This document shows positions 1 to 54,403 of a stretch of 54,403 nucleotides of DNA, piece by piece. Under the pieces are notes generated by a model. It was not told where the DNA came from and searched no databases. It was given only the letters and a program-made list of their open reading frames with translations. Source of the stretch: a virus (Duplodnaviria; Caudoviricetes); the IMG/VR virus record IMGVR_UViG_3300013114_000124, positions 1 to 54,403 of that record; one strand, 5' to 3'. The number at the start of each line of letters is the position of its first letter. Positions within the stretch are counted from its first letter, which is position 1. The translations under genes were made by a program, and so were the position numbers.

Positions 1-61
1 CGTGGTCTACTCGGTTCTTGTTTCCGTTTGCGTCTGTCCAAACTTGATTAAAATATCCCAT
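1..61 (-). CDS. Hypothetical protein, 5' part only (MGYFNQVWTDANGNKNRVDH...), runs off the window
   Basis: ATG at 61-59 after an A-rich leader, about 30 nt downstream of the tRNA-like element; frame open to the window edge. Confidence 0.55.
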   Translation of the reverse strand, partial: MGYFNQVWTDANGNKNRVDH

Positions 62-90
62 TTTCTATTTGATTTTAAGGGTTAAACTTG

Positions 91-170
91 TACCCGCAGT
101 GTGATTCGAACACACGTCTAAACATCTGTGTATCATAGATGAATTGTCCTAACCTCTAGACGATGCGGGC
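91..170 (-). ncRNA. tRNA-like RNA 1 (80 nt, aberrant 25-nt anticodon region)
   Basis: GCCCGCA/TGCGGGT acceptor stem; D arm GTCTAGAGGTTAGGAC (tRNA-Glu-like); T arm GTGTG-TTCGAAT-CACAC; variable loop AGAC; anticodon region ATTCATCTATGATACACAGATGTTT; followed by CAA, not CCA. Confidence 0.8.
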
Positions 171-183
171 GCACTTTAATTAT

Positions 184-579
184 TTATATTAAGCTATTAC
201 GTAGCTTATCTATAAACGATTCAACCTCATTGGATTGTTTTTCTATTTCGTCACTCCATACCTTTGCTAGATGAATAGAAAGGATTTGATTTTCTTTTAA
301 AACACGTTCTTTTGTCCAAATATTTTCAGTACCAAACCAAACAGTGTCCCATCCTACTACCCACATGTCCTCCATGTCTGCAACCTCTTCCCATCCTATA
401 ATATCGTCTGAGTTTTTAGAGAATGTAAGATTAACATGAGCATGGTGTTCTAACTTCTTATTTATCTCACCATATCCTAAACCGAAGTACGGATGTCTTC
501 TTGGTAGTGCAACATATCCGTTTCCCCAACCTCCTAACCCTTGTGGAGTCCAAGTGTTTTCTTTTAAAAATGCTTTCAT
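184..579 (-). CDS. Conserved phage hypothetical protein (GWGNGYV-x-LP-xx-HP...LTFS...W-x-xGWD type)
   Basis: ORF track 184..615; ATG at 579 preferred because it has an AT-rich leader and avoids overlap with the upstream gene. Confidence 0.75.
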   Translation of the reverse strand: MKAFLKENTWTPQGLGGWGNGYVALPRRHPYFGLGYGEINKKLEHHAHVNLTFSKNSDDIIGWEEVADMEDMWVVGWDTVWFGTENIWTKERVLKENQILSIHLAKVWSDEIEKQSNEVESFIDKLRNSLI

Positions 580-602
580 GATATTTATATTAAATTTGTT
601 TA

Positions 603-845
603 TTATCTCAGCCATCTGTTCAATTTTAAAGCTATTTTATATCTTAAAGTATTGCCGTGTTTTGCACGATTGATAGTGAACGCTATCTTATAGATTTGAT
701 AACCCACGACCATAGCAGTTAAGCCTACAGTTTTAGCTACTACAAATGTTTGTAGGTTAAAGCCACTAGTTTGTTCTGCTAACACTAAGCATAGCCCTGC
801 CATTATAAGCAAAGCTGATATGCTAAAAGTTAATATGTGTCTCAT
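603..845 (-). CDS. Small membrane protein (two hydrophobic segments)
   Basis: ORF with two hydrophobic helices, packed tightly in the leftward unit. Confidence 0.7.
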   Translation of the reverse strand: MRHILTFSISALLIMAGLCLVLAEQTSGFNLQTFVVAKTVGLTAMVVGYQIYKIAFTINRAKHGNTLRYKIALKLNRWLR

Positions 846-847
846 GA

Positions 848-1000
848 TTATATTAGTTTTAATTGCCTTTGCATTTCTTTATAGCGCATAATATCCCACG
901 CTTTTTTATAGCCTATGTTATGTAATTGCATTAATTTATGCACCATTTTTTCTTCGATAGACTGCACTCGCATACGTCTACGTTTTGGTTTATTTGCCAT
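848..1000 (-). CDS. Small basic hypothetical protein, 50 aa (MANKPKRRRMRVQSIEEKMVHKLMQLHNIGYKKAWDIMRYKEMQRQLKLI)
   Basis: Translated by hand; A-rich leader; stop lies 2 nt before the next ATG; below the ORF-track size cutoff. Confidence 0.7.
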   Translation of the reverse strand: MANKPKRRRMRVQSIEEKMVHKLMQLHNIGYKKAWDIMRYKEMQRQLKLI

Positions 1001-1023
1001 TTTTATTTAATTTAATTGATTTG

Positions 1024-1103
1024 CACCCATAGACAGATTCGAACTGCCGTCTATACACCGCGACGATTTTAGTGTATTGTCCTAGCCACTAGACGATATG
1101 GGC
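1024..1103 (-). ncRNA. tRNA-like RNA 2 (80 nt, 7-bp anticodon stem with 11-nt loop)
   Basis: GCCCATA/TATGGGT acceptor; D arm GTCTAGTGGCTAGGAC; ATACACT-AAAATCGTCGC-GGTGTAT arm; AGAC; T arm GGCAG-TTCGAAT-CTGTC; followed by CAA. Confidence 0.8.
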
Positions 1104-1110
1104 ATGATAT

Positions 1111-1140
1111 AAAAAGCCCTACACTTTTACATGTAGGGCT
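1111..1140 (-). terminator. Intrinsic terminator after the Rho_N-domain gene
   Basis: Minus strand AGCCCTACA-TGTAAAAG-TGTAGGGCT followed by a T run. Confidence 0.75.
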
Positions 1141-1170
1141 GTGAGGGATATGGATTGAGGCAAAAAAGGT

Positions 1171-1593
1171 TTATGCCGTTACTAAAGCTATTAATTCAGC
1201 TTTTTTCATCTTTGAAAATTTGGTTTTACCTTGTTTTTTAGCTACCTCTTTAAGCTGCGCTACGTTCATCTTCTCAATTGGAGTTAATGTAGGTGCAGTA
1301 TCAGATAAATTCGCAGCGCTTTTAATAGCCTTGTGTATTGCTTGTAACACAAAGAATGGGCTGTAATTTCCTGCCTTTGAAACTCGCACGTTCTCCTTGA
1401 ATGTAGCGTAAACATCGTTGTTTTCTCTAATCTCACTCAATATTTGAATGTATTGCGTGCTAAGCTCTATTTCATCTCTAAAAAGCCACAGTATTTTTAC
1501 TGCACCTCCTAATGATTTGCACTCTCGTTTTAACGCCTTGTTAGTGTTTAAAACGTTCATTTTGTAAGCTGAAATTTTGTTTGATTTTGCCAT
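1171..1593 (-). CDS. Protein with a C-terminal Rho N-terminal-like (HeH/SAP-like) nucleic-acid-binding domain
   Basis: C-terminal IEKMNVAQLKEVAKKQGKTKFSKMKKAELIALV fits the L..M.V.QLK..AK..G....S.M.K.ELI pattern. Confidence 0.75.
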   Translation of the reverse strand: MAKSNKISAYKMNVLNTNKALKRECKSLGGAVKILWLFRDEIELSTQYIQILSEIRENNDVYATFKENVRVSKAGNYSPFFVLQAIHKAIKSAANLSDTAPTLTPIEKMNVAQLKEVAKKQGKTKFSKMKKAELIALVTA

Positions 1594-1637
1594 AATTTAA
1601 AAATTTAATTATTGTTTATTGATTTTAATTAATAGAT

Positions 1638-2337
1638 GCCCATGACAATATGCACTACGTGTCATGGGCTATTGATATGTACCACTTTTGTGGATTTCAC
1701 GCACTGGTTTACTGCGCTTATGTAAATATATGTATACGGATTTATTCCGTTGGTGTAACTTAATAAAATGTTGGGTTTTTTTGAGCCTTGAAATATACAC
1801 GTTAGTACCACAGCTATTTTATTGTACTTTTGATAACTCATTACCTAGAGATAAAACCCGTCTGAAAAATGTTGGCGTATCGCTGACTAATGTATATGCA
1901 GGTTAGTTTCATACCTTTCCTGCCAACCACTCGAATAATCACGCTAGGGTATTTTACTCCCATTGTCACGCAGTGGCAACCTTTTTACACCTTTACGGTG
2001 CCCTATATGCGTTCACGCTTCTCACGCCCAACTGATAGGTTTTAATTCGTTTCAGTAAGGATTCTACTCACTTTGCGCTATAATAGTAGTTTAACGTGAC
2101 TAAACTCGCCATACGATTCACCCAATGCGCTGCACTCCTAATGCTTGACCATACCTGTGCTTACAGGGCATTTCACCCTTATTATATGCTTACACCTTTG
2201 TGCTTAGCATACCTGCTGAATTGCAGTACACGTGTAGAATTGCCATTCTACCATGGCGCCATTGTGGCTCCAAAACTACTTCGCTACCTAGTAACAAAGT
2301 TTTAAAATCATGTTGAAATCGTTATTTCGTTTCAACA
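1638..2337 (-). ncRNA. Candidate long structured RNA or leader (~700 nt)
   Basis: No minus-strand ORF in the track; lies downstream of a TATGTTTG promoter; multiple hairpins, with terminal stems at 2311-2337 and 1638-1669. Confidence 0.5.
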
Positions 2338-2340
2338 GTA

Positions 2341-2372
2341 CAAACATACGTGGCATTTTTGACATAGTAAAA
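2341..2372 (-). promoter_or_regulatory. Bacteroidota sigma70-type promoter driving the leftward unit
   Basis: -7 box TATGTTTG (complement of 2341-2348); TTTTA about 20 nt upstream as a -33-like box. Confidence 0.7.
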
Positions 2373-3671
2373 TCCTGATAATCAAGCAGTTAGAAATTAA
2401 AGTGTTGATAATCAGACAGTTAGCTAAGTAGCTGAGTATCAAGGACTTAAGCAAAATGCCTTCTCGGTTAAAGCGCTGAGTATCAGGTAGTTAGCTTGTT
2501 TGTAATCGCCGTTTTTCCCAAACTGAAAACCTAGAGTAAAAAAAATTCAAAAAAAATTAAAAAGGGCTTATAAGTAACTGATATTCAAGTAGTTACAAGC
2601 AAAAAAAATTTTAAAATTAGCTTTAAAGTTAAAAGGTTGATAATCAAGCAGTTATAAAATCGAGTTTGTAAGTAGCTGAGTATCAATAAGTTATAAATTT
2701 AAAAAATTACGTTTGTAAGTATCTGAGAATCAAGTAGTTAGAGTAAGTAGTTGATAATGAGGCAGTTACGTTAAAGTGTTGATACTCAAGTAGTTAGGCT
2801 ATAAGCACGTAAAAAGTTAAAGTGCTGAAAATCAGGTAGTTAAGTTTTGGCTAGGTAGAAGTTAAGCTAAAGTACTGAGTATCAGCAGGTTATGTTTAAA
2901 TGGTGTTTGTAAGTAGCTGAGGTTCAGGCAATTACGATTCTGGCTCATAAGGTAGATTAAAGGTAAAACGTTGATAATGAGGCAGTTACGGCTAAGTAGC
3001 TGAGTATCAGGCGCTTACACCGGCACCGAGAATTAAATAGTCGTAACTATCTGAAAGTCAGGCAATTAGGCGTAACTATCTGAGAATCAGGCGCTTACAC
3101 TGGCACCGAGACTTAAATAGGCGTAACTATCTGAGTATCAGGCGCTTACACCGGCAAGCATATTTAAGTAGTTGTAACTATCTGAGAATCAGGTAATTAG
3201 ACGTAACTAATTGATAATGAGGCAGTTAGATTAACTCTTAAAGTATATGGAATTCGCGCGCGCGTAAAGAGCGTAACTATCTGAGAATGAAGCAGTTAGA
3301 CGTAACTAATTGATAATGAGGCAGTTACGGTAGAGTGGGTGAATTGAGTGGGTAAATAATTGATAATGAGGCAGTTACGGGTAAGTGTTTGATAGTCAAA
3401 TGATTAGAGTATAAGTAGTTAATAGTAATATATAAGCCTGAGTATCAAGCAGTTAGAATAAAAAACCTACAATACATAACTGTTAAGCGCCTGATTGTCA
3501 AGGTGTTAAGTTTGTTAAGCTAGTGTTTAACAGATTTTACAGATACATTAGACAAAAGATGTAACTATCTGAGTATCAGCGATTTAGACTAGTGTTTTAG
3601 GGCATTTCAATAAATAAGTTATTAAAAAAGTCAAAAAATTTGCTCGTAAAAGCCTGAAAATCAAGCCCGTA
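2368..3671. repeat. Array of about 28 palindromic 25-bp sites, consensus TAA-N5-TGA-N3-TCA-N5-TTA
   Basis: Counted by eye, e.g. TAAGTAGCTGAGTATCAAGGACTTA, TAACTATCTGAGAATCAGGCGCTTA, TAACTAATTGATAATGAGGCAGTTA; no ORFs in the region. Confidence 0.9.
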
Positions 3672-3788
3672 CGCCTAAAAAAATCGGTTTTCCTTTTCAA
3701 AAAATTCCCGTTCCATTTATGTAATACCTTTGTACCTAGTCCGTCCTCAATAATTTCAAATTGGCTTGCATATGTGGAAAATATTTCG

Positions 3789-3796
3789 TATATTGC
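3789..3796 (+). promoter_or_regulatory. -7 box of the first rightward promoter
   Basis: TATATTGC, with TTGC about 20 nt upstream. Confidence 0.6.
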
Positions 3797-3835
3797 AAAG
3801 ACAGGAAAGTTACAACTAATTAAAATTACCGTAAA

Positions 3836-3997
3836 ATGGGCGTTAAAACACCAAAAAATGAGAAAAATACAGAGGTTTCGGCATACCCGTGCTTTACTGA
3901 GGAAGCTATAACTATCACTACTTCCTTCAAAGTACCCGTACCCGTTACATACAGGGTTGCTACGCCTCGCAAAATAAATAAAAGTGACGACAACTAA
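3836..3997 (+). CDS. Hypothetical protein, 53 aa (MGVKTPKNEKNTEVSAYPCF...)
   Basis: Translated by hand; first ORF after the promoter at 3789. Confidence 0.4.
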   Translation: MGVKTPKNEKNTEVSAYPCFTEEAITITTSFKVPVPVTYRVATPRKINKSDDN

Positions 3998-4025
3998 GTT
4001 TCAAATAATTTAAAGCCAAATAAGG

Positions 4026-4373
4026 GTGAAAACACAAAAAGAGACAGAGCAGAAAATAAATCACGGCCTAAGTAATGAATTATACACATTGTTGTGCGCC
4101 GTTGATTTTAAGCCGAAGTCAATGGCTTTTTATAATAGTAGACAAAAACCTAATGGAAGTTGGGATAACTTTTTAGACCACGTTGACTGTATGCAAAAGT
4201 GCGTTAAAAACCATATGGGCGGAAACTATGGATTAGCTGACGAATATCTAATAGTAAAGCACGATGGGATATTTAATTTTCGATACTTTGGCGACTCTTC
4301 TGCTAAAATAGAAAAGATTGCAGAAGCAGATAAGGAAAGTGTTTTACAGTATTGTGTACTAAAATCGTTGTAA
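4026..4373 (+). CDS. Hypothetical protein
   Basis: ORF track; GTG start; fills the space in the rightward unit. Confidence 0.6.
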   Translation: MKTQKETEQKINHGLSNELYTLLCAVDFKPKSMAFYNSRQKPNGSWDNFLDHVDCMQKCVKNHMGGNYGLADEYLIVKHDGIFNFRYFGDSSAKIEKIAEADKESVLQYCVLKSL

Positions 4374-4397
4374 TTTAATTATAAAAACAAAGTAAAA

Positions 4398-4565
4398 ATG
4401 GAAGATTTAAAAGTATTAGCCACAGCGCTAAATGACGCTACTAAAAAAGGGGCCTTCAATCTTGATGAAGCAGTAGCGATTTCTCAATCAATTAACAATT
4501 TAGTTAAGGCGTTGAAAAATTGTGAAAAATGCAAGCCTTGCGACTCAAATTGTGAAAAAGAATAG
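4398..4565 (+). CDS. Small helical hypothetical protein, 55 aa, with Cys-rich tail (MEDLKVLATALNDATKKGAFNLDEAVAISQSINNLV...)
   Basis: Translated by hand; A-rich leader AAAAACAAAGTAAAAATG. Confidence 0.7.
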   Translation: MEDLKVLATALNDATKKGAFNLDEAVAISQSINNLVKALKNCEKCKPCDSNCEKE

Positions 4566-4697
4566 CACTTTGTCGGATAAATTGACATGTTTTTAAATAA
4601 AACTATGGTTTTTCCGTAAAATTATTGTATTTGTTTTATGTTTATATTTGTACTGTTGTATTAAAATGATTATAATATAGCGTAAGCAATCGAAACT

Positions 4698-4726
4698 AGC
4701 CTACCTCTTTCGGGGTAGGTTTTTTT
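4698..4726 (+). terminator. Intrinsic terminator
   Basis: CCTACCTC-TTTCG-GGGTAGG hairpin followed by a T run. Confidence 0.8.
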
Positions 4727-4787
4727 ATGCTCCAATTTTTCTTATATTGTTACCCTAAAACGTTTTAATAATTAAAATCATAGTATT

Positions 4788-5117
4788 ATGGCAAAGAATG
4801 GGCCCGTTAAAAAGGGGAAAAAGAAGACCCACGTAGTAAAGGGTAAAAAGAATACTACATTGGTCACGAGTAAGTCTGTATCGGACGCTAAGAGTAAATC
4901 AGGAGTTTTTAAAAGTAGGCCTGCGTATAAAGGTAAGGAATCTAAATCAGGAGTCACAACTCACGACGGTACTTTTCATAAAGTGACTGGCCCTGTATCA
5001 AGAAGAGCTGCTAGAAAAGTCTTAGCTAAAGACAAAGCTCTATACGGAGCAAGCTCTGCGGCTCATAGTGCAAGAACTAATAGGTTCGCGACTGCAAAAA
5101 GAAGAAAAAGTAAATAA
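4788..5117 (+). CDS. Highly basic Lys/Arg-rich protein (histone-like, possibly DNA-condensing)
   Basis: Very K/R-rich; own promoter box (TATATTGT at 4743) and terminator. Confidence 0.7.
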   Translation: MAKNGPVKKGKKKTHVVKGKKNTTLVTSKSVSDAKSKSGVFKSRPAYKGKESKSGVTTHDGTFHKVTGPVSRRAARKVLAKDKALYGASSAAHSARTNRFATAKRRKSK

Positions 5118-5150
5118 TATAGAAAGGAGACTACAAATATATCTTAGAAG

Positions 5151-5177
5151 AGGCCTACTTAATAGTAGGTCTTTTTT
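5151..5177 (+). terminator. Intrinsic terminator
   Basis: AGGCCTACT-TAAT-AGTAGGTCT followed by a T run. Confidence 0.75.
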
Positions 5178-5860
5178 ATTACGCCCCCTCTAACAAAAGC
5201 CTACCTTAGAAAAAAGCCGCGCGCGCCGCTAATAAACTGATAGAGGGATTACAATTTTTTTATAGGTACAAATAAAGCTCTCCAAGGTAAAGCGTACTTA
5301 TTTATATAAAGTTACAATTAAATATAGGGGGGCATAGATATGTAGCTTTAAAAAACGCAAGGAGTTTACCTGCTCCCGCCGAGACTGAGTTTAAGCTTAC
5401 AGTTACAGTACGCTTTATCATGCTCCGAAGCCGCAAGGCATCACTTGCACTCTCACTGGCGTTCGTTCACAAGTGAATCAAACTAAAATTTTTGTTTTTT
5501 GTTAGCGAGGAATCGTAACTTTGTGGGTGCAGTACCTAGAGGGAGGCCGAACCTAAAAGGGTACTTATTAGTAGCGCTTAAAAAAGAAATACTATAATTT
5601 TCGCGTCCCTTAAAAAAACATTAGATTTAAAAATTGTGACGGCTAAGTCACTGATTAGCTAAAAACACTCGTAAGACCGTTATTCACACGGACGCATTAT
5701 TAATCAATTGAAATCTAAAAAGAATGTGAGACGTGTCAAAGGAGATTTAAGTTGCCTGAACCAAGTGCCTTACGATTATGACACAAGTTTAGAAACTTTT
5801 TACGTAGATTTTCGACTACTGATACTGCAATATACAAAAAATATTTCATATATCCAAATC

Positions 5861-5896
5861 GCAACAAAAAATACCTAATCGTCGCGGTATACTTGC
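5861..5896 (-). ncRNA. Candidate mini hairpin RNA (ATACC-GCGACGATTA-GGTAT then U-tract)
   Basis: Directly downstream of a minus-strand TATATTTG box (5901-5908); loop complementary to the loop of tRNA-like RNA 2. Confidence 0.45.
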
Positions 5897-6028
5897 ACTA
5901 CAAATATAAGGATTATTTTAACACTGTATTTTTACGCCCAAAGCCTTATTGCAACTGAGTGTTAATAACTTTTCTTATGCTCGCATAGTACTAAAAAAAG
6001 CGTAAAGAAAAAAGTCTTATATTGCACC

Positions 6029-6592
6029 ATGAAAAGATTTGCTTACGTTTTTTCAATAGTGTTTATTTTATTTGTTAATTTAAAGGGGAGCTCGGCTTAC
6101 ATATCCAAATCACCAATTACTCATTCAGCCTCTCCCCTTTATTTTTTAGACACTTCTGACGCGTCCTCTGTAAAAGTTGACAAACCCTTAATGCCTTACT
6201 ACGTATCATTCCTAAATTATATAGAAGATAACGACATAAAGTCTGAATATTTAGCTAGGAAGCTAGATGATATAGTGCTTTACCCTTTAGAGGACGGGTT
6301 ATACGGCCTTTACTCACCTGAAAATAGACAAATAGTGATAAACTCAAAGTATTTATACAGCGCTACTATATTAAGGAAGGTAATGTTCCACGAATTAGGA
6401 CATGTATACGGACTTAATCACTCAGAAAGCGGTATAATGCAAACTTATCAGACACCCTTAGATATATACGCATCTTACTTTACAGGAGAAGAGTACGACC
6501 CCTCCATATGGGAACTGCACAAAGCTAAAATGGCTCAAGACATAAAAAAGTCTTTTGTTTACGTTATTAGCAGAGAAAATTTGCTAGATTAA
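6029..6592 (+). CDS. Secreted or membrane-anchored zinc metallopeptidase (metzincin, matrixin-like)
   Basis: N-terminal signal peptide; HELGHVYGLNH fits HExxHxxGxxH; Met-turn SGIM. Confidence 0.8.
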   Translation: MKRFAYVFSIVFILFVNLKGSSAYISKSPITHSASPLYFLDTSDASSVKVDKPLMPYYVSFLNYIEDNDIKSEYLARKLDDIVLYPLEDGLYGLYSPENRQIVINSKYLYSATILRKVMFHELGHVYGLNHSESGIMQTYQTPLDIYASYFTGEEYDPSIWELHKAKMAQDIKKSFVYVISRENLLD

Positions 6593-6615
6593 AAAATAAT
6601 TTGTATATTAGAGGT

Positions 6616-6978
6616 ATGAAACAGACAATATCATACCTAGAGACAATAAAGTTACCTCACAACGGAGAACTTACCAAAACGCTTACTAAAATCGAAGGAC
6701 TTATTCACTCAGAGGAAGATTTATCCAAAGAGGGTATAGGAATCTCTAAAATCTACACCATAGAGAATGAAGACGGTATTTTCAGGCTTACTATTTATTC
6801 TGATGGCTACGGAACCTTAGCTAATGTTAAATCAGGCCCGGAGCAACAGAAAATGTGTTTAGCAGAAAGAATTTTGAAGCTCGACAAAGATATTTTCCAA
6901 ATGAAGCTTAAAATTAGAGACTTAATCTTCGAGAGAGATTTTTACAAAGAGGAAGCAATGAAAAAGCAGCCCAAGTAG
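6616..6978 (+). CDS. Hypothetical protein with C-terminal coiled coil
   Basis: ORF track 6601..6978; ATG at 6616 preferred, right after a TATATTAG box. Confidence 0.7.
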   Translation: MKQTISYLETIKLPHNGELTKTLTKIEGLIHSEEDLSKEGIGISKIYTIENEDGIFRLTIYSDGYGTLANVKSGPEQQKMCLAERILKLDKDIFQMKLKIRDLIFERDFYKEEAMKKQPK

Positions 6979-6986
6979 GCTGCTTT
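6963..6986. terminator. Hairpin terminator between convergent genes
   Basis: AAAGCAGCC-CAAGTA-GGCTGCTTT. Confidence 0.65.
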
Positions 6987-7010
6987 GTTGTAAAGTTACT
7001 AAATGAATTA

Positions 7011-8750
7011 TTATCTTTCCTTAACTGACCAAGTTGAATCTATTTCTAAAGTACAGTTATCATCATCTAACAGGTTTGCTATCTGCCAAAATACAAAATC
7101 GTTCTGATTTAGTATAACAGAAGTCTGTCCTGACCAAATACCTACATCTCTACCTCCTTGAAAGTTGTTAACTGTCCTTACTTGAGAATAAACTGTAGTT
7201 GTAACAGCATTAGCATCTGTCTTCATTAAGAATAGTTCGTAATTATCGTTATTCTTACCGTCTATCAATAAATCCCAATTAACTGTAAACTCTCTAGGGT
7301 TAATACCTATATGTCTTAATCTACCCGCAGAAGGGCTGTCGAAATGTTGTAAGTCTATCGTAGAAAAGTTTCCGTTTAAGTCCACTTGCACATTCTGAGC
7401 ACTTATAACAGTCTGAACCTCAGCGTCGTTGTTTATAGCTCCGCCAACAAAGGTATTAGCTATCCCTATATTGTTATCCCAATCACAAGGTAAATCAGCA
7501 GGGGATAAGTTAGGGAATATGTTACTGTCGTTTGCATCAAAAGCACCATCCCTACTTAATATGGCCCCTTTAACCTGAATAGTTGAAGGATTTGGGAAGT
7601 TGGACACTTCAAAATCACAAAGTGGCGCTAACGTAGGTAAATCACAGTTAATATCAGTTAAAAACCTTGAGTTCATTTGGAATGCTACACCTTCTTTAAA
7701 TAGTGGAGCAGTCATTGTGCCCGCTAAACTTCTAACAATACTTGTAGTTATTCTGTAACCACCTCTCCATAATCCGTGAAGCGTTAATGAAGGTGACCCT
7801 CCAAATCTACCTGTACCACTTTCTAACCCTTGCCTGTAATCATATATGTCCCCTAAACTGGTACAGTTTATATAATTTATCCTAGCAAACTCAAAAGCAT
7901 TGAATCCTGTACTATCATATAGCTCGTACACTTTAGAACCTGCTCCTGTAACTGATACATAGTAGTCAGCACCTAACAAGTTACCACTACCTATAGCTAT
8001 AGATTCAGAAACAAACATTGTGTAGTTATCTTCAGATGATGTAAGACCACTAATATCAAAAGATAGGCCTAATATAGTCATACCTGTAGGAGGCACAGTT
8101 ATCTGTGTACTACCCATATCAATTATACCGTCTAAGAAATATTGCTTAGTTGAATCTATTGTACCACCTAAAGTAGTGTCTTTATTAGCTTGAGTAACTA
8201 ATATTCTGTTATCTAAACCTCCCGCACTAAGTAAAAGGTTATTAATTTCATTAGCTATTGCGTTTCTATCTGACACCCACACAGAGCCATCCCAAACATA
8301 CCAACCTTCAGGGTAGTAATTGCCTCCTAGTGTACCAGGTAGCCAAGCAGTACCTTGAGAGTTTTCTACGTAAGCTATATCTCCTATCTCACTACCTGCA
8401 ATCAGAGCTGAGTAATTATCAGCTTGCTGCTTTATAGGTATACCTCCACCATCAGCGGCAAATACTATAGGGTTTAAGTATAATATTAAAGAGTCTAAAT
8501 CACTAAACGTAGTTACACCGTCAGAGCTATACTCAGAAATAGGTCTCTCCCTAGTTATTACAGTTTGATTTTCATTTACACTACGTATCCCTACAGTTAC
8601 TTCGCTCTTTATTACATTATCAGACGAATCTAATAAAATAGTTCCGTATGTTATAGTGTAGTCTCCTCTTCTATATTCTAGGCCGTCGACATTAAACAGA
8701 GTGTCTGCATCTACGGTACTAGCTTTTACAGTTATAAATTTCTTTGCCAT
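7011..8750 (-). CDS. Putative virion-associated fibre or adhesin-like protein; N-terminal domain shared with 9666..10538
   Basis: Beta-rich G/S/T/N/D composition; GWYVWDGSVW motif; own promoter box TATCTTTG (8780-8787, minus). Confidence 0.6.
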   Translation of the reverse strand: MAKKFITVKASTVDADTLFNVDGLEYRRGDYTITYGTILLDSSDNVIKSEVTVGIRSVNENQTVITRERPISEYSSDGVTTFSDLDSLILYLNPIVFAADGGGIPIKQQADNYSALIAGSEIGDIAYVENSQGTAWLPGTLGGNYYPEGWYVWDGSVWVSDRNAIANEINNLLLSAGGLDNRILVTQANKDTTLGGTIDSTKQYFLDGIIDMGSTQITVPPTGMTILGLSFDISGLTSSEDNYTMFVSESIAIGSGNLLGADYYVSVTGAGSKVYELYDSTGFNAFEFARINYINCTSLGDIYDYRQGLESGTGRFGGSPSLTLHGLWRGGYRITTSIVRSLAGTMTAPLFKEGVAFQMNSRFLTDINCDLPTLAPLCDFEVSNFPNPSTIQVKGAILSRDGAFDANDSNIFPNLSPADLPCDWDNNIGIANTFVGGAINNDAEVQTVISAQNVQVDLNGNFSTIDLQHFDSPSAGRLRHIGINPREFTVNWDLLIDGKNNDNYELFLMKTDANAVTTTVYSQVRTVNNFQGGRDVGIWSGQTSVILNQNDFVFWQIANLLDDDNCTLEIDSTWSVKER

Positions 8751-8899
8751 TATTATCTTGTTTAGTGTGTGTTATCTAGCAAAGATACTAAAAAAATACG
8801 AGGTAAATAAAAACTATTTTACTGTAAAGTTTGTTAAACGTTTGGAATTGTCAAATATATTTCGTATGTTTGTAAAACACAAATAAAAAACACACTATT

Positions 8900-9604
8900 A
8901 TGCAGAACACAAATTACGTTATTTACTACAGAGCTAGTACAGAGAAACAAAGAGATGGTTTAGGATTAGACGCGCAAAAGGCAGCGATAAGCAAATTCTT
9001 AAATAACTACGGAGGCACAATCGTAGATATAGTAGAAGAGATTGTGTCAGGTGGAGCAGACGTAAGAGAAGGTTTTAACCAAGCTTTAAAAGTAGCTAAA
9101 GAAACAAGCTCTACTTTATTAGTACACAGAATAGATAGATTATCTAGGTCAGGATTCATGACCATAGCTTTATTAGAGCAAGAAGGAGTTAACTTCATAG
9201 AAGCTGACGCGCCTAATGACTCTAGTTTCTCTAAAAACATTAAGTTCTTAGTAGCTAAAGAGGAGAAAGAGAAAATCCAAGCTAGGGTTAAAGGAGCTCT
9301 ATCAGAAATTAAAACTAAGATAGGTCAGAATGGATATCACATCTCTAAAGCAGGTAATAAGATTACATCTTTAGGCTCTCCTCAAAACTTATCAGAAGTG
9401 TCTAGACAAAAGTCAATAGTGTCAAGAAGAAACAAAGCTCTTAACAATATTAATAATAAGAAGGCTTACTCTGTAGTAGAGTTAATGGAAGGTAAATCTC
9501 TAAGAGCTATAGCAACATACCTTAACAATAACGGATTCAAAACATCTAGAGGTAAGGACTTCAGCGCCTCTCAAGTATCTAACCTACGTAAGCTTTACTC
9601 TTAA
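8900..9604 (+). CDS. Serine recombinase (resolvase/invertase family) with C-terminal DNA-binding region
   Basis: YYRASTEKQ catalytic Ser motif; GLDAQ; RIDRLSR; C-terminal SLRAIATYLNNNGFKTSRGKDF. Confidence 0.92.
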   Translation: MQNTNYVIYYRASTEKQRDGLGLDAQKAAISKFLNNYGGTIVDIVEEIVSGGADVREGFNQALKVAKETSSTLLVHRIDRLSRSGFMTIALLEQEGVNFIEADAPNDSSFSKNIKFLVAKEEKEKIQARVKGALSEIKTKIGQNGYHISKAGNKITSLGSPQNLSEVSRQKSIVSRRNKALNNINNKKAYSVVELMEGKSLRAIATYLNNNGFKTSRGKDFSASQVSNLRKLYS

Positions 9605-9642
9605 GGGGTACTTGCACATATAAAATAAAAGTTGTATCTTTA
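9603..9642 (+). repeat. Direct repeat copy 1, containing a promoter
   Basis: AAGGGGTACTTGCACATATAAAATAAAAG matches 11192-11220 at 27/29 positions; -7-like box TATCTTTA at 9635. Confidence 0.8.
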
Positions 9643-9665
9643 CCTCTAATATAAAAATATAAAAT

Positions 9666-10538
9666 ATGGCAGTATTAAAAGCAGGAGCAGCAAGCTCCAC
9701 ATTCAATTTAGATGGTAACGAGTATTCTAAAGGTTTATACGAAACTATCTACAGTAACGTAAGTATCTTACCTGACGGAGAGTCAGATGAAAAGGTGCTT
9801 CAAGTAGGTCTACGAAACATAAATACAGGCGAGACTATCCAAGAGCCTATAATGATTAGGGCTTGGAAAAATGGTAGTAATGTAGCTTACACTACACTAG
9901 ACGCCTTGATATCAGATTTAAACTCTTTGGCAGGTGTAGGTTCTTCGGGGCCTTTAGAAGTACCGACATCCTACCCAACAACAGACGCAGCTAAGGCCGG
10001 CAAGACCTTTATATATAAAGGTACGCAGTGGGTGTATCTAAATCAAGAAATGATTAACGACAGAAATTGGCAAAACATAGCTGCAGTAAGTGTAGGATTC
10101 CCTGCTCCACTTGAAGATAGTAGAACAAACTATAAAGTTGTCAGACCAACTGCATCAGCTTGGAACGTATCGGGAGTAGCAGATTTCGAATTGGCCAATT
10201 ATAACTACGTAAATGGTACAGGTGGTGACGTAGAATTTGACGCTATAGGTTACTCCTCTGTACATTTAATGCAATCATTGTCCGTCAATATAGGTGCAGG
10301 TAATACTTTAGTAAAACTTAGAAACGTAGGTCTATGTGCTAATTTAGAAGACGTAGGGACAAGTTCCGCCATGTACTTATCGTCCAAAGGTATGAGTGCA
10401 GCCACTATAGACGACATATTTACTCAGTTACCTGCAACAACAAAAACAGCGACAATTGACGTAAGGTCTAACCCAGGTTCAGCAACTTGCGACGCCTCAA
10501 TAGCAACAGCGAAAGGGTACACAGTAGTGACAGCTTAA
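9666..10538 (+). CDS. Putative structural protein; N-terminal domain paralogous to 7011..8750
   Basis: FNLDGNEYSKGLY...VGLRNIN...LDALISDLN aligns with the paralogue; C-terminal NPGSATCDASIATAKGYTV cap resembles ends of surface-repeat proteins. Confidence 0.6.
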   Translation: MAVLKAGAASSTFNLDGNEYSKGLYETIYSNVSILPDGESDEKVLQVGLRNINTGETIQEPIMIRAWKNGSNVAYTTLDALISDLNSLAGVGSSGPLEVPTSYPTTDAAKAGKTFIYKGTQWVYLNQEMINDRNWQNIAAVSVGFPAPLEDSRTNYKVVRPTASAWNVSGVADFELANYNYVNGTGGDVEFDAIGYSSVHLMQSLSVNIGAGNTLVKLRNVGLCANLEDVGTSSAMYLSSKGMSAATIDDIFTQLPATTKTATIDVRSNPGSATCDASIATAKGYTVVTA

Positions 10539-10540
10539 TT

Positions 10541-11188
10541 ATGAATTTATACTCAGTAGCAATAGGGAAGAAGTACGAAATTGAAGCTAAGAGACTTCAA
10601 GACAGTATGAAACCACTAGATGTAACAGTACTTACAGAAAGAGACGTAGAGAGAAAAAGCGAAGACAATTTGATTAATGGGTTATACCATAAGTCAAACT
10701 TCGCTAATTACATAGATGGTGTAGAAGGCCCTATAGTCTTTCAAGACGCAGATATGTTCACTCTATCAGATAACCCTTTTAAAGATTTTAAAGTTAAAGA
10801 AGACACGGAGCTTGCTTACGTACCTTACGAGGGTACGTGGCACCTCCCTGACGAAATCAGACAGAGCGCTTTCAATTACCACGGGCATAAGATAAATAGT
10901 GGTTTCATGTACTTTAAAGACTTAGAGGTAGCTCAAAAGATTTGTAACCAATGGCGATACGAATATCTTGAAAGAGAGAAGTTGTACGATGTTTTTAAAG
11001 GTACAAGTAAGTATGAGTACGACGAGTGGGCTTTAATGATAGCTTTACAGAAACTAGATAGTATAAAGGTAGAGTTGTTAGACAGCAAGTGGAACGATTG
11101 GTCTTTAAACTTAGGTGACGAGATAGTCGATAATACCTCTATATTCCTACAGAGTCACGGGCACTTAGACATATTAAAAAGCGAGTAG
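10541..11188 (+). CDS. Glycosyltransferase, GT-A fold (GT8-like)
   Basis: DAD (DxD) motif, INSGFMYF, DEWAL, KWN; ATG at 10541 follows the upstream stop. Confidence 0.75.
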   Translation: MNLYSVAIGKKYEIEAKRLQDSMKPLDVTVLTERDVERKSEDNLINGLYHKSNFANYIDGVEGPIVFQDADMFTLSDNPFKDFKVKEDTELAYVPYEGTWHLPDEIRQSAFNYHGHKINSGFMYFKDLEVAQKICNQWRYEYLEREKLYDVFKGTSKYEYDEWALMIALQKLDSIKVELLDSKWNDWSLNLGDEIVDNTSIFLQSHGHLDILKSE

Positions 11189-11191
11189 CTA

Positions 11192-11231
11192 AAGGGGTGC
11201 TTGCATATATAAAATAAAAGACGTATATTTA
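11192..11231 (+). repeat. Direct repeat copy 2, containing a promoter
   Basis: AAGGGGTGCTTGCATATATAAAATAAAAG; -7-like box TATATTTA at 11224. Confidence 0.8.
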
Positions 11232-11261
11232 TAAAATAATTAATTTTTAAACAACAATTTT

Positions 11262-11801
11262 ATGAGAAAAGGAATATCAGCATTCTCTTATCTACCGCCA
11301 CTAGAAATCTTTTTAGATGATTTCTCGCCTTGTAGCACAGAGTCTATTATAACAGCTTTAGAGCACTTAGCTCAAGAACAAGCTAAAGGATTAGTTGACG
11401 GAACTTACAGCGAAACGCTTAGCATGAACACACCGTATACCACTTGTCAGTGGGGATATATAGTTCAGTTAGGTAACGTTGCAGGAGACGTGGCTGTAGT
11501 TAGTGTAGGAGAGAACACACAAGATACTGACGCAATAGGCAGAGCAGGATTAACAACTAGAAGAAAGGTCGACGTAGGTACTACAGTAACAGGACAGGAG
11601 TACACTATCAGGTCTCTAATAGCAGCTATAAACTTCATAGAGAAGTTAGAAGACGAGGTTGCTGAGACAGGTTCTGACACAAGTACAGACGGGACTTACA
11701 CAGACGTTTTATTATCAGGGCCAACTCCTTATAGACAATACAAGTGGACTATTACAAAGTTAGGTATAGTTTACACAATAACACCAACAACAGAAAGCTA
11801 A
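11262..11801 (+). CDS. Hypothetical protein with internal duplication
   Basis: Two copies of a S(I/L)I.A...GTY...TPY....W pattern. Confidence 0.75.
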   Translation: MRKGISAFSYLPPLEIFLDDFSPCSTESIITALEHLAQEQAKGLVDGTYSETLSMNTPYTTCQWGYIVQLGNVAGDVAVVSVGENTQDTDAIGRAGLTTRRKVDVGTTVTGQEYTIRSLIAAINFIEKLEDEVAETGSDTSTDGTYTDVLLSGPTPYRQYKWTITKLGIVYTITPTTES

Positions 11802-11805
11802 GATT

Positions 11806-12345
11806 ATGAGTATAAAGAAAACAAACGCATTACAAGGCTCACAAGCCTTTAAGCAAAGATGGCAAATCGGAGATTATCACCCAATAGAGGCTTACGAAGC
11901 TTTAGCGCATTTTGTGCAGGTTTGGTCAGACGAAGGGAAAGTAGGAGAAGACCAAGATGAAGTTCTTCACCCTGCAGGTAAGAGACCAGGTACAGTAGTA
12001 TCTATTTCTACATCTTACGACGGAGCTACGCAGAGACAGGATTTTGTAATTGAGAACGGCCCTGCACCGGCAGGTTATAGTTTTGAACTTAACTCTAAAA
12101 ACAGAGATATTAAGATTGTTCTTGGCACAGGTACATATTCTTCAGACGCAATAACGGCTTTTCTTAAAGCTGTAAAAAAGATGGAGAAACAAGGGAAAGT
12201 TAAGAATAACTATTTTATTGGCGCAGGCGCAGATATACAAATAGAGTGTAAAGGTAAGAACCCTTTTAAAACGTATACTTGGGAGTATACTAAAGGCGGA
12301 ACTAACGGAGAAGATTACACAGCTATCTATATCGGAGAAAACTAA
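11806..12345 (+). CDS. Hypothetical protein, probable distant paralogue of 11262..11801
   Basis: Same length (179 aa); AITAFLKAVKKME...NPFKTYTWEYTK resembles the neighbour's C-terminal half. Confidence 0.75.
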   Translation: MSIKKTNALQGSQAFKQRWQIGDYHPIEAYEALAHFVQVWSDEGKVGEDQDEVLHPAGKRPGTVVSISTSYDGATQRQDFVIENGPAPAGYSFELNSKNRDIKIVLGTGTYSSDAITAFLKAVKKMEKQGKVKNNYFIGAGADIQIECKGKNPFKTYTWEYTKGGTNGEDYTAIYIGEN

Positions 12346-12370
12346 TAGGTTAATATTAGATATATACTTA

Positions 12371-12398
12371 AGAGAGGTGGGCTTTGCTCACCTTTTCT
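12371..12398 (+). terminator. Intrinsic terminator
   Basis: GAGAGGTGGGC-TTT-GCTCACCTTTTC. Confidence 0.65.
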
Positions 12399-12436
12399 TA
12401 TTTGCATAAGTCAAATATTTTTCTTATATTTACATT

Positions 12437-12985
12437 ATGGACGATAAGCAAAACGAAAGAAGAAGGCATGAAGAGGGAAGTTTGCACCAAAGGGTTGCAA
12501 ACAACCTCTCTATACGTAGAGCACCTCTGAAAAAACAGAAAGCTATGCGAGAAAAGGTTAAAGTGTCTAAAGCTGACTATACGTTTCTTCAGTATAGTTA
12601 TTTAATTTGGAAGTGGGCAATAGCTAATCACGGACTAACTAATAGGGGTATAAACGTTTTATTATACCTACACCCACTAATAGCCTTTGAGTATAGGGAC
12701 TTTAAGTTAGCCCTAAAAGAGTTAGGCTCAACCGACCACAGTACATTTGGTAAGATGAAAAAGGAAGGTTGGATAAAGTTATGGAGTAAGGATGAAAACA
12801 AGAACTTCTACTGCTTAACACCTAAAGCTAATACACTTATAGCTAGAATGCACAGAATGCATATGATGGAGGAACAAATACCGATGTCACCTAGAAGAAA
12901 CGTACTAGCGAAAGAAGAAACTAAAAAAGATAAAGACTTAATGAAATTATTCAAGAAGTTTAACGAGAAAGTAAAAAATAAGTAA
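12437..12985 (+). CDS. Putative winged-helix (MarR-like) DNA-binding protein
   Basis: GLTNRGINVLLYL...MKKEGWI...YCLTPKA pattern. Confidence 0.55.
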   Translation: MDDKQNERRRHEEGSLHQRVANNLSIRRAPLKKQKAMREKVKVSKADYTFLQYSYLIWKWAIANHGLTNRGINVLLYLHPLIAFEYRDFKLALKELGSTDHSTFGKMKKEGWIKLWSKDENKNFYCLTPKANTLIARMHRMHMMEEQIPMSPRRNVLAKEETKKDKDLMKLFKKFNEKVKNK

Positions 12986-12986
12986 T

Positions 12987-13322
12987 ATGGTAGCAAGTAG
13001 AGAGTTAGCTAGAAAAATCCACAAAGATTTTATAAATAGAGGTTGCAAAGAGTTTAGTAGCACGTGGGAAAACTTAGACCCTGCAGATAAAGAGTTTTTT
13101 GTAGGCGCTATGACATACGTACTAGAAGAGGATAAACCCTTAGCATCAGATATACATGATTTTTGGTTAGACTACATGATAGACAAAGGGTGGGTTTTCG
13201 CTAAAAACCTTGATACGGGAGAAAAGTTTTCACCAATGATGCGTAACTACAGAGCTTTAGATAAAGAGTCTAGAAAGAGGTACACAGCCTTCTTTAGTAA
13301 TAGACCCGCTAAAGTAAACTAA
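12987..13322 (+). CDS. RyR-domain protein
   Basis: IHDFW....DKGW.......EKFSPMM..Y..L resembles the RyR repeat H..W......GW.......K.HP.L.PY..L. Confidence 0.6.
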   Translation: MVASRELARKIHKDFINRGCKEFSSTWENLDPADKEFFVGAMTYVLEEDKPLASDIHDFWLDYMIDKGWVFAKNLDTGEKFSPMMRNYRALDKESRKRYTAFFSNRPAKVN

Positions 13323-13342
13323 TAGTAACAAGATAAATATCA

Positions 13343-13379
13343 AAGGGCTTACATGTAAAATGTAGGCCTTTTATTTTTT
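13343..13379 (+). terminator. Intrinsic terminator
   Basis: AAGGGCTTACAT-GTAAA-ATGTAGGCCTT followed by a T-rich tail. Confidence 0.65.
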
Positions 13380-13406
13380 AGTATATTTGTACAAAACTAT
13401 ATCCAT

Positions 13407-13697
13407 ATGCCACCTAAGAAGAAAAAATACAGTGAACTTAGTAAGACAGCTAAGTATTATAGAAATAATCCTGAAGCTCGCAAGAAGAAAGCTAAGACAG
13501 ATACAAAGATAAATTCTAGACCTGAACAAAGAAGAAAAAGGAGAGAGTTAGAGAAGAAGAGGCAAGAAGCTAGAAGAAAAGGTGTTGATACATCTAAGTC
13601 AGACTACGACCACGCAGTTGGCAGGAGAGTAGCTGTTAGTACGAATAGAGGAAGAAAAGAAAAATCAAGACTAAAAGGCTCTAAGAGAAATGGGTAG
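13407..13697 (+). CDS. Small basic protein with a degenerate HNH-like DxDH...NR motif
   Basis: K/R-rich; DYDH...STNRGR; promoter box TATATTTG at 13382. Confidence 0.65.
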   Translation: MPPKKKKYSELSKTAKYYRNNPEARKKKAKTDTKINSRPEQRRKRRELEKKRQEARRKGVDTSKSDYDHAVGRRVAVSTNRGRKEKSRLKGSKRNG

Positions 13698-14457
13698 AAT
13701 TAAAGACATAGTTGTAGACAAGCCCGGCTCTAGGAAAGATTTAGTAGTAGGTTCAGATTTCGACAATTTCGGGGTAACTAGAAACTATGGTTTAGGGGGA
13801 ATAGCGGACGTTATAAACAGAGCGTCAGGTAAGTCTGTTTTTATATATAAGTACACGGAAACCTTATCAGAGCTAGACACAAAAAACGCTGTGATGTCAT
13901 CTGTAAACGGAGATTTAGATTCTGCTACAGTAACATCGTACAGGTTTAGTAGGATAGATGATAACGGTAATGACTTAAGTGATATAGTTACTATATATGA
14001 ACCTAATTCAGACGGAATTGTCTTACAGATTACTTCTGTAGAAGACGCATCTAAGATAGCTGCGTATACTATAGTATCAGCAACTACAACAACAAACTAT
14101 GTTGAGATTCAAGTACTTAAGTACAGAGACTTAACAACAGCAATTTTTGAAAGGAATAAAGAGTTTTCTTTATCTTTCGATTATGTAAACAACAACCTTA
14201 ATGTTACAGAAGCCACTAATACTTCTCAGTTAGTAAATGACGGAGAAAGTGGTAACCCGTTCATATCGGCCTACACACACTCTCAAGGTTTACCCAACAA
14301 TGTGTGGACAATAAACCACAACTTAGGCAGAAGGCCTTCGGTTAACGTGGCAGACTCAGCAGGAACCCTTATGGAAGGGGCAGTCGAGTATATAGATGAA
14401 AACAATTTAACAATAACCTTTAATAATGGCTTCTCAGGAGAAGCGCACTTAAATTAA
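13690..14457 (+). CDS. Putative tail or tail-fibre-associated protein
   Basis: C-terminal WTINHNLGRRPSVNV domain; N-terminus similar to 18536..19810. Confidence 0.6.
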   Translation: MGRIKDIVVDKPGSRKDLVVGSDFDNFGVTRNYGLGGIADVINRASGKSVFIYKYTETLSELDTKNAVMSSVNGDLDSATVTSYRFSRIDDNGNDLSDIVTIYEPNSDGIVLQITSVEDASKIAAYTIVSATTTTNYVEIQVLKYRDLTTAIFERNKEFSLSFDYVNNNLNVTEATNTSQLVNDGESGNPFISAYTHSQGLPNNVWTINHNLGRRPSVNVADSAGTLMEGAVEYIDENNLTITFNNGFSGEAHLN

Positions 14458-14463
14458 TAAATA

Positions 14464-15648
14464 ATGGCATTAAAAAGATTTTTAGTAGATATAGATTTAA
14501 ACAAGAATCAACTGCTTAACGCAGTATTGCAAAACTTAGCTACACCTCCATCTAACCCATCAGAAGCTCAGATGTATTACGATACAGCTGATGACACAGC
14601 TTATATATGGGATGGTACACAATGGTTAGATTTAGCTAAATTACAAAACGCATCTGAAGTACCTTTTACACCAACAGGTAACACAGTGTCAACTGACGTA
14701 CAAGCAGCTATAGAAGAGTTACAAACAGAGATAGACACTATTTCAGGTTTTTCAGGTAACACCAACCTTAGCAACACACCTACAGCTACTCAAGTAACAG
14801 TTGAATCAGACACAGGTAATAATACTGTAATAGCAGCAGCTACAAATTCTGATGCCGGTGTAATGTCAGCGTCAGACAAATCTAAACTAGACGGTATAGA
14901 AGCTTTAGCAGACGTTACAGACTCAACAAATGTAGATGCAGCAGGAGCGGTAATGAATTCAGATACTTCTACTTCAGCTATGAACTTTGTTATAGACGAG
15001 GACGACATGTCATCTAACACTAATACTAAGGTGCCTACACAACAGTCCGTAAAAGCTTATGTAGATAGTCAAGTTACAGGGTCGTTAGTGTTTATGGGGG
15101 ACTATAACGCGTCTACTAACACACCTGACTTAGAAAGTGGCTCAGGAGTTTCTGTAGGTGACACATACGTAGTCACTGTAGCAGGTAACTTTTTCACAGA
15201 GGCAGTACAAGTTGGTGATATGGTGATAGCCAAAGAAGCTTCAGCTAACACACTCGCTAAGTGGTCTGTAGTTAATAAGAACATACCTGACATAGTTGAC
15301 GCATCGACAACATCTAAAGGTATAATAGAGTTGGCTACACAAACAGAGGTTAATACAGGTACTGATGCTGATAGAGCTGTAACACCTGCAACATTAGCGG
15401 GAACACTTGGTGTAACAGGTTCTCTTTCAACAGTATTAACATATACAGAGTTAATAGGGGACAACTCCTCTACATCAATAGTAGTGACTCACAGTATTGG
15501 CAATCAGCATGTTCAGTCTCAAGTATTTGACGCTACTACAGGAGATAAAGTTATCTGTGAAATAGAAAATACAAGCACTAACACTACAACATTTAAGTTT
15601 AACGTAGCCCCAACTACAAATGAACTAAGAGTAGTTATACAAGGATAG
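14464..15648 (+). CDS. Tail fibre protein
   Basis: DAGVMSASDKSKLDGI, PTQQSVKAYVD and ASTTSKGIIELATQTEV..G.D..RAVTP fibre motifs. Confidence 0.8.
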   Translation: MALKRFLVDIDLNKNQLLNAVLQNLATPPSNPSEAQMYYDTADDTAYIWDGTQWLDLAKLQNASEVPFTPTGNTVSTDVQAAIEELQTEIDTISGFSGNTNLSNTPTATQVTVESDTGNNTVIAAATNSDAGVMSASDKSKLDGIEALADVTDSTNVDAAGAVMNSDTSTSAMNFVIDEDDMSSNTNTKVPTQQSVKAYVDSQVTGSLVFMGDYNASTNTPDLESGSGVSVGDTYVVTVAGNFFTEAVQVGDMVIAKEASANTLAKWSVVNKNIPDIVDASTTSKGIIELATQTEVNTGTDADRAVTPATLAGTLGVTGSLSTVLTYTELIGDNSSTSIVVTHSIGNQHVQSQVFDATTGDKVICEIENTSTNTTTFKFNVAPTTNELRVVIQG

Positions 15649-15657
15649 TATTACAAT

Positions 15658-16767
15658 ATGGCGCAAGTAGAATGCAAAACGGACTTACTAGTAGAAGGAA
15701 AAGTTACAGCTGATTACGCTGTTTTTCCTGCTAACACAACACTACCTTCAACTTCTGCTGAAGCACTATATGCAACTTCAGGTAGTTTATATGTACAATC
15801 AGGTCAACACGTATATAATAGAGCTGATGAAGATGATAGTGGTAGTGGTAATGTGTATTCTTACAGTGGAGGTACAATACTAGGAGCTTTTTATGGGCCT
15901 AATGCAGCTAACTCAATTGGTGGCGTAGGATTAGAAGTGTACGGATATACTAAAACTGATAGTATAATATTAGATAACTTTGAAGAAGCTCAGTGTACTG
16001 CAGCAGGGCAAATCGTCTTTGATATTAATGACACAAATGCTCTACAATCAACAGGTAACTACAACACTAACCCTATAGGCTTATATGTGAACGATGGAGC
16101 TGCTTCAAATAATATAAAAAGAATATGGACTACCGATAACTTTACTAGCGTTGTTGATTTAACAACAGCTCAAACAATAACAGCTAACAAGACTTTTAGT
16201 GGGGCTGATTTACTTTTAAAGGATGACGACAATATTACACTTGGTACAGGTAAAGACACAAACATATTCCACGGTACTCAAGACTCTGATTTAGGCACTC
16301 ACTTTATGACCTCAAGTGGAGGATTCTATTTTAGAAAAGAAGGTACAGTAGCAGAGTTGCTTCATATAGATATATCTGACGGTGACATTAAAGCAACAAA
16401 CGATTTATACGCAAACGATTATTATGGTAATGATGATGTAACTAAAACAGATATACCTGAAAATGCAACTGTTATAAATTCAGTATCTTCAACAGGTAAT
16501 TATGCTGTTAAAGCAGGCAGACTTATTATATCAGATACTTACTTTGTAACCAATACAGGTCAAACAGGTTTTAAAACATTAGCAACACTACCTGTGGGTT
16601 CTAGACCTGATGCACCTAGACAAATAAGAGGTTATGAGGTTGAAAGTGGTGGGGTAGCTGATAACATAGTTTTAATATTATTAGATACAGATGGAACCTT
16701 AAAGACTACAGTAAAATCTGAAGCTTCATATTATTTTGACTATGAGTGTACATTAACACAACCGTAG
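15658..16767 (+). CDS. Tail fibre or receptor-binding protein
   Basis: TAQTITANKTF fibre motif; C-terminal LATLPVGSRP head-domain motif. Confidence 0.7.
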   Translation: MAQVECKTDLLVEGKVTADYAVFPANTTLPSTSAEALYATSGSLYVQSGQHVYNRADEDDSGSGNVYSYSGGTILGAFYGPNAANSIGGVGLEVYGYTKTDSIILDNFEEAQCTAAGQIVFDINDTNALQSTGNYNTNPIGLYVNDGAASNNIKRIWTTDNFTSVVDLTTAQTITANKTFSGADLLLKDDDNITLGTGKDTNIFHGTQDSDLGTHFMTSSGGFYFRKEGTVAELLHIDISDGDIKATNDLYANDYYGNDDVTKTDIPENATVINSVSSTGNYAVKAGRLIISDTYFVTNTGQTGFKTLATLPVGSRPDAPRQIRGYEVESGGVADNIVLILLDTDGTLKTTVKSEASYYFDYECTLTQP

Positions 16768-16842
16768 TTTTTTTATAACCTAATTATTAGTAACTTTGTA
16801 TAAACACTATTATTCATAACTATAAGCAAAAAAAAAGTAAAA

Positions 16843-17343
16843 ATGAAATCAGTAACATTCTTTTTTAAGAAAATAACCCTAGCTAAGGCCATACTCCTTA
16901 CGCTTAGTCCTGTAATAGCTATAATAGTGAATATGAAAACAATGTTAATCGCCCTAGGGTTTATAATCTTTATAGATATGTTGACGGGAATAAGAAAAGG
17001 TTTACACAAAAAAGGTATACCATTTAACCCTATAAAACCTATCTTTTGGAAGAATGTTCAATCAGCAGGTCTAAGGTCTACATGGAGAAAGACTTATGAG
17101 TACGCTATAGGAATAATCGTATTCGCCGTTCTAGACGGAATGGTTTTAGGTAACATTGAAGTAGCTTTATTTCAAAAAACATACTCACTAACCCAAATAG
17201 CAGTAGCAGTGGCCTGTATAATAGAGGCGTACAGTATACACGAAAATATGGAAGCCGTTAGCGGTAACAACTTATTCAAAATATTACTAAAAGGTTTTCC
17301 TGATAAATTCAGCAAAATTTTTAAGGTGATAAGTGGAAAATGA
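16843..17343 (+). CDS. Holin-like membrane protein
   Basis: FIDMLTGIRK, S.GLR.T..K and EAYSIHEN motifs; several TM segments; adjacent to the lysin candidate. Confidence 0.75.
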   Translation: MKSVTFFFKKITLAKAILLTLSPVIAIIVNMKTMLIALGFIIFIDMLTGIRKGLHKKGIPFNPIKPIFWKNVQSAGLRSTWRKTYEYAIGIIVFAVLDGMVLGNIEVALFQKTYSLTQIAVAVACIIEAYSIHENMEAVSGNNLFKILLKGFPDKFSKIFKVISGK

Positions 17344-17759
17344 AAATATTAGTAGAGAGGTACAGTTACGGAGAAAAGCAAACAATAGGTAGGTTATACT
17401 TGTTGAACCGTCACGAGGAGGTGGTAGAGCAATTTTGGTCTTTAGAGCTACCTTGGAAGGATAACGAAAGAAGAGTGTCTTGTATACCTGAAGGTAAGTA
17501 CATAGGTAAGAGACATGAGAGCGTAAAACACGGAGACTCTATTTGGATACAAGATGTACCTGATAGAAGTGAAATATTAATACATAAAGGTAACTACTAT
17601 ACAGATATATTAGGTTGTATCTTGATAGGTAGTGATTTGTACGACATAAATAAAGATGGGTTACTAGACGTAACTAATAGCCGTAATAGTATATATAGAC
17701 TTATGAAAGCTATAGTATTTAAAAAAGGTAGTATAGAAATAGAGGTAAAAAAGATATGA
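17340..17759 (+). CDS. DUF5675-family protein (putative endolysin)
   Basis: TIGRL...LELPW..N...SCIPEG.Y...VP.RS.ILIH.GN...D..GCIL.G. Confidence 0.8.
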   Translation: MKILVERYSYGEKQTIGRLYLLNRHEEVVEQFWSLELPWKDNERRVSCIPEGKYIGKRHESVKHGDSIWIQDVPDRSEILIHKGNYYTDILGCILIGSDLYDINKDGLLDVTNSRNSIYRLMKAIVFKKGSIEIEVKKI

Positions 17760-18064
17760 TAAGAGGCTATATAAAAACAATGGGGTATCTATTCGTACAG
17801 CCTTCAGTAATATCTTACGATAAGCAGAAGCATTGTGCTTTAGCAGTATTCCTGACTATAATTACATACTTCCCTGTATTAGAAGAGTCTGCCAATATAT
17901 TTATTTCATCTGCAGTCTCTTTTGCTTCAGTAAGTTTAATATCTTGGGGAATAGAGTTCTATCAAAAATGGTTTACAACAAACAGACACTTTGATAAGTT
18001 GGATGCTATTTACATGCAGATAACCAATGTAACATTAATATTGTTATATATAATTATATATTAA
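17756..18064 (+). CDS. Membrane protein, VanZ-like
   Basis: DKQKH...IEFYQ...R.FD.LD with three TM segments. Confidence 0.6.
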   Translation: MIRGYIKTMGYLFVQPSVISYDKQKHCALAVFLTIITYFPVLEESANIFISSAVSFASVSLISWGIEFYQKWFTTNRHFDKLDAIYMQITNVTLILLYIIIY

Positions 18065-18065
18065 G

Positions 18066-18530
18066 ATGAGTAATAATCCAAAATTAAAGAAGAACGGAGG
18101 TAAAGGAACTGCTGTAGGCAATTTCTTAAGAAGTATAAACTTTGGTAAAGTAACTGAAGTCGTAGGAAGTGTCCTAAGTGGAGACATTAAATCAGCTGTA
18201 CAAATATTAAGAGATAGTAAAGAGCTCTCCGCAGAACAATTCCAAATTGCCCTAAAAGAGCTTGAGATGGATACTATAGAGATGCAGGAGATAACGAAGA
18301 GGCTACAAAGTGATAACGAACATGATATCACAAGGTTGGTCAGGCCTGTTACTTACGGATTGATGTTCTTTTTGTTTATAGTAGTAGTTATATTAGATGG
18401 TAATATAGGAGAATTTGAAATAAAGGATGCATACGTACCAGTGATAGAATCACTATTCACAACAATGACTGTCTTCTACTTTGGCTCAAGAGGACTTGAA
18501 AAGATGGTTAAGACATTTAAAAGAAAATAA
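18066..18530 (+). CDS. Holin-like membrane protein (3TM/GTA-holin-like)
   Basis: RLQSD...LVRP...FYFGSRGLEK motifs. Confidence 0.7.
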   Translation: MSNNPKLKKNGGKGTAVGNFLRSINFGKVTEVVGSVLSGDIKSAVQILRDSKELSAEQFQIALKELEMDTIEMQEITKRLQSDNEHDITRLVRPVTYGLMFFLFIVVVILDGNIGEFEIKDAYVPVIESLFTTMTVFYFGSRGLEKMVKTFKRK

Positions 18531-18535
18531 TAGTA

Positions 18536-19810
18536 ATGGCAAAAATAGACAACGACACAGCTTACATACTAGATTTACAAATAGACCCTAACGACACCGT
18601 AATAGGCTCAGACGCAAATGCTGCAGGCAGAACAAAGCAATATAGTTTTGGTCAAATAGCAGCTTTCTTACAAACATCTCCTGACGTAGCGCCTGGTCTA
18701 CAAACAGTAGTGGACATAGAGAATACAACTACTAGAGACATAGAGTTTTTAAGTGACGCAAAGTTACTCATAACAGACCAAGTTTCTTACTCCCCTATAT
18801 TAGGAGCGAAGATGGAAATGACTCTCACTGACACTAGTACAAGTAGTCTTTACGGCTCTTTAAAATACATAAAAAAATCAAACGGCACAGGTTCAGAAAC
18901 ATCGGTAGCTAGTTATAACTACATAGAAAATAACGGAGATGTTGACTACGGTTTTCTAAGAGGAGGGTGGAATCACACAAGGGACACAAAAACAGGTGTA
19001 CCTCATCAAATGGTATCAGGAGAAAACCTAATTCAGTTTAGAAACTCTAATACTTCAGGAACCGGAGTAGTAAGTTTATTATCGGGTCTAGAAAACACCG
19101 TATCCCTTCAAAACTACGGGTTCAACGGAACTTTACAAAACGTTCTAGGATGTAGAAGTCAAGTCCAAGCTGACGTACCTGACGCAACAATAGAGGATGT
19201 GTTTGTTATGCTGTCTGAATTAGATATATCTAATGGAACTACAATAAACCATTGGGTAGGTATTCAGATAGATGTTACTCAAACACAAGGAGAAGGACAA
19301 ATCTTGGGCGGCTCTTTCTTAGAGATAGCACAAGGTATAGATGAGGACATGGCTAGAACAAACGGCATTAAAGCTATAAACAGTTTAGTAGATATACCTT
19401 CTTTCTTCTTAGGAGACATAGAATTAGGAGACGGAGTATACTCAGCCGCTTTAAGAAACGGAGAGAACCAAACATCAGATATAATAGTAGAAACACCAAA
19501 AGTATCAGGTGTACTAGCTTTAAATCCTATACTAGAAGAAGACACTAACGTTACAGGAACAAAAGATATAGATTGGGATAAAGATACATTTAACCTTACT
19601 TTAACAGGCAACACAACCCTTACTCAGTCTAATTTACCTGAAACAAATATAACTAAGACAATAACTATCTACACAACAGGTAACTTCGACTTAACACTAC
19701 CTGCAAGTTGGGATAGGGTGCAGGGTTCTTATGACTCTGATTCAGATAATCAAATAGTTGTAGAATACATAAGCCCTGGCAATTATTGGGTTAGCATATC
19801 AAATATATAA
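18536..19810 (+). CDS. Tail fibre or spike-like structural protein
   Basis: N-terminal D.VIGSD...TK.Y motif; GLQTVVD...TT fibre motif; C-terminal IDW...FNLTLTGNTTL domain. Confidence 0.65.
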   Translation: MAKIDNDTAYILDLQIDPNDTVIGSDANAAGRTKQYSFGQIAAFLQTSPDVAPGLQTVVDIENTTTRDIEFLSDAKLLITDQVSYSPILGAKMEMTLTDTSTSSLYGSLKYIKKSNGTGSETSVASYNYIENNGDVDYGFLRGGWNHTRDTKTGVPHQMVSGENLIQFRNSNTSGTGVVSLLSGLENTVSLQNYGFNGTLQNVLGCRSQVQADVPDATIEDVFVMLSELDISNGTTINHWVGIQIDVTQTQGEGQILGGSFLEIAQGIDEDMARTNGIKAINSLVDIPSFFLGDIELGDGVYSAALRNGENQTSDIIVETPKVSGVLALNPILEEDTNVTGTKDIDWDKDTFNLTLTGNTTLTQSNLPETNITKTITIYTTGNFDLTLPASWDRVQGSYDSDSDNQIVVEYISPGNYWVSISNI

Positions 19811-19812
19811 TT

Positions 19813-20112
19813 ATGGCAGGTAAAAAAAATTTTTTCAAACCTATCGTAGAAGAGAATGTTTTAGTAGCTTTCAATGTTAGTGTAACAGTTTACCCTGACG
19901 CTTGTACTTTCGTAGACGGTAACGCCTACCCTCCTTACTTTATCACATTTTATCACAACGGAGCAGGCGCAACGCCTACAATAGGTGACACAGTGTATAC
20001 AGATGCAGAAGGAACTACAGTAACCCCACCTAACGGGTACTATGTAGAAGCCACACTAACTAAATTAGCTATAGGCGCAGGCGGAGTAGTAGTTGACCCA
20101 GGTTGTAGGTAA
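19813..20112 (+). CDS. Small structural protein sharing a module with the C-terminus of 31249..35349
   Basis: YHNGAGATPTIGDTVYTD versus YHDGAFFSPGIGDKVYID. Confidence 0.65.
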   Translation: MAGKKNFFKPIVEENVLVAFNVSVTVYPDACTFVDGNAYPPYFITFYHNGAGATPTIGDTVYTDAEGTTVTPPNGYYVEATLTKLAIGAGGVVVDPGCR

Positions 20113-20171
20113 ATTACAGGTACAGTAAATTTTATTATATTTGTAATAAATCTAATTTAATTTAATTAAAA

Positions 20172-20402
20172 ATGAAAGGGAGCATAAGAAAAATTATAGT
20201 TGGTGACAGCTATAACTTCAACATCAAGTACTTAAAAGGCACAGAATACAGAGTAGGCCCTAGAAAGTGCACAATTACAGATTTTATTACTAACGAGGAC
20301 GAGTCAATCGATATCTATGTTACAGATGGTACTTCCGTATTTATTTGGAAGACTATCATAAGTAAACCATTAGAGATTGAGTACGACGTAAACTTTGAGT
20401 AA
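20172..20402 (+). CDS. Conserved hypothetical protein upstream of the co-chaperonin and terminase
   Basis: IRKIIVG...WK...IEYD; promoter box TATATTTG at 20136. Confidence 0.75.
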   Translation: MKGSIRKIIVGDSYNFNIKYLKGTEYRVGPRKCTITDFITNEDESIDIYVTDGTSVFIWKTIISKPLEIEYDVNFE

Positions 20403-20403
20403 T

Positions 20404-20982
20404 ATGAAATCTAGTTACTATTTTATAGTAGAGGTAGAGAAAGATTATAACAACTACGAGACTCTACCTAACGGTTTAAAAATTATGACTAATAACTCTA
20501 TAGAAACTGTAGAGGCTATTAACAGAGTAGGTACTATAATATCAGCACCCAAAGGCACAATAGCTGACAAAGGGGACAAGCTACTTTTTCACCACAATAT
20601 ATGTAGGAGAGAACACGGATTCAAAGGAGCTAAAAGGCTAAGCCCTTTTCAAGTAACTAAGAATATCTTCTTTGTACCTATAATGGAATCTTACATGATA
20701 GACAAAGGTAATGGTTGGCAATCAGTAGACCCATATGTATTTCTACTACCGATAAAAGAAGAACCTAAAGTATTAGCTAATGGCCTAAAGATTGTAGCTA
20801 AAGACCACAAAGGTATGAACGAATACTCGGGTATAGTAGCTTACGGAAATAAAGCTTTAGAGCAACAAGGGATAAAAGAAGGAGATGTAGTAGGTTTTAC
20901 AGAGTACTCTCAACATGAGTATGAACTTGACGGAAAGATATACTACAGAATGACTACTAATGATATAACATGTAAATATTAA
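20404..20982 (+). CDS. GroES-like protein with two tandem Cpn10-like domains
   Basis: Two GLKI...G.(I/V)...(K/E)GD.(L/V).F units; ends EYELDGKIYYRMTTNDI; ATG at 20404 preferred over 20395. Confidence 0.7.
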   Translation: MKSSYYFIVEVEKDYNNYETLPNGLKIMTNNSIETVEAINRVGTIISAPKGTIADKGDKLLFHHNICRREHGFKGAKRLSPFQVTKNIFFVPIMESYMIDKGNGWQSVDPYVFLLPIKEEPKVLANGLKIVAKDHKGMNEYSGIVAYGNKALEQQGIKEGDVVGFTEYSQHEYELDGKIYYRMTTNDITCKY

Positions 20983-20983
20983 G

Positions 20984-23632
20984 ATGCAAGGATTATCTAG
21001 TGACATACAACAAGGATTAGACGTTATAATAGAAGGTCTTAACTATGAGTTTGAGGTTGACGCCATAGAACCTGATAAGATTAAGGCAACTATGGCATCT
21101 AAATTATCTTCATTTAAGATTGCTAAACAGTTGTTACTTAAGTGGTATAATAGCCCTAATTCACCTTCTCAGAGCAAATTCGAGAACTATGTGACGGATA
21201 TCATAGATTCAGGAGAAAAGTCTCTTAAAACGCTTAGAAAAGCTTTAAAAGCAAAAATAGACTACGACGAGCTAGAAGAACATAAACATAAGGCCGCAAT
21301 GGAGGCAAAATTGGTTATACTGAATAGTATTAACGAAATGGAGTCGTCTATAGTAGAATTAAAGGTTCAGCTAGACAGCGGTACAATTAACCTTAAAGAG
21401 TCAGAGTTTGACAGAGGTTGGGCAGAAAAGTACTCTTGCCAAGAGTTTTACCCTGAATCTAACTACTACAAAGATTGGTTAAATAAAGAAGATGACGCAG
21501 TTGTTATAGACCCTTTAGGTTCTAGGGGAGAGATAATAATTTTAGACGGACTTAAGGTACAACTACCAAAACCTCCTAAATCAAGCAAGGACATCTTATT
21601 CCACGATAAGAAGAAAGAAGACCAATTTTGGACAAGGCAAGAACCACCTAAAGGTTTAATACCCGATAACGCAGAGAGTTACACAGAGTATATACTAGAA
21701 GAGTTTAGAAGAAGGAGAGAAGGTGTTTGGTTTTATAACAGAGGTGAAAAGGTGTACCTACCAGGGGAGTACTACTTTTACTTACAATGGGGCAGAATAT
21801 TCGACGGAGGTATAAGACCACAATTTAGATACGCACAATTAGACATGTTCTATCACGCAAAAGCTTGTATGATAGATACACGTTGTCTAGGGCAAATATT
21901 CTTGAAGTCTAGACGTACAGGTTTTACGTATATATTAGTTGCTATCATCTTAGAGAGTGTAACATCTACACTTAACAGACACCACGGACTGACATCTATG
22001 ACAGAGGACGACGCTGAAAAAGCTTTTAGTAAACTGTCTTACATGTTCCAAGAGTTACCTTTCTTCTTTCAACCTATAGTAAAAGGTAAAGTAGACTCAC
22101 CTAAAAAGTTAGACTTCGGTAAACCTAGTAACGCAACTAAAAAGGCTAAGAAAGAAAAGGACACAACTACAGACGGATACTTAAACTCATCAGTTGACTT
22201 TGAAGCAACTAAAGTAAAAGCTTATGATGGTCAGTCTATGAAGATATACCTCGGAGACGAGAGTGCTAAGTGGGAGAGAGCGAGTTACATAGAACACTTG
22301 AATACACTTATGCCTACTGCCTTTCAGGGTGGTAGAGTTGTAGGTAAGATATTTTTAGGTTCTACAATGGGTAGACTAGATAAGGGTGGAGAAGATTTCA
22401 AAACCTTATACGTAAACTCTAAAGTTGTAGACAGAAGAGACTCAGGATTTACTCCTACAAAACTATACTCATACTTTCTACCTGCACACAAAAACTACGA
22501 AGCTTGTATAGATAAGTATGGCTTCTGTCACGAAAAGGCACCGAAAGAAAAGACTTACAATATCTTTGGTACACTGATAGAAAAAGGTTCTGTACAACAG
22601 ATACAAGAGTATTACGCAGACGCTAAGAAATCAGGAGAGGTAGCACTTAATGCAGCTTATAGAGCGTTCCCTATGACAGAGAACCACGCTATGAGAGATG
22701 AAGCTGAATCATGTGTATTCAACTTAGGCAAGATTACAGACCAACAAGATTATAACGACACACTAGAAGAACACGAACTTTATGTAAGAGGTAACTTTGA
22801 GTGGGTAAACGGAAGACATTCCTCAGTAGAGTTTTACCCTGACGAAAGAGGTAGGTTCAAAGTTTGTTGGATGCCATCAAGAGCTGACGGAACATATCAA
22901 CTCAGAAATAATGTTGTTAAAATAAGAGACGTTTGGTTCCCTAAGAACGACTACGGTTGTATAGGCGTTGACTGTTATGGTAGTTATACTAAAGGTGTAA
23001 ACAGACAGTCTAAAGGTGCCGCGCACGCATTTTCAAAAGCTAGCAACACTGTAGGAGCGCCTAGAGACCAATTTTTATTTGAATACATAGAAAAACCTGC
23101 AACACAAGATATATTTAACGACGATATAATAAAAGCAGCGTGGTTCTACGGAATACCAATACTAGCTGAGAACAACAGAAGAGATTTTGTTAGGTATATA
23201 TACTTAGACGGAACAGGAGGGTTCTCTATGAAGAGAGTTGATAAACTTGCATCAGAACTTCGAGGTGACGACGCCCTCTTAGGAGGACAGCCTATGACAG
23301 GTAAGGACATACTAGATTCTCACGAAAATGGTTTAAGGACTTATATCCAAAGAAGACTTGGCTATGCTAATGACACAGAAAGTATGAAGTTTAGACCTGA
23401 AGGAGAAATGGGAAAAATGCCTTTTGAAGAAACAATGAACGATTGGAAAAAGTTCGACCCAAACAACAGAACAGCTCATGACGCAACGATTTCATCGGGA
23501 TTGGCTATCATGGGATGCGCAAGGGAAAAGTATAAACCAACACGTAAAAAAAGAGACCCTAAAAAATTTGTACCTTTGTTGAAGAAGTATAACAACTCAG
23601 GACAATACGGCACTTTAATAAAAGGTAGATGA
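20984..23632 (+). CDS. terL: Terminase large subunit with ~150-aa N-terminal extension
   Basis: Walker A LKSRRTGFT; Walker B IYLGDESAKW; coupling motif GST; nuclease IGVDCY and HDATISSGLA. Confidence 0.9.
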   Translation: MQGLSSDIQQGLDVIIEGLNYEFEVDAIEPDKIKATMASKLSSFKIAKQLLLKWYNSPNSPSQSKFENYVTDIIDSGEKSLKTLRKALKAKIDYDELEEHKHKAAMEAKLVILNSINEMESSIVELKVQLDSGTINLKESEFDRGWAEKYSCQEFYPESNYYKDWLNKEDDAVVIDPLGSRGEIIILDGLKVQLPKPPKSSKDILFHDKKKEDQFWTRQEPPKGLIPDNAESYTEYILEEFRRRREGVWFYNRGEKVYLPGEYYFYLQWGRIFDGGIRPQFRYAQLDMFYHAKACMIDTRCLGQIFLKSRRTGFTYILVAIILESVTSTLNRHHGLTSMTEDDAEKAFSKLSYMFQELPFFFQPIVKGKVDSPKKLDFGKPSNATKKAKKEKDTTTDGYLNSSVDFEATKVKAYDGQSMKIYLGDESAKWERASYIEHLNTLMPTAFQGGRVVGKIFLGSTMGRLDKGGEDFKTLYVNSKVVDRRDSGFTPTKLYSYFLPAHKNYEACIDKYGFCHEKAPKEKTYNIFGTLIEKGSVQQIQEYYADAKKSGEVALNAAYRAFPMTENHAMRDEAESCVFNLGKITDQQDYNDTLEEHELYVRGNFEWVNGRHSSVEFYPDERGRFKVCWMPSRADGTYQLRNNVVKIRDVWFPKNDYGCIGVDCYGSYTKGVNRQSKGAAHAFSKASNTVGAPRDQFLFEYIEKPATQDIFNDDIIKAAWFYGIPILAENNRRDFVRYIYLDGTGGFSMKRVDKLASELRGDDALLGGQPMTGKDILDSHENGLRTYIQRRLGYANDTESMKFRPEGEMGKMPFEETMNDWKKFDPNNRTAHDATISSGLAIMGCAREKYKPTRKKRDPKKFVPLLKKYNNSGQYGTLIKGR

Positions 23633-26106
23633 GAAAAAATTATAAGTATTTAAAAATGTCTGCGAATTCCGCTAGGCCTAATCCGCTTGCCTCATCAGAG
23701 GAGAAAGATACTGAAGAGTACGGATTAAAGTACGCTAACTTAATAGAATCGGAATGGTTCTACATAAAAGACGGTAATAGCGGTAATAGTTATCAAGATA
23801 AGAGACAGAAGTTTGATAAATTAAGAAAGTACGCGAGAGGAGAACACTCTACAGATTTACACAAGGAACTTATAACAGGAGGTACAGACGGAGAGTCTTA
23901 TTCTAATTACGATTGGAGACCTATCCAAATACTACCTAAGTTTGTTAAGTTAGTTGTTAACCAAATGTTAGAGAGACTATATCAGATAGACGCTAAAGCT
24001 GTCGACGGAGTTTCTCAAGGTTTAAGAGATAAGCATAAAGAGCTTTTACAAAACCTTATGGTTAATAAGCAAATGTACTCACAAGCTAAAGATGAATTAG
24101 GAGTAGACTTAGTACCGCCAGGTATGGAACCTCCTGATACACCTGAAGAAATAGATTTAAGAATGAATCTAGAGTATAAGCCAAACATAGAGATTGCTAT
24201 GGAGGAGGCTATAAAATATACTCTTAATATAAATGAGTACGACGAAGAGCAGAAACAACTACTAAAAGATTTAGTAGAGATAGGAGTATGCGCAGTATAT
24301 CACTCGACTGACCCTTCTAAAGGCCTTAAAGTAGAGGCAATAGACCCTGCAGACATGGTGTGGTCTTACCCTACCAAAAAGAATTTTGGTAACGTTTATT
24401 ACTACGGAAGAGTAAAACGTATGACTGTAAATGAATTACAGAGAATTGCAGGACGTAAGTTTACAGACGAAGAGATTAGAGATTTTGCTAACGTATCTAG
24501 TGAGTGGCAAGGCTACAACAAGATATCAAATGAGTTTTGGTACAGAGGAGAAGACTTATCTGCCCACATGGTAGATGTACTATTCTTTACTTTCAAAACG
24601 ACTAAAAATAAGAAGTATAAAAAGAAGTACAGAAAAGACGGTTCTTTCACTATCAAAGAAAGAGAGTCAACTTTCATTAAGCCTGACAGCATAAGAGATA
24701 AAGAAATAGCTCAAGGATATAAAGAGTTTGATGTACTAGAAGAAGTAATGGACGTGTGGTACGAAGGAGCTAAGGTTCTAGGTACTCAGTCTTTATTTAA
24801 TTACAGAGAGTGTTCTACTATGGTTAGACCTGAAGGATACTTACAATCAGAAGCTATGTCAAACTACATAGTTTACGCACCTGAATTATACCAAGGAAGG
24901 ATACAATCTTTAGTAGAGAGAGTTATACCTGATATAGACCAAATGCAACAGCTTAAGATTAAAATTCAACAATTCATATCTAAAGCTAAACCAAATGGTA
25001 TTTTCATAGATATAGACGGATTAGACGAAGTTGATTTAGGAAACGGTAATACACTTACTCCATTAGAACTTATCAGATTCTATGATGACACAGGTAATAT
25101 GATAGGTACATCTAGAATGGCTGACGGCTCTATACAAAACGGAAGAGCTATCCAAGAACTTAACAACGGTCAGATAGCAGGTTTAGAGCAACTCATGAAC
25201 GCGTATAACTTTTCTTTTAACTTACTAAGAGACGCTATAGGTATAGGCCAAGGAGCAGACGCATCTTTACCTCACCCTGACACATCAGTGGGAGCTCTTC
25301 AGCAACAACAGATAAACTCTAATGTTGCTACTAGATACATACTAGACGCTCAACTTAAGATGACTCAGTACTTAGCAGAAGGATTATCATTAAGGTTGAG
25401 AGATATATTCAAATATCCTAGATTACTTAAGGCTTATATTAACTCTATAGGTAAGGTTAACGTAGAGATAATCAAATCAATAAATAACTTACACCTTCAC
25501 GATTTTGGTATAACTATAACACTTAAGCCTGACGCACAAGAGAAAGCTTTATTAGAGCAGAACATACAAGCAGAAATAGCTCAAGGAGGTTTATCTACAA
25601 CTGACGGAATAGATATCAGAAGAGTGGGTAACTTAGCTTTGGCTAATCAAATGCTTAAGATAAGAAAAGAGAAGCACGTAAAAGAAGCTCACGCAAGAGA
25701 GATGGAGAAAATCCAAGCTCAAGCAGAGAGTAACACACAAGCAGCTCAAGCAGCGTCTCAGATAAAACAGGAAGAGTTCCATATAACTAATCAAGGTAAA
25801 CTAGAATTAGAGAAAGTTAAAGGAGATAATGCTCTACAACTGATAAATAGAGAACTTGAAGCTAAGAAAGAACTTATGGCTTTAGAGTACGAATACCAAA
25901 CGGGCATAAAGAAGAAAGAGAGCGATAACCTAAAAGATAGGGAAACTATAAAAGAAGATAGAAAAGATAAAAGGCAAGCTGAATCTGCTACGCAACAATC
26001 TAGAATAAAAGCAGAGTCTAAGAAAGAAAATCCTCAGCCAATAGAGTTTCAGTCAGCTAACGCAACTATGACTGGAGACTTTGGAATGGACGATTTTACC
26101 GTATAA
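23629..26106 (+). CDS. Portal protein
   Basis: Directly after terL; 825 aa; YARGE, DWRPIQILPKFV; C-terminal coiled coil as in crAss-like portals. Confidence 0.85.
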   Translation: MRKNYKYLKMSANSARPNPLASSEEKDTEEYGLKYANLIESEWFYIKDGNSGNSYQDKRQKFDKLRKYARGEHSTDLHKELITGGTDGESYSNYDWRPIQILPKFVKLVVNQMLERLYQIDAKAVDGVSQGLRDKHKELLQNLMVNKQMYSQAKDELGVDLVPPGMEPPDTPEEIDLRMNLEYKPNIEIAMEEAIKYTLNINEYDEEQKQLLKDLVEIGVCAVYHSTDPSKGLKVEAIDPADMVWSYPTKKNFGNVYYYGRVKRMTVNELQRIAGRKFTDEEIRDFANVSSEWQGYNKISNEFWYRGEDLSAHMVDVLFFTFKTTKNKKYKKKYRKDGSFTIKERESTFIKPDSIRDKEIAQGYKEFDVLEEVMDVWYEGAKVLGTQSLFNYRECSTMVRPEGYLQSEAMSNYIVYAPELYQGRIQSLVERVIPDIDQMQQLKIKIQQFISKAKPNGIFIDIDGLDEVDLGNGNTLTPLELIRFYDDTGNMIGTSRMADGSIQNGRAIQELNNGQIAGLEQLMNAYNFSFNLLRDAIGIGQGADASLPHPDTSVGALQQQQINSNVATRYILDAQLKMTQYLAEGLSLRLRDIFKYPRLLKAYINSIGKVNVEIIKSINNLHLHDFGITITLKPDAQEKALLEQNIQAEIAQGGLSTTDGIDIRRVGNLALANQMLKIRKEKHVKEAHAREMEKIQAQAESNTQAAQAASQIKQEEFHITNQGKLELEKVKGDNALQLINRELEAKKELMALEYEYQTGIKKKESDNLKDRETIKEDRKDKRQAESATQQSRIKAESKKENPQPIEFQSANATMTGDFGMDDFTV

Positions 26107-26154
26107 TATTTTTATTATCTTTGTAGTAATTAAATTTAATTAAATCTAAAAAAC

Positions 26155-27345
26155 ATGGGAATACTAAGCAACGGTAACAATAACCTAACTAGAGCTCAGT
26201 CAATTATTTCAAGCATTGGTAAAGGAGAAGTAAAACCTGAATTACCTGCTGTAGACGGAGAAGCTCCTGTAGCAGAAGAAACACCTGTAGCAGAAGAAAC
26301 ACCTGTAGTAGAAGAGACACCTACAGTTGTTGAAACACCTGCAGAACAAATTACTGAAGAAACACCTGTAGTAGAAGAAACACCTACAGTTGAAAATACA
26401 CCGCAAGTGGAAACACCTGTGGCAATAGAACCTGAAACGCCACCGGCACTTTCAGATATTCCGGACGAAGTTATCTTGTCTAAACTGAGCGAGACGCTTG
26501 GAAGAAAGATTGAGAATTACGACGACCTGAAACCTAAAGAAATTGCAGTTGACCACGAGTTACAGCAATTATTAGAGTGGAAAGAGAAAACAGGTTTAAG
26601 TCTAACCCAATGGGCTGACTATAACAAAGATTACTCTTCTATGAGTGATGTAGATGTAGCTAAAGAGACTTTAGCAAACAAATACCCTACATTCAACGCA
26701 GAAGAAATCGAGTTTGAATTAAGCAACCTCGTTCCTGACGAATACGATGACGACAGGGATAAAATGAGAAAGCAGATTGAACTAAAGAAGTTAGTAGCAG
26801 AGGGAAGACAAATGTTAGAGTCGAAGAAGTTTGAATTAAAACCTAACACGGGTCTAACAGAGGAGCAACAGAAAGCTATCGAGTTTGCTAAACAAGCTGA
26901 ACAAAGTCAGGCGCAGGCATTGGAAAGCCAAAAAGCTTACGCAAATAACTTGAACCTTGCTGCTCAAAACTTGGACACTATTTCGCTTAATTTAGCAGAA
27001 GGTGTTCAGATTAACCATAAGGTAGAAGATAACGTTAAGAATAGTCTTAGCGACTATGTGTTAAAAATGCCTCATTGGTATAATCAGGACGGTAGCCCAA
27101 ATCACGAGAACATCGCGAAGGACGGCTACAAAATTAAGAACTTTGACTCATTGTTGAAAACAGCTTATGAACAAGGGAGAGCAGCGCAGCTTGAAGAAAG
27201 TATCACAGGCAAACCTAAAGCATCTATGGATGTATCAGGTAAACCTCAAGAAGGTCAAGGTCAAACAAAGAAAGGGAACATAAACGAAGTTGTCAATAAA
27301 TTATCAGGAGGCAATAAGAAGAGGTTTCGTTTCAGAAGTAAATAA
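26155..27345 (+). CDS. Putative scaffolding or head-assembly protein
   Basis: Acidic, with EETPV repeats; lies between portal and capsid; promoter box TATCTTTG at 26116. Confidence 0.65.
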   Translation: MGILSNGNNNLTRAQSIISSIGKGEVKPELPAVDGEAPVAEETPVAEETPVVEETPTVVETPAEQITEETPVVEETPTVENTPQVETPVAIEPETPPALSDIPDEVILSKLSETLGRKIENYDDLKPKEIAVDHELQQLLEWKEKTGLSLTQWADYNKDYSSMSDVDVAKETLANKYPTFNAEEIEFELSNLVPDEYDDDRDKMRKQIELKKLVAEGRQMLESKKFELKPNTGLTEEQQKAIEFAKQAEQSQAQALESQKAYANNLNLAAQNLDTISLNLAEGVQINHKVEDNVKNSLSDYVLKMPHWYNQDGSPNHENIAKDGYKIKNFDSLLKTAYEQGRAAQLEESITGKPKASMDVSGKPQEGQGQTKKGNINEVVNKLSGGNKKRFRFRSK

Positions 27346-27379
27346 TAAAGTAATTTTTAATTTTTAATTTTTTTAAACA

Positions 27380-28720
27380 ATGGCATTAAATGCAAATCCA
27401 GCTCCATCGTTTACTCCAAGCTCTATCAAGAAGCCTACGAGCGAGAACTATATCGACATCTTCGATTACACTACTCAGTACGAACCGGACGCTTACGAAA
27501 AGTTAATATCTATCTATGGAGACCAATCTCTTATGGGTATGTTATTTGAATTAGGTAGCGAAGAAGCTATCTCATCTGACCAATACATTTGGACTGAAAA
27601 AGGACGTTTACACACTTCTTACAGTGACGTAGCTCGTGCAGCTAACGTATTTACTAAAGCAGGACATGTTTACCGTGTAGGTGAAGTTGTTGCTTGTAGT
27701 GGTAACGGAAATTTCCAATTAGGTCGTATTACAGCAGTAGACGCTAACACTTTCACAGCAGTACCTTATAAGGCTGCAGGTTGGTTAGTTGGTACAGCTG
27801 ATATCACAACTTTCATCTCTCACTCTGAGTTCAAGAAGAACACAGGAGGTATGGAAGGTTCTTTAGAAACTGATTTTACTGTTCTTAACAACAAGACTAT
27901 CATTTTCAAAGACAACTACATCGCTTCAGGTTCTGACGTAACTCAAGATTCTTGGGTACAGACTGACAACGGAGGTTTTGTATGGTACTTACAGTCTGAA
28001 TTAGACGGACGTAGAAGATTCGAAGACAGAGTTGAAATGGGTCTTATCTTAGGACAAGACGCTGAAGCAGGTTCTGACGCTGCAACTGCAGGTTACGAAG
28101 GTTCTGAAGGTTTATTTGAGTCAGTAAAGAGTAGAGGTAACATCTTTGATGGTTTAGCTACTGCTTTAACTGATTTTGATTCTATCCTTAAGCGTTTCGA
28201 CCAACAAGGAAAAATCCGTGAGTATATGTTCTACGTAGACAGAGACCAATCTTTAGCTATCGATGACTTATTAGGTTCATTGAACGCAGGTTACTCTACT
28301 GGAATTTCTTTCGGTATGTTTGATAACTCTGAAGAAATGGCTGTAAACTTAGGTTTCACAGGTTTCAAAAGAGGAACTTACAACTTCTACAAGTCTGATT
28401 GGAAATTGTTGAACGACCCTACTTTATTAGGTGGTGTTCCTGCAGCAGACGGTAAAGTAAGAGGTTTATTAGTACCTTACGGAGATAAGGAAGTTTATGA
28501 CGGAACTAGCACTATGGCTGACCGAATCACTAAGCCTTACTTATCTATCAAGTACAGAGTTAAAGGTCAAGAGAACAGACGTCACAAAACTTGGATTACA
28601 GGTTCTGTTGGAACGTCAACTCCAACTGATGACAATGACCACATGAGAGTAAATCACCTTGCAGATAGAGGTGTATGTGTGGTAGGAGCTAACAACTTCA
28701 TGATTTTTGAAGGAGCATAA
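27380..28720 (+). CDS. Major capsid protein
   Basis: 446 aa; position; WTEKGRLH, GSEGLF, NLGFTGFKRG, GANNF motifs; strong codon bias; followed by a terminator. Confidence 0.85.
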   Translation: MALNANPAPSFTPSSIKKPTSENYIDIFDYTTQYEPDAYEKLISIYGDQSLMGMLFELGSEEAISSDQYIWTEKGRLHTSYSDVARAANVFTKAGHVYRVGEVVACSGNGNFQLGRITAVDANTFTAVPYKAAGWLVGTADITTFISHSEFKKNTGGMEGSLETDFTVLNNKTIIFKDNYIASGSDVTQDSWVQTDNGGFVWYLQSELDGRRRFEDRVEMGLILGQDAEAGSDAATAGYEGSEGLFESVKSRGNIFDGLATALTDFDSILKRFDQQGKIREYMFYVDRDQSLAIDDLLGSLNAGYSTGISFGMFDNSEEMAVNLGFTGFKRGTYNFYKSDWKLLNDPTLLGGVPAADGKVRGLLVPYGDKEVYDGTSTMADRITKPYLSIKYRVKGQENRRHKTWITGSVGTSTPTDDNDHMRVNHLADRGVCVVGANNFMIFEGA

Positions 28721-28736
28721 TTAGCTTATCATATAT

Positions 28737-28761
28737 AAGGGGGTGGGAAACCACCCCTTTT
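28737..28761 (+). terminator. Intrinsic terminator after the capsid gene
   Basis: AAGGGGTGG-GAAA-CCACCCCTTTT. Confidence 0.85.
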
Positions 28762-28822
28762 ATTTTAACACTAAGTAATATATTAACAAAGCGTACAATA
28801 CGCAAACTAAATTTAATCTAAA

Positions 28823-29605
28823 ATGGCTACAAAAGCAAAAGCTAAAGCAAGTAGAGAACTAGTACCTGTTAGCTACAGGCAATTAAAAAACTCGTCTTTA
28901 ACTTTCGAATTAAAGACAGGCAGAGACAACAACTTAGTTGTATTTCACGAAGAAACTGAAATAACGAGAGCAATAAAACATTGCCCCAATCAAAAATCTA
29001 TCTTCGTAGACGAACAATCGGACATGGCAGTAGTTAAACCTATTGTATTTGTTAACGGAGTGTTCCACACAGAACCAAAAGACGTAATCACACAAGATTT
29101 CCTTAGCATACACCCAGGATTAGGTGTAACCTTTGAAGTTATAGACGACGAAGCAGATACTCAAGATATGTTAGAGTATGAAGATATCATCTTAGATATT
29201 AAGAGCGCTATCCGAAATAAGTCTAAAGAAGAGGGAGGAATCGAAGAAATTAGAGTCGTAGTAGGAGCACTTATCTCAGACGTAGGGCAGGCAGCTAATA
29301 TGTCTCCTTCAGAGCTAAGATATGCAGCTTACGAACAAGCAGAAACAAACCCTAACCGTTTCTTAAACGACGAAGGAGAAATTGCAATCTTTGATGACGC
29401 ATCTATCACTAGACAAGCTATATCACAACAAGGCTTCTTATCAGGAGTTATATCATTATCACCTGACGCTAAGTCTGTAATATGGTCAGATAACAAAGCA
29501 GTAATATGTAGCATACCTGCAGGTAAAAGCTACTCTAAATACTTTGCTGAGTATCTAGGCACAGAAGACGGAATAGCTGTAATGAAAGAGTTAAGTAAAA
29601 GGTAA
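28823..29605 (+). CDS. Conserved virion-module protein
   Basis: NQKSIFVDEQ...IVF.NG...FL..HP; follows the capsid gene. Confidence 0.7.
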   Translation: MATKAKAKASRELVPVSYRQLKNSSLTFELKTGRDNNLVVFHEETEITRAIKHCPNQKSIFVDEQSDMAVVKPIVFVNGVFHTEPKDVITQDFLSIHPGLGVTFEVIDDEADTQDMLEYEDIILDIKSAIRNKSKEEGGIEEIRVVVGALISDVGQAANMSPSELRYAAYEQAETNPNRFLNDEGEIAIFDDASITRQAISQQGFLSGVISLSPDAKSVIWSDNKAVICSIPAGKSYSKYFAEYLGTEDGIAVMKELSKR

Positions 29606-29625
29606 TCAATCCTACAGATATTTAT

Positions 29626-29658
29626 AAAGGGGCTATAGAAATGTAGCTCCTTTTTTTT
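29626..29658 (+). terminator. Intrinsic terminator
   Basis: GGGGCTATA-GAAA-TGTAGCTCC followed by T8. Confidence 0.75.
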
Positions 29659-29688
29659 ATGTATATTTGTATATATAAAACTTTAATA

Positions 29689-30384
29689 ATGATAGACAAC
29701 GTATTCCAAACAGTTAAGACAATAGTTAACAAAGAACTCGCAGGCAACCTTACTCCTACAGAGCTTAACAAGTTAGCTAAACTTGCTCAAGATGAGATAT
29801 TTTCTTCTTACTTTGAAGATATAAACCTACTTAAGAACAAGCAGAACAGAGGATTAACAAATCTTAATAATGCTAACTTGCCACAGAAGGTTAGACAGAA
29901 GATAGATATATTCAGCACTACAGCGATTATAACAGAAGGCTCAGGACTATACACTCTACCTACAGATTTATATTTCATAGAGGATAGAGGTATAATATAT
30001 GGGAACGAAACTGTTGTTGATGAAGCTCAGAAGTCAGAGTTACCATTCTTAAACTCCTCTATTGCAGCACCTTCAACAACCTTTCCCGTATATGAAAGAT
30101 TAGGTAACGATATAAAAATATACCCTAACACAATAACAGACCCTATAACTGTTAGGTATATAAGAAGACCTTTAACACCTAAGTGGACTTACACAGAGGT
30201 TTTCTCTAAAGAGCTTTTTAACCCTTCAGCAGTGGATTACCAAGACTTTGAAATACACCCATCAGAGTTTGATAACCTAGTACTAAAGATTTTATCTTAC
30301 GCAGGTATAAACCTAAGAGAGGGAGAGGTAGCTTTATACGCAGAAAACAAAATGAATCAAGAGAATATTAAACAAGGGAAATAA
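29689..30384 (+). CDS. Tail tubular/ring (head-tail adaptor) protein
   Basis: NKE..G.LTP.E.N..A..AQ and YIRRP..P.W motifs; ATG at 29689 follows the promoter box at 29662. Confidence 0.7.
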   Translation: MIDNVFQTVKTIVNKELAGNLTPTELNKLAKLAQDEIFSSYFEDINLLKNKQNRGLTNLNNANLPQKVRQKIDIFSTTAIITEGSGLYTLPTDLYFIEDRGIIYGNETVVDEAQKSELPFLNSSIAAPSTTFPVYERLGNDIKIYPNTITDPITVRYIRRPLTPKWTYTEVFSKELFNPSAVDYQDFEIHPSEFDNLVLKILSYAGINLREGEVALYAENKMNQENIKQGK

Positions 30385-31247
30385 TGCCAATAAGAAATTT
30401 TACAAATTTAGATAATTACTATAATGATAATGACCAATGGGGCAATCACCAATATGTAACTATAAAAGATGTGGTTAACAACTTCATGTTTGAACAAGAA
30501 GATGATAGTTACGTAGGTAGTGTTAATAGGAACAGAGTTGTTTATCACGCTAAGAGAGCTGTTCAAGAATTATACTTTGATGTTTTAAACGAAGTTATAG
30601 CTATTGAGTTTGACCTTACACCTACTCTAATTATACCTATCCCGCATGACTACGTTAACTATGTTAGAATATCGTGGGTAGACAGTAACGGAAAATTACA
30701 CCCTTTAGCAGTAGATAACAGTAGTAACTTAGCTCAAGCTTATTTACAAGATGATTCATACGAATACCTGTACGACCAAGACGGAGCAATCTTACAAGGT
30801 AATCACATACAAGATTTAGGCGGGGACACACTAGGAGACCAAAGTTACCTAGCTGCGTCAGGAGTATCTTCTCCTATGCCTAACTTTAACACGGACGCAT
30901 CTAAGGTATTTAAGAATGGTTCTTACAAAATAGATAAGGACAGAGGTGTAATACAATTCTCATCTACAGTTACAGGAAGAACTATTGTTTTAGAGTATAT
31001 ATCAGACGGGCTGTTCCAAAGAGAGGATTCTGATATAAGAATACACAAGTTTGCAGAAGAAGCAGCTTACAACTTCATATACCACAAGCTAATCTCAAAG
31101 AAAAGGAATGTACCTTACAATGAGAAGATGAGAGCTAGACAAGAGTACTACAACTCGAGAAGAGTGGCTAAAAGAAGAATAACTCCTATAAGATTTGAGG
31201 AAATAAGACAAGTTATGAAGTCTCAAAACAAAATGATTAAGAACTAG
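30384..31247 (+). CDS. Second tail ring protein
   Basis: P.DYVNYVRISW and IVLEYISDG motifs; translationally coupled. Confidence 0.7.
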   Translation: MPIRNFTNLDNYYNDNDQWGNHQYVTIKDVVNNFMFEQEDDSYVGSVNRNRVVYHAKRAVQELYFDVLNEVIAIEFDLTPTLIIPIPHDYVNYVRISWVDSNGKLHPLAVDNSSNLAQAYLQDDSYEYLYDQDGAILQGNHIQDLGGDTLGDQSYLAASGVSSPMPNFNTDASKVFKNGSYKIDKDRGVIQFSSTVTGRTIVLEYISDGLFQREDSDIRIHKFAEEAAYNFIYHKLISKKRNVPYNEKMRARQEYYNSRRVAKRRITPIRFEEIRQVMKSQNKMIKN

Positions 31248-31248
31248 T

Positions 31249-34200
31249 ATGAAACAAGAACAAGGTAAAAATACATTCATAGGAAGTAGAATGGATAAAG
31301 ATACCGACTCTCGTTTACTAGAGCCAGGTGTTTATAGAGATGCCCTTAATGTAAGGGTAGGTAATTCTAGCGGTTCTGATGTAGGGGCCTTAGAAAACTC
31401 TCTATCTAATAAAAAACTGACTAACAAAAGTTTTGGAGCTAATGCTACGTGCATAGGAATGTATTCAGATAAAAACGAACAAAAGGTATATTGGTTCGTT
31501 GTCTCAGACGATGGTAGCTACGTAATGGAACATGATTTCCCTAACGGAGTTACGTCTGTTGTATTAGAAGATACCTCAGCAGGTGTTCTCAACTTTAACA
31601 AAGAGTACTTAATAACAGGAGTTAACATTATAATAGATACAGACAAGAAAAGGAGACTTTTATATTGGACTGATAATCTAAACCCTCCTAGAAGTATTAA
31701 CATAGATAGAGCTAAGACTTACGGAGCTAACAACTTTACAGAAGAGCAGATAAGTGTAATCAAAGCTCCCCCTTTACAAAAGCCTTCTATAGCATTAGGA
31801 CAAACTAACACAGGCTTAGAGAATAACATAGAGGAAAAATTCTTAAGGTTTGCTTATAGATATAGATACCTAGACGGTGAGTATAGCGCACTCTCTTCTT
31901 TCTCTGAAACAGCTTTCTTAGCTAAGCCCTTCAACTTTGACTACGCAGTAAGTTCTAACGAAGGTATGGTAAACAACTTTAGTAAAGTTAGTATCGCCTT
32001 TAATACAGGCTCTAAACTAGTTACTGAAATAGATGTAGTGTTTAAAGAATCAGGAACTAATACAGTCTATTTAGTAGACAGTTACAAAAAAGAATCTAAG
32101 AATTGGGGAGACAATGAGAATCAATTTGTAGAGTTCTTCAACAATAAAATAAAGAAAGCTTTAGACCAAGACCAATTATTTAGGTTATATGACGCAGTGC
32201 CCCTCAAAGCAAAGGCACAAGAGTTAATAGGTAATAGGTTAGTATACGGATTCTACACAGAGAATTATAACATAGAGGACGCTAACGGTTCTGCAATAGA
32301 TGTAGATTTCTCTCTAGAGGGTATTAACACAGCTATAAATATAGGCACACCTACAGAGTCACTTAAAAGTAACAGGGATTACGAGATAGGTATAGTTTAT
32401 CTAGATAAGTACGGAAGACAAACATCTGTACTTACATCGGAGAATAATACTATAAACTTCCCTAACATAGACTCTTTAACTCAAAATCAAATTAAAGCTG
32501 TAGTAAATAGCCCTGCACCAAACTTTGCAGAAAAGTTTAGATTCTACATTAAACAAACAAGAGAGGATTACGATATAATCGTACCCACTATTTTTTATTT
32601 GGACGGGCCTTACGTATGGGTTAAATTGGAAGGTAGCGAAGACAATAAGATAGAGGAAGGAGATTACTTATATGTAAAAGCTGACACACAAGAGGTATTA
32701 CCTCAGTTGGTGCAAACCAAAGTGTTAGAGATTAAGAATCAACCCAAAGATTTCTTAGAAGACAGTAACAAGCAGTTATCAGGTAATTACATGAGATTAA
32801 AACCTAATAACTATAGGCTAGACCCTGACGACTACGAATTTTACGATTGGGACAGTTACGACAGTTCTAAAAACGCTAATGATAACCCTATAAGAGGTAA
32901 CCAATCTTATGTAGAACCTGCAGTTTATTATGGTACGTCACTATCAGATGACTTAACATCTAGCGGAACTTACACAGGCTTAGTTGACGAGAGATACGAA
33001 ATAGAGATAATAGTTACAGGAGCGACAGATGAGTTTAGATGGACTAAAGATGAAGGTCAGAATTGGTCAGCTAACACACCTATTACAGGTGCTGCTCAAG
33101 CAATAGAGAACGGAGTTGAAATAACATTCGCATCTGTAACAGGGCACAGCTTAGATGACTCTTGGGTAGTAGGAGCTAAGTCAAGTTCAGACGACAGTTT
33201 TGGAGGTTCGGAGAGTTCTAAAGCTTACGGATTTTTTAAAGGGCCTGATACAAATAACGGCGTTATATATGGAGGCGCTAGGATAGAGTGGGAATACTCT
33301 GAGTACGGAGAAGAAACTCAAAAGATAACTAGGAACTTCGTATCAACTAGAAAGTACGAAAACATAGAAGAGTGGTATTACGGAGATAATATTTACGACG
33401 AGATATCTGAAATAGGAGAGAGTAGAATATGGTTTAGAAGAGGGCTCGTAGAGTTCAATTACCCCGGCAACCAATACAATAACTCTAAGCACATCACAGT
33501 AGACCCTGCAGAGGATATGGTTATGATTGTGAAAAGTAAAGGTACTCAGAACAGCGACCTTGACGGAGTTGTAAAACTAAGAACAAGCTTAGAAATATTC
33601 CAAGCAGAGCAAAATGTAATCTTTGAAACTATACCGTTTTCAAATGATGCAGCGCCATTCTTTGAGATAGGACAAACTTACGACGTAGTTAATGGGTTCC
33701 ACACTAGCAGTAACGCTTCAGATGTAGACCAAGCTTTAGGTGTAGCAGGAGAGTTTGTACTAGATGTGTTTAACTGCATAGCTTGGGGGAACGCTTTTGA
33801 AAGCTACAAGATAAAAGATTTGTTTAACGCTAAGACTATGAAGATAGACACTAGACCTTCTGATAGTATCGAAGATTACTCAGAGAACATAAGGATAGCG
33901 TCTTTAACTTATAGCAAGGTTTATGAGCAAACTCTTAATTATAATGGTACTAATGAGTTTAACTTATCTACTATAAACTTTGTAGATATAGACGACAAGT
34001 ATAACTCTATACAGAAACTATTCTCTAGAGACACAGATTTAATCGTTTTTCAAGAAGATAAGCTACACAAAATGCCTTTTGAGAAAGACGTATTATTTAC
34101 TGCCGCAGGAGAAGGAGCTGTAACAGAAAGTAATAAAGTATTTGGTAAAGAGATTCCTTACGCAGGAGAGTTTGGTATATCTCTTAACCCTGAGAGTTTT

Positions 34201-35349
34201 GCTTTCTACGGCAATAATATATATTTCACTGACCAAAGAAGGGGGTCTGTAATGAGACTTAATCTTAATGGTTTAGTAGCCATCTCTAATAACGGAATGA
34301 AAGATTTCTTCAGAGATGATTTTAGAAGTAAGAACACTAAAAAATTAGGAGGGTTAGATTTATATAACAAACAATACGTACTGTATTCAGACGATACAGA
34401 GATACCTATTGGTTCAGGAGGAAATGGTGTAGACCCTAATGAGGGGACTACTCCTACCCCAGGGTACATACCTTTTAATTGTGGCAGTACTGTAGAGGTT
34501 ACAGGAGTAACTAATTCTACGCCTCTCAAAGTAAAAGCACTACAAGTAAATGGTCTAGGAGATATATTCGTAAATTACAATCTTGAGACAGTTTCAGATA
34601 TAGTAATAGACAATAATGGAGATATAATAAACTTCCCTTCTCAGGGGCCAGGACTAGGTTCGGTATCTTTTACACAAACTTACGACGACGTAGATTTCAT
34701 ATTAATAGACGTCACTCCTATAGCAACTCCGGGAGAGTTTGAAGTCAAAATTGGTTCGCCTTGTTTAGTTCCTGACACACCTGCACCTGACCCTGTAGTA
34801 GCAACCAAAGATGACTACACAGTGTACAAAGGTACAGTGGACAACGTGCTTAATGTATTATATAATGATATATACACACTACCTGTAACTATTACTATAA
34901 CATCAGCGCCTACAGAAGGTACTGCTGTTGTAAGTGGTAACAATATATTGTACACCCACACTAATGTAGTGGACGGAGATTCAGATAGCCTTACTTATCA
35001 AATAGATGACGGACTTACTACAGACACTGCAATAGTTACTATAACAGCTCTTACAGACCCCGGAGGAGGTGGCAATCCTTCAGAAGGTACTGCATTCCAA
35101 ATGTCAACGTCAACTGCACTTAACCCTGCAGAGCCTGACAACGGACAAGTAGCTTGCTCAATAACGTCTTTAAACACTTATTACCATGACGGAGCTTTCT
35201 TTAGCCCTGGCATAGGAGATAAGGTTTACATAGACTTGTACATGTCTCAACCTGTAGTAGGGGGCAATGAGTACAGAGCTATAGAGTTTGGTAGAACAAT
35301 AAGAATAGATAATACAGGAACAGTAACAGATGTGTTTATCTGTGAATAA
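31249..35349 (+). CDS. Tail stabilization (muzzle/nozzle) protein with C-terminal Ig-like modules
   Basis: MDKD.D.RL...G.YRDALN, WTDNLNPPR.IN and GEFGIS.NPESF motifs; VATKDDY...NVLYND...YQIDDG Ig-like repeat. Confidence 0.75.
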   Translation: MKQEQGKNTFIGSRMDKDTDSRLLEPGVYRDALNVRVGNSSGSDVGALENSLSNKKLTNKSFGANATCIGMYSDKNEQKVYWFVVSDDGSYVMEHDFPNGVTSVVLEDTSAGVLNFNKEYLITGVNIIIDTDKKRRLLYWTDNLNPPRSINIDRAKTYGANNFTEEQISVIKAPPLQKPSIALGQTNTGLENNIEEKFLRFAYRYRYLDGEYSALSSFSETAFLAKPFNFDYAVSSNEGMVNNFSKVSIAFNTGSKLVTEIDVVFKESGTNTVYLVDSYKKESKNWGDNENQFVEFFNNKIKKALDQDQLFRLYDAVPLKAKAQELIGNRLVYGFYTENYNIEDANGSAIDVDFSLEGINTAINIGTPTESLKSNRDYEIGIVYLDKYGRQTSVLTSENNTINFPNIDSLTQNQIKAVVNSPAPNFAEKFRFYIKQTREDYDIIVPTIFYLDGPYVWVKLEGSEDNKIEEGDYLYVKADTQEVLPQLVQTKVLEIKNQPKDFLEDSNKQLSGNYMRLKPNNYRLDPDDYEFYDWDSYDSSKNANDNPIRGNQSYVEPAVYYGTSLSDDLTSSGTYTGLVDERYEIEIIVTGATDEFRWTKDEGQNWSANTPITGAAQAIENGVEITFASVTGHSLDDSWVVGAKSSSDDSFGGSESSKAYGFFKGPDTNNGVIYGGARIEWEYSEYGEETQKITRNFVSTRKYENIEEWYYGDNIYDEISEIGESRIWFRRGLVEFNYPGNQYNNSKHITVDPAEDMVMIVKSKGTQNSDLDGVVKLRTSLEIFQAEQNVIFETIPFSNDAAPFFEIGQTYDVVNGFHTSSNASDVDQALGVAGEFVLDVFNCIAWGNAFESYKIKDLFNAKTMKIDTRPSDSIEDYSENIRIASLTYSKVYEQTLNYNGTNEFNLSTINFVDIDDKYNSIQKLFSRDTDLIVFQEDKLHKMPFEKDVLFTAAGEGAVTESNKVFGKEIPYAGEFGISLNPESFAFYGNNIYFTDQRRGSVMRLNLNGLVAISNNGMKDFFRDDFRSKNTKKLGGLDLYNKQYVLYSDDTEIPIGSGGNGVDPNEGTTPTPGYIPFNCGSTVEVTGVTNSTPLKVKALQVNGLGDIFVNYNLETVSDIVIDNNGDIINFPSQGPGLGSVSFTQTYDDVDFILIDVTPIATPGEFEVKIGSPCLVPDTPAPDPVVATKDDYTVYKGTVDNVLNVLYNDIYTLPVTITITSAPTEGTAVVSGNNILYTHTNVVDGDSDSLTYQIDDGLTTDTAIVTITALTDPGGGGNPSEGTAFQMSTSTALNPAEPDNGQVACSITSLNTYYHDGAFFSPGIGDKVYIDLYMSQPVVGGNEYRAIEFGRTIRIDNTGTVTDVFICE

Positions 35350-35362
35350 AAAAAGATAACTA

Positions 35363-36103
35363 ATGGCTTACACGATAACATTTGATGAGGGAGCTAAAGG
35401 ATTTACGTCCTTTTTCTCCTATGTACCTGAGTTTATGATAGGTATGAATAACGATTTTTTCACCGTAAAGGATGGACAATTGTATATGCACAACGACGAA
35501 GAGAATCCTACAAGGAACAATTTCTATGGGGCTCAGCACAATACTAAAATTACATATGTAGAGAACAGTTTTCCTTCTCAAGTTAAATTTGTTAAGTCTA
35601 TGAAATTAGAGGCTAACAGACCTTTACAGACTGACATAAAAGCTTTTGTTTCAGACGAGAATTCTTCAGCTATGGACTCAACCATATCAAGCGATGAATA
35701 TGTAGAGAAAGAAGGTATGTTCTACTCTTACGTAAGAAGAAACGAGAATGGAGGAAACTACAGCGATAAGAATGTGTACGGAATAGGGGAAGTGTTCGAC
35801 GTATCAGGCTCAACCGTAACTTTCGCCACTCCTATACCATTAGGCTCTATAGCAGCAGGAGATAATATACTAGACGTTAATGGCTCTGTCTTAGCTCAAA
35901 TAGTATCGTACTCAGGCTCAAGTATGGAAACAACCCCTAACTTAGCAAGCCTCCCCGGCGACTTTTTAATAGGTCAAAAGAGCGCTAGAATAGAGGCAGG
36001 TAACTTGAGAGGATATAACTTCGAAGTTACTTTAGAAGATAGCAATACAAGTAGGTTAGAACTGTTTGGGAGTAAACTTAACACATCTAAGTCAAACCCT
36101 TAA
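35363..36103 (+). CDS. Tail protein, probably the C-terminal part of a split muzzle protein
   Basis: TITFDE..KGFTSFFSY.PE.M...N.FYG and EKEG motifs. Confidence 0.65.
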   Translation: MAYTITFDEGAKGFTSFFSYVPEFMIGMNNDFFTVKDGQLYMHNDEENPTRNNFYGAQHNTKITYVENSFPSQVKFVKSMKLEANRPLQTDIKAFVSDENSSAMDSTISSDEYVEKEGMFYSYVRRNENGGNYSDKNVYGIGEVFDVSGSTVTFATPIPLGSIAAGDNILDVNGSVLAQIVSYSGSSMETTPNLASLPGDFLIGQKSARIEAGNLRGYNFEVTLEDSNTSRLELFGSKLNTSKSNP

Positions 36104-36147
36104 TGACATTTGGTTTATAAGATATTTTTTCGTATATTTACGTATAT

Positions 36148-36507
36148 ATGAAAAAGTTCAACAAAAGATTATCGGCGCATGTAGTACTAAGTATTATTTG
36201 CGCCATTTGTTCTAATGGGTACGCCCAATATCAAAACGATTGGGACGCTACAGAGATATTATACGAGATGAATAAATCTTGGTCTGTAGGTAACGGATGC
36301 TTAGAAGGTCACCACAAGGTAATTGATGTGTATAACGGATTAGAGTTAAACGGTAATACCCTAGAGGTTATGGATTCTACTATCCAAATCATAGGAGGTA
36401 AGGTTACTAACTTTGGTGTAGATGTAGACATACTCAATCACCCATTAATTATATACAGATGTGAGAACTCTGTTATATTAGAATTTCCAATAACTTTATC
36501 CGATTAA
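36148..36507 (+). CDS. Hypothetical secreted protein
   Basis: Signal-peptide-like N-terminus; own -7-like box at 36133. Confidence 0.6.
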   Translation: MKKFNKRLSAHVVLSIICAICSNGYAQYQNDWDATEILYEMNKSWSVGNGCLEGHHKVIDVYNGLELNGNTLEVMDSTIQIIGGKVTNFGVDVDILNHPLIIYRCENSVILEFPITLSD

Positions 36508-36517
36508 ATATAATAAC

Positions 36518-36913
36518 ATGATAGAATTTAATAAAACTAAAAAAGAAGACTTCTACACAGTGTACAAAAAAATGTGTAAAGCTCACCAATTTCCTGCTAT
36601 GCACATAGATAACATCGAAGATGTTTTCATTTGTAAAAGAGAAGGGCTATTAATGTATAGCTGTTTTAAATGGAACACAGGCTCAGGTATGTGTATGATA
36701 GGGTTCCCTGTTAGTAACTTATATGTGCCAAAAGAGCTTAGGGAAGGTTTATTACCAAAGTTCTTAAATTACATCTCAGATGTTTGTAAATCAGAGGGCT
36801 ATAATATAATATGGACAACCTCAGCAACACAGAGGGTTGAGAGAGCTTTATCTCAAAGTGACTTCCAAAAAGGAGACCAAAACGTAAATACTTACATAAA
36901 AGTTTTGTCTTAA
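36518..36913 (+). CDS. Hypothetical protein, possible GNAT-like fold
   Basis: Position before ejection proteins; SN...K..R...L......CK..GY..I pattern. Confidence 0.5.
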   Translation: MIEFNKTKKEDFYTVYKKMCKAHQFPAMHIDNIEDVFICKREGLLMYSCFKWNTGSGMCMIGFPVSNLYVPKELREGLLPKFLNYISDVCKSEGYNIIWTTSATQRVERALSQSDFQKGDQNVNTYIKVLS

Positions 36914-36955
36914 TATTTTTCTTATTTTTGTATATAACTTAAAAAACATTCATAA

Positions 36956-37459
36956 ATGGGAGCAGCAAGCGCAGGTATAGGGGCAGTAGGAGGAATAGCA
37001 CAAACTATAATAGGGGCAGGCCAAGCAAGGAAGGCTAGAAAAGCTATCGAAAACTATGACCGACAAGATATCACAAACTTATCAGAAGGGTTAAAAGTTA
37101 GCACTAAAGGTGCAGACTTAGCTACACAAGAATTGGCTAGAGCTAACGCAACAACTGTTTCTGCACTTAAGGCAGGAGGAGTTAGAGCGCTAATGGGAGG
37201 TATCCCTCAGATACAGGCATCTACCGTAAATCAAATGGCTAAAATAGGTGCAGACTTAGACGAGCAAGTAATAAACATTCAGCAGCAAGAGATAGCAGGA
37301 GCAGAGAAAGCTAGACAGATGATAGAGAGAAGAGAGGAAGCTGATTTAGCAGGTCTAGGACAACAGATGTCTACAGGGCAACAAACAATGGCTTCAGGTT
37401 TATCAGGATTCGCAGGTTCAATGGGGCAAATGGGTACGCTTTTTGCTGACGAGGATTAA
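36956..37459 (+). CDS. Small internal virion (ejection) protein
   Basis: Gly/Ala-rich N- and C-termini, Q-rich helical centre. Confidence 0.6.
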   Translation: MGAASAGIGAVGGIAQTIIGAGQARKARKAIENYDRQDITNLSEGLKVSTKGADLATQELARANATTVSALKAGGVRALMGGIPQIQASTVNQMAKIGADLDEQVINIQQQEIAGAEKARQMIERREEADLAGLGQQMSTGQQTMASGLSGFAGSMGQMGTLFADED

Positions 37460-37483
37460 TATAGTAAATAGAAAAACAAAATA

Positions 37484-39073
37484 ATGGCTAAAGGTAATTA
37501 CGCAGCATATCAACAGTTACAACCTATAGATATAGATTGGACTGAAATAGCTAAGTCAGGGGTAGACGCTGAGCTAGCTAGAAGAGATAAGAAAAGAGCA
37601 GAAGAAAAGGCAGAGCAAGATGAGCTACAGACAGTAGAGTTCACCCCGTTAGAAGATGTTGTAACAAACGTCGATTCTCTTGACCAAGCTATGGCTCTAG
37701 GTATACAAGAGGCAGGTGAGATTAATCAGCGAGATTTCGACAAAGCTAGTAAAGATATAGACTTTAAGAGAAGCTCTGAGTATAAGGTTAGACACGCAAA
37801 CATACAAAACTACCCTAAAAGACTTAAGACACTTTCTCAAGGAGTTGCTGAATTAGCTAAGAGGTACTCACAGGCAGAAATGGATGGAAAGGTATCGGAT
37901 TGGGACGATAGTTTAGGAGCTACACTTCACGGAGCTTTTGTTACAGAGAAAGTAATTTTTAAGGCTGATGAAAGAACGGGCGAGCCTTACGCAATGGTTG
38001 CTCAAACTAAAGAAGACCTTAAGACAGGTAAAGACGGTGATAACCCTAATGGTTACGTATATAATGATGACGGCAGTATCTCTATGAAAAAGGTTACCAT
38101 TAACGAGGTATTCAAAGGATTAGGAGAATACAGAATAACTAATAAAGTTGATGTGGCAGCTGAAGCTCAGAAGTTCGGAAAAGCTTTAGGTAAAAAGGTA
38201 GAGACTGATATAGACGGAAATATGGCTTCAGGCTTAACTATAACTAAAGAGCAGAAGTTCGAGTTTATACAAGAAAAAGCTAATGAAGCAGCTATGGACT
38301 TACTAGGTTCTGCAGGTGCTCCTACAGACTTAGCTAAGAATATTTGGGCTGATAAAATGGGTAGAAAGAGTAGAGAGCTTACTGAAGAAAATATGTTAGA
38401 GATTAGAGATGATTTTGTACAATCAGCGTCTGCTTATTACGACCAAACACAAGAGAAAAGTTTTAATCAAAGAGCTACAGGTGGAACATCAAATTCAGGT
38501 AAAAATGATATAGAAGTTCACACACCTTCTTACGTAACTGACCCTTCTACGGGAGCGTTATCTAAGGCTAATATAACAGTCCCTGTAACTAAAGATGGTC
38601 AAACAGTTAATAAAGAGTTTAAAGATGTATACGAAGTTCAACTAGGGGGAGTTAACGGAGTTCTTTTAGAAGAGTCTGAAACAACTGTTAGGACTGTTAA
38701 GAATTTCTACGTAGATGATAAGGGTAACACTTTTGCAGATGTCACAACCTCTATTAAGCCTTCAGGTAGAGTGGATTTCAAGGACGAGGACGAGTTAACA
38801 CAAGCTATTGTAGTGGGAGCTATTAAGAATTGGGAGTCTGAAACAAAGACTATAAAACTATCTAACAAGCAATTCCAAGCTATAGCTACAAACTCCGCGG
38901 TTGTAGATGAAAAAGGTTCAGGATTCTCTAACGGAAAAGCCTTTATGGATTACTTAAAACGTAAGAGAGGTGGTACACCAACTCCTACGAGCACCCCTAC
39001 CAACTCTGGTTTCGACATTCACAGTTACAAAAATAAGGGGACTAACGACACTCAGCACGGCCCACAACAATAA
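37484..39073 (+). CDS. Internal virion (ejection) protein
   Basis: Helical 529-aa protein between the small and giant ejection-type genes. Confidence 0.55.
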   Translation: MAKGNYAAYQQLQPIDIDWTEIAKSGVDAELARRDKKRAEEKAEQDELQTVEFTPLEDVVTNVDSLDQAMALGIQEAGEINQRDFDKASKDIDFKRSSEYKVRHANIQNYPKRLKTLSQGVAELAKRYSQAEMDGKVSDWDDSLGATLHGAFVTEKVIFKADERTGEPYAMVAQTKEDLKTGKDGDNPNGYVYNDDGSISMKKVTINEVFKGLGEYRITNKVDVAAEAQKFGKALGKKVETDIDGNMASGLTITKEQKFEFIQEKANEAAMDLLGSAGAPTDLAKNIWADKMGRKSRELTEENMLEIRDDFVQSASAYYDQTQEKSFNQRATGGTSNSGKNDIEVHTPSYVTDPSTGALSKANITVPVTKDGQTVNKEFKDVYEVQLGGVNGVLLEESETTVRTVKNFYVDDKGNTFADVTTSIKPSGRVDFKDEDELTQAIVVGAIKNWESETKTIKLSNKQFQAIATNSAVVDEKGSGFSNGKAFMDYLKRKRGGTPTPTSTPTNSGFDIHSYKNKGTNDTQHGPQQ

Positions 39074-39100
39074 ATTTAATTTAATTTAAACTTTCGTATA

Positions 39101-42100
39101 ATGAACGAAGAATATTTAAAAGGATTACACGGACACTTAGGGATAACTGACGATTACTCAACTTGGGTAAACGCAGTACAAGGAGACGAAGAATATTTAA
39201 AAGGACTACACGGACACTTAGGAATAACTGACGATTACCAAACTTGGGCAAGTGCTGTGTGGGGAAAGACTACAGCCGATTCTATGGAGTCTCGTTTGGA
39301 TTCGGTGGTACAATTTTCTCAATCGGAATCGGAAGAGACAAATCAGGAGCAAGAAGTTACTACTTCGGAAGAAACTGAAACATTTGACACAAGTTTCCCT
39401 GAGGATATGATATCTCAAAGTAAAACGGAGAATGTTATACCTAGTGGAGATGGTACGCTTGTAATAGGTGGCGAAGAGATTTCCGTAGAAGACATGGAGA
39501 TTTCTGAACTATATGACGCGTACAAACAAGCAGGGTACATTTCTCAAGCTGACGTTTCTGAAGTAGAGGCTACAATAGAGGCTCAAGCAAAAGGAGATTT
39601 TTCTACAGTAGAAACAATAAAAGCTTACGCAAATACACTTATGAAGTATGGGCCCGCATCAGGTATGCACAGCCCTATATTTGATTATATGGATAGAGAC
39701 GAAGCCTTGTTTGCTAGACAACAGAAAAATAAGGTTGATTTTCTTAACGCTTTACCTGAAGATAAGGTAACAGAGTTAAAAGAATACGCTTTCAACAGAA
39801 CTGAGCAAATATCAGCTGATAACTTAAATGTTTTTGCTCAGAATAAACTTCTAGAAAGTAAGATTAAGACAGTTGTATCTGATTTAGAGCAGATGTCTTT
39901 ATCTATGGAAAAGATAAAAGAAGATGGCGGTGTCTTACCTAAAGAAGCTGCTGATGAGTATCTAAAGGCTTATAAAGAAGCTGTATCTTTACAAACTACT
40001 TATAAAGAAAATACTAATATACTAGAGTCTAATACAGAGGATTTAGGAGAGACTTGGGAAGAATTAGACCTTCTTAAAAGAAACTACGGCGGACTTGACT
40101 ATTATCAAGAGAAGCTGAGATTAAGCGCTGCGCATATTGCAGGTGGACTTGTTCAACTTCAAGCTATGGCAGGAAACCCTGCGACCTTAACACCTGACGT
40201 TGAGCTTATGTATACAATGCAGAAGTATAGAGAGCAAGTGGCTGCAGACGAGGATATGTTAAGGCCTGCTATGTCAGTAGAGCAGATAAACGGCTTAGAG
40301 GACTTTGGTATGTGGGCAGGTGAGCAAATAGCTAACCAATTACCTATATTATTGACACTAACAGCTACAGGCGGTACATCAGGGTTAGTTTTACTTTCTT
40401 CTTCTACAGCAGGTAGTAAGGCAGGTGAGATGACAGACTCTAATGTGAAAGGTGAAACAAACTTTTCAGCGGGAAATATACTTTTAACTAGTATAGGTCA
40501 CGGAGCAGCCGAATACTTAAGCGAGAGAGTTAGTTTAGGTATCCTTAGTAAAGGTAACAGAGTTATAAAGTCTGCGTTAAAAGGTAAGAAACCTGGAGCT
40601 AAAATACCTACACCTGAGTATTCTAGTATAAGAACAGGCGTATCTAATTACGCAAAGAAAACTTGGGGAGCAGCTTGGCAAGAAGGTAGCTCAGAGTGGG
40701 CTAACACTTTAGCTCAGAATATGTTAGATATCGCAGCGGGAGCAGAAGATGTAAACCCTTTTGACGGAGCTTTAGATGCATTTGCATCGGGCGCGTTTAT
40801 GGGTAAAGCTATGCAAACAGTTCCCTCTGTTGTAGGTATGGCTATAAGACCATTCACTAGAAAGGAAATATCTAAAAAGATTAAATCTAATCTAGAAGAT
40901 TTAGAGGCTTTAGCTTATATGTTAGAGACTCAAGATTTAAGCGAAGCGTCTCAGAACATTGTTAAAAGAAAGATGCAAAATATCATGACTCAGTCTGAGT
41001 CTATGATAAATGAAACTTTAGGAGAAACGTCTAAAGTAGGTTCTAAAGGTTTACAGAGAATATTAGAGATAGAGAAAAGAGCAGGTATATTAAGAAAGTC
41101 TGTAAAAGAAATAGAAAATTCTGATTTACCTACAGAAACTAAAACTCAAATTAAAGCTGAGGCTAAGGCTGAAGTAGACGCTTTAAGAAAAGAGAAAGAA
41201 AATATATTAGATGGGAGTAAACAAGATGGGGAGAAATCCCGAGTACAACAAGAACTCGAAGCAGCAATACAAGGAGGAGTCGAAGTTGAGCAAGGAGGAA
41301 AAGGAACTGCAGAAGTTCAAGGAGAAAATGCTGAAGCACGAGATACTGATACAGACTCTGAAGGAGTGCGGACAGATAAGCAGGGAGATACGAAACTCGA
41401 TGACGGAAAAGCAACACAAACAACTGCAGCAAAACCTGAAACTGTAGATGTAGAACCTCTAAAAAAGAGAAAGAGACAATTAGAAGAGGAGCTAGTTGAT
41501 ATAGAGGACGACGCTACTGCAGAAAAGATGGAGGCTGAAATAGAGCAGTTAAATACTCAAATATCTGAAGCTAGTAAAGTTGCTACTCCAGTAGTAGACA
41601 ATTCGGCTAAGATACAAGCTAAGGACGACGCTACTAATCAAGATGTTACTGATGAAGTATCAAATATCCAAACTAAGTTGCAGGAGGCGGGTAAACAAAA
41701 AGAGCTTGATACTTTAGGGGACAAGTATTTCAAAATTTTAGAAGACCAAGCCAAGAAGGAAGAATCAGGACAGGAGTTAGATAGATACGACAAAGCTAGA
41801 AAAACTAGAGCGTTTAATAAGATTGCTAAGTTAGGCAAAGAGTTAGGTATAGACCCTATGTATTACTTAGAGAACAAGGGCGCGCTACCTAAAGAATCTG
41901 CACCTAAGAAAGCAGCACCTAAGAAAGCAGCACCTAAGAAAGCAGCACCTAAGAAAGCAGCGCCTAAGAAACCTGCGGCTGAAAAAATAATCGAGTCTTT
42001 TGAAAAACATGTTAAAAGTAAAGGAGTTACTTGGAAATCTATGTTTGCTATGGAAGGCGAAGTGTACAACGAGTTGTACGATATGATTAGTAACAAAGAA

Positions 42101-45100
42101 ATAACTGAGGAGGAGTACGAGGCTTTTAAAAGGAGACTAAATAAAGCTAAAGATAATGTTGAGACCAAGATAGCTGAAAATCAGTACGGAAAAGGCTCTC
42201 TTATGCATAAGCTTTCTCAAGAAATTCAAAAACTTTATAAGAAACATAAAGATACTAAGGTTAAATTAGAGAAAGAGATAGATGATGTAGTAGACAAAAT
42301 CTATAGTTTAAACAGACAGAGTTTAGATGTAGATAACATGAGTGAACGTCTAAAAGAACTTGACACTCTTAATAAAAAGAGAGAGAGTTTACAAGCTAAG
42401 ATAGACGAAGCTGAAAGGAAGTATCAAGACGCTACAAATACGTTTGACGCTATAGAAGGTACAATTAGTGCTTACGGAGCAATTGCTGAGGGCGTAGACC
42501 CTAGGATAACAATCCTAAAAAAACTTGAAGGATTTATAAAAGAGTTTGAGAGTACCAAAAACCCAACTGAGCAAGAAAAAAGGTTCAACGCTCATAACGT
42601 CGAAGAAAGAAATTCTATAAAGAATAACCTTAAAGATTTCCCTACTAAAGTTCCTTATAAGAAAAAATCTCTTACTCAAGAAGATATAGAGTCTGCATTT
42701 GACCTTAACCCTGAGCAAAGTGAAGCTGCAGCTATTGTAAGTGATATAATGATAGAGAATATGGCTGCTATAGAAGGCATTTCTGTAGAGGAGATGAGAA
42801 AGAAGATAGAGTTTAAGAAAAGTAACGTTGCTCCTGACGGAAGTCTTAAGCAAGACGCTGAGAGTAATGTGCAACCTTTCTACTCCCTTATAGGTAAGGC
42901 CATGTCTAAATTGGCTAAGCTACAGCCTTCTACACCTCAAGTATGGGTTAAGAAGATAGTAGAAGAAGGTGGTAGAGGCACTAAGTCAGAGTCAGACCTA
43001 GTTAAACTAGAAACTACCTTGAGAGAGTATTTAGAGATTACTAACGCTTTAAAAATAAATAAAGGTAAGCCTAAGAAGACTATATCTTACTCAGAGGTTC
43101 TAGGAGTCATTTCTGAAACAAGTAACGTTGATATAAGAGTTATTGTTAAAAGGAGTCTTACAAAACCTCAGTTAGAGGCTGAAGAGAGATTGTGGAAACG
43201 AGACGGGGAACTAGAGGATAAGGTAGAAAAACTAGACGAAAAGATAAAGAAACTTAAAAGTGAGTTATCTGAATCCGAAATGTACACTAACCCTGAGTTA
43301 GCAGAACTTACAGCCCAACGAGCTAAAGCTATAGTAGAGGTGCGAAAACTTTTCTCTCACCTTAAAGAACTTAATGACCAAAATGTAGTTTACAGTAGTG
43401 ACTCACAATATGTGTTGCAAGGGCCTGAAGGAGGCGGTAGAACAGAGGTTATTATAGCGCTACCTTACTTAGACTTTAAAGTAATGAATGAGGAGCACTT
43501 CCAAGGTGTTGAGGATTCTATTGTAGGTTGGACTAGAAATAGTGTTAGGGTAAACCCTGCTACAAATTCTAAAGTTCTTTTAATAGAGGAGTTTCAGTCA
43601 GATTGGGCACAGAATCAAAGAAAGTACGGTGTAAAGGGAGGCCCTAAACAGAGAGAGCTTCAGAGAAGAGAGTCAAAATATCAAAAGTCTGCTCAGTACT
43701 TAGAGACGTTGGTTGAAAATTACAATGATTTCTTAAAGAAAACTTTTGGCCAATTTGCAGCTTTAAGGGGTTACGAAAAGACTTTTTACGGTTTCTTACA
43801 AAAGCCACTATCTCCATCAGACCCTATGTACACTAACTTTGGTTTTAATCACAGTTTTGTGGCTAACGGGCTTGCTCTACCTGAGACTATGGAGTTTTTA
43901 GCAAAGGTTTCTGAAATGCAAGGTAGACCTGCAACTGCTAAGAAGTTAAGAGAAGCGGCTAAAGAGGCTGAGTACAAAATATCAGAAATGATAGGGGCTC
44001 AAGAAATGCTTAATGAAGATTATATAGCCATAGCTGAACATATGGATTATGACTCTTATTTTGGAAAGGGTGCAGTAGCTGCTCATGCAGAAGATATAAA
44101 AGAGTATACAGAATTTCTTAAGAACATGCTTTCAGTTGGTAACCTTTTCTCAAATGTTCTAACTAAAATAGACCCTGACTTTAAAGACCTCGCTCCTAAC
44201 GCCATAAGAATTATTTACAATAATGTAACTTCGATAGGTGCATTAGAGAACTTTGACTCTGAAGTACAACGGGACGGTATACAAGAGGGCCTTGCAGAGA
44301 TGTTTGAAAAAGAAGGGTTCCCTAATCTAAAAACACACTTGGACGAGGTTGTAAGTGAAGTGTATAATATTATTGGCGCTCCAATAGTCTCCGGTATAGT
44401 GACGGAATACCTAGAAGGTACGGAATCTAACTTCATGATGTTCAAGGAGAGAGTATACAATCCTGTAGAAATGCCTAATCCTTACGCTAAGAACAATGCT
44501 TGGATAGGACTTACTTTCAGAAAAACTCTACAAATGGCTATTGAGCAAGGTCTAGACCAAGTGGCTTGGACTACAGGTCAGCAACAGTCTGCTAGATGGG
44601 GTCAATTAGAAGGTAAAGAAAAGCAAGGTATAGAGTACTTCTATAACAATATGATACCTAAAGAGGTATTAAAAGAGGCTAAACGATACGATAAGAACGC
44701 TAAGGTAGAAGTAATAGACTTAGACCCTTCTAATAAAGATAATAACTTGGCTGTTGGAAAACAGTTAGCTATCACTATCACGCCCGCTATGAGAATGGCT
44801 ATTCGCGAAGGTGGCGTACCACTATTCCAAAATGGCCAAAGCCCACAAGGAGCTATGTCGGTTAAGAATGGTAAGTATATCGTACACGCGATAACTAACC
44901 CTAACGTAACTACTCCTTTACATGAGTTAGCTCACGTATATGAGGATTACTTAACTCCTGAAGAGAGACAAGTAGTTTTAGGATTTGCAGGTAAGACACA
45001 GTGGGATAAAGAAACATCTGAGAAGTTTGCTAGAGGTGCTGAAAAATACTTGTCTAAAGGCACTGTACCTAACAATCCTCAGTTAGCAGAAATATTCTCT

Positions 45101-48100
45101 AAGTTCAAAGATTGGTTAACTGATATATACAACGGCATAACAGATAGTTCTATTGATATAGAGCTCAATCCTGCTATGGAGGCGATATATGAGAAGATGT
45201 TTACTCCTCAGAACAAAAACAGAAATGTCAATAAGGAAGTAAGAAAAATGCTTAGTGAAGGTAAGACTGCTAAAGAGATATTTGCAGAGTTTACATCTAA
45301 GAGTGAGAGAATGCAAGCTAAGAATATCCTTAAGAGACTGATAGCTCAACCTAAGACTCCTGAAGAGGCTTTAAAGGCAGCTAGAAAAAGTTACAATAAA
45401 GCTAAAGCAAAAGCTAAGGCTAAGAAACCTAAGAATATTTGGAAAGAAACAATCTTTAATTTAGCTAAGTATTTTACTGATAAGCAGTATCTACCTAAGA
45501 GAATGCTTAAGAAAGCGGGCGGAGATTTAGTTAGAGATTATATGGTAGCATCTAAAGGTTCGCCAGGCTACGCTAAAAGATTGTTTGATAAAGCTTACAA
45601 TAAAATATATAGAGGCTTAACTAAAGAGCAGATAGATGACCTTAATAAAATTATATTACAAAGAAGGTTTATAGCTATAGATAAGAATAGAGCTAAGAGA
45701 GGTCTAGACCCTGTAACTCACTCTGATTTCCAAAATCAAGAGACTGCTGAATTAACTTTAGAAGGTCTTAGAGAAGAGTTGGGAGATAAGGAGTTCAACG
45801 AACTTAATAAAAGAGCTACAGCGTACTTTTCTGAGTTTAAGAACTTACTAGATATGATAGAGAAGGCGGGTATAGTTAACAAAGAATTTAGAGATAGTTT
45901 CTTTGATGTAGATTATCAACCTAGATTATTCTTACAGTTCTTGCAGACACAGGAGCAAGAGAACTCTATTCAAGAAATGGGAGCGCCTACATCTACGTCA
46001 CTTACTTCTAAGCAAGTTCAAACTATGGAGAAAGGTAGTGACGAAGCTTTAGTAGTGGATTCTATGTACTTATTAGGAAGGTCTCTTAATATGAGAGCTA
46101 AGACAGTAGCTATGAACAGAACTACTACTAAACTTGCAGAGTTTATGAAAGAGAGATTAGACTACATTAAGAAAACAAAGAAGAGTATAAGTGAAGGTAA
46201 ACTAAAAGGTAAAGAACTTAAGAAGGCTAAAAAAGATATTAAGTACTTCGAAGAATTACAAAGAAGAGTTAAACTTAACCCTATTATAGGTTTCACAGAG
46301 TCAGGTAACCCTAAGTATAAGTTTAAGCCTGAGCCAGGCGAGAGAATTGTTTCTTACTACGTTAATGGTGTTAAACATCAGATGATAATGGAAGAAACGT
46401 TCTATGACCAATATAACGATAACTTAAAAGGTGTGTTTACTAATAGTGACGTAAGAGAAAAAGCTGCTGTCTTATCCGGCACAGCACTTGTTAAGACTAT
46501 AGCTACAGGTAATAACCCTGCGTTCTTCCTTACTAACTTCCCTAGAGATTTGTTCTTTGTAGCATCTTTCTCTAAGGAGTATGGTAGAAGGAATGGAGGA
46601 GTGTTCGGAGCATATAACCCTCTGTCTGCTATTTCAGTTCTTTGGGATTTTGGTAAGAGTGTATATGAAATTGCAGCTGCTAATAATACTAAATTTAAGT
46701 GGCTTAAAGATAATGGTAGTTTTGAGAAATTTGTAGAGTACGGAGGTATGTTGGATTTCTTACACACACAAGGAGAGTACAAAGGTACAAAAGGTCTTAA
46801 AGGACTGTATAACGATAAAGTTGGTAACCGAACTAAAGAGACCCTTAGCCTTGTAGGTGACGCTCTATCTCTTAAACCACTCCAAACTTATTCTGAAATA
46901 GGTTTCCGTTTAGCAGTTTTCAACAAGTCTCTTGCGAACTCTCTGAGACTTTCAGAGTATAAAGATATGAAAGACGTACCTGCTGATGTATTAGAAGAGT
47001 GGTATATTAGTGCTGTTGCGTCTGCTAGAAGTTTAACAGACTTTAGTCAAGGAGGTATTTACGCAAAAGATTTAGATGCTGTAGTACCTTACCTTAATGC
47101 GGGTATTCAAGGTACAAGGTCTGCTGTTGACGCTATAGCGGAATCACCTTCAGACACATTATATAGAATGCTTACAACAGGTTTCACGTTGACTGCTATA
47201 CCTGTCGCAGCTTCAGCTCATCTTATAGCCGGGGCTAATTGGGGAGATGACGACGAAGATATGAAAGGTTTGTCTGCGGGAGGCCAATACTTAAAAGCTT
47301 TAGAAGGTGTTAGTAGATATGATAGAATTAATTATCAAATTATTTTCACAGGGGATAAAGACGAGAGAGGTGAGTATAAATATGTTAGAATAGCTAAGCC
47401 ACACTTCGTTACGCCTGCATCTATATTAGCTCATCACTTATTAGAGGAGTATATAAGACAAGATAATAATCTTTCACCTGCAGGAGAGCAGAAGCTGATT
47501 GAAGACTTATCATTTGCTTTTGAGAAGAATATATCTCCTGTAGAATTTAATATACTAGGTAATACGGCTAGAACTCCTTTACTTAAAGCGGCATTAACTT
47601 ACGCTTTAGGTTACGACTTCTACCGTGAGCAACCTTTATCTTATCAGAAAGGTAAAGTGGCTCCTGAAGCCGAAGGTTTTGAGTCTAGAGGTGTAGAAGA
47701 TTTCTATAAAGCTATAGGAGAATATCAGCAAATGTCACCTGCTAGATTAAAGGGAGCTATTGAAAGTCTTATAACTACTCCGTCTACCTCTGCTTATGTT
47801 GCATTAGCTTATGGTGGAGCAGACGCTTTGTTCGCTGATAAAGATTTGAAAGGGCCTGCAGAAATAATGGGTGAAGCTCTTAAGAAAAGTGTTTCAGGCC
47901 GTCTTTTGAAAACTACTAGTGAGTTTAACAGAAGAGTAGATTGGGATAAGAGACTTAAAAATGAGATTGTAGCTAAAGATGTAAAGAATCTTAAAGATAG
48001 GTACAGACTTAAAGAGTTGGCTATCCAAGAAAGGGACGGTAAGGTTACAAGAGGTGAGGTTATGGACTACTTGAAGAAGATAGGGAATGATAATCTTATG

Positions 48101-48352
48101 CAAATGAAGAGGTTGGCTAACGTGTATAAAGAAATGGTAGCTAACCCTAAGATAGACCCTAACGTAGCTGATTTAAAATACAGAGACGATAAGGAGAGAG
48201 CTTTAATACTGACTGAAATCTTTGGAGAAGAGTTACTTAAAAAAGATACTTTTGCTAAAGATGAGAAGAAGTTATATGAAGAGCTTCTGAAGAATAAGAT
48301 ACTCAATAAAGGAACTATGTATGAGTACTTGAAGTTAATAGATAAACTATAA
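39101..48352 (+). CDS. Giant internal virion protein (large polyvalent protein), 3083 aa
   Basis: Last gene of the virion module; TPLHELAH (HExxH); IEEFQSDW; C-terminal NPAFFLTNFPRD, DFSQGG and PYLNAGIQG motifs resembling LPD38-type domains. Confidence 0.75.
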   Translation: MNEEYLKGLHGHLGITDDYSTWVNAVQGDEEYLKGLHGHLGITDDYQTWASAVWGKTTADSMESRLDSVVQFSQSESEETNQEQEVTTSEETETFDTSFPEDMISQSKTENVIPSGDGTLVIGGEEISVEDMEISELYDAYKQAGYISQADVSEVEATIEAQAKGDFSTVETIKAYANTLMKYGPASGMHSPIFDYMDRDEALFARQQKNKVDFLNALPEDKVTELKEYAFNRTEQISADNLNVFAQNKLLESKIKTVVSDLEQMSLSMEKIKEDGGVLPKEAADEYLKAYKEAVSLQTTYKENTNILESNTEDLGETWEELDLLKRNYGGLDYYQEKLRLSAAHIAGGLVQLQAMAGNPATLTPDVELMYTMQKYREQVAADEDMLRPAMSVEQINGLEDFGMWAGEQIANQLPILLTLTATGGTSGLVLLSSSTAGSKAGEMTDSNVKGETNFSAGNILLTSIGHGAAEYLSERVSLGILSKGNRVIKSALKGKKPGAKIPTPEYSSIRTGVSNYAKKTWGAAWQEGSSEWANTLAQNMLDIAAGAEDVNPFDGALDAFASGAFMGKAMQTVPSVVGMAIRPFTRKEISKKIKSNLEDLEALAYMLETQDLSEASQNIVKRKMQNIMTQSESMINETLGETSKVGSKGLQRILEIEKRAGILRKSVKEIENSDLPTETKTQIKAEAKAEVDALRKEKENILDGSKQDGEKSRVQQELEAAIQGGVEVEQGGKGTAEVQGENAEARDTDTDSEGVRTDKQGDTKLDDGKATQTTAAKPETVDVEPLKKRKRQLEEELVDIEDDATAEKMEAEIEQLNTQISEASKVATPVVDNSAKIQAKDDATNQDVTDEVSNIQTKLQEAGKQKELDTLGDKYFKILEDQAKKEESGQELDRYDKARKTRAFNKIAKLGKELGIDPMYYLENKGALPKESAPKKAAPKKAAPKKAAPKKAAPKKPAAEKIIESFEKHVKSKGVTWKSMFAMEGEVYNELYDMISNKEITEEEYEAFKRRLNKAKDNVETKIAENQYGKGSLMHKLSQEIQKLYKKHKDTKVKLEKEIDDVVDKIYSLNRQSLDVDNMSERLKELDTLNKKRESLQAKIDEAERKYQDATNTFDAIEGTISAYGAIAEGVDPRITILKKLEGFIKEFESTKNPTEQEKRFNAHNVEERNSIKNNLKDFPTKVPYKKKSLTQEDIESAFDLNPEQSEAAAIVSDIMIENMAAIEGISVEEMRKKIEFKKSNVAPDGSLKQDAESNVQPFYSLIGKAMSKLAKLQPSTPQVWVKKIVEEGGRGTKSESDLVKLETTLREYLEITNALKINKGKPKKTISYSEVLGVISETSNVDIRVIVKRSLTKPQLEAEERLWKRDGELEDKVEKLDEKIKKLKSELSESEMYTNPELAELTAQRAKAIVEVRKLFSHLKELNDQNVVYSSDSQYVLQGPEGGGRTEVIIALPYLDFKVMNEEHFQGVEDSIVGWTRNSVRVNPATNSKVLLIEEFQSDWAQNQRKYGVKGGPKQRELQRRESKYQKSAQYLETLVENYNDFLKKTFGQFAALRGYEKTFYGFLQKPLSPSDPMYTNFGFNHSFVANGLALPETMEFLAKVSEMQGRPATAKKLREAAKEAEYKISEMIGAQEMLNEDYIAIAEHMDYDSYFGKGAVAAHAEDIKEYTEFLKNMLSVGNLFSNVLTKIDPDFKDLAPNAIRIIYNNVTSIGALENFDSEVQRDGIQEGLAEMFEKEGFPNLKTHLDEVVSEVYNIIGAPIVSGIVTEYLEGTESNFMMFKERVYNPVEMPNPYAKNNAWIGLTFRKTLQMAIEQGLDQVAWTTGQQQSARWGQLEGKEKQGIEYFYNNMIPKEVLKEAKRYDKNAKVEVIDLDPSNKDNNLAVGKQLAITITPAMRMAIREGGVPLFQNGQSPQGAMSVKNGKYIVHAITNPNVTTPLHELAHVYEDYLTPEERQVVLGFAGKTQWDKETSEKFARGAEKYLSKGTVPNNPQLAEIFSKFKDWLTDIYNGITDSSIDIELNPAMEAIYEKMFTPQNKNRNVNKEVRKMLSEGKTAKEIFAEFTSKSERMQAKNILKRLIAQPKTPEEALKAARKSYNKAKAKAKAKKPKNIWKETIFNLAKYFTDKQYLPKRMLKKAGGDLVRDYMVASKGSPGYAKRLFDKAYNKIYRGLTKEQIDDLNKIILQRRFIAIDKNRAKRGLDPVTHSDFQNQETAELTLEGLREELGDKEFNELNKRATAYFSEFKNLLDMIEKAGIVNKEFRDSFFDVDYQPRLFLQFLQTQEQENSIQEMGAPTSTSLTSKQVQTMEKGSDEALVVDSMYLLGRSLNMRAKTVAMNRTTTKLAEFMKERLDYIKKTKKSISEGKLKGKELKKAKKDIKYFEELQRRVKLNPIIGFTESGNPKYKFKPEPGERIVSYYVNGVKHQMIMEETFYDQYNDNLKGVFTNSDVREKAAVLSGTALVKTIATGNNPAFFLTNFPRDLFFVASFSKEYGRRNGGVFGAYNPLSAISVLWDFGKSVYEIAAANNTKFKWLKDNGSFEKFVEYGGMLDFLHTQGEYKGTKGLKGLYNDKVGNRTKETLSLVGDALSLKPLQTYSEIGFRLAVFNKSLANSLRLSEYKDMKDVPADVLEEWYISAVASARSLTDFSQGGIYAKDLDAVVPYLNAGIQGTRSAVDAIAESPSDTLYRMLTTGFTLTAIPVAASAHLIAGANWGDDDEDMKGLSAGGQYLKALEGVSRYDRINYQIIFTGDKDERGEYKYVRIAKPHFVTPASILAHHLLEEYIRQDNNLSPAGEQKLIEDLSFAFEKNISPVEFNILGNTARTPLLKAALTYALGYDFYREQPLSYQKGKVAPEAEGFESRGVEDFYKAIGEYQQMSPARLKGAIESLITTPSTSAYVALAYGGADALFADKDLKGPAEIMGEALKKSVSGRLLKTTSEFNRRVDWDKRLKNEIVAKDVKNLKDRYRLKELAIQERDGKVTRGEVMDYLKKIGNDNLMQMKRLANVYKEMVANPKIDPNVADLKYRDDKERALILTEIFGEELLKKDTFAKDEKKLYEELLKNKILNKGTMYEYLKLIDKL
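39105..39260 (+). repeat. 81-bp-period tandem duplication in the giant gene (EEYLKGLHGHLGITDDYxTW x2)
   Basis: Near-identical DNA starting at 39105 and 39186. Confidence 0.9.
41900..41971 (+). repeat. 15-bp tandem repeat x5 encoding (A)APKK
   Basis: GCACCTAAGAAAGCA units. Confidence 0.9.
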
Positions 48353-48380
48353 AAAAAGGGGGGCGAAAGCCCCCTCTTTA
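48351..48380. terminator. Bidirectional terminator between the convergent genome halves
   Basis: A7-GGGGGGC-GAAA-GCCCCCTCTTT. Confidence 0.85.
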
Positions 48381-48455
48381 ATTAAAGTACGTTGTACAAA
48401 ATAGTTAAAACAGTTACATAAAAAACTGTGTTAGCTAATAAACATTTTATCTTTT

Positions 48456-49091
48456 TCATAATTCTTGATTAATTAAATTAAATACTCTGTAGTAATCGCT
48501 GATTGACTCAGCTGTTTTCTTAACTACATTTTTTATCTTTTCTACATTCTCTTTAGAGATATCTTGGGGAATCTTTTCTACCTTTGTACCTAATACAAGT
48601 TTCTCCCCCCTAAAAGCATTGCCGTCTCTCTCAATAAGCTCTACCCAAGCGTTCTCAGGAAGTTTGCCTGTTTCTTGCTCAATAGCTGCGGCATAAATAC
48701 CTAATTGGTTATATTCTTCGTCTTCATAGACCGCTACCTTATTCATAGCTCCAGTCTTATAGTCAATAAGGGTTTTACAGTCCTTATCGTTAGTGTCTAT
48801 AAAACCTAGAACATAAAAGTCAACAAAATCTAATTTGATTTCTCTCTCAAACTCATCTAAACGAGTTACTTTGTTTAGCACCTTCTTTTCTTTGGCGCTA
48901 AATTCGCTGAAGTCTCCTCTCTCAAGTGCCTCTCCGATAAGGGAGCCGAATTCTGTGTAAGCATTGCCTTCAAACCTCTCACCGAAAAAGTAAGAGAGAA
49001 TGTAATCCTTCTTTGAATCCTTCCACTTGGATACTTGACTGTATGATAAATAGTTTACACCTTTATCATCTTTCCTTGGTAAATCTATCAT
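48456..49091 (-). CDS. PD-(D/E)XK nuclease family protein
   Basis: LSYSQ, FG..I..ALE, E, GFID, IDYKTG and QL.IY motifs. Confidence 0.85.
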   Translation of the reverse strand: MIDLPRKDDKGVNYLSYSQVSKWKDSKKDYILSYFFGERFEGNAYTEFGSLIGEALERGDFSEFSAKEKKVLNKVTRLDEFEREIKLDFVDFYVLGFIDTNDKDCKTLIDYKTGAMNKVAVYEDEEYNQLGIYAAAIEQETGKLPENAWVELIERDGNAFRGEKLVLGTKVEKIPQDISKENVEKIKNVVKKTAESISDYYRVFNLINQEL

Positions 49092-49267
49092 ATTAAATAT
49101 GCTGCTAATAAGATTAGTGTTATTTTAAATACAGATACTCCTATTATGATTACTGCCGTAAAATTATCTATGAACTCTTTGTAATTAATGTACCTAAGCT
49201 CAAGGTTCTTTATTTCCCATAGTATTAATACTAATACTGCTACTGTGTGTATAATTAAGTCTAACAT
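49088..49267 (-). CDS. Small membrane protein, 59 aa (MLDLIIHTVAVLVLILWEIK...)
   Basis: Translated by hand; overlaps the stop/start of both neighbours. Confidence 0.6.
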   Translation of the reverse strand: MLDLIIHTVAVLVLILWEIKNLELRYINYKEFIDNFTAVIIIGVSVFKITLILLAAYLI

Positions 49268-50166
49268 AATTCTTTAATGTGTTTTTTAGTTATTTTTGTT
49301 ACTTTTCCTTTTGCTCTTGAGGGTATTGTGTTTAATATCTCAATAGCTTTCTTCTTGTCCTCAGGGCTCAGACTAGATAAAATATCTTGGAGTTTTTGCT
49401 TAACACTTTTTGTGTAATCTCCTCCGTCCCTCAAATAAGTAAGTATTTTTTCAGTAGGCTCAGTATAAGATGTAGCGCTTCTGAAACTTTCTAAAGGTTT
49501 CTCGTACCTAAGCTTTCTGAAAAGGTTTACCGTAGCGAAGACATCTTTCTCACAATAAGAAACAATCTTATCTATGCCTCCTTCGTAGAATACTCTGCTT
49601 ACATCTGCTCCCGAAATGTCGTCCTTTGGAGAAGGTAATCCTAAAGCAGCTATAACAGATGCTAGTGACTGCTTTTTCCAAGCAGTACCTTTCCATAGGA
49701 GGGCTGTATCAAACACAGAAGTCTCCCAAGGTTTTAAGTGAGCAGTATCAAACAATAAGTGTAGTTGAACACCATTAGCCATACACCTTCTCATGATGTA
49801 AGGCATATCAAAGTCTAATATATTGTGGCCACATAACCAAGTCTTATTATTCGCGAACTTACTTATAGAGTCGTTAAACTCTTCTAGTAAAACTTTCTCA
49901 TCTTCGTTACTAAAACTTTTGATGATAAGTTCTCCACCTCTAACTGCTCCTATAGATATCGTAACAATTCTACCGTACTCTGCGTAGAGAGGGGCAGTCT
50001 TGTTATAAAGCTCTATAAGCTCAGAAGAATCTTCTACGTTACGTAGATGGTCGTATGCCCACGCGTCGTATAACTCGTGATTCTCATCAAAGTTATTAGT
50101 TGCCGCAGCAGTCTCAACATCAAAGAATAATATATCTTCTATGTTCTGTTTAATCAATAGTCTCAT
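49261..50166 (-). CDS. 3'-5' exonuclease (PolB exonuclease-like, DEDDy)
   Basis: FFDVET, GHNILDFDMPY, YCEKDV. Confidence 0.85.
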   Translation of the reverse strand: MRLLIKQNIEDILFFDVETAAATNNFDENHELYDAWAYDHLRNVEDSSELIELYNKTAPLYAEYGRIVTISIGAVRGGELIIKSFSNEDEKVLLEEFNDSISKFANNKTWLCGHNILDFDMPYIMRRCMANGVQLHLLFDTAHLKPWETSVFDTALLWKGTAWKKQSLASVIAALGLPSPKDDISGADVSRVFYEGGIDKIVSYCEKDVFATVNLFRKLRYEKPLESFRSATSYTEPTEKILTYLRDGGDYTKSVKQKLQDILSSLSPEDKKKAIEILNTIPSRAKGKVTKITKKHIKELC

Positions 50167-50485
50167 AATCTCTATATTTGTTTAAAGTGTACTCATTAAG
50201 AGTAACGTATCTATTATCATCGGGAACTATAGCCCTAGCTAGTAGCTCAGCAGAATCTCTGAACTGCTCTATATAAAAGTTTATAGCTCTTTCGTGAGAG
50301 GCGTCGTAATTAATTGTGAAAGGTCTTACGTACTTAAGTCCGTCGTCATCCTTACACTGTAATATAGTTGATATGCCTACTCTTGTCCAACTCCCTTCTG
50401 AAGGAGTTACTGTTAAAGCTATAGAGGGGTATATAACCCCCCTTAGCTCATTCAACCTTTTAATAGTTTTCTCTCTTCTATCCAT
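50150..50485 (-). CDS. Hypothetical protein
   Basis: ORF packed in the leftward operon. Confidence 0.65.
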   Translation of the reverse strand: MDRREKTIKRLNELRGVIYPSIALTVTPSEGSWTRVGISTILQCKDDDGLKYVRPFTINYDASHERAINFYIEQFRDSAELLARAIVPDDNRYVTLNEYTLNKYRDYETID

Positions 50486-50490
50486 AACTA

Positions 50491-52053
50491 TTAGTTTCTA
50501 GCTACAACTGCGTCAGTGGTCAAAAACGCACCTGCAACAGATACAGCGTTAGTTAGCGCAGATTTTGTAACCTTCTTAGGGTCAACTATACCTGCTTCAA
50601 TCATGTCTACAAGTTCTCCTGTATTAACATCGATACCTTCTGTAGGTTTAGCAAAACTCATTAAGTCCGTGCTATCTATACCCGCATTAGCTAATATCTG
50701 CTCAAACGGAGCGCTAAGAGACTCTAACAACATAACGTAACCTTTAACGAAAGATTCGCTATTTTTAGTAGGGACTTCTCTTAGTAAGTTAAGAGAAATA
50801 TCTAGTAGTGTTACACCACCACCGGCAACGATACCTTCTTCAAGGGCCGCTCTAGTAGCGTTGATACCATCTTCAATTCTATCTCTCTTCTCGATAAGCT
50901 CGCTATCTGATGAAGCACCGATATGAAGAGTTGCAACTCCTCCGCTGATTCTAGATAAACGCTCTTGCAAGTCTTTACGCTCTATGTCGTTGTTCTCAGC
51001 TTTAATTCTAACTTTAAGCTCTTCGATAGTTTCTGTCAAGTTGCCTTGATTACCGATAAGAATACTGCTACTTACATCAGCTATAAACTTATCCACTCTG
51101 CCTAAGGCTTCAGCTCCTAAAGAAACACCTGTCTCAGACGCTACAATCTTAGCTCCTGATAGCTTAGCTACGTCTGATAGAATGTCAGAGTTAATTTTAA
51201 GAATCTGAGGAGTTCTCACTACACAAATCTTACCTCGTATAGCTCCGCTATCTACGTTACTACGTATTGTAGAGAATACAAAAGGGTCGATGTCGTCACA
51301 AATAATCACTAAAGAGTTATGAGGATTGTCCGCGCTCCATACTGCGTTAAACATTTCTACTAAGTTATCTCCTCTCTCTATCTTACCTTTGTAAAGTAAT
51401 AAGTAAGGATTCTCAAGGGCACACTCATATTTGATAGGGTCTGTAACAAAGATAGGGTCTATAAAACCATTATCTAATTGTATACCTTGACCTACTTCGA
51501 TAGTAGTCTCCCTAGTGTCAGATGGCTTAGTGATAACTAAACCGTGCTCACCAATCTTAGAGAAAGCTTCTGCTATTAAGTTACCTAAATCTTTATCTCC
51601 GTTAACAGATATAGTGGTAACATCTGAAAGGTTATCATTAGAAACTTGTATAGCTCTTGAGTCTAACTCAGCTAAAACATCCTCTAAAGCTGCGTCCATA
51701 CCTCGTTTGAGTTGTATGGCTGAGGCTCCTTCTTCTAATGCTTGCAACCCTGCGTTGAAAATACTCTGAACAAGTACAGAGGCTGTAGTTGTGCCGTCAC
51801 CTGCTTTAGTGTTTGTTCTACCTGAAGCCTCCTTAACTATAGATGCCCCAATCTCCTTGAAACGACCTACAGGGTCGATACTTCTTGCAATAGATACTCC
51901 GTCCTTAGTGGTGATGTATCCGCCCTCTCCTACAGGTATGATTACTGTCCTACCTTCGGCTCCCATAGAAACTTTCACTGTGTCAGCTACTTCGTCTACT
52001 CCTTTTTTTAATTCTTGTCTCGCGTCGTCAGCGAATTTAATTACTGTTTTCAT
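50491..52053 (-). CDS. groEL: Chaperonin GroEL (phage-encoded)
   Basis: TKDGVSIA, AGDGTTTA, ERLSRISGGVA, EEGIVAGGG, GIVDPKKV. Confidence 0.97.
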   Translation of the reverse strand: MKTVIKFADDARQELKKGVDEVADTVKVSMGAEGRTVIIPVGEGGYITTKDGVSIARSIDPVGRFKEIGASIVKEASGRTNTKAGDGTTTASVLVQSIFNAGLQALEEGASAIQLKRGMDAALEDVLAELDSRAIQVSNDNLSDVTTISVNGDKDLGNLIAEAFSKIGEHGLVITKPSDTRETTIEVGQGIQLDNGFIDPIFVTDPIKYECALENPYLLLYKGKIERGDNLVEMFNAVWSADNPHNSLVIICDDIDPFVFSTIRSNVDSGAIRGKICVVRTPQILKINSDILSDVAKLSGAKIVASETGVSLGAEALGRVDKFIADVSSSILIGNQGNLTETIEELKVRIKAENNDIERKDLQERLSRISGGVATLHIGASSDSELIEKRDRIEDGINATRAALEEGIVAGGGVTLLDISLNLLREVPTKNSESFVKGYVMLLESLSAPFEQILANAGIDSTDLMSFAKPTEGIDVNTGELVDMIEAGIVDPKKVTKSALTNAVSVAGAFLTTDAVVARN

Positions 52054-52055
52054 AC

Positions 52056-52325
52056 TTAATCTAAAATTGCTATTATATTACCTGCTTGAATTATGAAATG
52101 GTCTTCGCCATTATGTTTACATTTCCCCGGCTCTCTAGGCTCTAAGTAGTGGACAAAATCGCCTGGTTCAGTCACATCTACTTTCTCTCCCACTAAAACA
52201 ACTTCCGCTACGGGAAGGCTTAGTCCGTCATCTTTAATCTCTAGACCTCCTTCGGTCTTAATGGTGCCTGCTAATCTTTTTAGCAACACTCTTCCGTTAA
52301 CTACTTTGGTTACGTTCTTACTCAT
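52056..52325 (-). CDS. groES: Co-chaperonin GroES
   Basis: RVLLK...KTEGGL...VVLVG...PGD.V...IIAI; immediately upstream of groEL. Confidence 0.85.
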   Translation of the reverse strand: MSKNVTKVVNGRVLLKRLAGTIKTEGGLEIKDDGLSLPVAEVVLVGEKVDVTEPGDFVHYLEPREPGKCKHNGEDHFIIQAGNIIAILD

Positions 52326-53277
52326 TTTCTGATTTCCATTTTAAATATGATGAATTTGACATTTTAAATTGTACTTGGTCGTCTAAACAAATCATGTGTC
52401 TTTGGATAGTACCTGCAGGAGTTACAGAAAGGTTTCCGTTAAACTCTCTTATGTTACTTCCTCCACAATTAGGGCAAGTATGTTTACCTAAACCTTTGTG
52501 GACACCTAAATGTGTCTTGTGACCCATATACTTTCTCATCTCTAAGTATAACTCCTCTGTAGAAACAATGTCTCCTACATTGTAGTCTATCATCTTCTGT
52601 AAGTACTCTTCCTTCTCTTCGTCTGTACCGAATTGAATCTTATCCCACATAGTTATACCTTCGTGACTTTGCTTAACAGTTACTCCTAAATACTCAGATA
52701 AGTAAGCCATTGAGTAGCTAGGGATTCTGAATAACTTCTTAGCTTGCTTCATAACGTCAAAAGACTTTATGTGTAAGTTGACAGTCAGTTTATACTTAGC
52801 TGCTCTAGCGTTAATCCACTTGTTATCAAACTTATCGTTATTGTATCCGATAACCATGTCAGCGGTATTATAAACCTGCAAGAAATCTCTCATGAGTTGC
52901 TCATCAGATTGGTCTTTATCCCAAGCTATAGAGTAAACTTTGTCTTCTCCTAGCCACTTATAAGATACCGTTATGATACGAGGCTCTTCTTGTAGTTGGG
53001 TGTGGTTTATATAAGTTTTACCTGACCAAAATACCATAGCAGGTACTCTGCAAGTTTCTAAGTCGTAAACTAAAACCCTAAACTTGTGCTCGTTACCAAT
53101 TTGTGTATTAAGACCTAAAGCTTTAGCCCAATTCCTAATACTTCTTCTAGTAACTCCGAAGTGCTCAGCTAGTTCTTTTTGTATATCTGACATTAGAACG
53201 CCTTGGCTCTTTGTCTCATACTTTCTGCTTATTAACTCCTTATCTTTAAGGGTTAGTGTACTATACGATGTCTCCAT
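52318..53277 (-). CDS. HTH plus DnaQ/RNase H-like exonuclease with C-terminal CxxC
   Basis: N-terminal ELAEHFGVTRRSIRNW HTH; YDLET, GYNNDKFD, YNVGDI; CPNCG. Confidence 0.8.
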   Translation of the reverse strand: METSYSTLTLKDKELISRKYETKSQGVLMSDIQKELAEHFGVTRRSIRNWAKALGLNTQIGNEHKFRVLVYDLETCRVPAMVFWSGKTYINHTQLQEEPRIITVSYKWLGEDKVYSIAWDKDQSDEQLMRDFLQVYNTADMVIGYNNDKFDNKWINARAAKYKLTVNLHIKSFDVMKQAKKLFRIPSYSMAYLSEYLGVTVKQSHEGITMWDKIQFGTDEEKEEYLQKMIDYNVGDIVSTEELYLEMRKYMGHKTHLGVHKGLGKHTCPNCGGSNIREFNGNLSVTPAGTIQRHMICLDDQVQFKMSNSSYLKWKSENE

Positions 53278-53470
53278 GTACTAATTGCTCTTTTAACATA
53301 TTAAGTTTGCTCCTTACGTCCTCTATGAACTGAATGCATGATTCTTTGTCTCTGTCTACTAAAGAATCCGATAAGTCTGCGACATCATCTTGAATGTCAT
53401 TTATTTGGCTATTAATAACCTTAAGCCTTCTGCTATCTAAAGACTCTCTATTCTCTTTTTTGTTGCTCAT
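53261..53470 (-). CDS. Hypothetical coiled-coil protein
   Basis: ORF track; packed in the operon. Confidence 0.65.
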   Translation of the reverse strand: MSNKKENRESLDSRRLKVINSQINDIQDDVADLSDSLVDRDKESCIQFIEDVRSKLNMLKEQLVHGDIV

Positions 53471-53474
53471 GATT

Positions 53475-53627
53475 TTAAATTAAGTTTGTTACGTACAATA
53501 AATGTTTGAAATTTGTATCCATATTATTTAGGATAATCTTTCTGTGTTCAGTCTCTAATTCGTCTAGCGCATATGCCTTTGATATCGCTGACTCTTCTAC
53601 AACTTGTTCGAAAGTTTTTCTACTCAT
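53475..53627 (-). CDS. Hypothetical protein, 50 aa (MSRKTFEQVVEESAISKAYALDELETEH...)
   Basis: Translated by hand; fills the gap and overlaps the upstream stop. Confidence 0.55.
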   Translation of the reverse strand: MSRKTFEQVVEESAISKAYALDELETEHRKIILNNMDTNFKHLLYVTNLI

Positions 53628-54078
53628 TAAGTGTTTTTATTAATTCTACTACTTTATCACAATCTGCCTGCCTTCTAGGTACAAACAGAACTGTGTCGTG
53701 GCCCTCCTTCACTATCAGCTTCTTAAAAAGCTTCCATGTTCTTGAGAAGTCAGGCATTGCTCGACCTTTAGTTTCTATAACCCAACTAAGGGGCTTACCT
53801 TTTGGAGGAGTGAAGTCAGGAGTGTAAACCATATCTGCGTAAGACTTGTTACCCCTGTCTTTGAAATCACCCTTGCCATTTAAGAATCTCTCGTAAGACT
53901 TGCCGTCGTATTTGAAACCTTCTATGATAACAAAGCTCTGTCCTTCGTATTCGAATTTAATCTTCTCTTTTTTAAGAGCCTTATACATATAAAGCTCCAA
54001 ACTAGATTTAAACTCTATTCCGTTAAACGTAACCTTCTTAGAGTTCACAGGTTTCCGACGTCTTTTTTTTCTACTCAT
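53620..54078 (-). CDS. T7 endonuclease I-like Holliday junction resolvase / PD-(D/E)XK endonuclease
   Basis: FKSSLE...FEYE...YTPDF...IETKG. Confidence 0.85.
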   Translation of the reverse strand: MSRKKRRRKPVNSKKVTFNGIEFKSSLELYMYKALKKEKIKFEYEGQSFVIIEGFKYDGKSYERFLNGKGDFKDRGNKSYADMVYTPDFTPPKGKPLSWVIETKGRAMPDFSRTWKLFKKLIVKEGHDTVLFVPRRQADCDKVVELIKTLNE

Positions 54079-54385
54079 CTACACTAACTTCTATTTTTAA
54101 TAGTTCAGCTTTCAAGCAGTTGTCTAAGTGCCTCTCTGTCGAATTGAAACTTTGGCTACTTGTAAGTCTAAATAACTTTTTGACTAGTCGACCTAAATCT
54201 TCATCTCTGATTCTCTCGTCTTCAGTCTCTTGGCTAGTTAAACCTGTGTCTAGCACAACTTTAAGTCTGCGAACTATGCTGTTATAAACGAATCTAAAAT
54301 GGGCGTTCCATTCGACTCTCTTTCTTGCTCTCTTAAGATATGTATATAAACAAGCTCTAGTCTTCTTGTAACCTCGCTCTGTCAT
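54071..54385 (-). CDS. Hypothetical protein
   Basis: ORF track; overlaps the next start. Confidence 0.6.
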   Translation of the reverse strand: MTERGYKKTRACLYTYLKRARKRVEWNAHFRFVYNSIVRRLKVVLDTGLTSQETEDERIRDEDLGRLVKKLFRLTSSQSFNSTERHLDNCLKAELLKIEVSVDE

Positions 54386-54403
54386 AAACTTGTATATACC
54401 TTT

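What the first reader, a model, noticed from the sequence alone, without database searches (positions are those of the whole stretch)
91..1103. Two 80-nt tRNA mimics with identically enlarged but sequence-unrelated anticodon arms
Seen: 91-170 and 1024-1103 (minus) share acceptor (GCCC.../...GGGT), D arm (GTCTAGnGGyTAGGAC), AGAC variable loop and TTCGAAT T-loop. Their acceptor and T stems differ but still pair (GTGTG/CACAC versus GGCAG/CTGTC). Both have a 25-nt anticodon region instead of the canonical 17, with different sequences, and both end in CAA. Each lies about 25-30 nt before the ATG of a small gene. Inference: the fold is under selection but not for normal decoding. Options are a tRNA scaffold displaying a variable guide or kissing loop, RNase P/Z processing or stabilising elements for the early mRNA, or decoys for anticodon nucleases (PrrC, RloC, PARIS AriB). 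In RNA 2 only, removing 8 nt after position 37 gives a canonical arm with anticodon AAA.
Basis: partly seen in the sequence, partly recalled or inferred. Interest (0 to 1): 0.85.

Follow-up and report, generated by a model that had tools for sequence, protein, structure and literature searches.

The report
Two non-decoding phage tRNA-Glu relics
A marine phage keeps two genes that fold like glutamate tRNAs but have lost the part that reads codons, and its closest known relative also carries a shortened glutamate-charging enzyme that lacks the part that reads the anticodon, so the two may work together outside normal translation.

Summary
Rfam's tRNA model hits 1024-1103(-) at 50.7 bits and 91-170(-) at 41.3 bits (cut-off 29). 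Each has 8 extra bases in the anticodon loop, and ARAGORN calls neither.

The window is about 75% of a Callevirus-like Flavobacteriia phage. In phi38:1, G005 and G006 the syntenic genes are ordinary tRNA-Glu(UUC).

One closer relative, metagenome contig L182, has orthologues of both RNAs. RNA2 keeps a 25-nt arm with 13 of 15 loop bases identical. RNA1 has a 19-nt arm, so the shared length of 25 nt is not conserved.

The tRNA bodies are 63/65 and 57/65 identical, against 65% at third codon positions. Of 21 pairs, 12 show compensatory changes. These are therefore selected, non-decoding tRNA-Glu derivatives. They are neither pseudogenes nor intron-bearing tRNAs.

L182 also encodes a 291-aa GluRS catalytic core with no anticodon-binding domain, 4.8 kb downstream in the same operon.

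My best guess (about 0.4) is that the RNAs are anticodon-independent substrates or partners of that enzyme. The window itself lacks that region, and nothing on expression or charging could be tested. The rivals are processing elements, decoys and display scaffolds.

The parts
91..170 (-). RNA1: an 80-nt tRNA-Glu-derived, non-decoding tRNA-like gene
   Evidence: RF00005 scores 41.3 bits against a cut-off of 29. ARAGORN makes no call. The orthologue at L182 7373-7446(-) scores 88 bits with model R1 and 42.8 bits with RF00005. The body is identical at 63 of 65 positions.
120..144 (-). RNA1 anticodon-arm replacement: a 25-nt hairpin. The basal 5 'pairs' include two U.U mismatches, and three more pairs can extend the stem.
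   Evidence: Seen in the cmscan alignment and in the fold of the isolated arm. The L182 orthologue has the same basal stem, but the loop is 6 nt shorter, giving a 19-nt arm.
1024..1103 (-). RNA2: an 80-nt tRNA-Glu-derived, non-decoding tRNA-like gene
   Evidence: RF00005 scores 50.7 bits. The orthologue at L182 8545-8624(-) scores 83.3 bits with R1 and 50.0 bits with RF00005. The body is identical at 57 of 65 positions.
1053..1077 (-). RNA2 anticodon-arm replacement: a 5-6 bp stem closing a 13-15-nt loop
   Evidence: In L182 the arm is also 25 nt and 13 of 15 loop positions are identical. The basal pair changes from A-U to C-G, a compensatory change.
1115..1140 (-). Terminator-like hairpin with a T run, ending 11 nt before the 5' end of RNA2
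   Evidence: It is the only terminator-like site in window 1-1800. phi38:1 has a comparable hairpin before one of its tRNA-Glu genes (sequence). L182 shows none at this position in the sequence (judged by eye).
1171..1593 (-). 140-aa early gene directly upstream of RNA2. It serves as the synteny anchor (homologue of phi38:1 gp056).
   Evidence: tblastn gives 42% identity to phi38:1 32547-32870, and 49% and 44% to G005 and G006. It is 85% identical to L182 8890-9306.
184..1000 (-). Three small early ORFs between the two RNAs: 848-1000 (50 aa), 603-845 (80 aa) and 184-615 (143 aa)
   Evidence: ORF list. The 50-aa and 80-aa ORFs have L182 homologues at 68% and 77.5% identity. The 143-aa ORF is replaced in L182 by two other small ORFs.
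1..63 (-). Start of the gene that follows RNA1 and runs off the window's left end
   Evidence: The ATG at 63 is visible in the sequence. The first 20 residues are 80% identical to the 79-aa ORF at L182 7106-7345.

Best explanation
**What they are (shown).** The two elements are paralogous, non-decoding tRNA-like RNAs. They descend from the pair of tRNA-Glu(UUC) genes that Callevirus-type phages of Flavobacteriia carry inside their early, minus-strand operon.

In the common ancestor of this phage and contig L182, the anticodon arm of each copy turned into a plain hairpin that cannot read a codon. The rest of the tRNA stayed under purifying selection. That includes:
- the acceptor stem with G1.U72;
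- the Glu-type 'augmented D helix' (U11-A24, U13.G22, A46, no residue 47);
- the 15:48 tertiary pair;
- the T arm.

**How they most likely work (inferred).** They act through the tRNA body.
1. They are cut out of the early polycistronic transcript by the host tRNA-end enzymes and receive CCA.
2. They then serve as anticodon-independent substrates or partners of a phage-encoded glutamyl-tRNA synthetase catalytic core that has no anticodon-binding domain.
3. That enzyme is encoded 4.8 kb downstream in the same operon of the closest relative.

The product would be a glutamate-carrying (or enzyme-bound) tRNA-like RNA that stays out of translation. What the glutamate is then used for is unknown.
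For: **Origin and selection (shown)**
- Both elements hit RF00005, and ARAGORN calls neither.
- The syntenic genes in phi38:1 (two identical copies), G005 and G006 are 72-76-nt tRNA-Glu genes with a 7-nt loop carrying UUC. They share G1.U72 and A73.
- L182 has orthologues of both RNAs in the same order and spacing, each with a homologous non-canonical arm.
- Body identity between the window and L182 is 63/65 for RNA1 and 57/65 for RNA2. Third codon positions of three neighbouring genes are 174/268 (65%) identical. The binomial probabilities are 4e-10 and 3e-5.
- In the alignment of 7 sequences, 96.6% of cells pair, 12 of 21 pairs change on both sides and 0 of 500 shuffles reach the score. The D stem never varies.
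- The 15:48 pair covaries: G:C in 5 sequences and A:U in 2 of the 7.

**Link to the GluRS core (inferred)**
- L182 1698-2573(-) matches Pfam tRNA-synt_1c at E 1.1e-48. Its best NCBIfam match is bacterial GluRS at 220.9 bits, and the match ends at model position 315 of 470. The HIGH and KLSKR motifs are present.
- The PDB alignment ends at about residue 310-317 of 468-aa GluRS chains.
- The nearest 75 or so homologues are all 234-327 aa long, so this is a real truncated family.
- The gene is rare. It is absent from phi38:1, G001-G006, G013 and G014, from 37 other viral records and from 56 further records searched with profile A3 (16 of these belong to the MCP-found Callevirus-like set).
- Its co-occurrence on one 10.7-kb contig with the equally rare anticodon-less tRNA-Glu genes is therefore unlikely to be chance.
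- The E. coli tRNA-Glu identity elements that lie outside the anticodon loop are exactly those that never vary here (passages of PMC9976931).
- In GTDB contigs, 4 of 6 complete truncated GluRS ORFs have tRNA-Glu/Gln genes in their flanks, against 10 of 74 full-length ones (Fisher p 0.0076).
Against: - The window holds no PF00749 match at all. The stretch where the gene would lie is missing from this roughly 75%-complete record, so the pairing rests on one relative contig.
- Other viral records with odd Glu-type arms have no such enzyme (0 of 37).
- In the bacterial loci the truncated enzyme sits beside tRNA-Glu/Gln genes with normal anticodons. The pairing therefore does not require loss of the anticodon.
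- In E. coli the anticodon-loop bases are the strong GluRS determinants (PMC9976931 passage). Whether a core enzyme charges an anticodon-less body is untested.
- The L182 copy of RNA2 has lost one G of the D-loop GG and has a U.U in the T stem. This hints at some relaxation of constraint.
- No acceptor of the glutamate is identified.
- There are no data on transcription, ends, CCA addition or charging.
Confidence: 0.4

Rival explanations
1. Processing and punctuation elements only. The tRNA body is kept because RNase P and RNase Z cut the early polycistronic RNA at it. That releases and stabilises the downstream small-gene mRNAs, whose ATGs lie 23-27 nt after the RNA. The arm is free to drift, and the excised RNA has no job of its own.
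For: - The position is conserved. Every orthologue ends about 20-30 nt before an ATG: in the window, in phi38:1 and in L182.
- RNA1's arm tolerates a 6-nt indel.
- The window has dropped all other tRNAs, yet these two sites persist.
- A terminator-like hairpin sits just upstream of RNA2.
- Gene cassettes differ between the two RNAs in the window and in L182, and a variant contig has an extra cassette bounded by copies of RNA1's 3' end.
Against: - RNase P and Z need mainly the acceptor and T arms (established knowledge, recalled). Yet the Glu-specific D helix, the 4-nt variable loop and the 15:48 pair are all kept.
- RNA1's arm stem is identical at 14 of 14 positions, and RNA2's loop at 13 of 15 (p about 0.06).
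- It does not explain why a GluRS core appears in the same lineage.
Confidence: 0.25
2. A decoy or sponge. An abundant anticodon-less tRNA-Glu body would titrate a host factor that recognises tRNA-Glu or the GluRS-tRNA-Glu complex, such as a tRNA-directed defence nuclease, a kinase or another toxin. Because it cannot decode, it would not disturb translation.
For: - The genes lie in the early operon.
- Relatives carry intact tRNA-Glu copies there, and phi38:1 also has an RtcB ligase, so tRNA damage is plausibly an issue for this phage group.
- The Glu-specific body features are conserved.
- Phage tRNAs that counter tRNA-cutting defences are on record. I saw only the search listing and abstract of PMC11455837 and PMC13096335.
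Against: - Known anticodon nucleases read the anticodon loop (recalled). Here the loops mimic no anticodon loop, and RNA1's loop changes length between relatives.
- No defence system aimed at tRNA-Glu in Flavobacteriia was identified here.
Confidence: 0.15
3. A tRNA scaffold that displays a functional hairpin in place of the anticodon arm, such as a guide, a kissing loop or a protein-binding site.
For: - RNA2's 15-nt loop is 13/15 identical and has no indel between the window and L182, and its basal pair changes in a compensatory way.
- Other viral contigs hold Glu-type tRNA bodies with enlarged arms, for example L057 (11-nt loop), L080, L084 and L072.
Against: - Complements of the two loops occur in the window only at chance level. 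There are 2 further one-mismatch sites for RNA2 (3 of 100 shuffles give as many total matches) and 1 for RNA1 (26 of 100 shuffles).
- A possible 5-bp contact between the two loops is not kept in L182 (judged by eye).
- The conservation of RNA2's loop is only marginal (p 0.06).
- The host genome could not be searched because the host is unknown.
Confidence: 0.1
4. Real decoding tRNAs. They would either carry a mini-intron of 8 nt that is spliced out, or read codons with an expanded loop.
For: - Removing 8 nt after position 37 of RNA2 leaves a 7-nt loop.
- ARAGORN in intron mode calls RNA2.
- phi38:1 encodes RtcB.
Against: - The would-be anticodon is AAA in the window and UAA in L182, on a Glu-type body.
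- ARAGORN's own readings disagree with each other: Val with an intron, Leu, Ser, Tyr or undetermined.
- For RNA1, every way of removing 8 nt leaves C at position 33 (read from the sequence). Its orthologue has a 9-nt loop, or a 5-nt loop if the stem is extended.
- An 8-nt intron is too short for a bulge-helix-bulge motif (established knowledge, recalled).
- The window holds no splicing endonuclease or RtcB domain.
Confidence: 0.03
5. Decaying tRNA-Glu pseudogenes with no function.
For: - The phage has lost its whole tRNA cluster.
- The anticodon is gone.
- The L182 copy of RNA2 has a weakened elbow and a U.U in the T stem.
Against: - The arms were already altered before the window and L182 diverged. 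Since then the bodies stayed 97% and 88% identical while third codon positions fell to 65%.
- Between the two copies in the window, 5 pairs changed on both sides with no broken pair in the acceptor or T stems.
Confidence: 0.04

Closest known systems
tRNA-Glu(UUC) genes of Callevirus phages (Cellulophaga phage phi38:1, features N360_gt001 and N360_gt002, and the same genes in IMG/VR relatives)
   Same: - Position in the early minus-strand operon, shortly before a small gene.
- Two copies.
- G1.U72 and A73.
- D stem GUCU/GGAC, a 4-nt variable loop and a similar T loop.
- No encoded CCA.

   Different: - Those genes have a 17-nt arm with a 7-nt loop and the anticodon UUC, and ARAGORN and the GenBank annotation call them tRNA-Glu.
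- The window's copies have 25-nt arms with no usable anticodon.
- The window's two copies have diverged from each other (52 of 80 positions identical). The phi38:1 copies are identical.
Non-aminoacylated tRNA-like RNAs cut out by tRNA-end enzymes, e.g. mascRNA from MALAT1
   Same: A tRNA-like cloverleaf without a conserved anticodon loop, embedded in a longer transcript. I read passages of PMC9976931 through. [quoted passage not shown]
   Different: mascRNA is eukaryotic and unrelated in sequence. Here the ancestry from a true tRNA-Glu is traceable, and Glu identity elements outside the anticodon are kept. Processing here is inferred and has not been shown.
GluQRS (YadB), the GluRS paralogue without an anticodon-binding domain that glutamylates queuosine in the tRNA-Asp anticodon loop
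   Same: The L182 protein has the same architecture: about 290-300 aa with only the class I Glu/Gln catalytic core. It hits the GluQRS models at 90-142 bits and PDB 1nzj at E 3e-18.
   Different: - It scores higher against bacterial GluRS (220.9 bits) than against GluQRS (142.1 bits) and is below the curated cut-off of both. It is therefore a separate truncated family.
- What GluQRS does is recalled knowledge, not a tool result.
- Whether the phage enzyme acts on the 3' end or on the enlarged loop is unknown.
Bacterial Y RNAs of the YrlA type (tRNA-mimicking partners of Ro, often next to RtcB)
   Same: They are non-decoding RNAs that mimic the tRNA body, with a helix in place of the anticodon arm. 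Phages can carry Ro with a 'tRNA-like partner' (passage of PMC7824862).
   Different: - No Rfam family other than tRNA hits the window's elements.
- Here the acceptor ends are open and tRNA-like.
- No Ro gene was looked for or seen.
- The YrlA architecture is recalled, not tested.
Phage tRNAs that counter tRNA-cleaving defence systems (e.g. the T5 tRNA that neutralises PARIS; tRNA-Tyr and Septu)
   Same: Phage-encoded tRNA-type genes whose value lies in conflict with the host and not in codon supply (search listings and abstracts of PMC11455837 and PMC13096335).
   Different: Those are functional decoding tRNAs that resist or replace cleaved host tRNAs. The RNAs here cannot decode.

Membership tests
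tRNA (Rfam RF00005) | Covariance-model score at or above the gathering score | tested here: met
   50.7 and 41.3 bits against 29. The orthologues score 50.0 and 42.8 bits.
tRNA (functional, decoding) | A 7-nt anticodon loop with U33 and an anticodon that is conserved among orthologues | tested here: not met
   - The loops are 15 nt long on a 5-bp stem.
- The orthologue of RNA1 has a loop 6 nt shorter.
- The triplet at positions 34-36 of RNA2 differs between orthologues, AAA against UAA.
- ARAGORN in default mode makes no call in the window.
tRNA (functional, decoding) | A cloverleaf with tertiary-pair signatures: U8, A14, G18G19, the 15:48 pair and the T-loop UUC | tested here: met
   All are present in both window copies. 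The 15:48 pair covaries across the 7 sequences. G19 is lost only in the L182 copy of RNA2.
tRNA-Glu (identity set as defined for E. coli GluRS) | The augmented D helix: U11-A24, U13.G22 with A46, and no residue 47 | tested here: met
   - The D stem is invariant in 7 of 7 sequences.
- All 7 have a 4-nt variable loop with A at the third position.
- The definition comes from passages of PMC9976931.
tRNA-Glu (identity set as defined for E. coli GluRS) | [quoted passage not shown] | tested here: not met
   Neither arm has UUC in a loop position. The relatives phi38:1, G005 and G006 do have it.
Intron-containing tRNA (archaeal or eukaryal type) | An intron after position 37 in a bulge-helix-bulge context, with a splicing endonuclease available | tested here: not met
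   - The 8-nt insert is too short for the motif (recalled).
- The window has no PF01974 match and no RtcB.
- The exon-derived anticodon is not conserved.
- The host's enzymes could not be examined.
tmRNA and other Rfam tRNA-like families (clan CL00001 and the rest of Rfam 15) | A better match to another family | tested here: not met
   Only RF00005 is reported for these sites, both at gathering thresholds and at E up to 10. ARAGORN finds no tmRNA.
Glutamyl-tRNA synthetase (for the L182 protein P0001) | Class I Glu/Gln catalytic domain with HIGH and KMSKS-type motifs | tested here: met
   PF00749 at E 1.1e-48. The HIGH and KLSKR motifs are visible in the translation, and both are invariant or nearly so in 52 family members.
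Glutamyl-tRNA synthetase (for the L182 protein P0001) | A C-terminal anticodon-binding domain and a score above the equivalog cut-off | tested here: not met
   - The protein ends at model position 315 of 470.
- It scores 220.9 bits, below the cut-off of 289.95.
- Its PDB alignments stop near residue 310-337 of 468-490-aa chains.
GluQRS / YadB (for P0001) | A score above the NCBIfam equivalog cut-off | tested here: not met
   142.1 bits against a cut-off of 276.7 for TIGR03838. The other GluQRS models are also below their cut-offs.

The most novel reading that the evidence does not exclude
A phage-encoded, translation-orthogonal pair. The enzyme is a GluRS catalytic core stripped of its anticodon-binding domain. 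Its substrates are two tRNA-Glu bodies stripped of their anticodons.

Together they would make glutamyl-tRNA-like RNAs that cannot enter the ribosome's decoding cycle. These could serve as activated-glutamate carriers for a non-ribosomal transfer reaction during early infection, or as a bait complex for a host factor that attacks GluRS-tRNA-Glu.

A variant is that the core acts like GluQRS on the enlarged loop itself.

This would be a natural aaRS-tRNA pair evolved for a purpose other than protein synthesis, in a virus.
Probability: 0.3. Interest if true: 0.88.

Novelty: new variant of a known kind. Interest (0 to 1): 0.62.

Why it matters
Phage tRNA genes are usually read as codon-supply or anti-defence devices that still decode. 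Here the ancestry from true tRNA-Glu genes can be traced, the loss of decoding can be placed on a lineage, and continued selection on the body can be measured. That makes it a clean natural case of a tRNA turned to a new, non-decoding use.

If the link to the anticodon-domain-less GluRS holds, three things follow:
- It would be a natural orthogonal synthetase-tRNA pair, which is of interest for synthetic biology.
- It would be a new route by which phages use activated amino acids or target host glutamyl-tRNA metabolism.
- The truncated GluRS family is large in marine metagenomes, and I found no paper on it in five searches. The question therefore reaches beyond this one phage.

If the link fails, the finding is still a well-supported pair of tRNA-derived elements in a phage early operon.

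Tried and rejected
- **Exact-pattern scans of IMG/VR.** The full element found nothing. A looser pattern found only L057.
- **Neighbour-gene searches in IMG/VR.** Searches with ORF 184-615, the 579-aa gene and ORF 1171-1593 brought 54 loci. None held an RNA1 or RNA2 orthologue. Most of these loci are short or only distantly related.
- **Custom model R1 in the genome search.** It gave 0 of 17, even for phi38:1 where cmsearch scores 55 bits. This was a failure of the first-look filter and not a result. I repeated the search with RF00005 and with cmsearch on fetched DNA.
- **Truncated GluRS contexts.** The IMG/VR search with the truncated GluRS found nothing, probably because the exact peptide words were poorly chosen.
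- **Cultured phages.** They hold no close homologue of the GluRS core. The best is 40% identity, and several hits look like bacterial DNA filed under phage records.
- **Guide or kissing loop.** Complements of the loops occur at chance level in the window. A 5-bp contact between the two loops is not kept in L182 (judged by eye).
- **ARAGORN with introns or a lower threshold.** It gives mutually inconsistent identities, so I rejected these as evidence of decoding.
- **Minimum-free-energy folds.** Folds of the whole RNAs prefer a non-cloverleaf pairing of the D-stem strand with the variable loop. I give this no weight because covariation supports the cloverleaf.
- **Sequencing runs.** Three DNA runs of one study hold window 1-1700 almost unchanged, with no variant inside either RNA. 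One of them may be the source sample, so they are not independent. The single RNA run gave one 151-nt contig at 412-562 and nothing over the RNAs. Contigs cannot show small RNAs, ends or splicing, so this says nothing on expression.
- **Neighbours of a truncated GluRS on a Paracoccus plasmid.** The Pfam scan gave no hint of an acceptor enzyme.
- **Steps not taken.** I made no structure prediction and no complex prediction. The complex tool does not take RNA, and the domain limits were already clear.
Full report
**1. The observation**

Read on the minus strand, window 170-91 (RNA1) and 1103-1024 (RNA2) are each 80 nt. They share:
- a 7-bp acceptor stem beginning with a G.U pair;
- the D stem GUCU/GGAC with an 8-nt loop that contains GG;
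- a 4-nt variable loop AGAC;
- the T loop UUCGAAU.

Rfam's tRNA model scores them at 41.3 and 50.7 bits against a gathering score of 29. Both alignments place 8 extra bases in the anticodon loop, and these are the only two Rfam hits in the window. The picture is the same at E up to 10 over window 1-6200. ARAGORN finds no tRNA or tmRNA in the window.

The two arms (window 144-120 and 1077-1053) are both 25 nt long and are identical at only 10 of 25 positions. CAA follows the discriminator in both. The next ATG follows after 27 nt for RNA1 and 23 nt for RNA2.

**2. The genome**

The window is a linear IMG/VR virus record that CheckV estimates to be 75% complete.

Its major capsid protein is 77.5% identical to those of Cellulophaga phages phi38:1, phi40:1 and Calle_1 (Callevirus, Pervagoviridae, 72.5-73 kb). 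Gene order matches phi38:1 across the structural block and the GroEL/exonuclease block.

The window's left end lies in the early minus-strand operon. ORF 1171-1593 is the homologue of phi38:1 gp056. The part of the genome missing from the record is the stretch that follows RNA1 in that operon.

**3. More distant relatives have ordinary tRNA-Glu genes at these sites**

phi38:1 carries two identical 72-nt tRNA-Glu genes in the same operon, at 28605-28676 and 30575-30646 on the minus strand. Each lies about 20 nt before a small gene and has a 7-nt loop with the anticodon UUC.

IMG/VR relatives G005 and G006 have the same kind of gene just downstream of their gp056 homologues. All of them share G1.U72 and A73 with the window's RNAs, and none encodes CCA.

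RF00005 finds 10-22 tRNAs in six of the eight Callevirus-like records that have any match (2 and 9 in the other two; 8 of 17 records searched, and 3 of the 3 complete ones). The window has none besides RNA1 and RNA2. Where phi38:1 has its 14-tRNA cluster, the window has an ORF-free stretch full of a 27-nt repeat.

**4. A closer relative shows that the altered arms are old and the bodies are selected**

It carries orthologues of both RNAs in the same order and spacing:
- 7373-7446(-), at 88 bits with my model R1 and 42.8 bits with RF00005;
- 8545-8624(-), at 83.3 bits with R1 and 50.0 bits with RF00005.

Neighbouring proteins are 68-85% identical to the window's, and their third codon positions are 174/268 = 65% identical.

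Against that background:

| | RNA1 | RNA2 |
|---|---|---|
| Body identity outside the 15 loop columns | 63/65 | 57/65 |
| Binomial P | 4e-10 | 3e-5 |
| Arm length, window / L182 | 25 / 19 nt | 25 / 25 nt |
| Loop comparison | 6-nt indel; 7 of the 9 aligned loop positions identical | 13/15 identical (P 0.06) |

(All.)

Both arms are recognisably homologous between the two phages. RNA1 keeps the same basal stem, including its two U.U mismatches. RNA2's basal pair changes from A-U to C-G.

The anticodon was therefore lost before the two phages diverged, and the RNAs have been kept since. The shared 25-nt length in the window is not a conserved feature.

**5. Structure**

I aligned 7 sequences: the window's two RNAs, L182's two, phi38:1, G006 and the L057 element. 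G005 was left out because a bulge in its T stem shifts the columns.

- The cloverleaf pairs in 96.6% of cells.
- 12 of 21 pairs change on both sides.
- 0 of 500 shuffles reach the covariation score.
- Sliding the partners by 1-3 columns drops pairing to 29-51%.
- The D stem never varies.
- The 15:48 tertiary pair covaries: G:C in five sequences and A:U in two.

[quoted passage not shown] All are present in all seven sequences. The anticodon-loop elements are absent from the four altered RNAs.

**6. What they are not**

- **Not decoding tRNAs with a mini-intron.** The triplet left in RNA2 after removing 8 nt is AAA here and UAA in L182, on a Glu-type body. In RNA1 every 8-nt removal leaves C at position 33. 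ARAGORN's calls under relaxed settings contradict each other. The window holds no splicing endonuclease or RtcB domain.
- **Not pseudogenes.** See section 4.
- **Not another Rfam family**.
- **No support for a guide role inside this genome**.

**7. The unexpected neighbour**

Downstream of the RNA1 orthologue, L182 encodes ORFs of 79, 102, 882, 359 and 125 aa, and then a 291-aa protein at 1698-2573(-). That 291-aa protein:
- matches the class I Glu/Gln synthetase catalytic domain at E 1.1e-48;
- scores best against bacterial GluRS (220.9 bits), with its best-scoring stretch ending at model position 315 of 470;
- scores lower against GluQRS (142.1 bits), and is below the curated cut-offs of both;
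- has the HIGH and KLSKR motifs;
- aligns to solved GluRS chains only up to about residue 310-337 of 468-490.

It is therefore a GluRS core without the anticodon-binding domains.

Its close homologues, roughly the top 75 at 50-92% identity, are all 234-316 aa long. They come from marine and other metagenomes, some on contigs of 50-73 kb. In an alignment of 52 of them, the catalytic motifs are invariant or nearly so.

The gene is rare among the records I could search:
- absent from phi38:1, G001-G006, G013 and G014;
- absent from 37 other viral records that hold odd Glu-type tRNA bodies;
- absent from 56 further viral records;
- without a close homologue in cultured phages;
- represented in PHROGs only by a 493-position profile.

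In GTDB contigs, 6 of the 80 best GluRS-like loci are complete 278-302-aa ORFs. Four of these six have tRNA-Glu or tRNA-Gln genes in their flanks, against 10 of 74 full-length loci (Fisher p 0.0076). All of those tRNAs have normal anticodons.

**8. Model**

*Shown:*
- descent from tRNA-Glu;
- loss of decoding;
- selection on the body;
- variable arm length in RNA1.

*Inferred:*
- excision by RNase P and RNase Z and addition of CCA, as for the ancestral tRNA genes, which also lack an encoded CCA;
- use of the body by the GluRS core.

The inference of a link rests on two rare traits that fit each other mechanistically. One is a Glu synthetase that cannot read an anticodon, and the other is Glu-type tRNA bodies that have none. 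They occur together on one contig of the only lineage known to have either.

The inference is weakened by four things:
- the gene's absence from the sequenced part of this phage;
- the single co-occurrence;
- the normal anticodons beside truncated GluRS genes elsewhere;
- the complete lack of expression or charging data.

I put the non-decoding, selected tRNA-Glu-derivative reading at about 0.9 and the GluRS-core partnership at about 0.4. The main rival is that the elements survive only as processing sites for the early mRNAs (0.25), followed by decoy (0.15) and display scaffold (0.1).

**9. Comparison and novelty**

The nearest known things are:
- the phage's own ancestral tRNA-Glu genes;
- non-aminoacylated tRNA-like RNAs such as mascRNA;
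- the GluQRS paralogue of GluRS;
- tRNA-mimicking Y RNAs;
- phage tRNAs used against tRNA-cutting defences.

None of these combines a traceable tRNA origin, loss of the anticodon, retained synthetase identity elements and an anticodon-blind synthetase nearby.

Five literature searches listed no paper on such RNAs or on a truncated phage GluRS. They were keyword searches of open-access text and do not prove absence. Supplements were not seen.

I file the finding as a new variant of a known kind (non-decoding tRNA-like RNA). A bolder reading, a natural orthogonal pair, stays open at about 0.3.

**10. Limits**

- The host is unknown.
- The sequencing-run data are contigs from a single study and cannot show small RNAs.

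Noticed in passing
window 2366-3666 (+): A 1.3-kb ORF-free stretch holds at least 19 copies of a roughly 27-nt unit (family D1; further overlapping families suggest about 30). Each unit ends in a short, palindrome-like core. The stretch sits where phi38:1 has its cluster of 14 tRNA genes. It could be iterons, operators or a protein sponge.
   Followed up: partly
window, whole: The phage has no ordinary tRNA gene at all. Callevirus-like relatives with tRNA matches mostly give 10-22 RF00005 hits.
   Followed up: yes
L182 1698-2573 (-): A 291-aa GluRS catalytic core without an anticodon-binding domain. It belongs to a large family of 234-327-aa homologues in marine metagenomes that PHROGs and cultured phages do not represent. 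One family-specific feature: the motif that reads EDTD in the solved GluRS aligned reads DDTD here, and it is invariant in the family.
   Followed up: partly
L183, L184, L186, L188 (GTDB contigs): Complete truncated GluRS ORFs of 278-302 aa lie near clusters of tRNA-Glu or tRNA-Gln genes. In L186, three tRNA-Glu genes sit directly upstream. The count is 4 of 6 truncated loci against 10 of 74 full-length loci.
   Followed up: partly
L057 4426-4501 (-): A Glu-type tRNA body with the same D arm, variable loop and T loop as RNA2, but an 11-nt anticodon loop and an encoded CCA. It lies inside a cluster of 23 ordinary tRNAs that already includes tRNA-Glu(UUC) and tRNA-Glu(CUC). ARAGORN does not call it. 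Other IMG/VR contigs (L080, L084, L072, L099) also show Glu-type bodies with enlarged arms.
   Followed up: partly
L007 636-2558 and 6387-6467: An unrelated phage contig carries a homologue of window ORF 184-615 and 21 tRNAs, several of them 81-89 nt long. A weak tRNA-like hit (19.9 bits with R1) has only an acceptor and T arm and lies directly after that ORF homologue.
   Followed up: no
window 63-103 and 594-627: In two DNA runs, a 362-nt contig joins 103->68 to 627->594, then has 262 other letters, then 92->63. This is a strain variant with an extra small cassette bounded by copies of RNA1's 3' end plus trailer. Together with the different genes between the two RNAs in L182, it suggests that the tRNA-like genes mark cassette-exchange points.
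   Followed up: no
L058 19247-20650 (phi38:1 gp030): The relative phi38:1 encodes an RtcB-type RNA ligase annotated as 'tRNA splicing ligase'. The window's 54 kb has no RtcB domain.
   Followed up: partly
window 39101-48352 (+) and 50491-52053 (-): A 3083-aa ORF lies at the end of the structural block, with only 30% identity over 641 residues to the phi38:1 structural protein gp101. The phage also carries a GroEL (PHROG chaperonin, E 4e-131).
   Followed up: no

Follow-up and report, generated by a model that had tools for sequence, protein, structure and literature searches.

A candidate family of large, multi-domain structured RNAs upstream of orf140 in marine flavobacterial podophages

Lambda boxB and HK022 put are elements of 15 to 70 nt; put comprises two short stem-loops (∼70 nt) that follow an early promoter and act on the transcribing polymerase. 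In type III toxin-antitoxin systems, ToxI consists of tandem short repeats upstream of the toxin gene, with a terminator between the two. OLE RNA is encoded directly beside the gene of its partner protein, with which it forms a complex. According to the structural account of the ROOL cage, GOLLD and ROOL form RNA-only homo-oligomeric cages and OLE RNA is a dimer (PMC12286853). ROOL (Rumen-Originating, Ornate, Large) averages 581 nt, and nothing larger is named in the description of this class apart from ribosomal RNAs, GOLLD, and group II introns (Weinberg et al. 2017, PMC5737381).

Here we analyze 54,403 nt of DNA (IMG/VR record IMGVR_UViG_3300013114_000124; hereafter, the window) from a phage contig that encodes terminase, portal, and capsid proteins and whose closest relatives are Cellulophaga phages. 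We read part of its minus strand as a member of a previously uncatalogued, ∼650- to 710-nt, multi-domain structured phage RNA family (Table 1). This candidate RNA shares with ROOL, as described, its large size, multistem junctions, occurrence in phages or prophages, and scarcity of invariant nucleotides (PMC5737381). At ∼707 nt and with a five-helix junction domain, it falls among the large ornate phage noncoding RNAs (ncRNAs) in both size (above ∼500 nt) and covarying junctions. It also resembles them in its phage location near tRNA genes: a tRNA-like gene detected by Rfam search (positions 1024 to 1103) lies 530 nt downstream, and tRNA arrays stand on either side of the locus in phages Calle_1 and phi38:1. 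ROOL is likewise described as often lying near tRNA genes and as possibly cotranscribed with them, but the phyla reported for it do not include the hosts of the Bacteroidota phages studied here (PMC5737381). A further difference from ROOL is that the present RNA is fixed at one locus before one protein gene. GOLLD, also a giant, ornate, often prophage-borne and tRNA-adjacent RNA, is the only other phage class of comparable size in the accounts cited (PMC5737381, PMC12286853); the RNA described here is smaller than GOLLD. With OLE it shares a length of ∼600 nt, a high degree of structure, and a place beside a protein gene, and OLE is the best precedent for a possible partnership between the RNA and the product of the adjacent gene, orf140. 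OLE, however, is chromosomal in extremophilic Firmicutes, and the orf140 protein, soluble-looking and helical in its predicted model, has no detected relation to OLE partners. In contrast to ROOL, GOLLD, and OLE, the RNA has no Rfam match (for ROOL, even at E values up to 10).

Table 1. Features of the RNA locus in the window
Feature	Position	Strand	Description
Large structured RNA	1632..2338	-	∼707 nt; 5' end placed from the promoter
P1, 5'-terminal hairpin	2311..2337	-	10 pairs; begins ∼3 nt after the presumed transcription start
P2 hairpin	2278..2300	-	10 pairs, UAG loop
5' domain	2128..2271	-	closing helix enclosing four hairpins, plus two flanking hairpins; model R1
Central domain	1894..2043	-	CCUAU/AUAGG helix and CACC-GUAAA-GGUG hairpin; model R2
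Less conserved 3' region	1682..1893	-	local hairpins; cross-lineage alignment poor
ACGGA-AUAAA-UCCGU hairpin	1736-1750	-	in the 3' region
CCAC-AAAA-GUGG hairpin	1682-1693	-	in the 3' region
Terminal hairpin module	1633..1669	-	once in the window
Promoter -7 box TATGTTTG	2341..2348	-	TAnnTTTG, Bacteroidota type; likely -33 is TTTT at 2369-2372, 20 nt upstream
Palindromic 11-bp core array, YTSATWHTCAR	2375..3674	.	∼24 copies; divergent control region
orf140	1171..1593	-	140-aa basic helical protein; predicted to be cotranscribed with the RNA
Intrinsic terminator	1115..1140	-	10-bp stem and T-run; ends the RNA-orf140 unit

Coding capacity, fold, and transcription unit

The initial annotation had placed ∼740 nt without an open reading frame (ORF) between a leftward promoter and the first ATG. 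The -7 box and the first ATG of orf140 (position 1593) are 748 nt apart, and each of the six frames between 1594 and 2400 contains 11 to 21 stops. All three stop codons occur in every frame of this interval, and no single stop reassignment opens one. The small-ORF reading that would have undercut the proposal fails as well: in relatives, stops or frameshifts interrupt every one of the four small minus-strand ORFs, save for a 35-aa ORF that remains open in L026 only, and no open frame is conserved as would be expected of a protein-coding gene or a cluster of small ORFs. The stretch is noncoding. The higher GC content claimed for it relative to its flanks was borne out in part: GC content in 200-nt windows is 0.40 to 0.45 over 1801 to 2300, against 0.31 to 0.34 over 1401 to 1900 and 0.25 to 0.345 over 2301 to 2800, whereas the 3' third (1600 to 1800) is not enriched.

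All seven hairpins listed from the sequence were found where they had been placed. The RNA 3' end was set immediately after the CUA tail that follows the terminal hairpin. The minus strand folds more stably than shuffled sequences (minimum free energy [MFE], -209 kcal/mol versus -171.6 ± 7.9; z = -4.76; 0 of 20 shuffles as stable), and the plus strand does so less strongly (MFE, -172.9 versus -158.7 ± 5.6; z = -2.54), although single-sequence z-scores of this size can come from composition. That caveat, together with the 35-aa ORF open in the closest relative, is what could be said for regarding the stretch as nonfunctional, that is, as the remains of a gene, as several small ORFs, or as an intergenic spacer in which hairpins arose by chance. 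We find this hardly credible given the stops in all frames, the ORFs broken in other relatives, the conservation of length and position even where orf140 is only 42 to 56% identical, and the compensatory changes far above shuffled and slid controls described below.

The promoter was assigned by its TAnnTTTG motif, the Bacteroidota -7 consensus. On the minus strand of positions 1 to 5000 this motif occurs only at 2341 to 2348 and at 2271 to 2278, the latter inside the RNA, and no other copy precedes orf140. Every lineage keeps a -7 box directly upstream of the RNA: the window, L026, and L027 have TATGTTTG, L031 has TATATTTG, L029 has TACATTAG, and phi38:1 and Calle_1 have TACATTTG. No U-tailed terminator was found between the RNA and orf140, and one follows orf140, which argues that the two are cotranscribed. 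U-tailed hairpins of differing sequence lie 3' of the orf140 homologue at five of six loci (the window, L026, L029, L031, and Calle_1); in L027, a second bulged hairpin replaces the U-tailed one, so that its orf140 homologue is flanked by two hairpins. As judged from these sequence features, Bacteroidota-type promoter, RNA, bulged hairpin, orf140, and intrinsic terminator form a conserved unit.

Contigs containing parts of the RNA were present in three metatranscriptome runs from three studies (covering 1681 to 2299; 2152 to 2315; and 1860 to 2011 plus 2067 to 2204), and the contig over 2152 to 2315 is identical to the window. We grade this evidence as weak, since DNA may be present among contigs from RNA libraries, and since contigs reveal neither ends nor levels. 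The RNA-run contigs did not cover orf140 or the repeat array, a lack of cover that is not itself evidence, and a DNA run spans 1162 to 2366. Strand-specific transcriptome sequencing of phi38:1 has identified six putative phage ncRNAs, all intergenic (PMC5335546). Model R1 detects a homologue of the RNA in this very phage; the main text of that report gives the transcripts without coordinates, structure, or family, so that a match to the RNA described here is a possibility only.

Homologues and compensatory substitutions

Homologues of the RNA were detected in two cultured Cellulophaga phages, phi38:1 and Calle_1, as well as in five metagenome contigs, in each case in synteny and upstream of an orf140 homologue. 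Searches with nhmmer gave full-length matches at 5 of the 27 loci with an orf140 relative (L026, L027, L031, L029, and L030), all directly upstream of that gene; in L028, the 3' part of the RNA lies at the contig end. The homologues in phi38:1 and Calle_1 have diverged beyond the reach of BLAST and nhmmer and were detected only with model R1 of the 5' domain (phi38:1, 28.8 bits, E = 8e-6 in 3.7 kb; Calle_1, 32.1 bits, E = 3e-6 in 7.3 kb), both at the syntenic place. In phi38:1 (NC_021796), this place is at 32.9 to 33.55 kb on the minus strand, ahead of gp056. Model R2 of the central domain recovered L031 (60.7 bits, E = 6e-14) and gave weak matches at the syntenic place in L029 (13.4 bits) and Calle_1 (12.5 bits). 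The carriers are marine flavobacterial podophages of the Callevirus group (Pervagoviridae).

Beyond these members, searches of more distant loci with orf140 relatives and of 61 loci with the hairpin gave no significant match to model R1, R2, or R3; as far as is detectable, the family is therefore narrow. A blastn search ("distant") with positions 1500 to 2500 against 50,697 phage records returned no match, no RNA homologue was found at seven loci near relatives of the ORF at 184 to 615, and a single-protein scan of viral contigs for orf140 found none. A pattern for the 5' domain had one match among viral contigs, L053, which lies in coding DNA and was set aside as chance. The AATAANGGTGAAATRCCNTGT pattern matched six stretches of viral contigs, namely phi38:1, Calle_1, and L117 to L120. 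L117, L118, and L120 carry an identical 17.4-bit partial R1 match, located inside an ORF in L117, the one inspected, and L119 has no R1 match. A weak R3 match at the syntenic place in L050 (14.5 bits, E = 0.35) was not counted as a member. In the related phages L033 to L035, the same slot holds a second structured RNA that cannot be aligned with the first, which hints that the slot, rather than one sequence family, is conserved.

Base pairing in these relatives is preserved through compensatory changes, both across the whole RNA and within the 5' domain. In an alignment of six sequences, the whole-RNA structure comprises 18 helices and 86 pairs, 43 of which show changes on both sides; shuffled controls gave 23.4 ± 2.9 (0 of 500 as good) and slid controls 2 to 10. 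In the same six sequences, 93.8% of cells are paired, compared with 78.4% in shuffles. For the 5' domain, the seven aligned members include phi38:1 and Calle_1, neither of which was used in deriving the model, and both-sided changes occur in 28 of 38 pairs (shuffles, 14.5 ± 2.5, 0 of 500 as good; slid, 2 to 10). The pairing measures are inflated because each structure was tested on the alignment from which it had been derived or to which it had been fitted; the slid controls and the two isolates outside the derivation argue against an artifact. Between phi38:1 and Calle_1, which are 95% identical, paired changes were seen by eye in three helices. These substitutions show that the helices have been maintained in at least four lineages, including phi38:1 and Calle_1; the number of independent lineages in hand is only four to five.

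The signal extends over several domains. Helices 10, 12, and 13 of the central domain each contain four pairs with both-sided changes, and in the 5' domain the unpaired stretches are conserved too (a CRAAUYAG loop, a UAA-linker, and a GAAAU loop). Among the seven originally listed hairpins, five keep their pairing through both-sided changes (GTAGAAT/ATTCTAC, AGGGT/GCCCT, CACC/GGTG, CCAC/GTGG, and the 3' stem), and ACGGA/TCCGT is invariant in three close relatives. P1 is invariant or broken among close relatives, and hairpins with other sequences occupy its position in L029, L031, and phi38:1 (alignments inspected by eye). P2 shows one compensatory pair and three single-sided changes in three sequences (alignment columns 42 to 64). 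The 3' region contains helices at 503 to 591, 534 to 558, 614 to 628, and 671 to 682 in the three-sequence alignment and helices 14 to 17 in the whole-RNA structure. Inspection of loops by eye found none that is self-complementary in all lineages. An internal UCUCUAGGU segment was considered as the partner of the terminal loop in a kissing interaction, an idea that was abandoned because L027 does not retain the segment in the alignment.

None of the 4227 families of Rfam 15 matched the RNA. These include GOLLD, ROOL, OLE, HEARO, group I and II introns, RNase P, tmRNA, 6S, riboswitches, and put-type leaders. At gathering scores the window gave two tRNA matches only, and at E values up to 10 across positions 1000 to 3700 there was nothing within 1632 to 2338. 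In the loci of five relatives only tRNAs matched, and in the Calle_1 locus nothing matched in the RNA region. No earlier description of the RNA was found in the literature searched or by sequence look-ups. The candidates presented in the text of an IMG/VR survey are only 29 to 151 nt long, and its lists may include the hairpin or fragments of the RNA (PMC10690425). With the stretch noncoding, its length and position conserved in at least four diverged lineages, covariation in several domains, and no Rfam match, the proposal of a new large ncRNA is upheld.

The terminal hairpin, orf140, and the control region

The terminal hairpin, helix 18 of the whole-RNA structure, is built from a variable stem of 9 bp, an A-U pair, a bulged C, and a top helix of 3 bp. 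Its loop is a GNRNA pentaloop (GUGCA here), a type shared by all five loop variants seen, and its A-U-CUA tail is conserved. It is a separate module that occurs, in one or two copies per genome, in ∼60 other viral contigs without this RNA upstream. The full 3' hairpin pattern gave no matches in viral contigs. The terminal hairpin stands 40 to 60 nt before the start codon, and hairpins of this type are found 19 to 47 nt before start codons in many other phages. The genes 3' of 36 hairpins belong to unrelated families, and an integron-like role as cassette boundaries would be compatible with the distribution. The order of RNA, hairpin, and small gene also led us to consider a ToxI-type RNA, an option that was rejected because no tandem repeats were found in the RNA (alignments and folds, by eye) and orf140 is all-helical.

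A homologue of orf140 lies 3' of the RNA in every member found, and roughly ten ENA/Logan contigs encode proteins 81 to 86% identical to orf140. The last ∼35 aa of the protein resemble Rho_N/SAP (Pfam Rho_N, E = 7.7e-5, below the curated cutoff), and its AlphaFold2 model (pLDDT, 80.4) is all-helical. The only fold matches were to Rho N-terminal helices over 34 to 37 aa; a PDB fold search found no match at E ≤ 0.001, and the best score in the protein Atlas, 0.77, was below the level of a lead. Apart from the short Rho_N/SAP-like tail, the predicted fold bears no sign of RNA binding. Some orf140 relatives follow directly behind another ORF, with gaps of 30 to 305 nt that leave no space for the RNA, which indicates that the protein does not strictly need it. 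Elsewhere in the window, the 3083-aa ORF has a weak LPD38 match only and no sign of a polymerase.

With no U-tailed terminator before orf140, the RNA is formally a 5' leader, and the antitermination leader suggested at the outset belongs to a broader explanation, namely that it acts in cis to control orf140 and any read-through genes and has no role once off the message. The terminal hairpin might be a site of antitermination or attenuation, or such control might operate through message stability or translation. The single promoter and single U-tailed terminator of the unit, the adjacency to orf140 kept in every member, and the position of the terminal hairpin, a type common before start codons elsewhere, all speak for this reading. 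So does the resemblance of the bulged stem and GNRNA pentaloop to protein-bound hairpins such as lambda boxB. Like lambda nut/boxB and HK022 put, the RNA lies downstream of an early promoter and before the first early gene. The terminal hairpin is nevertheless the only part with a nut- or boxB-like look, and its bulged stem is of 13 bp; the RNA body is ten times larger than boxB or put, and its 707 nt and 18 helices have neither the size nor the architecture of a put-type element, nor did that family match in Rfam. Some 650 nt of multi-domain structure with conserved junctions far exceed the needs of known leaders of this kind, the hairpin occurs without the RNA, and a leader is missing altogether from some orf140 relatives. 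The RNA is, moreover, conserved as strongly as orf140 (nucleotide identity to L026, 86.2%, and to L027, 75.4%; for orf140, 80.6% and 77.4%), and purifying selection on it, as gauged by these comparisons, is evidently at least as strong as that on its neighbor. We therefore regard an exclusively cis-acting role as unlikely, though it is the most substantial of the alternatives weighed here.

The palindromic array lies directly upstream of the RNA promoter, with its last copy abutting the -33 region, and 24 of the 25 cores in the window fall within 2340 to 3720. Just upstream of the RNA, L026, L027, and L031 each have 14 core copies and L029 has 29, and none was found in Calle_1 or L033. We suggest that the bulged hairpin module, widespread in viral contigs, and the operator-like array constitute a control region of these phages. 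The array could also be seen as iteron-like, with the RNA as a pre-primer or origin activator resembling ColE1 RNA II that is transcribed toward an AT-rich stretch. Transcription would indeed start at the edge of the ∼24-core array, which is conserved in four other lineages; cumulative GC skew has a local minimum at ∼2300 to 2400; and the sequence 3' of the terminal hairpin is very AT-rich. The skew turn, however, coincides with the switch in gene orientation and so is not specific evidence for replication. Calle_1 has the RNA but no array cores, transcription leads away from the array, and nothing ties the array to replication over transcription control. A link to replication is thus very improbable.

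Proposed mode of action and significance

We consider it probable, if by no means certain, that the locus exerts its function through the folded RNA itself: a stable early RNA that acts as a scaffold or ribonucleoprotein, possibly with orf140. By analogy, its mode would most likely be akin to those of GOLLD and ROOL, which are phage-borne and tRNA-adjacent, and of OLE, with its adjacent protein partner. Host RNA polymerase would start at the conserved TAnnTTTG box beside the operator-like repeat array, and the first ∼700 nt would fold up with a cap hairpin at the 5' end, then the five-helix junction domain, the central domain, and the variable region, with the terminal bulged hairpin last. Transcription would continue across orf140 to the U-tailed terminator. 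The RNA would be freed or protected at the terminal hairpin and would then serve as a scaffold or ribonucleoprotein, possibly together with the cotranscribed basic orf140 protein.

RNA classes of such size and complexity are very few in bacteria and their viruses, and a new, unrelated family with clear covariation would be a rare addition. In an abundant group of marine flavobacterial phages, the RNA would be the product of the early leftward unit's first promoter. Most RNA motifs of this kind are known from metagenomes alone, whereas this RNA is also present in cultured isolates. With isolates, a culturable host, and published strand-specific transcriptome data, its expression, ends, deletion phenotype, partners, and three-dimensional structure are open to experiment. 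More tentatively, and with odds that we put somewhat against it, the RNA may represent a third class of giant ornate phage RNA after GOLLD and ROOL, forming an RNA-only or RNA-orf140 particle at the start of flavobacterial infection. If so, the particle would do a job that no protein does in these phages, and the purpose of giant ornate RNAs could become directly testable in the cultured, genetically tractable pairs of phi38:1 or Calle_1 with Cellulophaga.

Homologs and coding capacity of the large RNA

A BLAST search of the RNA region against 50,697 phage records returned no match, and relatives were therefore sought through orf140, the 140-amino-acid ORF directly 3' of the RNA. In a large protein collection, 19 of 43 candidate relatives had E values of ≤0.001; ten relatives were 81 to 86% identical, and one was 99% identical. 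With an alignment of 15 of these proteins, we obtained 24 loci from metagenomes, 2 from viruses, and 1 from a genome (L-numbered here). Searched by nhmmer with the window RNA, 5 of these 27 loci matched essentially over the full length, always on the strand of the orf140 homolog and directly upstream of it. Identity of the RNA to the window was 86.2% in L026 and 75.4% in L027, compared with 80.6 and 77.4% for orf140 at the DNA level; thus, the noncoding stretch is at least as conserved as the gene. R1, a covariance model of the 5' domain, also matched Cellulophaga phages phi38:1 and Calle_1; both matches fall in a gap that has no annotation, or a doubtful one, 5' of the orf140 homolog (gp056 and gp082, respectively). 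As far as the models detect, the family is narrow, consisting of the window lineage, L026, L027, L031, L029/L030, L028 (partial), and the Callevirus isolates. On the 73.7-kb viral contig L050, a weak match to a further RNA model, R3 (14.5 bits, E 0.35), ∼740 to 870 nt upstream of a 49% identical orf140 relative, may be a further diverged member.

In more distant phages (loci L033 to L035; orf140 44 to 45% identical), a different, AT-rich stretch of ∼560 nt occupies the slot of the RNA, bordered on one side by an ORF-free region and on the other by the bulged hairpin. Two lineages share 68% identity in this stretch, and of its 136 predicted pairs, 34 are compensatory, versus 1 to 4 in controls with slid pairing partners. 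R1, R2 (the central-domain model), and R3 gave no match to it; the stretch is thus either a homolog that has diverged very far or an RNA of other descent at this position.

The initial annotation had proposed a new large noncoding RNA (ncRNA) or an antitermination leader lying, without an ORF, between a promoter-like box (TATGTTTG) and the first ATG of orf140 at position 1593. Box and start codon are where it placed them, and 11 to 21 stops interrupt each of the six frames of positions 1594 to 2400. Since TAA, TAG, and TGA each occur in every one of these frames, coding would not be restored by stop reassignment. A set of small ORFs is ruled out by frameshifts and stops in relatives: none of four minus-strand ORFs of 35 to 59 amino acids is conserved, three being disrupted already in L026 or L027, while the remaining 35-amino-acid ORF is open in L026, stopped in L027, and broken in L031, L029, and L030. 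The suggested GC enrichment is present across positions 1801 to 2300 (0.40 to 0.45, versus 0.25 to 0.345 on either side) but not in the last 200 nt of the stretch.

Covariation and domain architecture

The minus strand folds at −209 kcal/mol, versus −171.6 ± 7.9 for shuffled sequences (z = −4.76; 0 of 20 as good). The plus strand gives a z of −2.54, an asymmetry that fits an RNA containing G-U pairs. All seven hairpins picked out in the initial annotation are present in the sequence. An RNAalifold consensus of six sequences comprises 86 predicted pairs, of which 43 changed on both sides, versus 23.4 ± 2.9 in shuffled alignments (reached by 0 of 500) and only 2 to 10 when partners were slid by 1 to 3 columns; 93.8% of cells were paired, versus 78.4 ± 1.2% in shuffles. 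Further pair types in this alignment were not significant (70 versus 67.0 ± 3.6, reached by 124 of 500). The structure comes from its own test alignment, which favors structure, and so a partly independent test was made with R1, which was built from five sequences and detected phi38:1 and Calle_1. In the seven-member 5'-domain alignment, which was fitted to R1 and leans toward structure, 28 of 38 pairs changed on both sides (14.5 ± 2.5 in shuffles, 0 of 500; 2 to 10 when slid), and 91.6% of cells were paired. That a stretch with such paired changes has no function we regard as hardly credible.

Among the few differences between phi38:1 and Calle_1, 95% identical over ∼760 nt, paired changes were seen by eye in three helices. 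The three closest sequences alone gave 185 predicted pairs, 32 of them compensatory; a long-range 5'-3' helix predicted from them was rejected, as it lacks covariation and clashes with a local hairpin covarying at 4 of 4 pairs. The central-domain model matched L031 (60.7 bits, E 6e-14), with only weak syntenic matches in L029 (E 0.1) and Calle_1 (E 0.18), so this domain is less well conserved. Two hairpins, the first beginning ∼3 nt past the likely start, open the RNA; next come a domain with a five-helix junction, the central domain, a variable region, and small hairpins, and a long bulged hairpin closes it. These data show a conserved, noncoding, multidomain fold at a fixed locus and support the large-ncRNA reading.

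Features of the large RNA, its relatives, and its surroundings (L numbers, retrieved loci; X numbers, metatranscriptome runs)
Feature	Location	Details
Promoter-like box	Window 2341-2348 (-)
5' domain (R1)	Window 2128-2271	38 pairs
Central domain (R2)	Window 1894-2043
Terminal hairpin	Window 1633-1669 (-)	3' end of RNA; long bulged hairpin itself, 1638-1669
Further hairpin copies	L027 3924-3957, 4458-4491; L033 3829-3862; L055-L116
Terminator	Window 1115-1140 (-)	Canonical, 10-bp stem and T-run; 3' of orf140
tRNA-like genes	Window 1024-1103 (-), 91-170 (-); L029 4300-4373; L026 2133-2213; L031 3502-3590; L027 5679-5758	80-nt
Palindromic core array	Window 2375-3674
RNA homolog	L026	Full length; nhmmer E 6e-161
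RNA homolog	L027	Full length; nhmmer E 6e-107
RNA homolog	L031	Full length; nhmmer E 1e-20
RNA homologs	L029 and L030	Full length, nearly identical to each other; nhmmer E 1e-10
RNA homolog	L028	3' part only, at contig end
RNA homolog	phi38:1 33348-33485 (-)	R1 28.8 bits, E 8e-6 within 3.7 kb
RNA homolog	Calle_1 (L054) 2886-3032	R1 32.1 bits, E 3e-6
Weak R3 match	L050 3133-3265
AT-rich stretch in RNA slot	L033 3330-3900; L034 3410-3980; L035 470-1040
X6 RNA-library contigs	Window 1681-2077, 2066-2299
X8 RNA-library contig	Window 2152-2315	Zero differences from window
X13 RNA-library contigs	Window 1860-2011, 2067-2204
Serine recombinase/invertase	Window 8900-9604 (+)	Resolvase E 3.8e-20
3,083-amino-acid ORF	Window 39101-48352 (+)	LPD38 E 2.7e-4

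Transcription unit and terminal hairpin

In every lineage, a TAnnTTTG box, the Bacteroidota −7 consensus, directly precedes the RNA (one mismatch in L029); the sole other copy on the minus strand of positions 1 to 5000 is inside the RNA. No U-tailed terminator separates the RNA from orf140; a canonical one comes after orf140. In five of six loci examined, the orf140 homolog is likewise followed by a terminator, which differs in sequence, L027 carrying a second bulged hairpin instead. These positions therefore define a conserved unit of promoter, RNA, bulged hairpin, orf140, and terminator. Host polymerase would start at the conserved box beside an operator-like array, the large RNA would fold while being transcribed, and transcription would run on into orf140. 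That the RNA is purely a cis-acting leader of orf140 we consider possible but rather unlikely. In its transcriptome report (PMC5335546), phi38:1 is described as having no RNA polymerase of its own, and six putative intergenic phage ncRNAs are given from strand-specific data.

Parts of positions 1150 to 2450 occur in 20 listed sequencing runs from 11 studies, 5 of the runs being metatranscriptomes; contigs from three metatranscriptome runs and one DNA run were placed on the window. Because RNA libraries can contain DNA and contigs give neither ends nor levels, the RNA-library contigs are a weak hint of expression only.

Next after the terminator is a tRNA-like gene. By eye, the acceptor, D, and T arms of these genes in the window and its relatives resemble the tRNA-Glu type, but the anticodon arms are oversized or odd. 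They score 41 to 51 bits against the Rfam tRNA model, with an 11-nt insert; ARAGORN called none in the window and assigned a 4-base anticodon in L029. Similar positions in phi38:1 hold ordinary 72-nt tRNA-Glu genes, and this phage also encodes an RtcB ligase.

The terminal hairpin is a separate module, widespread in viral contigs and not in Rfam. It has a 9-bp covarying stem, a bulged C, a 3-bp top helix (GUA/UAU; GUG/CAU in Calle_1 and one L067 copy), a GNRNA pentaloop (G-N-R-N-A in all five variants seen), and an A-CUA tail. The loop-and-tail pattern (ACGUAGAGAAUAUU, 11 nt, CUA) gave 63 matches in 62 IMG/VR viral stretches: in 45, the loop is enclosed by 9 or more uninterrupted pairs; in 16 more, read by eye, the stem contains one mismatch or is shifted by one base; and 2 without a stem (L059 and L092) are the same sequence inside an 812-amino-acid ORF. 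Over ten stem positions in 38 distinct instances (32 different stems), 312 pairs are Watson-Crick, 37 G-U, 9 A-C, and 22 other, as expected of a covarying stem that folds on the sense strand. Located between genes and in the orientation of their neighbors, the hairpins are present once or twice per genome and often 19 to 47 nt before a start codon, and the genes 3' of them are unrelated to one another. Among the contigs matched by the pattern, only phi38:1 has the large RNA upstream. We infer that the hairpin is a protein-bound punctuation element, such as a processing, stabilizing, or nut-like site.

Genomic setting and possible function

Terminase, portal, capsid, and GroEL are all encoded in the 54.4-kb IMG/VR record (estimated completeness, 75%). 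The large terminase shares 64% identity with its counterparts in Cellulophaga phages phi38:1, phi40:1, and Calle_1 to Calle_3 (Pervagoviridae, Callevirus) and 46% with those in Flavobacterium phages. After the structural genes, a 3,083-amino-acid ORF with only weak Pfam similarity is probably a giant virion or injected polyvalent protein. The early rightward region encodes a serine recombinase, and phi38:1 has a "DNA invertase," gp075, in a comparable region.

Genes run leftward to the left of ∼2340 and rightward to the right of ∼3700; the RNA therefore lies at the head of the leftward arm of a divergent control region. The 1.3-kb intergenic region is filled by ∼26-nt units in which an 11-bp palindromic core (YTSATWHTCAR) occurs ∼24 times; of the window's 25 cores, 24 lie here. 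In L026, L027, L031, and L029, 14 to 29 copies of the core stand shortly before the RNA; none was found in Calle_1 or L033. The array has the look of operators or iterons to which a dimeric DNA-binding protein would bind. We consider it very unlikely that the RNA is a replication-linked transcript next to this array.

The folded RNA is itself fairly probably the product, as a stable early RNA or ribonucleoprotein. This reading is favored by how large the RNA is, by its junctions, by a sequence as conserved as that of orf140, by the hairpins at both ends, and by its location in a phage next to a tRNA. These features match GOLLD and ROOL as described in PMC5737381, both of which assemble into RNA-only cages (PMC12286853); the large RNA is of the same kind, without homology. 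OLE RNA has partner proteins, and the fixed pairing of the large RNA with orf140, a small basic protein gene, is a likeness to it. The large RNA belongs to no Rfam family: the stretch had no match either at gathering scores or with E values up to 10 allowed, the Calle_1 RNA region gave none, and the loci of five relatives gave tRNA matches only. Our literature search found no description of the RNA, and in the text consulted, a structured-RNA survey of IMG/VR gives candidates of only 29 to 151 nt (PMC10690425). The large RNA is thus a new family within a known kind, and its function is testable in culture.

What the first reader, a model, noticed from the sequence alone, without database searches (positions are those of the whole stretch)
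2368..3671. 1.3-kb array of about 28 dyad-symmetric sites between divergent transcription units
Seen: the consensus TAA-N5-TGA-N3-TCA-N5-TTA is kept while the N positions vary, which is typical of dimeric protein-binding sites. Many sites are paired at about 27-30 bp spacing, and a higher-order ~51-bp unit (CAGGCGCTTACACyGGCA...TAAATAG.CGTAACTATCTGA) recurs at about 3000-3200. The first site overlaps the -33 region of the leftward promoter. Inference: a nucleoprotein platform such as an operator array, iteron origin, centromere-like site, genome terminus/packaging region, or a sponge for a host DNA-binding protein. I recall similar motifs in Bacteroidota chromosomes but cannot verify that here. 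Candidate phage binders are the Rho_N/HeH protein (1171-1593), the wHTH protein (12437) and the serine recombinase.
Basis: partly seen in the sequence, partly recalled or inferred. Interest (0 to 1): 0.8.

Follow-up and report, generated by a model that had tools for sequence, protein, structure and literature searches.

The report
Phage array of IHF-like binding sites
A marine flavobacterial phage packs 28 copies of a palindromic, IHF-like DNA-bending-protein site into the 1.3-kb gap between its two divergent promoters, and the same site turns up in other phages, plasmids, integrating elements and chromosomes of Bacteroidota and Fibrobacter.

Summary
There are 28 sites TAA-N5-TGA-N3-TCA-N5-TTA (20 exact, 8 with one mismatch). 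All lie in 2368-3671 and none elsewhere in the 54.4-kb window. They fill the gap between a leftward and a rightward Bacteroidetes-type -7 box.

The variable positions show no compensatory pairing, so these look like protein sites and not hairpins. Each half-site matches the classical IHF consensus WATCARNNNNTTR: 24 of 28 sites have at least one full match. The whole site reads as a symmetric IHF site, TTGAT-W-ATCAA, flanked by TTA.

The same motif occurs in 32 of 120 fetched viral loci. Distant relatives of this Callevirus-like podophage carry one cluster of 4-8 sites per genome, at a divergent junction. It also lies next to integrases and Rep_3 initiators, and in chromosomes of Bacteroidota and Fibrobacter.

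No phage gene tracks the array. The window encodes no HU/IHF or ParB.

Best reading (about 0.45): sites for a host IHF/HU-type bending protein that build a nucleoprotein hub at the phage control region or origin. A sponge role is not excluded. One 99-bp unit carrying 2 sites is not reproduced by independent contigs.

The parts
2368..3671 (+). Array of 28 imperfectly dyad-symmetric 25-bp sites with consensus gTAAnnnnYTGA-kwa-TCARGyAGTTA. All have the same polarity: the right-half N5 (RGYAG) is conserved and the left-half N5 is heterogeneous.
2341..2348 (-). Inferred -7 box (TATGTTTG) of the leftward promoter. Site 1 lies over its -33 zone.
   Evidence: The TAnnTTTG consensus is recalled from work on Bacteroidetes promoters. 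No transcript data.
3725..3732 (+). Inferred -7 box (TACCTTTG) of the rightward promoter, 54 bp after the last site. The first rightward ORF starts at 3836.
2520..2760 (.). The most A+T-rich stretch of the array (G+C 0.24, A-runs at 2538-2563 and 2598-2616). A candidate unwinding element if the region is an origin.
   Evidence: The function is inference only.
2980..3230 (+). Higher-order 51-bp and 80-bp tandem units. Each holds one or two sites plus a CACCGGCA...TAAATAG linker. They indicate recent duplication.
3197..3295 (+). 99-bp unit (sites 3204 and 3274 plus a unique GAATTCGCGCGCGCG stretch). It is skipped by contigs of all three runs that hold the rest; the joint is bounded by a 32-bp exact repeat.

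Best explanation
The array is a dense cluster of binding sites for a sequence-specific, dimeric DNA-bending protein that the host supplies, not the phage. [quoted passage not shown]

Each 25-bp site is a symmetric version of the classical IHF site. Two inverted WATCAR-N4-TTR elements share the central W. This puts the two kinkable steps 9 bp apart and a TTA clamp element 10-12 bp to either side of the dyad.

Bound side by side, often only 27-30 or about 50 bp apart, 26-28 such U-turn bends would fold the whole 1.3-kb gap between the two divergent promoters into a compact nucleoprotein body. I infer that this body organises the phage control region. It could set the activity of the two outward promoters, and possibly help open the A+T-rich segment as a replication origin. 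This would work as single IHF sites do in phage Mu's divergent operator region, upstream of lambda pL and in iteron plasmid origins.

Shown: the sites, their statistics, their symmetry, their lack of pairing covariation, their spread in other replicons and host chromosomes, and the absence of a co-varying phage gene.

Inferred: the identity of the binder, the bending, and the function.
For: 1. Protein site, not structure. N5 complementarity is 43 of 140 cells, against a shuffle mean of 47.5. Only 2 of 26 site sets (L092, L014) exceed their shuffles. No Rfam hit.

2. Match to the IHF consensus. WATCARNNNNTTR is matched by the right half in 15 of 28 sites, by the left half in 12 of 28, and by at least one half in 24 of 28. 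Density is 20.3 per kb in the array against 0.21 per kb outside. Passages read in 10.1101/382655 give the consensus WATCARnnnnTTR and kinks 9 bp apart. Passages read in PMC1874591 give ApA steps at the proline intercalation sites separated by nine base pairs, with WATCAA starting near the centre of the site. TTGAT-W-ATCAA fits this.

3. The consensus emerges where the search did not ask for it. In 64 bacterial sites found with the centre left as NNN, the middle base is W in 62 of 64. ATCAA is formed on at least one side in 55 of 64 and on both sides in 34 of 64. In viral loci, 137 of 158 exact sites have at least one full IHF half.

4. Host-lineage distribution. A 20-base pattern scanned over one genome per GTDB species gave 64 loci. 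By record title they are 44 Bacteroidota, 13 Fibrobacter(aceae), 1 Melioribacteraceae, 4 PVC and 2 unnamed; none is from other phyla (assignment of families to phyla is mine). In 81 Flavobacteriaceae genomes there are 185 sites against 11 for the reversed control, and 62 of 81 genomes have at least one (the sums are mine). One Emticicia genome has 107 against 0. One Fibrobacter genome has 6 against 0.

5. Contexts typical of IHF use.
- Sites lie 80-133 bp upstream of an integrase-like ORF in 6 loci, and 175-570 bp upstream of a Rep_3-like ORF in 6 loci. These are BLASTP clusters; 2 members of each were scanned with Pfam.
- One site lies upstream of an integrase with the Arm-DNA-bind_5 domain.
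- Four sites lie upstream of a D5_N primase.
- One conserved site lies between divergent genes in 4 Fibrobacter loci.
- BHFa, an IHF/HU-family host factor for CTnDOT integration, is described in passages of PMC6606824 and PMC5499826.

6. No phage-encoded partner. No PF00216, PF18291 or PF02195 in the window. No PF00216 match over the cut-off in 5 motif-rich contigs. No protein family is specific to array-bearing phages. The one candidate family is a PDDEXK nuclease.

7. Conserved place. There is one cluster per genome at a divergent junction in G091, G092, G093 and G094.
Against: - No binding was tested. The link to HU/IHF rests on likeness to the E. coli consensus.
- No good site lies near any of 24 HU/IHF-family genes in 5 host genomes (at best 2 mismatches). 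The autoregulation signal that could have tied motif to protein is therefore absent.
- The site carries extra specificity that E. coli IHF does not need (AGTTAC / GTAACT at the ends). Another dimeric protein could read this.
- The array is strand-asymmetric (GC skew +0.2 to +0.7), which a purely symmetric site does not predict.
- Sites only 25-30 bp apart would overlap the roughly 35-bp wrap of E. coli IHF.
- The closest cultured relatives have no array. phi38:1 has one site in 1-40000, and elemoE has none by matrix in 1-50000. The array is therefore not essential to this phage type.
- Verrucomicrobiota genomes also show a few sites (10 in 61 genomes against 0 control), so the lineage limit is not sharp.
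- The window is about 75% complete, so a phage-encoded binder could lie in the missing part.
Confidence: 0.45

Rival explanations
1. The sites bind a host protein of another family. This could be a global regulator, or one of the expanded Bacteroidota HU-HIG proteins proposed to intercept invading DNA. In that case the likeness to the IHF consensus is partial convergence.
For: - The distribution in host chromosomes and mobile elements fits any host-lineage protein.
- There is extra conserved sequence beyond the E. coli IHF consensus (GTAACT ... AGTTAC).
- No sites lie near classical HU genes.
- Passages of PMC5499826 describe lineage-specific HU-HIG expansions with a proposed role against mobile elements.
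Against: - Four conserved blocks centred about 11, 3, 3 and 11 bp from the dyad are unusual for helix-turn-helix dimers. They match the IHF layout element by element.
- The contexts are those where IHF-type factors act: integrase arms, Rep_3 and primase upstream regions.
Confidence: 0.2
2. The array acts mainly as a sponge. By offering about ten times as many consensus sites as a whole host chromosome, multiplied by phage copy number, it titrates the host protein away from its own targets, from competing mobile elements, or from a defence role.
For: - There are 20 exact sites in 1.3 kb, against a mean of 2.3 exact sites per Flavobacteriaceae genome (185 in 81 genomes).
- The array is far larger than in relatives, which have 4-8 clustered sites.
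- It is growing by recent duplication.
- It is diverged in a roughly 93%-identical relative from another study. That is fast turnover, as expected of a dosage device.
Against: - Relatives keep only 4-8 sites at the same fixed place between divergent operons. That points to a local architectural role as the ancestral one.
- IHF/HU-type proteins are usually very abundant (established knowledge for E. coli), so tens of sites per genome may not titrate them.
- No phenotype data exist.
Confidence: 0.15
3. The sites are operators or iterons for a phage-encoded regulator or replication initiator that lies in the missing quarter of the genome, or that is too diverged to be recognised.
For: - The window is about 75% complete, and the missing part is the leftward replication block.
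- Small ORFs next to the array have no recognisable family.
- The array sits where phages keep their control regions.
Against: - The same motif occurs in phage types that share almost no genes. G093 shares one family with the window. The 130-155-kb phage fragments carry paired sites.
- It also occurs in plasmid, integrase and chromosomal contexts.
- The near-complete array-bearing genomes G091 (95%) and G092 (100%) share no family with the window that phi38:1 and elemoE lack.
- The wHTH homolog is found in 1 of 4 genomes.
Confidence: 0.12
4. The sites are recombination targets. They could be crossover sites for the phage serine recombinase, or attC-like cassette borders.
For: - A small serine recombinase is encoded 5 kb away.
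- In an Emticicia chromosome the motif sits at the centre of each repeat of a cassette-like array.
- A 99-bp unit is missing in independent contigs.
Against: - phi38:1 has the recombinase but no array.
- The centre of the site is an odd 3-bp spacer, and the conserved blocks are not arranged like hix, gix or res sites (recalled).
- The 99-bp skip is bounded by 32 bp of identity. That fits homologous slippage or assembler behaviour.
- In the cassette repeats the motif lies between other inverted repeats, as an accessory site would.
Confidence: 0.04
5. The repeats act as nucleic-acid structures. These could be hairpin promoters for an injected RNA polymerase (as in N4), RNA hairpins of a non-coding transcript, or terminators.
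For: - Each site has a TGA-N3-TCA core that could form a 3-nt loop.
- The phage encodes a 3083-aa virion protein.
- The phi38:1 transcriptome paper reports six putative non-coding RNAs in intergenic regions (passage of PMC5335546; its supplements are closed).
Against: - There is no pairing covariation, and only 31% of N5 cells are complementary.
- The two inferred promoters point away from the array.
- No genes follow the sites.
- No Rfam match.
- No RNA polymerase family was found in the 3083-aa protein by Pfam or PHROGs.
Confidence: 0.03

Closest known systems
IHF sites of E. coli phages and plasmids (lambda attP H', lambda pL upstream sites, the phage Mu operator region between divergent Pe and Pc, pSC101 and R6K origins)
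   Same: - The same 13-bp consensus WATCAR-N4-TTR.
- Kinkable steps 9 bp apart.
- Use by phages, integrating elements and iteron plasmids.
- Placement between divergent phage promoters, as in Mu (recalled).
   Different: - Here the site is dyad-symmetric, with two consensus halves. There is no single half plus an A-tract.
- It carries extra end specificity (GTAACT).
- It occurs in Bacteroidota and Fibrobacter, not Proteobacteria.
- It is present 28 times in 1.3 kb. Known cases have one to a few sites.
Bacteroides host factor A (BHFa), the IHF/HU-family factor for CTnDOT integration
   Same: - A host-lineage IHF/HU protein used by mobile elements of Bacteroidota (passages in PMC6606824 and PMC5499826).
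- The motif lies upstream of integrases, one of them with the Arm-DNA-bind_5 domain.
   Different: - The BHFa binding sequences could not be read, because the primary paper is not held.
- Identity between the motif and BHFa sites is therefore untested.
Multimeric nucleoprotein complexes of phage histone-like proteins (phi29 p6 at the genome ends; SPO1 TF1)
   Same: Many closely spaced sites for a DNA-bending protein in a phage control or origin region, thought to wrap the DNA into a compact body that governs early promoters and replication (recalled).
   Different: - Those proteins are phage-encoded, and p6 reads bendability, not a defined sequence.
- Here no HU-like gene is found in the phage, and the sites have a strict consensus.
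Centromere and iteron arrays (F sopC, P1 and N15 parS, plasmid iterons)
   Same: Tandem arrays of sites with internal dyad symmetry, built by duplication.
   Different: - No ParB in the window.
- Spacing is irregular, 27-102 bp.
- The motif is shared by unrelated replicons and host chromosomes, so it is not replicon-specific.
Repeated intergenic palindromes of phage genomes (for example the 17-bp palindromes of Cluster O mycobacteriophages; recalled)
   Same: Dyad-symmetric motifs repeated in non-coding DNA and taken as regulator sites. The paired sites in nearly every intergenic gap of the 130-155-kb phage fragments look like this.
   Different: Those motifs are private to one phage cluster. 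This one crosses phage types, plasmids and host chromosomes.

Membership tests
IHF-type binding site | 13-bp consensus WATCAR-N4-TTR | tested here: met
   24 of 28 sites have at least one half that matches in full (right half 15, left half 12, both 3, neither 4). Density is 20.3 per kb inside against 0.21 per kb outside. The consensus is as printed in 10.1101/382655.
IHF-type binding site | Two kinkable (ApA/TpT) steps 9 bp apart around the centre, with WATCAA starting near the centre | tested here: inconclusive
   The geometry fits: Y-TGA-N3-TCA-R places the steps 9 bp apart. However, the step is TT in only 9 of 28 left halves and AA in 12 of 28 right halves; the rest are CT and AG.
IHF-type binding site | Asymmetric site: the consensus in one half and often an A-tract in the other | tested here: not met
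   The site is dyad-symmetric with conserved TAA/TTA and TGA/TCA on both sides. This would fit a homodimer, which is an inference.
IHF-type binding site | Bound and bent by an HU/IHF-family protein | not testable with these tools
No motif lies near the HU/IHF genes of 5 host genomes.
Iteron replication origin | Direct repeats specific to one replicon, next to its own initiator gene | tested here: not met
   The motif is shared by unrelated phages, plasmids and chromosomes. There is no initiator gene next to the array. The window is incomplete.
Partition centromere (parS or sopC type) | A ParB-family binder encoded by the same element | tested here: not met
   No PF02195 match in six frames at E <= 1. 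The record is about 75% complete.
CRISPR array | Identical repeats at a regular period with unique spacers of near-constant length | tested here: not met
   The repeats are 65-89% alike. Start-to-start gaps range from 27 to 102 bp.
Structured RNA or hairpin-promoter array | Base pairs kept by compensatory change | tested here: not met
   43 of 140 N5 cells are complementary, against a shuffle mean of 47.5. No Rfam match at E <= 1.

The most novel reading that the evidence does not exclude
Bacteroidota and Fibrobacter have a so far undescribed recognition code for a homodimeric IHF-like protein: a palindromic double IHF site. Phages, plasmids, integrating elements and cassette arrays of these lineages all exploit it. 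This phage has amplified the site into a 28-copy decoy that captures the host protein, possibly one that otherwise marks or silences incoming DNA. That would be the first phage-borne DNA sponge for a nucleoid-associated protein.
Probability: 0.12. Interest if true: 0.85.

Novelty: new variant of a known kind. Interest (0 to 1): 0.62.

Why it matters
Sequence-specific DNA bending by IHF is a textbook mechanism, but it is worked out almost only in Proteobacteria. In Bacteroidota one host factor (BHFa) is known, and I found no recognition motif for it: my two sequence-string searches found no relevant paper.

If the motif is the target of such a protein, three things follow:
- It gives a searchable signature for control regions, origins and attachment sites of mobile elements across Bacteroidota and Fibrobacter.
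- It offers a natural 28-site substrate for studying how many adjacent U-turn bends pack DNA.
- It makes a clear question testable: is a phage using the host's architectural protein to build its control region, or draining it?

The finding is not tied to a cultured phage, which limits immediate experiments. The motif does occur in cultured hosts, for example Emticicia, Salinimicrobium and Pedobacter.

Tried and rejected
- DNA similarity of the window (1-12000, near mode) and of the array (2300-3750, distant mode) to the phage collection gave no match.
- The search for related loci with the two flanking proteins (1171-1593 and 4026-4373) found no relative in viral contigs.
- The class-specific 18-mer scan of viral contigs gave 3 loci. 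They have no further sites and no homology to the window, so they are chance hits.
- The window has no tRNA genes.
- The sigma-70 promoter scan was at the chance level, 7 found against 9.7 expected.
- Folding the whole array as RNA is uninformative, because of the repeats and because no shuffles are run above 1000 nt.
- A global periodicity of site positions was not above gap-shuffled controls: best R 0.48, against a shuffled 95th percentile of 0.63.
- The gap phase preference (7.9 bp modulo 10.5, Rayleigh p about 0.002) is inflated by duplicated units. I do not build on it.
- The Atlas look-ups of two small ORFs beside the array gave nothing usable.
- Autoregulation test: 24 HU/IHF-family loci of 5 host genomes hold no site better than 2 mismatches.
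- Literature searches for the motif strings returned primers and unrelated items.
- Searches on Cellulophaga phage promoters and on Pervagoviridae gave no description of such an array.
- The supplements of PMC5335546, which list the non-coding RNAs of phi38:1, are closed and may bear on whether the equivalent gap is transcribed.
- The Ringwald and Gardner 2015 paper on BHFa is not held.
- Parts of the stretch without contig cover in run X4 are not evidence of absence.
- Verrucomicrobiota, meant as a negative control, still gave 10 sites in 61 genomes against 0 control. I therefore claim enrichment in Bacteroidota and Fibrobacter, not exclusivity.
Full report
**What is there**

The stretch 2368-3671 holds 28 copies of TAA-N5-TGA-N3-TCA-N5-TTA. 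Twenty are exact and eight have one mismatch.
- With up to two mismatches the window has 37 matches, against 7.4 +/- 2.9 in shuffles. The nine matches outside the stretch all have two mismatches.
- The reversed pattern has no match.
- The position counts give the fuller consensus gTAAnnnnYTGA-k-w-a-TCA-R-G-y-A-G-TTA.
- The right half is better kept than the left, and nearly all sites point the same way.
- The top strand is G-rich throughout, with GC skew +0.2 to +0.7.
- Start-to-start gaps run from 27 to 102 bp. There are two favoured classes: 27-30 bp (8 of 27) and 42-54 bp (12 of 27).
- Units of 51 and 80 bp around 2980-3230 show recent duplication.
- No ORF of 40 codons or more lies between 2454 and 3774.

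**Setting**

The window is an IMG/VR virus record, linear and about 75% complete.
- Its portal is 64% identical to those of Cellulophaga phages phi38:1, phi40:1 and Calle (Pervagoviridae, Callevirus). It is about 35% identical to those of Flavobacterium elemo phages and others.
- Gene content agrees: large terminase, portal, virion proteins, a 3083-aa virion protein, GroEL, exonucleases and a small serine recombinase.
- As in phi38:1, a leftward replication block and a rightward block diverge from one long non-coding gap.
- A Bacteroidetes-type -7 box (TAnnTTTG; recalled consensus) lies on the minus strand at 2348-2341. Site 1 then covers the -33 zone.
- Another -7 box lies on the plus strand at 3725-3732, 54 bp after site 28.
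- The array therefore fills the space between the two outward promoters. Both promoters are inferred, not shown.

**Is it an artefact?**

- Contigs of three public runs (one study, three samples) hold 90-95% of the sampled words.
- When laid on the window, they reproduce 1939-3196 and 3296-4500 with few differences.
- All three jump from 3196 to 3296 over a 32-bp exact repeat. The 99-bp unit with sites 3204 and 3274 is thus not confirmed. It may be a minority form or an assembler effect.
- A run of another study holds a relative whose flanks are about 93% alike but whose array is only patchily alike. The array evolves faster than its flanks.

**Protein site or structure?**

If the dyad symmetry served base pairing, the variable N5 positions of the two halves should co-vary.
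- They do not. In the window 43 of 140 cells are complementary, against 47.5 expected from shuffling halves among sites.
- Among 26 site sets only two (L092, L014) exceed their shuffles.
- Rfam gives no match.
- The conserved triplets with free spacers are the signature of a protein that reads a few positions.

**The motif is not private to this phage**

- 32 of these hold five or more sites, and 65 hold two or fewer.

Two arrangements recur.
- In fragments of large phages the sites come as pairs 41-50 bp apart in almost every intergenic gap. CheckV puts these fragments at 17-37% of about 130-155 kb. The consensus there is cgTAAGTCGTTGAtagTCAACGACTTAcg.
- In relatives of the window, which share terminase, portal and GroEL at about 30-36% identity, the sites form one cluster in a long non-coding gap between divergent gene blocks.

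Whole-record searches confirm one cluster per genome:
- 7 of 9 sites at 3366-3814 in G092 (65.9 kb, 100% complete).
- 5 of 6 sites at 15681-16012 in G091 (95% complete).
- 8 of 8 sites at 74037-74814 in G093.
- 4 of 4 sites at 10165-11120 in G094.

G093 shares only one protein family with the window, yet has the same layout.

The cultured relatives lack it. phi38:1 has an equivalent 1.3-kb gap with other repeats and a single site elsewhere. elemoE has none by matrix. A matrix trained on 267 sites of other loci picks exactly the window's 28 sites.

**Host genomes**

A 20-base palindromic version was scanned over one genome per species of GTDB and gave 64 loci. By title these are 44 Bacteroidota, 13 Fibrobacter or Fibrobacteraceae, one Melioribacteraceae, four PVC-group and two unnamed. 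None is from the phyla that dominate the collection. Most loci hold a single site.

Recurrent neighbours:
- Tyrosine integrases with the site 80-133 bp upstream of the start (6 loci).
- Rep_3 initiators with the site 175-570 bp upstream (6 loci).
- A pair of divergent Fibrobacter genes with the site about 88 bp from both (4 loci) (Pfam on two members of each cluster).
- A further integrase with the Arm-DNA-bind_5 domain.
- Four sites upstream of a D5_N primase.

Counts in whole genomes, against the reversed-pattern control:
- 81 Flavobacteriaceae genomes: 185 exact sites against 11, with 62 of 81 genomes having at least one.
- One Emticicia genome: 107 against 0. Part of these sit at the centre of the repeats of a cassette-like gene array.
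- One Fibrobacter genome: 6 against 0.
- 61 Verrucomicrobiota genomes: 10 against 0. The lineage limit is a matter of degree.

**What the motif is like**

- Read from the centre outwards, each half is (W)ATCA(R)-N4-TTA. This is the IHF consensus WATCARNNNNTTR.
- 24 of 28 sites match it in full on at least one side. The density is about 100 times that of the rest of the window.
- The papers I read in passages say that IHF kinks DNA at two steps 9 bp apart. They also say that WATCAR lies between the kinks and TTR in the flank (10.1101/382655).
- They say that the kinks are at ApA steps separated by nine base pairs, with WATCAA starting near the centre of the site (PMC1874591).
- TTGAT-W-ATCAA flanked by TTA at +/-10-12 is exactly a two-fold symmetric version of that layout.
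- The AT that completes ATCA, and the central W, were not part of my genome-scan pattern, yet they emerge: W in 62 of 64 sites, and ATCAA on at least one side in 55 of 64.
- A symmetric site suggests a homodimer.
- Bacteroides has an IHF/HU-family host factor, BHFa, needed for CTnDOT integration, and the phylum has large HU expansions (passages of PMC6606824 and PMC5499826). I could not read the BHFa footprints.

**Who binds?**

- The window encodes no HU/IHF, HU-HIG or ParB domain in six frames.
- Five motif-rich large-phage contigs have no HU/IHF match over the cut-off.
- An all-against-all comparison covered five array-bearing genomes and two array-less relatives. It finds no family specific to the former that includes the window. 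The one family shared by three others is a PDDEXK nuclease.
- Together with the chromosomal sites, this points to a host protein.
- The test that could have tied the motif to HU/IHF genes, sites in their own promoters, was negative.

**How it most likely works**

I commit to the following, at about 0.45. A host homodimeric IHF/HU-type protein binds each site and bends it sharply. With 26-28 sites the whole inter-promoter gap is folded into a compact body. This body sets the geometry and supercoiling of the two outward promoters. It may also help melt the A+T-rich segment at 2520-2760 as an origin.

The ancestral state is a handful of sites, as in the relatives. This phage has amplified them by tandem duplication.

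A sponge role is the most interesting alternative. It fits the numbers: 20 exact sites against about 2.3 per host chromosome. It is untested.

**Unexplained**

- The strand asymmetry of the array.
- The direct-repeat character of some half-sites.
- The very close 25-30-bp spacing.
- The absence of the array in cultured relatives (note 102).

**Verdict**

The named phage binders are not supported. This is a new variant of a known kind: IHF-type architectural sites, here in a symmetric, lineage-specific form and in unprecedented number.

Noticed in passing
L221 and L222 (G002:C1:2640001-2680000, Emticicia): More than 20 short same-strand ORFs are each followed by a ~110-bp repeat. The repeat has the motif at its centre, flanked by GCAAGCAAG / CTTGCTTGC inverted repeats. 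This looks like an integron or attC-like cassette array. I made no search for an integron integrase.
   Followed up: partly
L115, L097, L118, L046, L052, L016, L092, L108: Fragments of large phages (CheckV 17-37% complete for five of them) carry pairs of the motif 41-50 bp apart in almost every intergenic gap, upstream of small genes.
   Followed up: partly
L127, L131, L170, L174 (Fibrobacter): The same site is conserved between a ~1300-aa ORF of no known family and an HD_5-domain ORF, 55-170 bp upstream of their starts, in four Fibrobacter loci.
   Followed up: no
window 4006-4392: In a ~93%-identical relative from another study, this stretch (ORF 4026-4373) is replaced by 22 other letters (joint 4005 to 4393).
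   Followed up: no
window 39101-48352: A 3083-aa ORF matches a PHROG virion structural protein over residues 130-859, with a weak LPD38 hit. It holds a 15-bp tandem repeat (4.8 copies) at 41900-41971.
   Followed up: no
L005 33250-34560 (phi38:1): The equivalent non-coding gap of the cultured relative lacks the motif but has its own repeats. These are 28- and 44-nt repeats 238 bp apart and a 32-nt tandem pair at 34067-34130. Several annotated small ORFs there may be spurious.
   Followed up: partly
window 3240-3262: There is a GAATTCGCGCGCGCG stretch (alternating GC, Z-DNA-prone) inside the 99-bp unit that independent contigs skip.
   Followed up: no
genomes G044 and G069: Some chromosomal sites of Flavobacteriaceae are identical copies at several places or lie at contig ends. 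They probably belong to repeated mobile elements such as insertion sequences.
   Followed up: no
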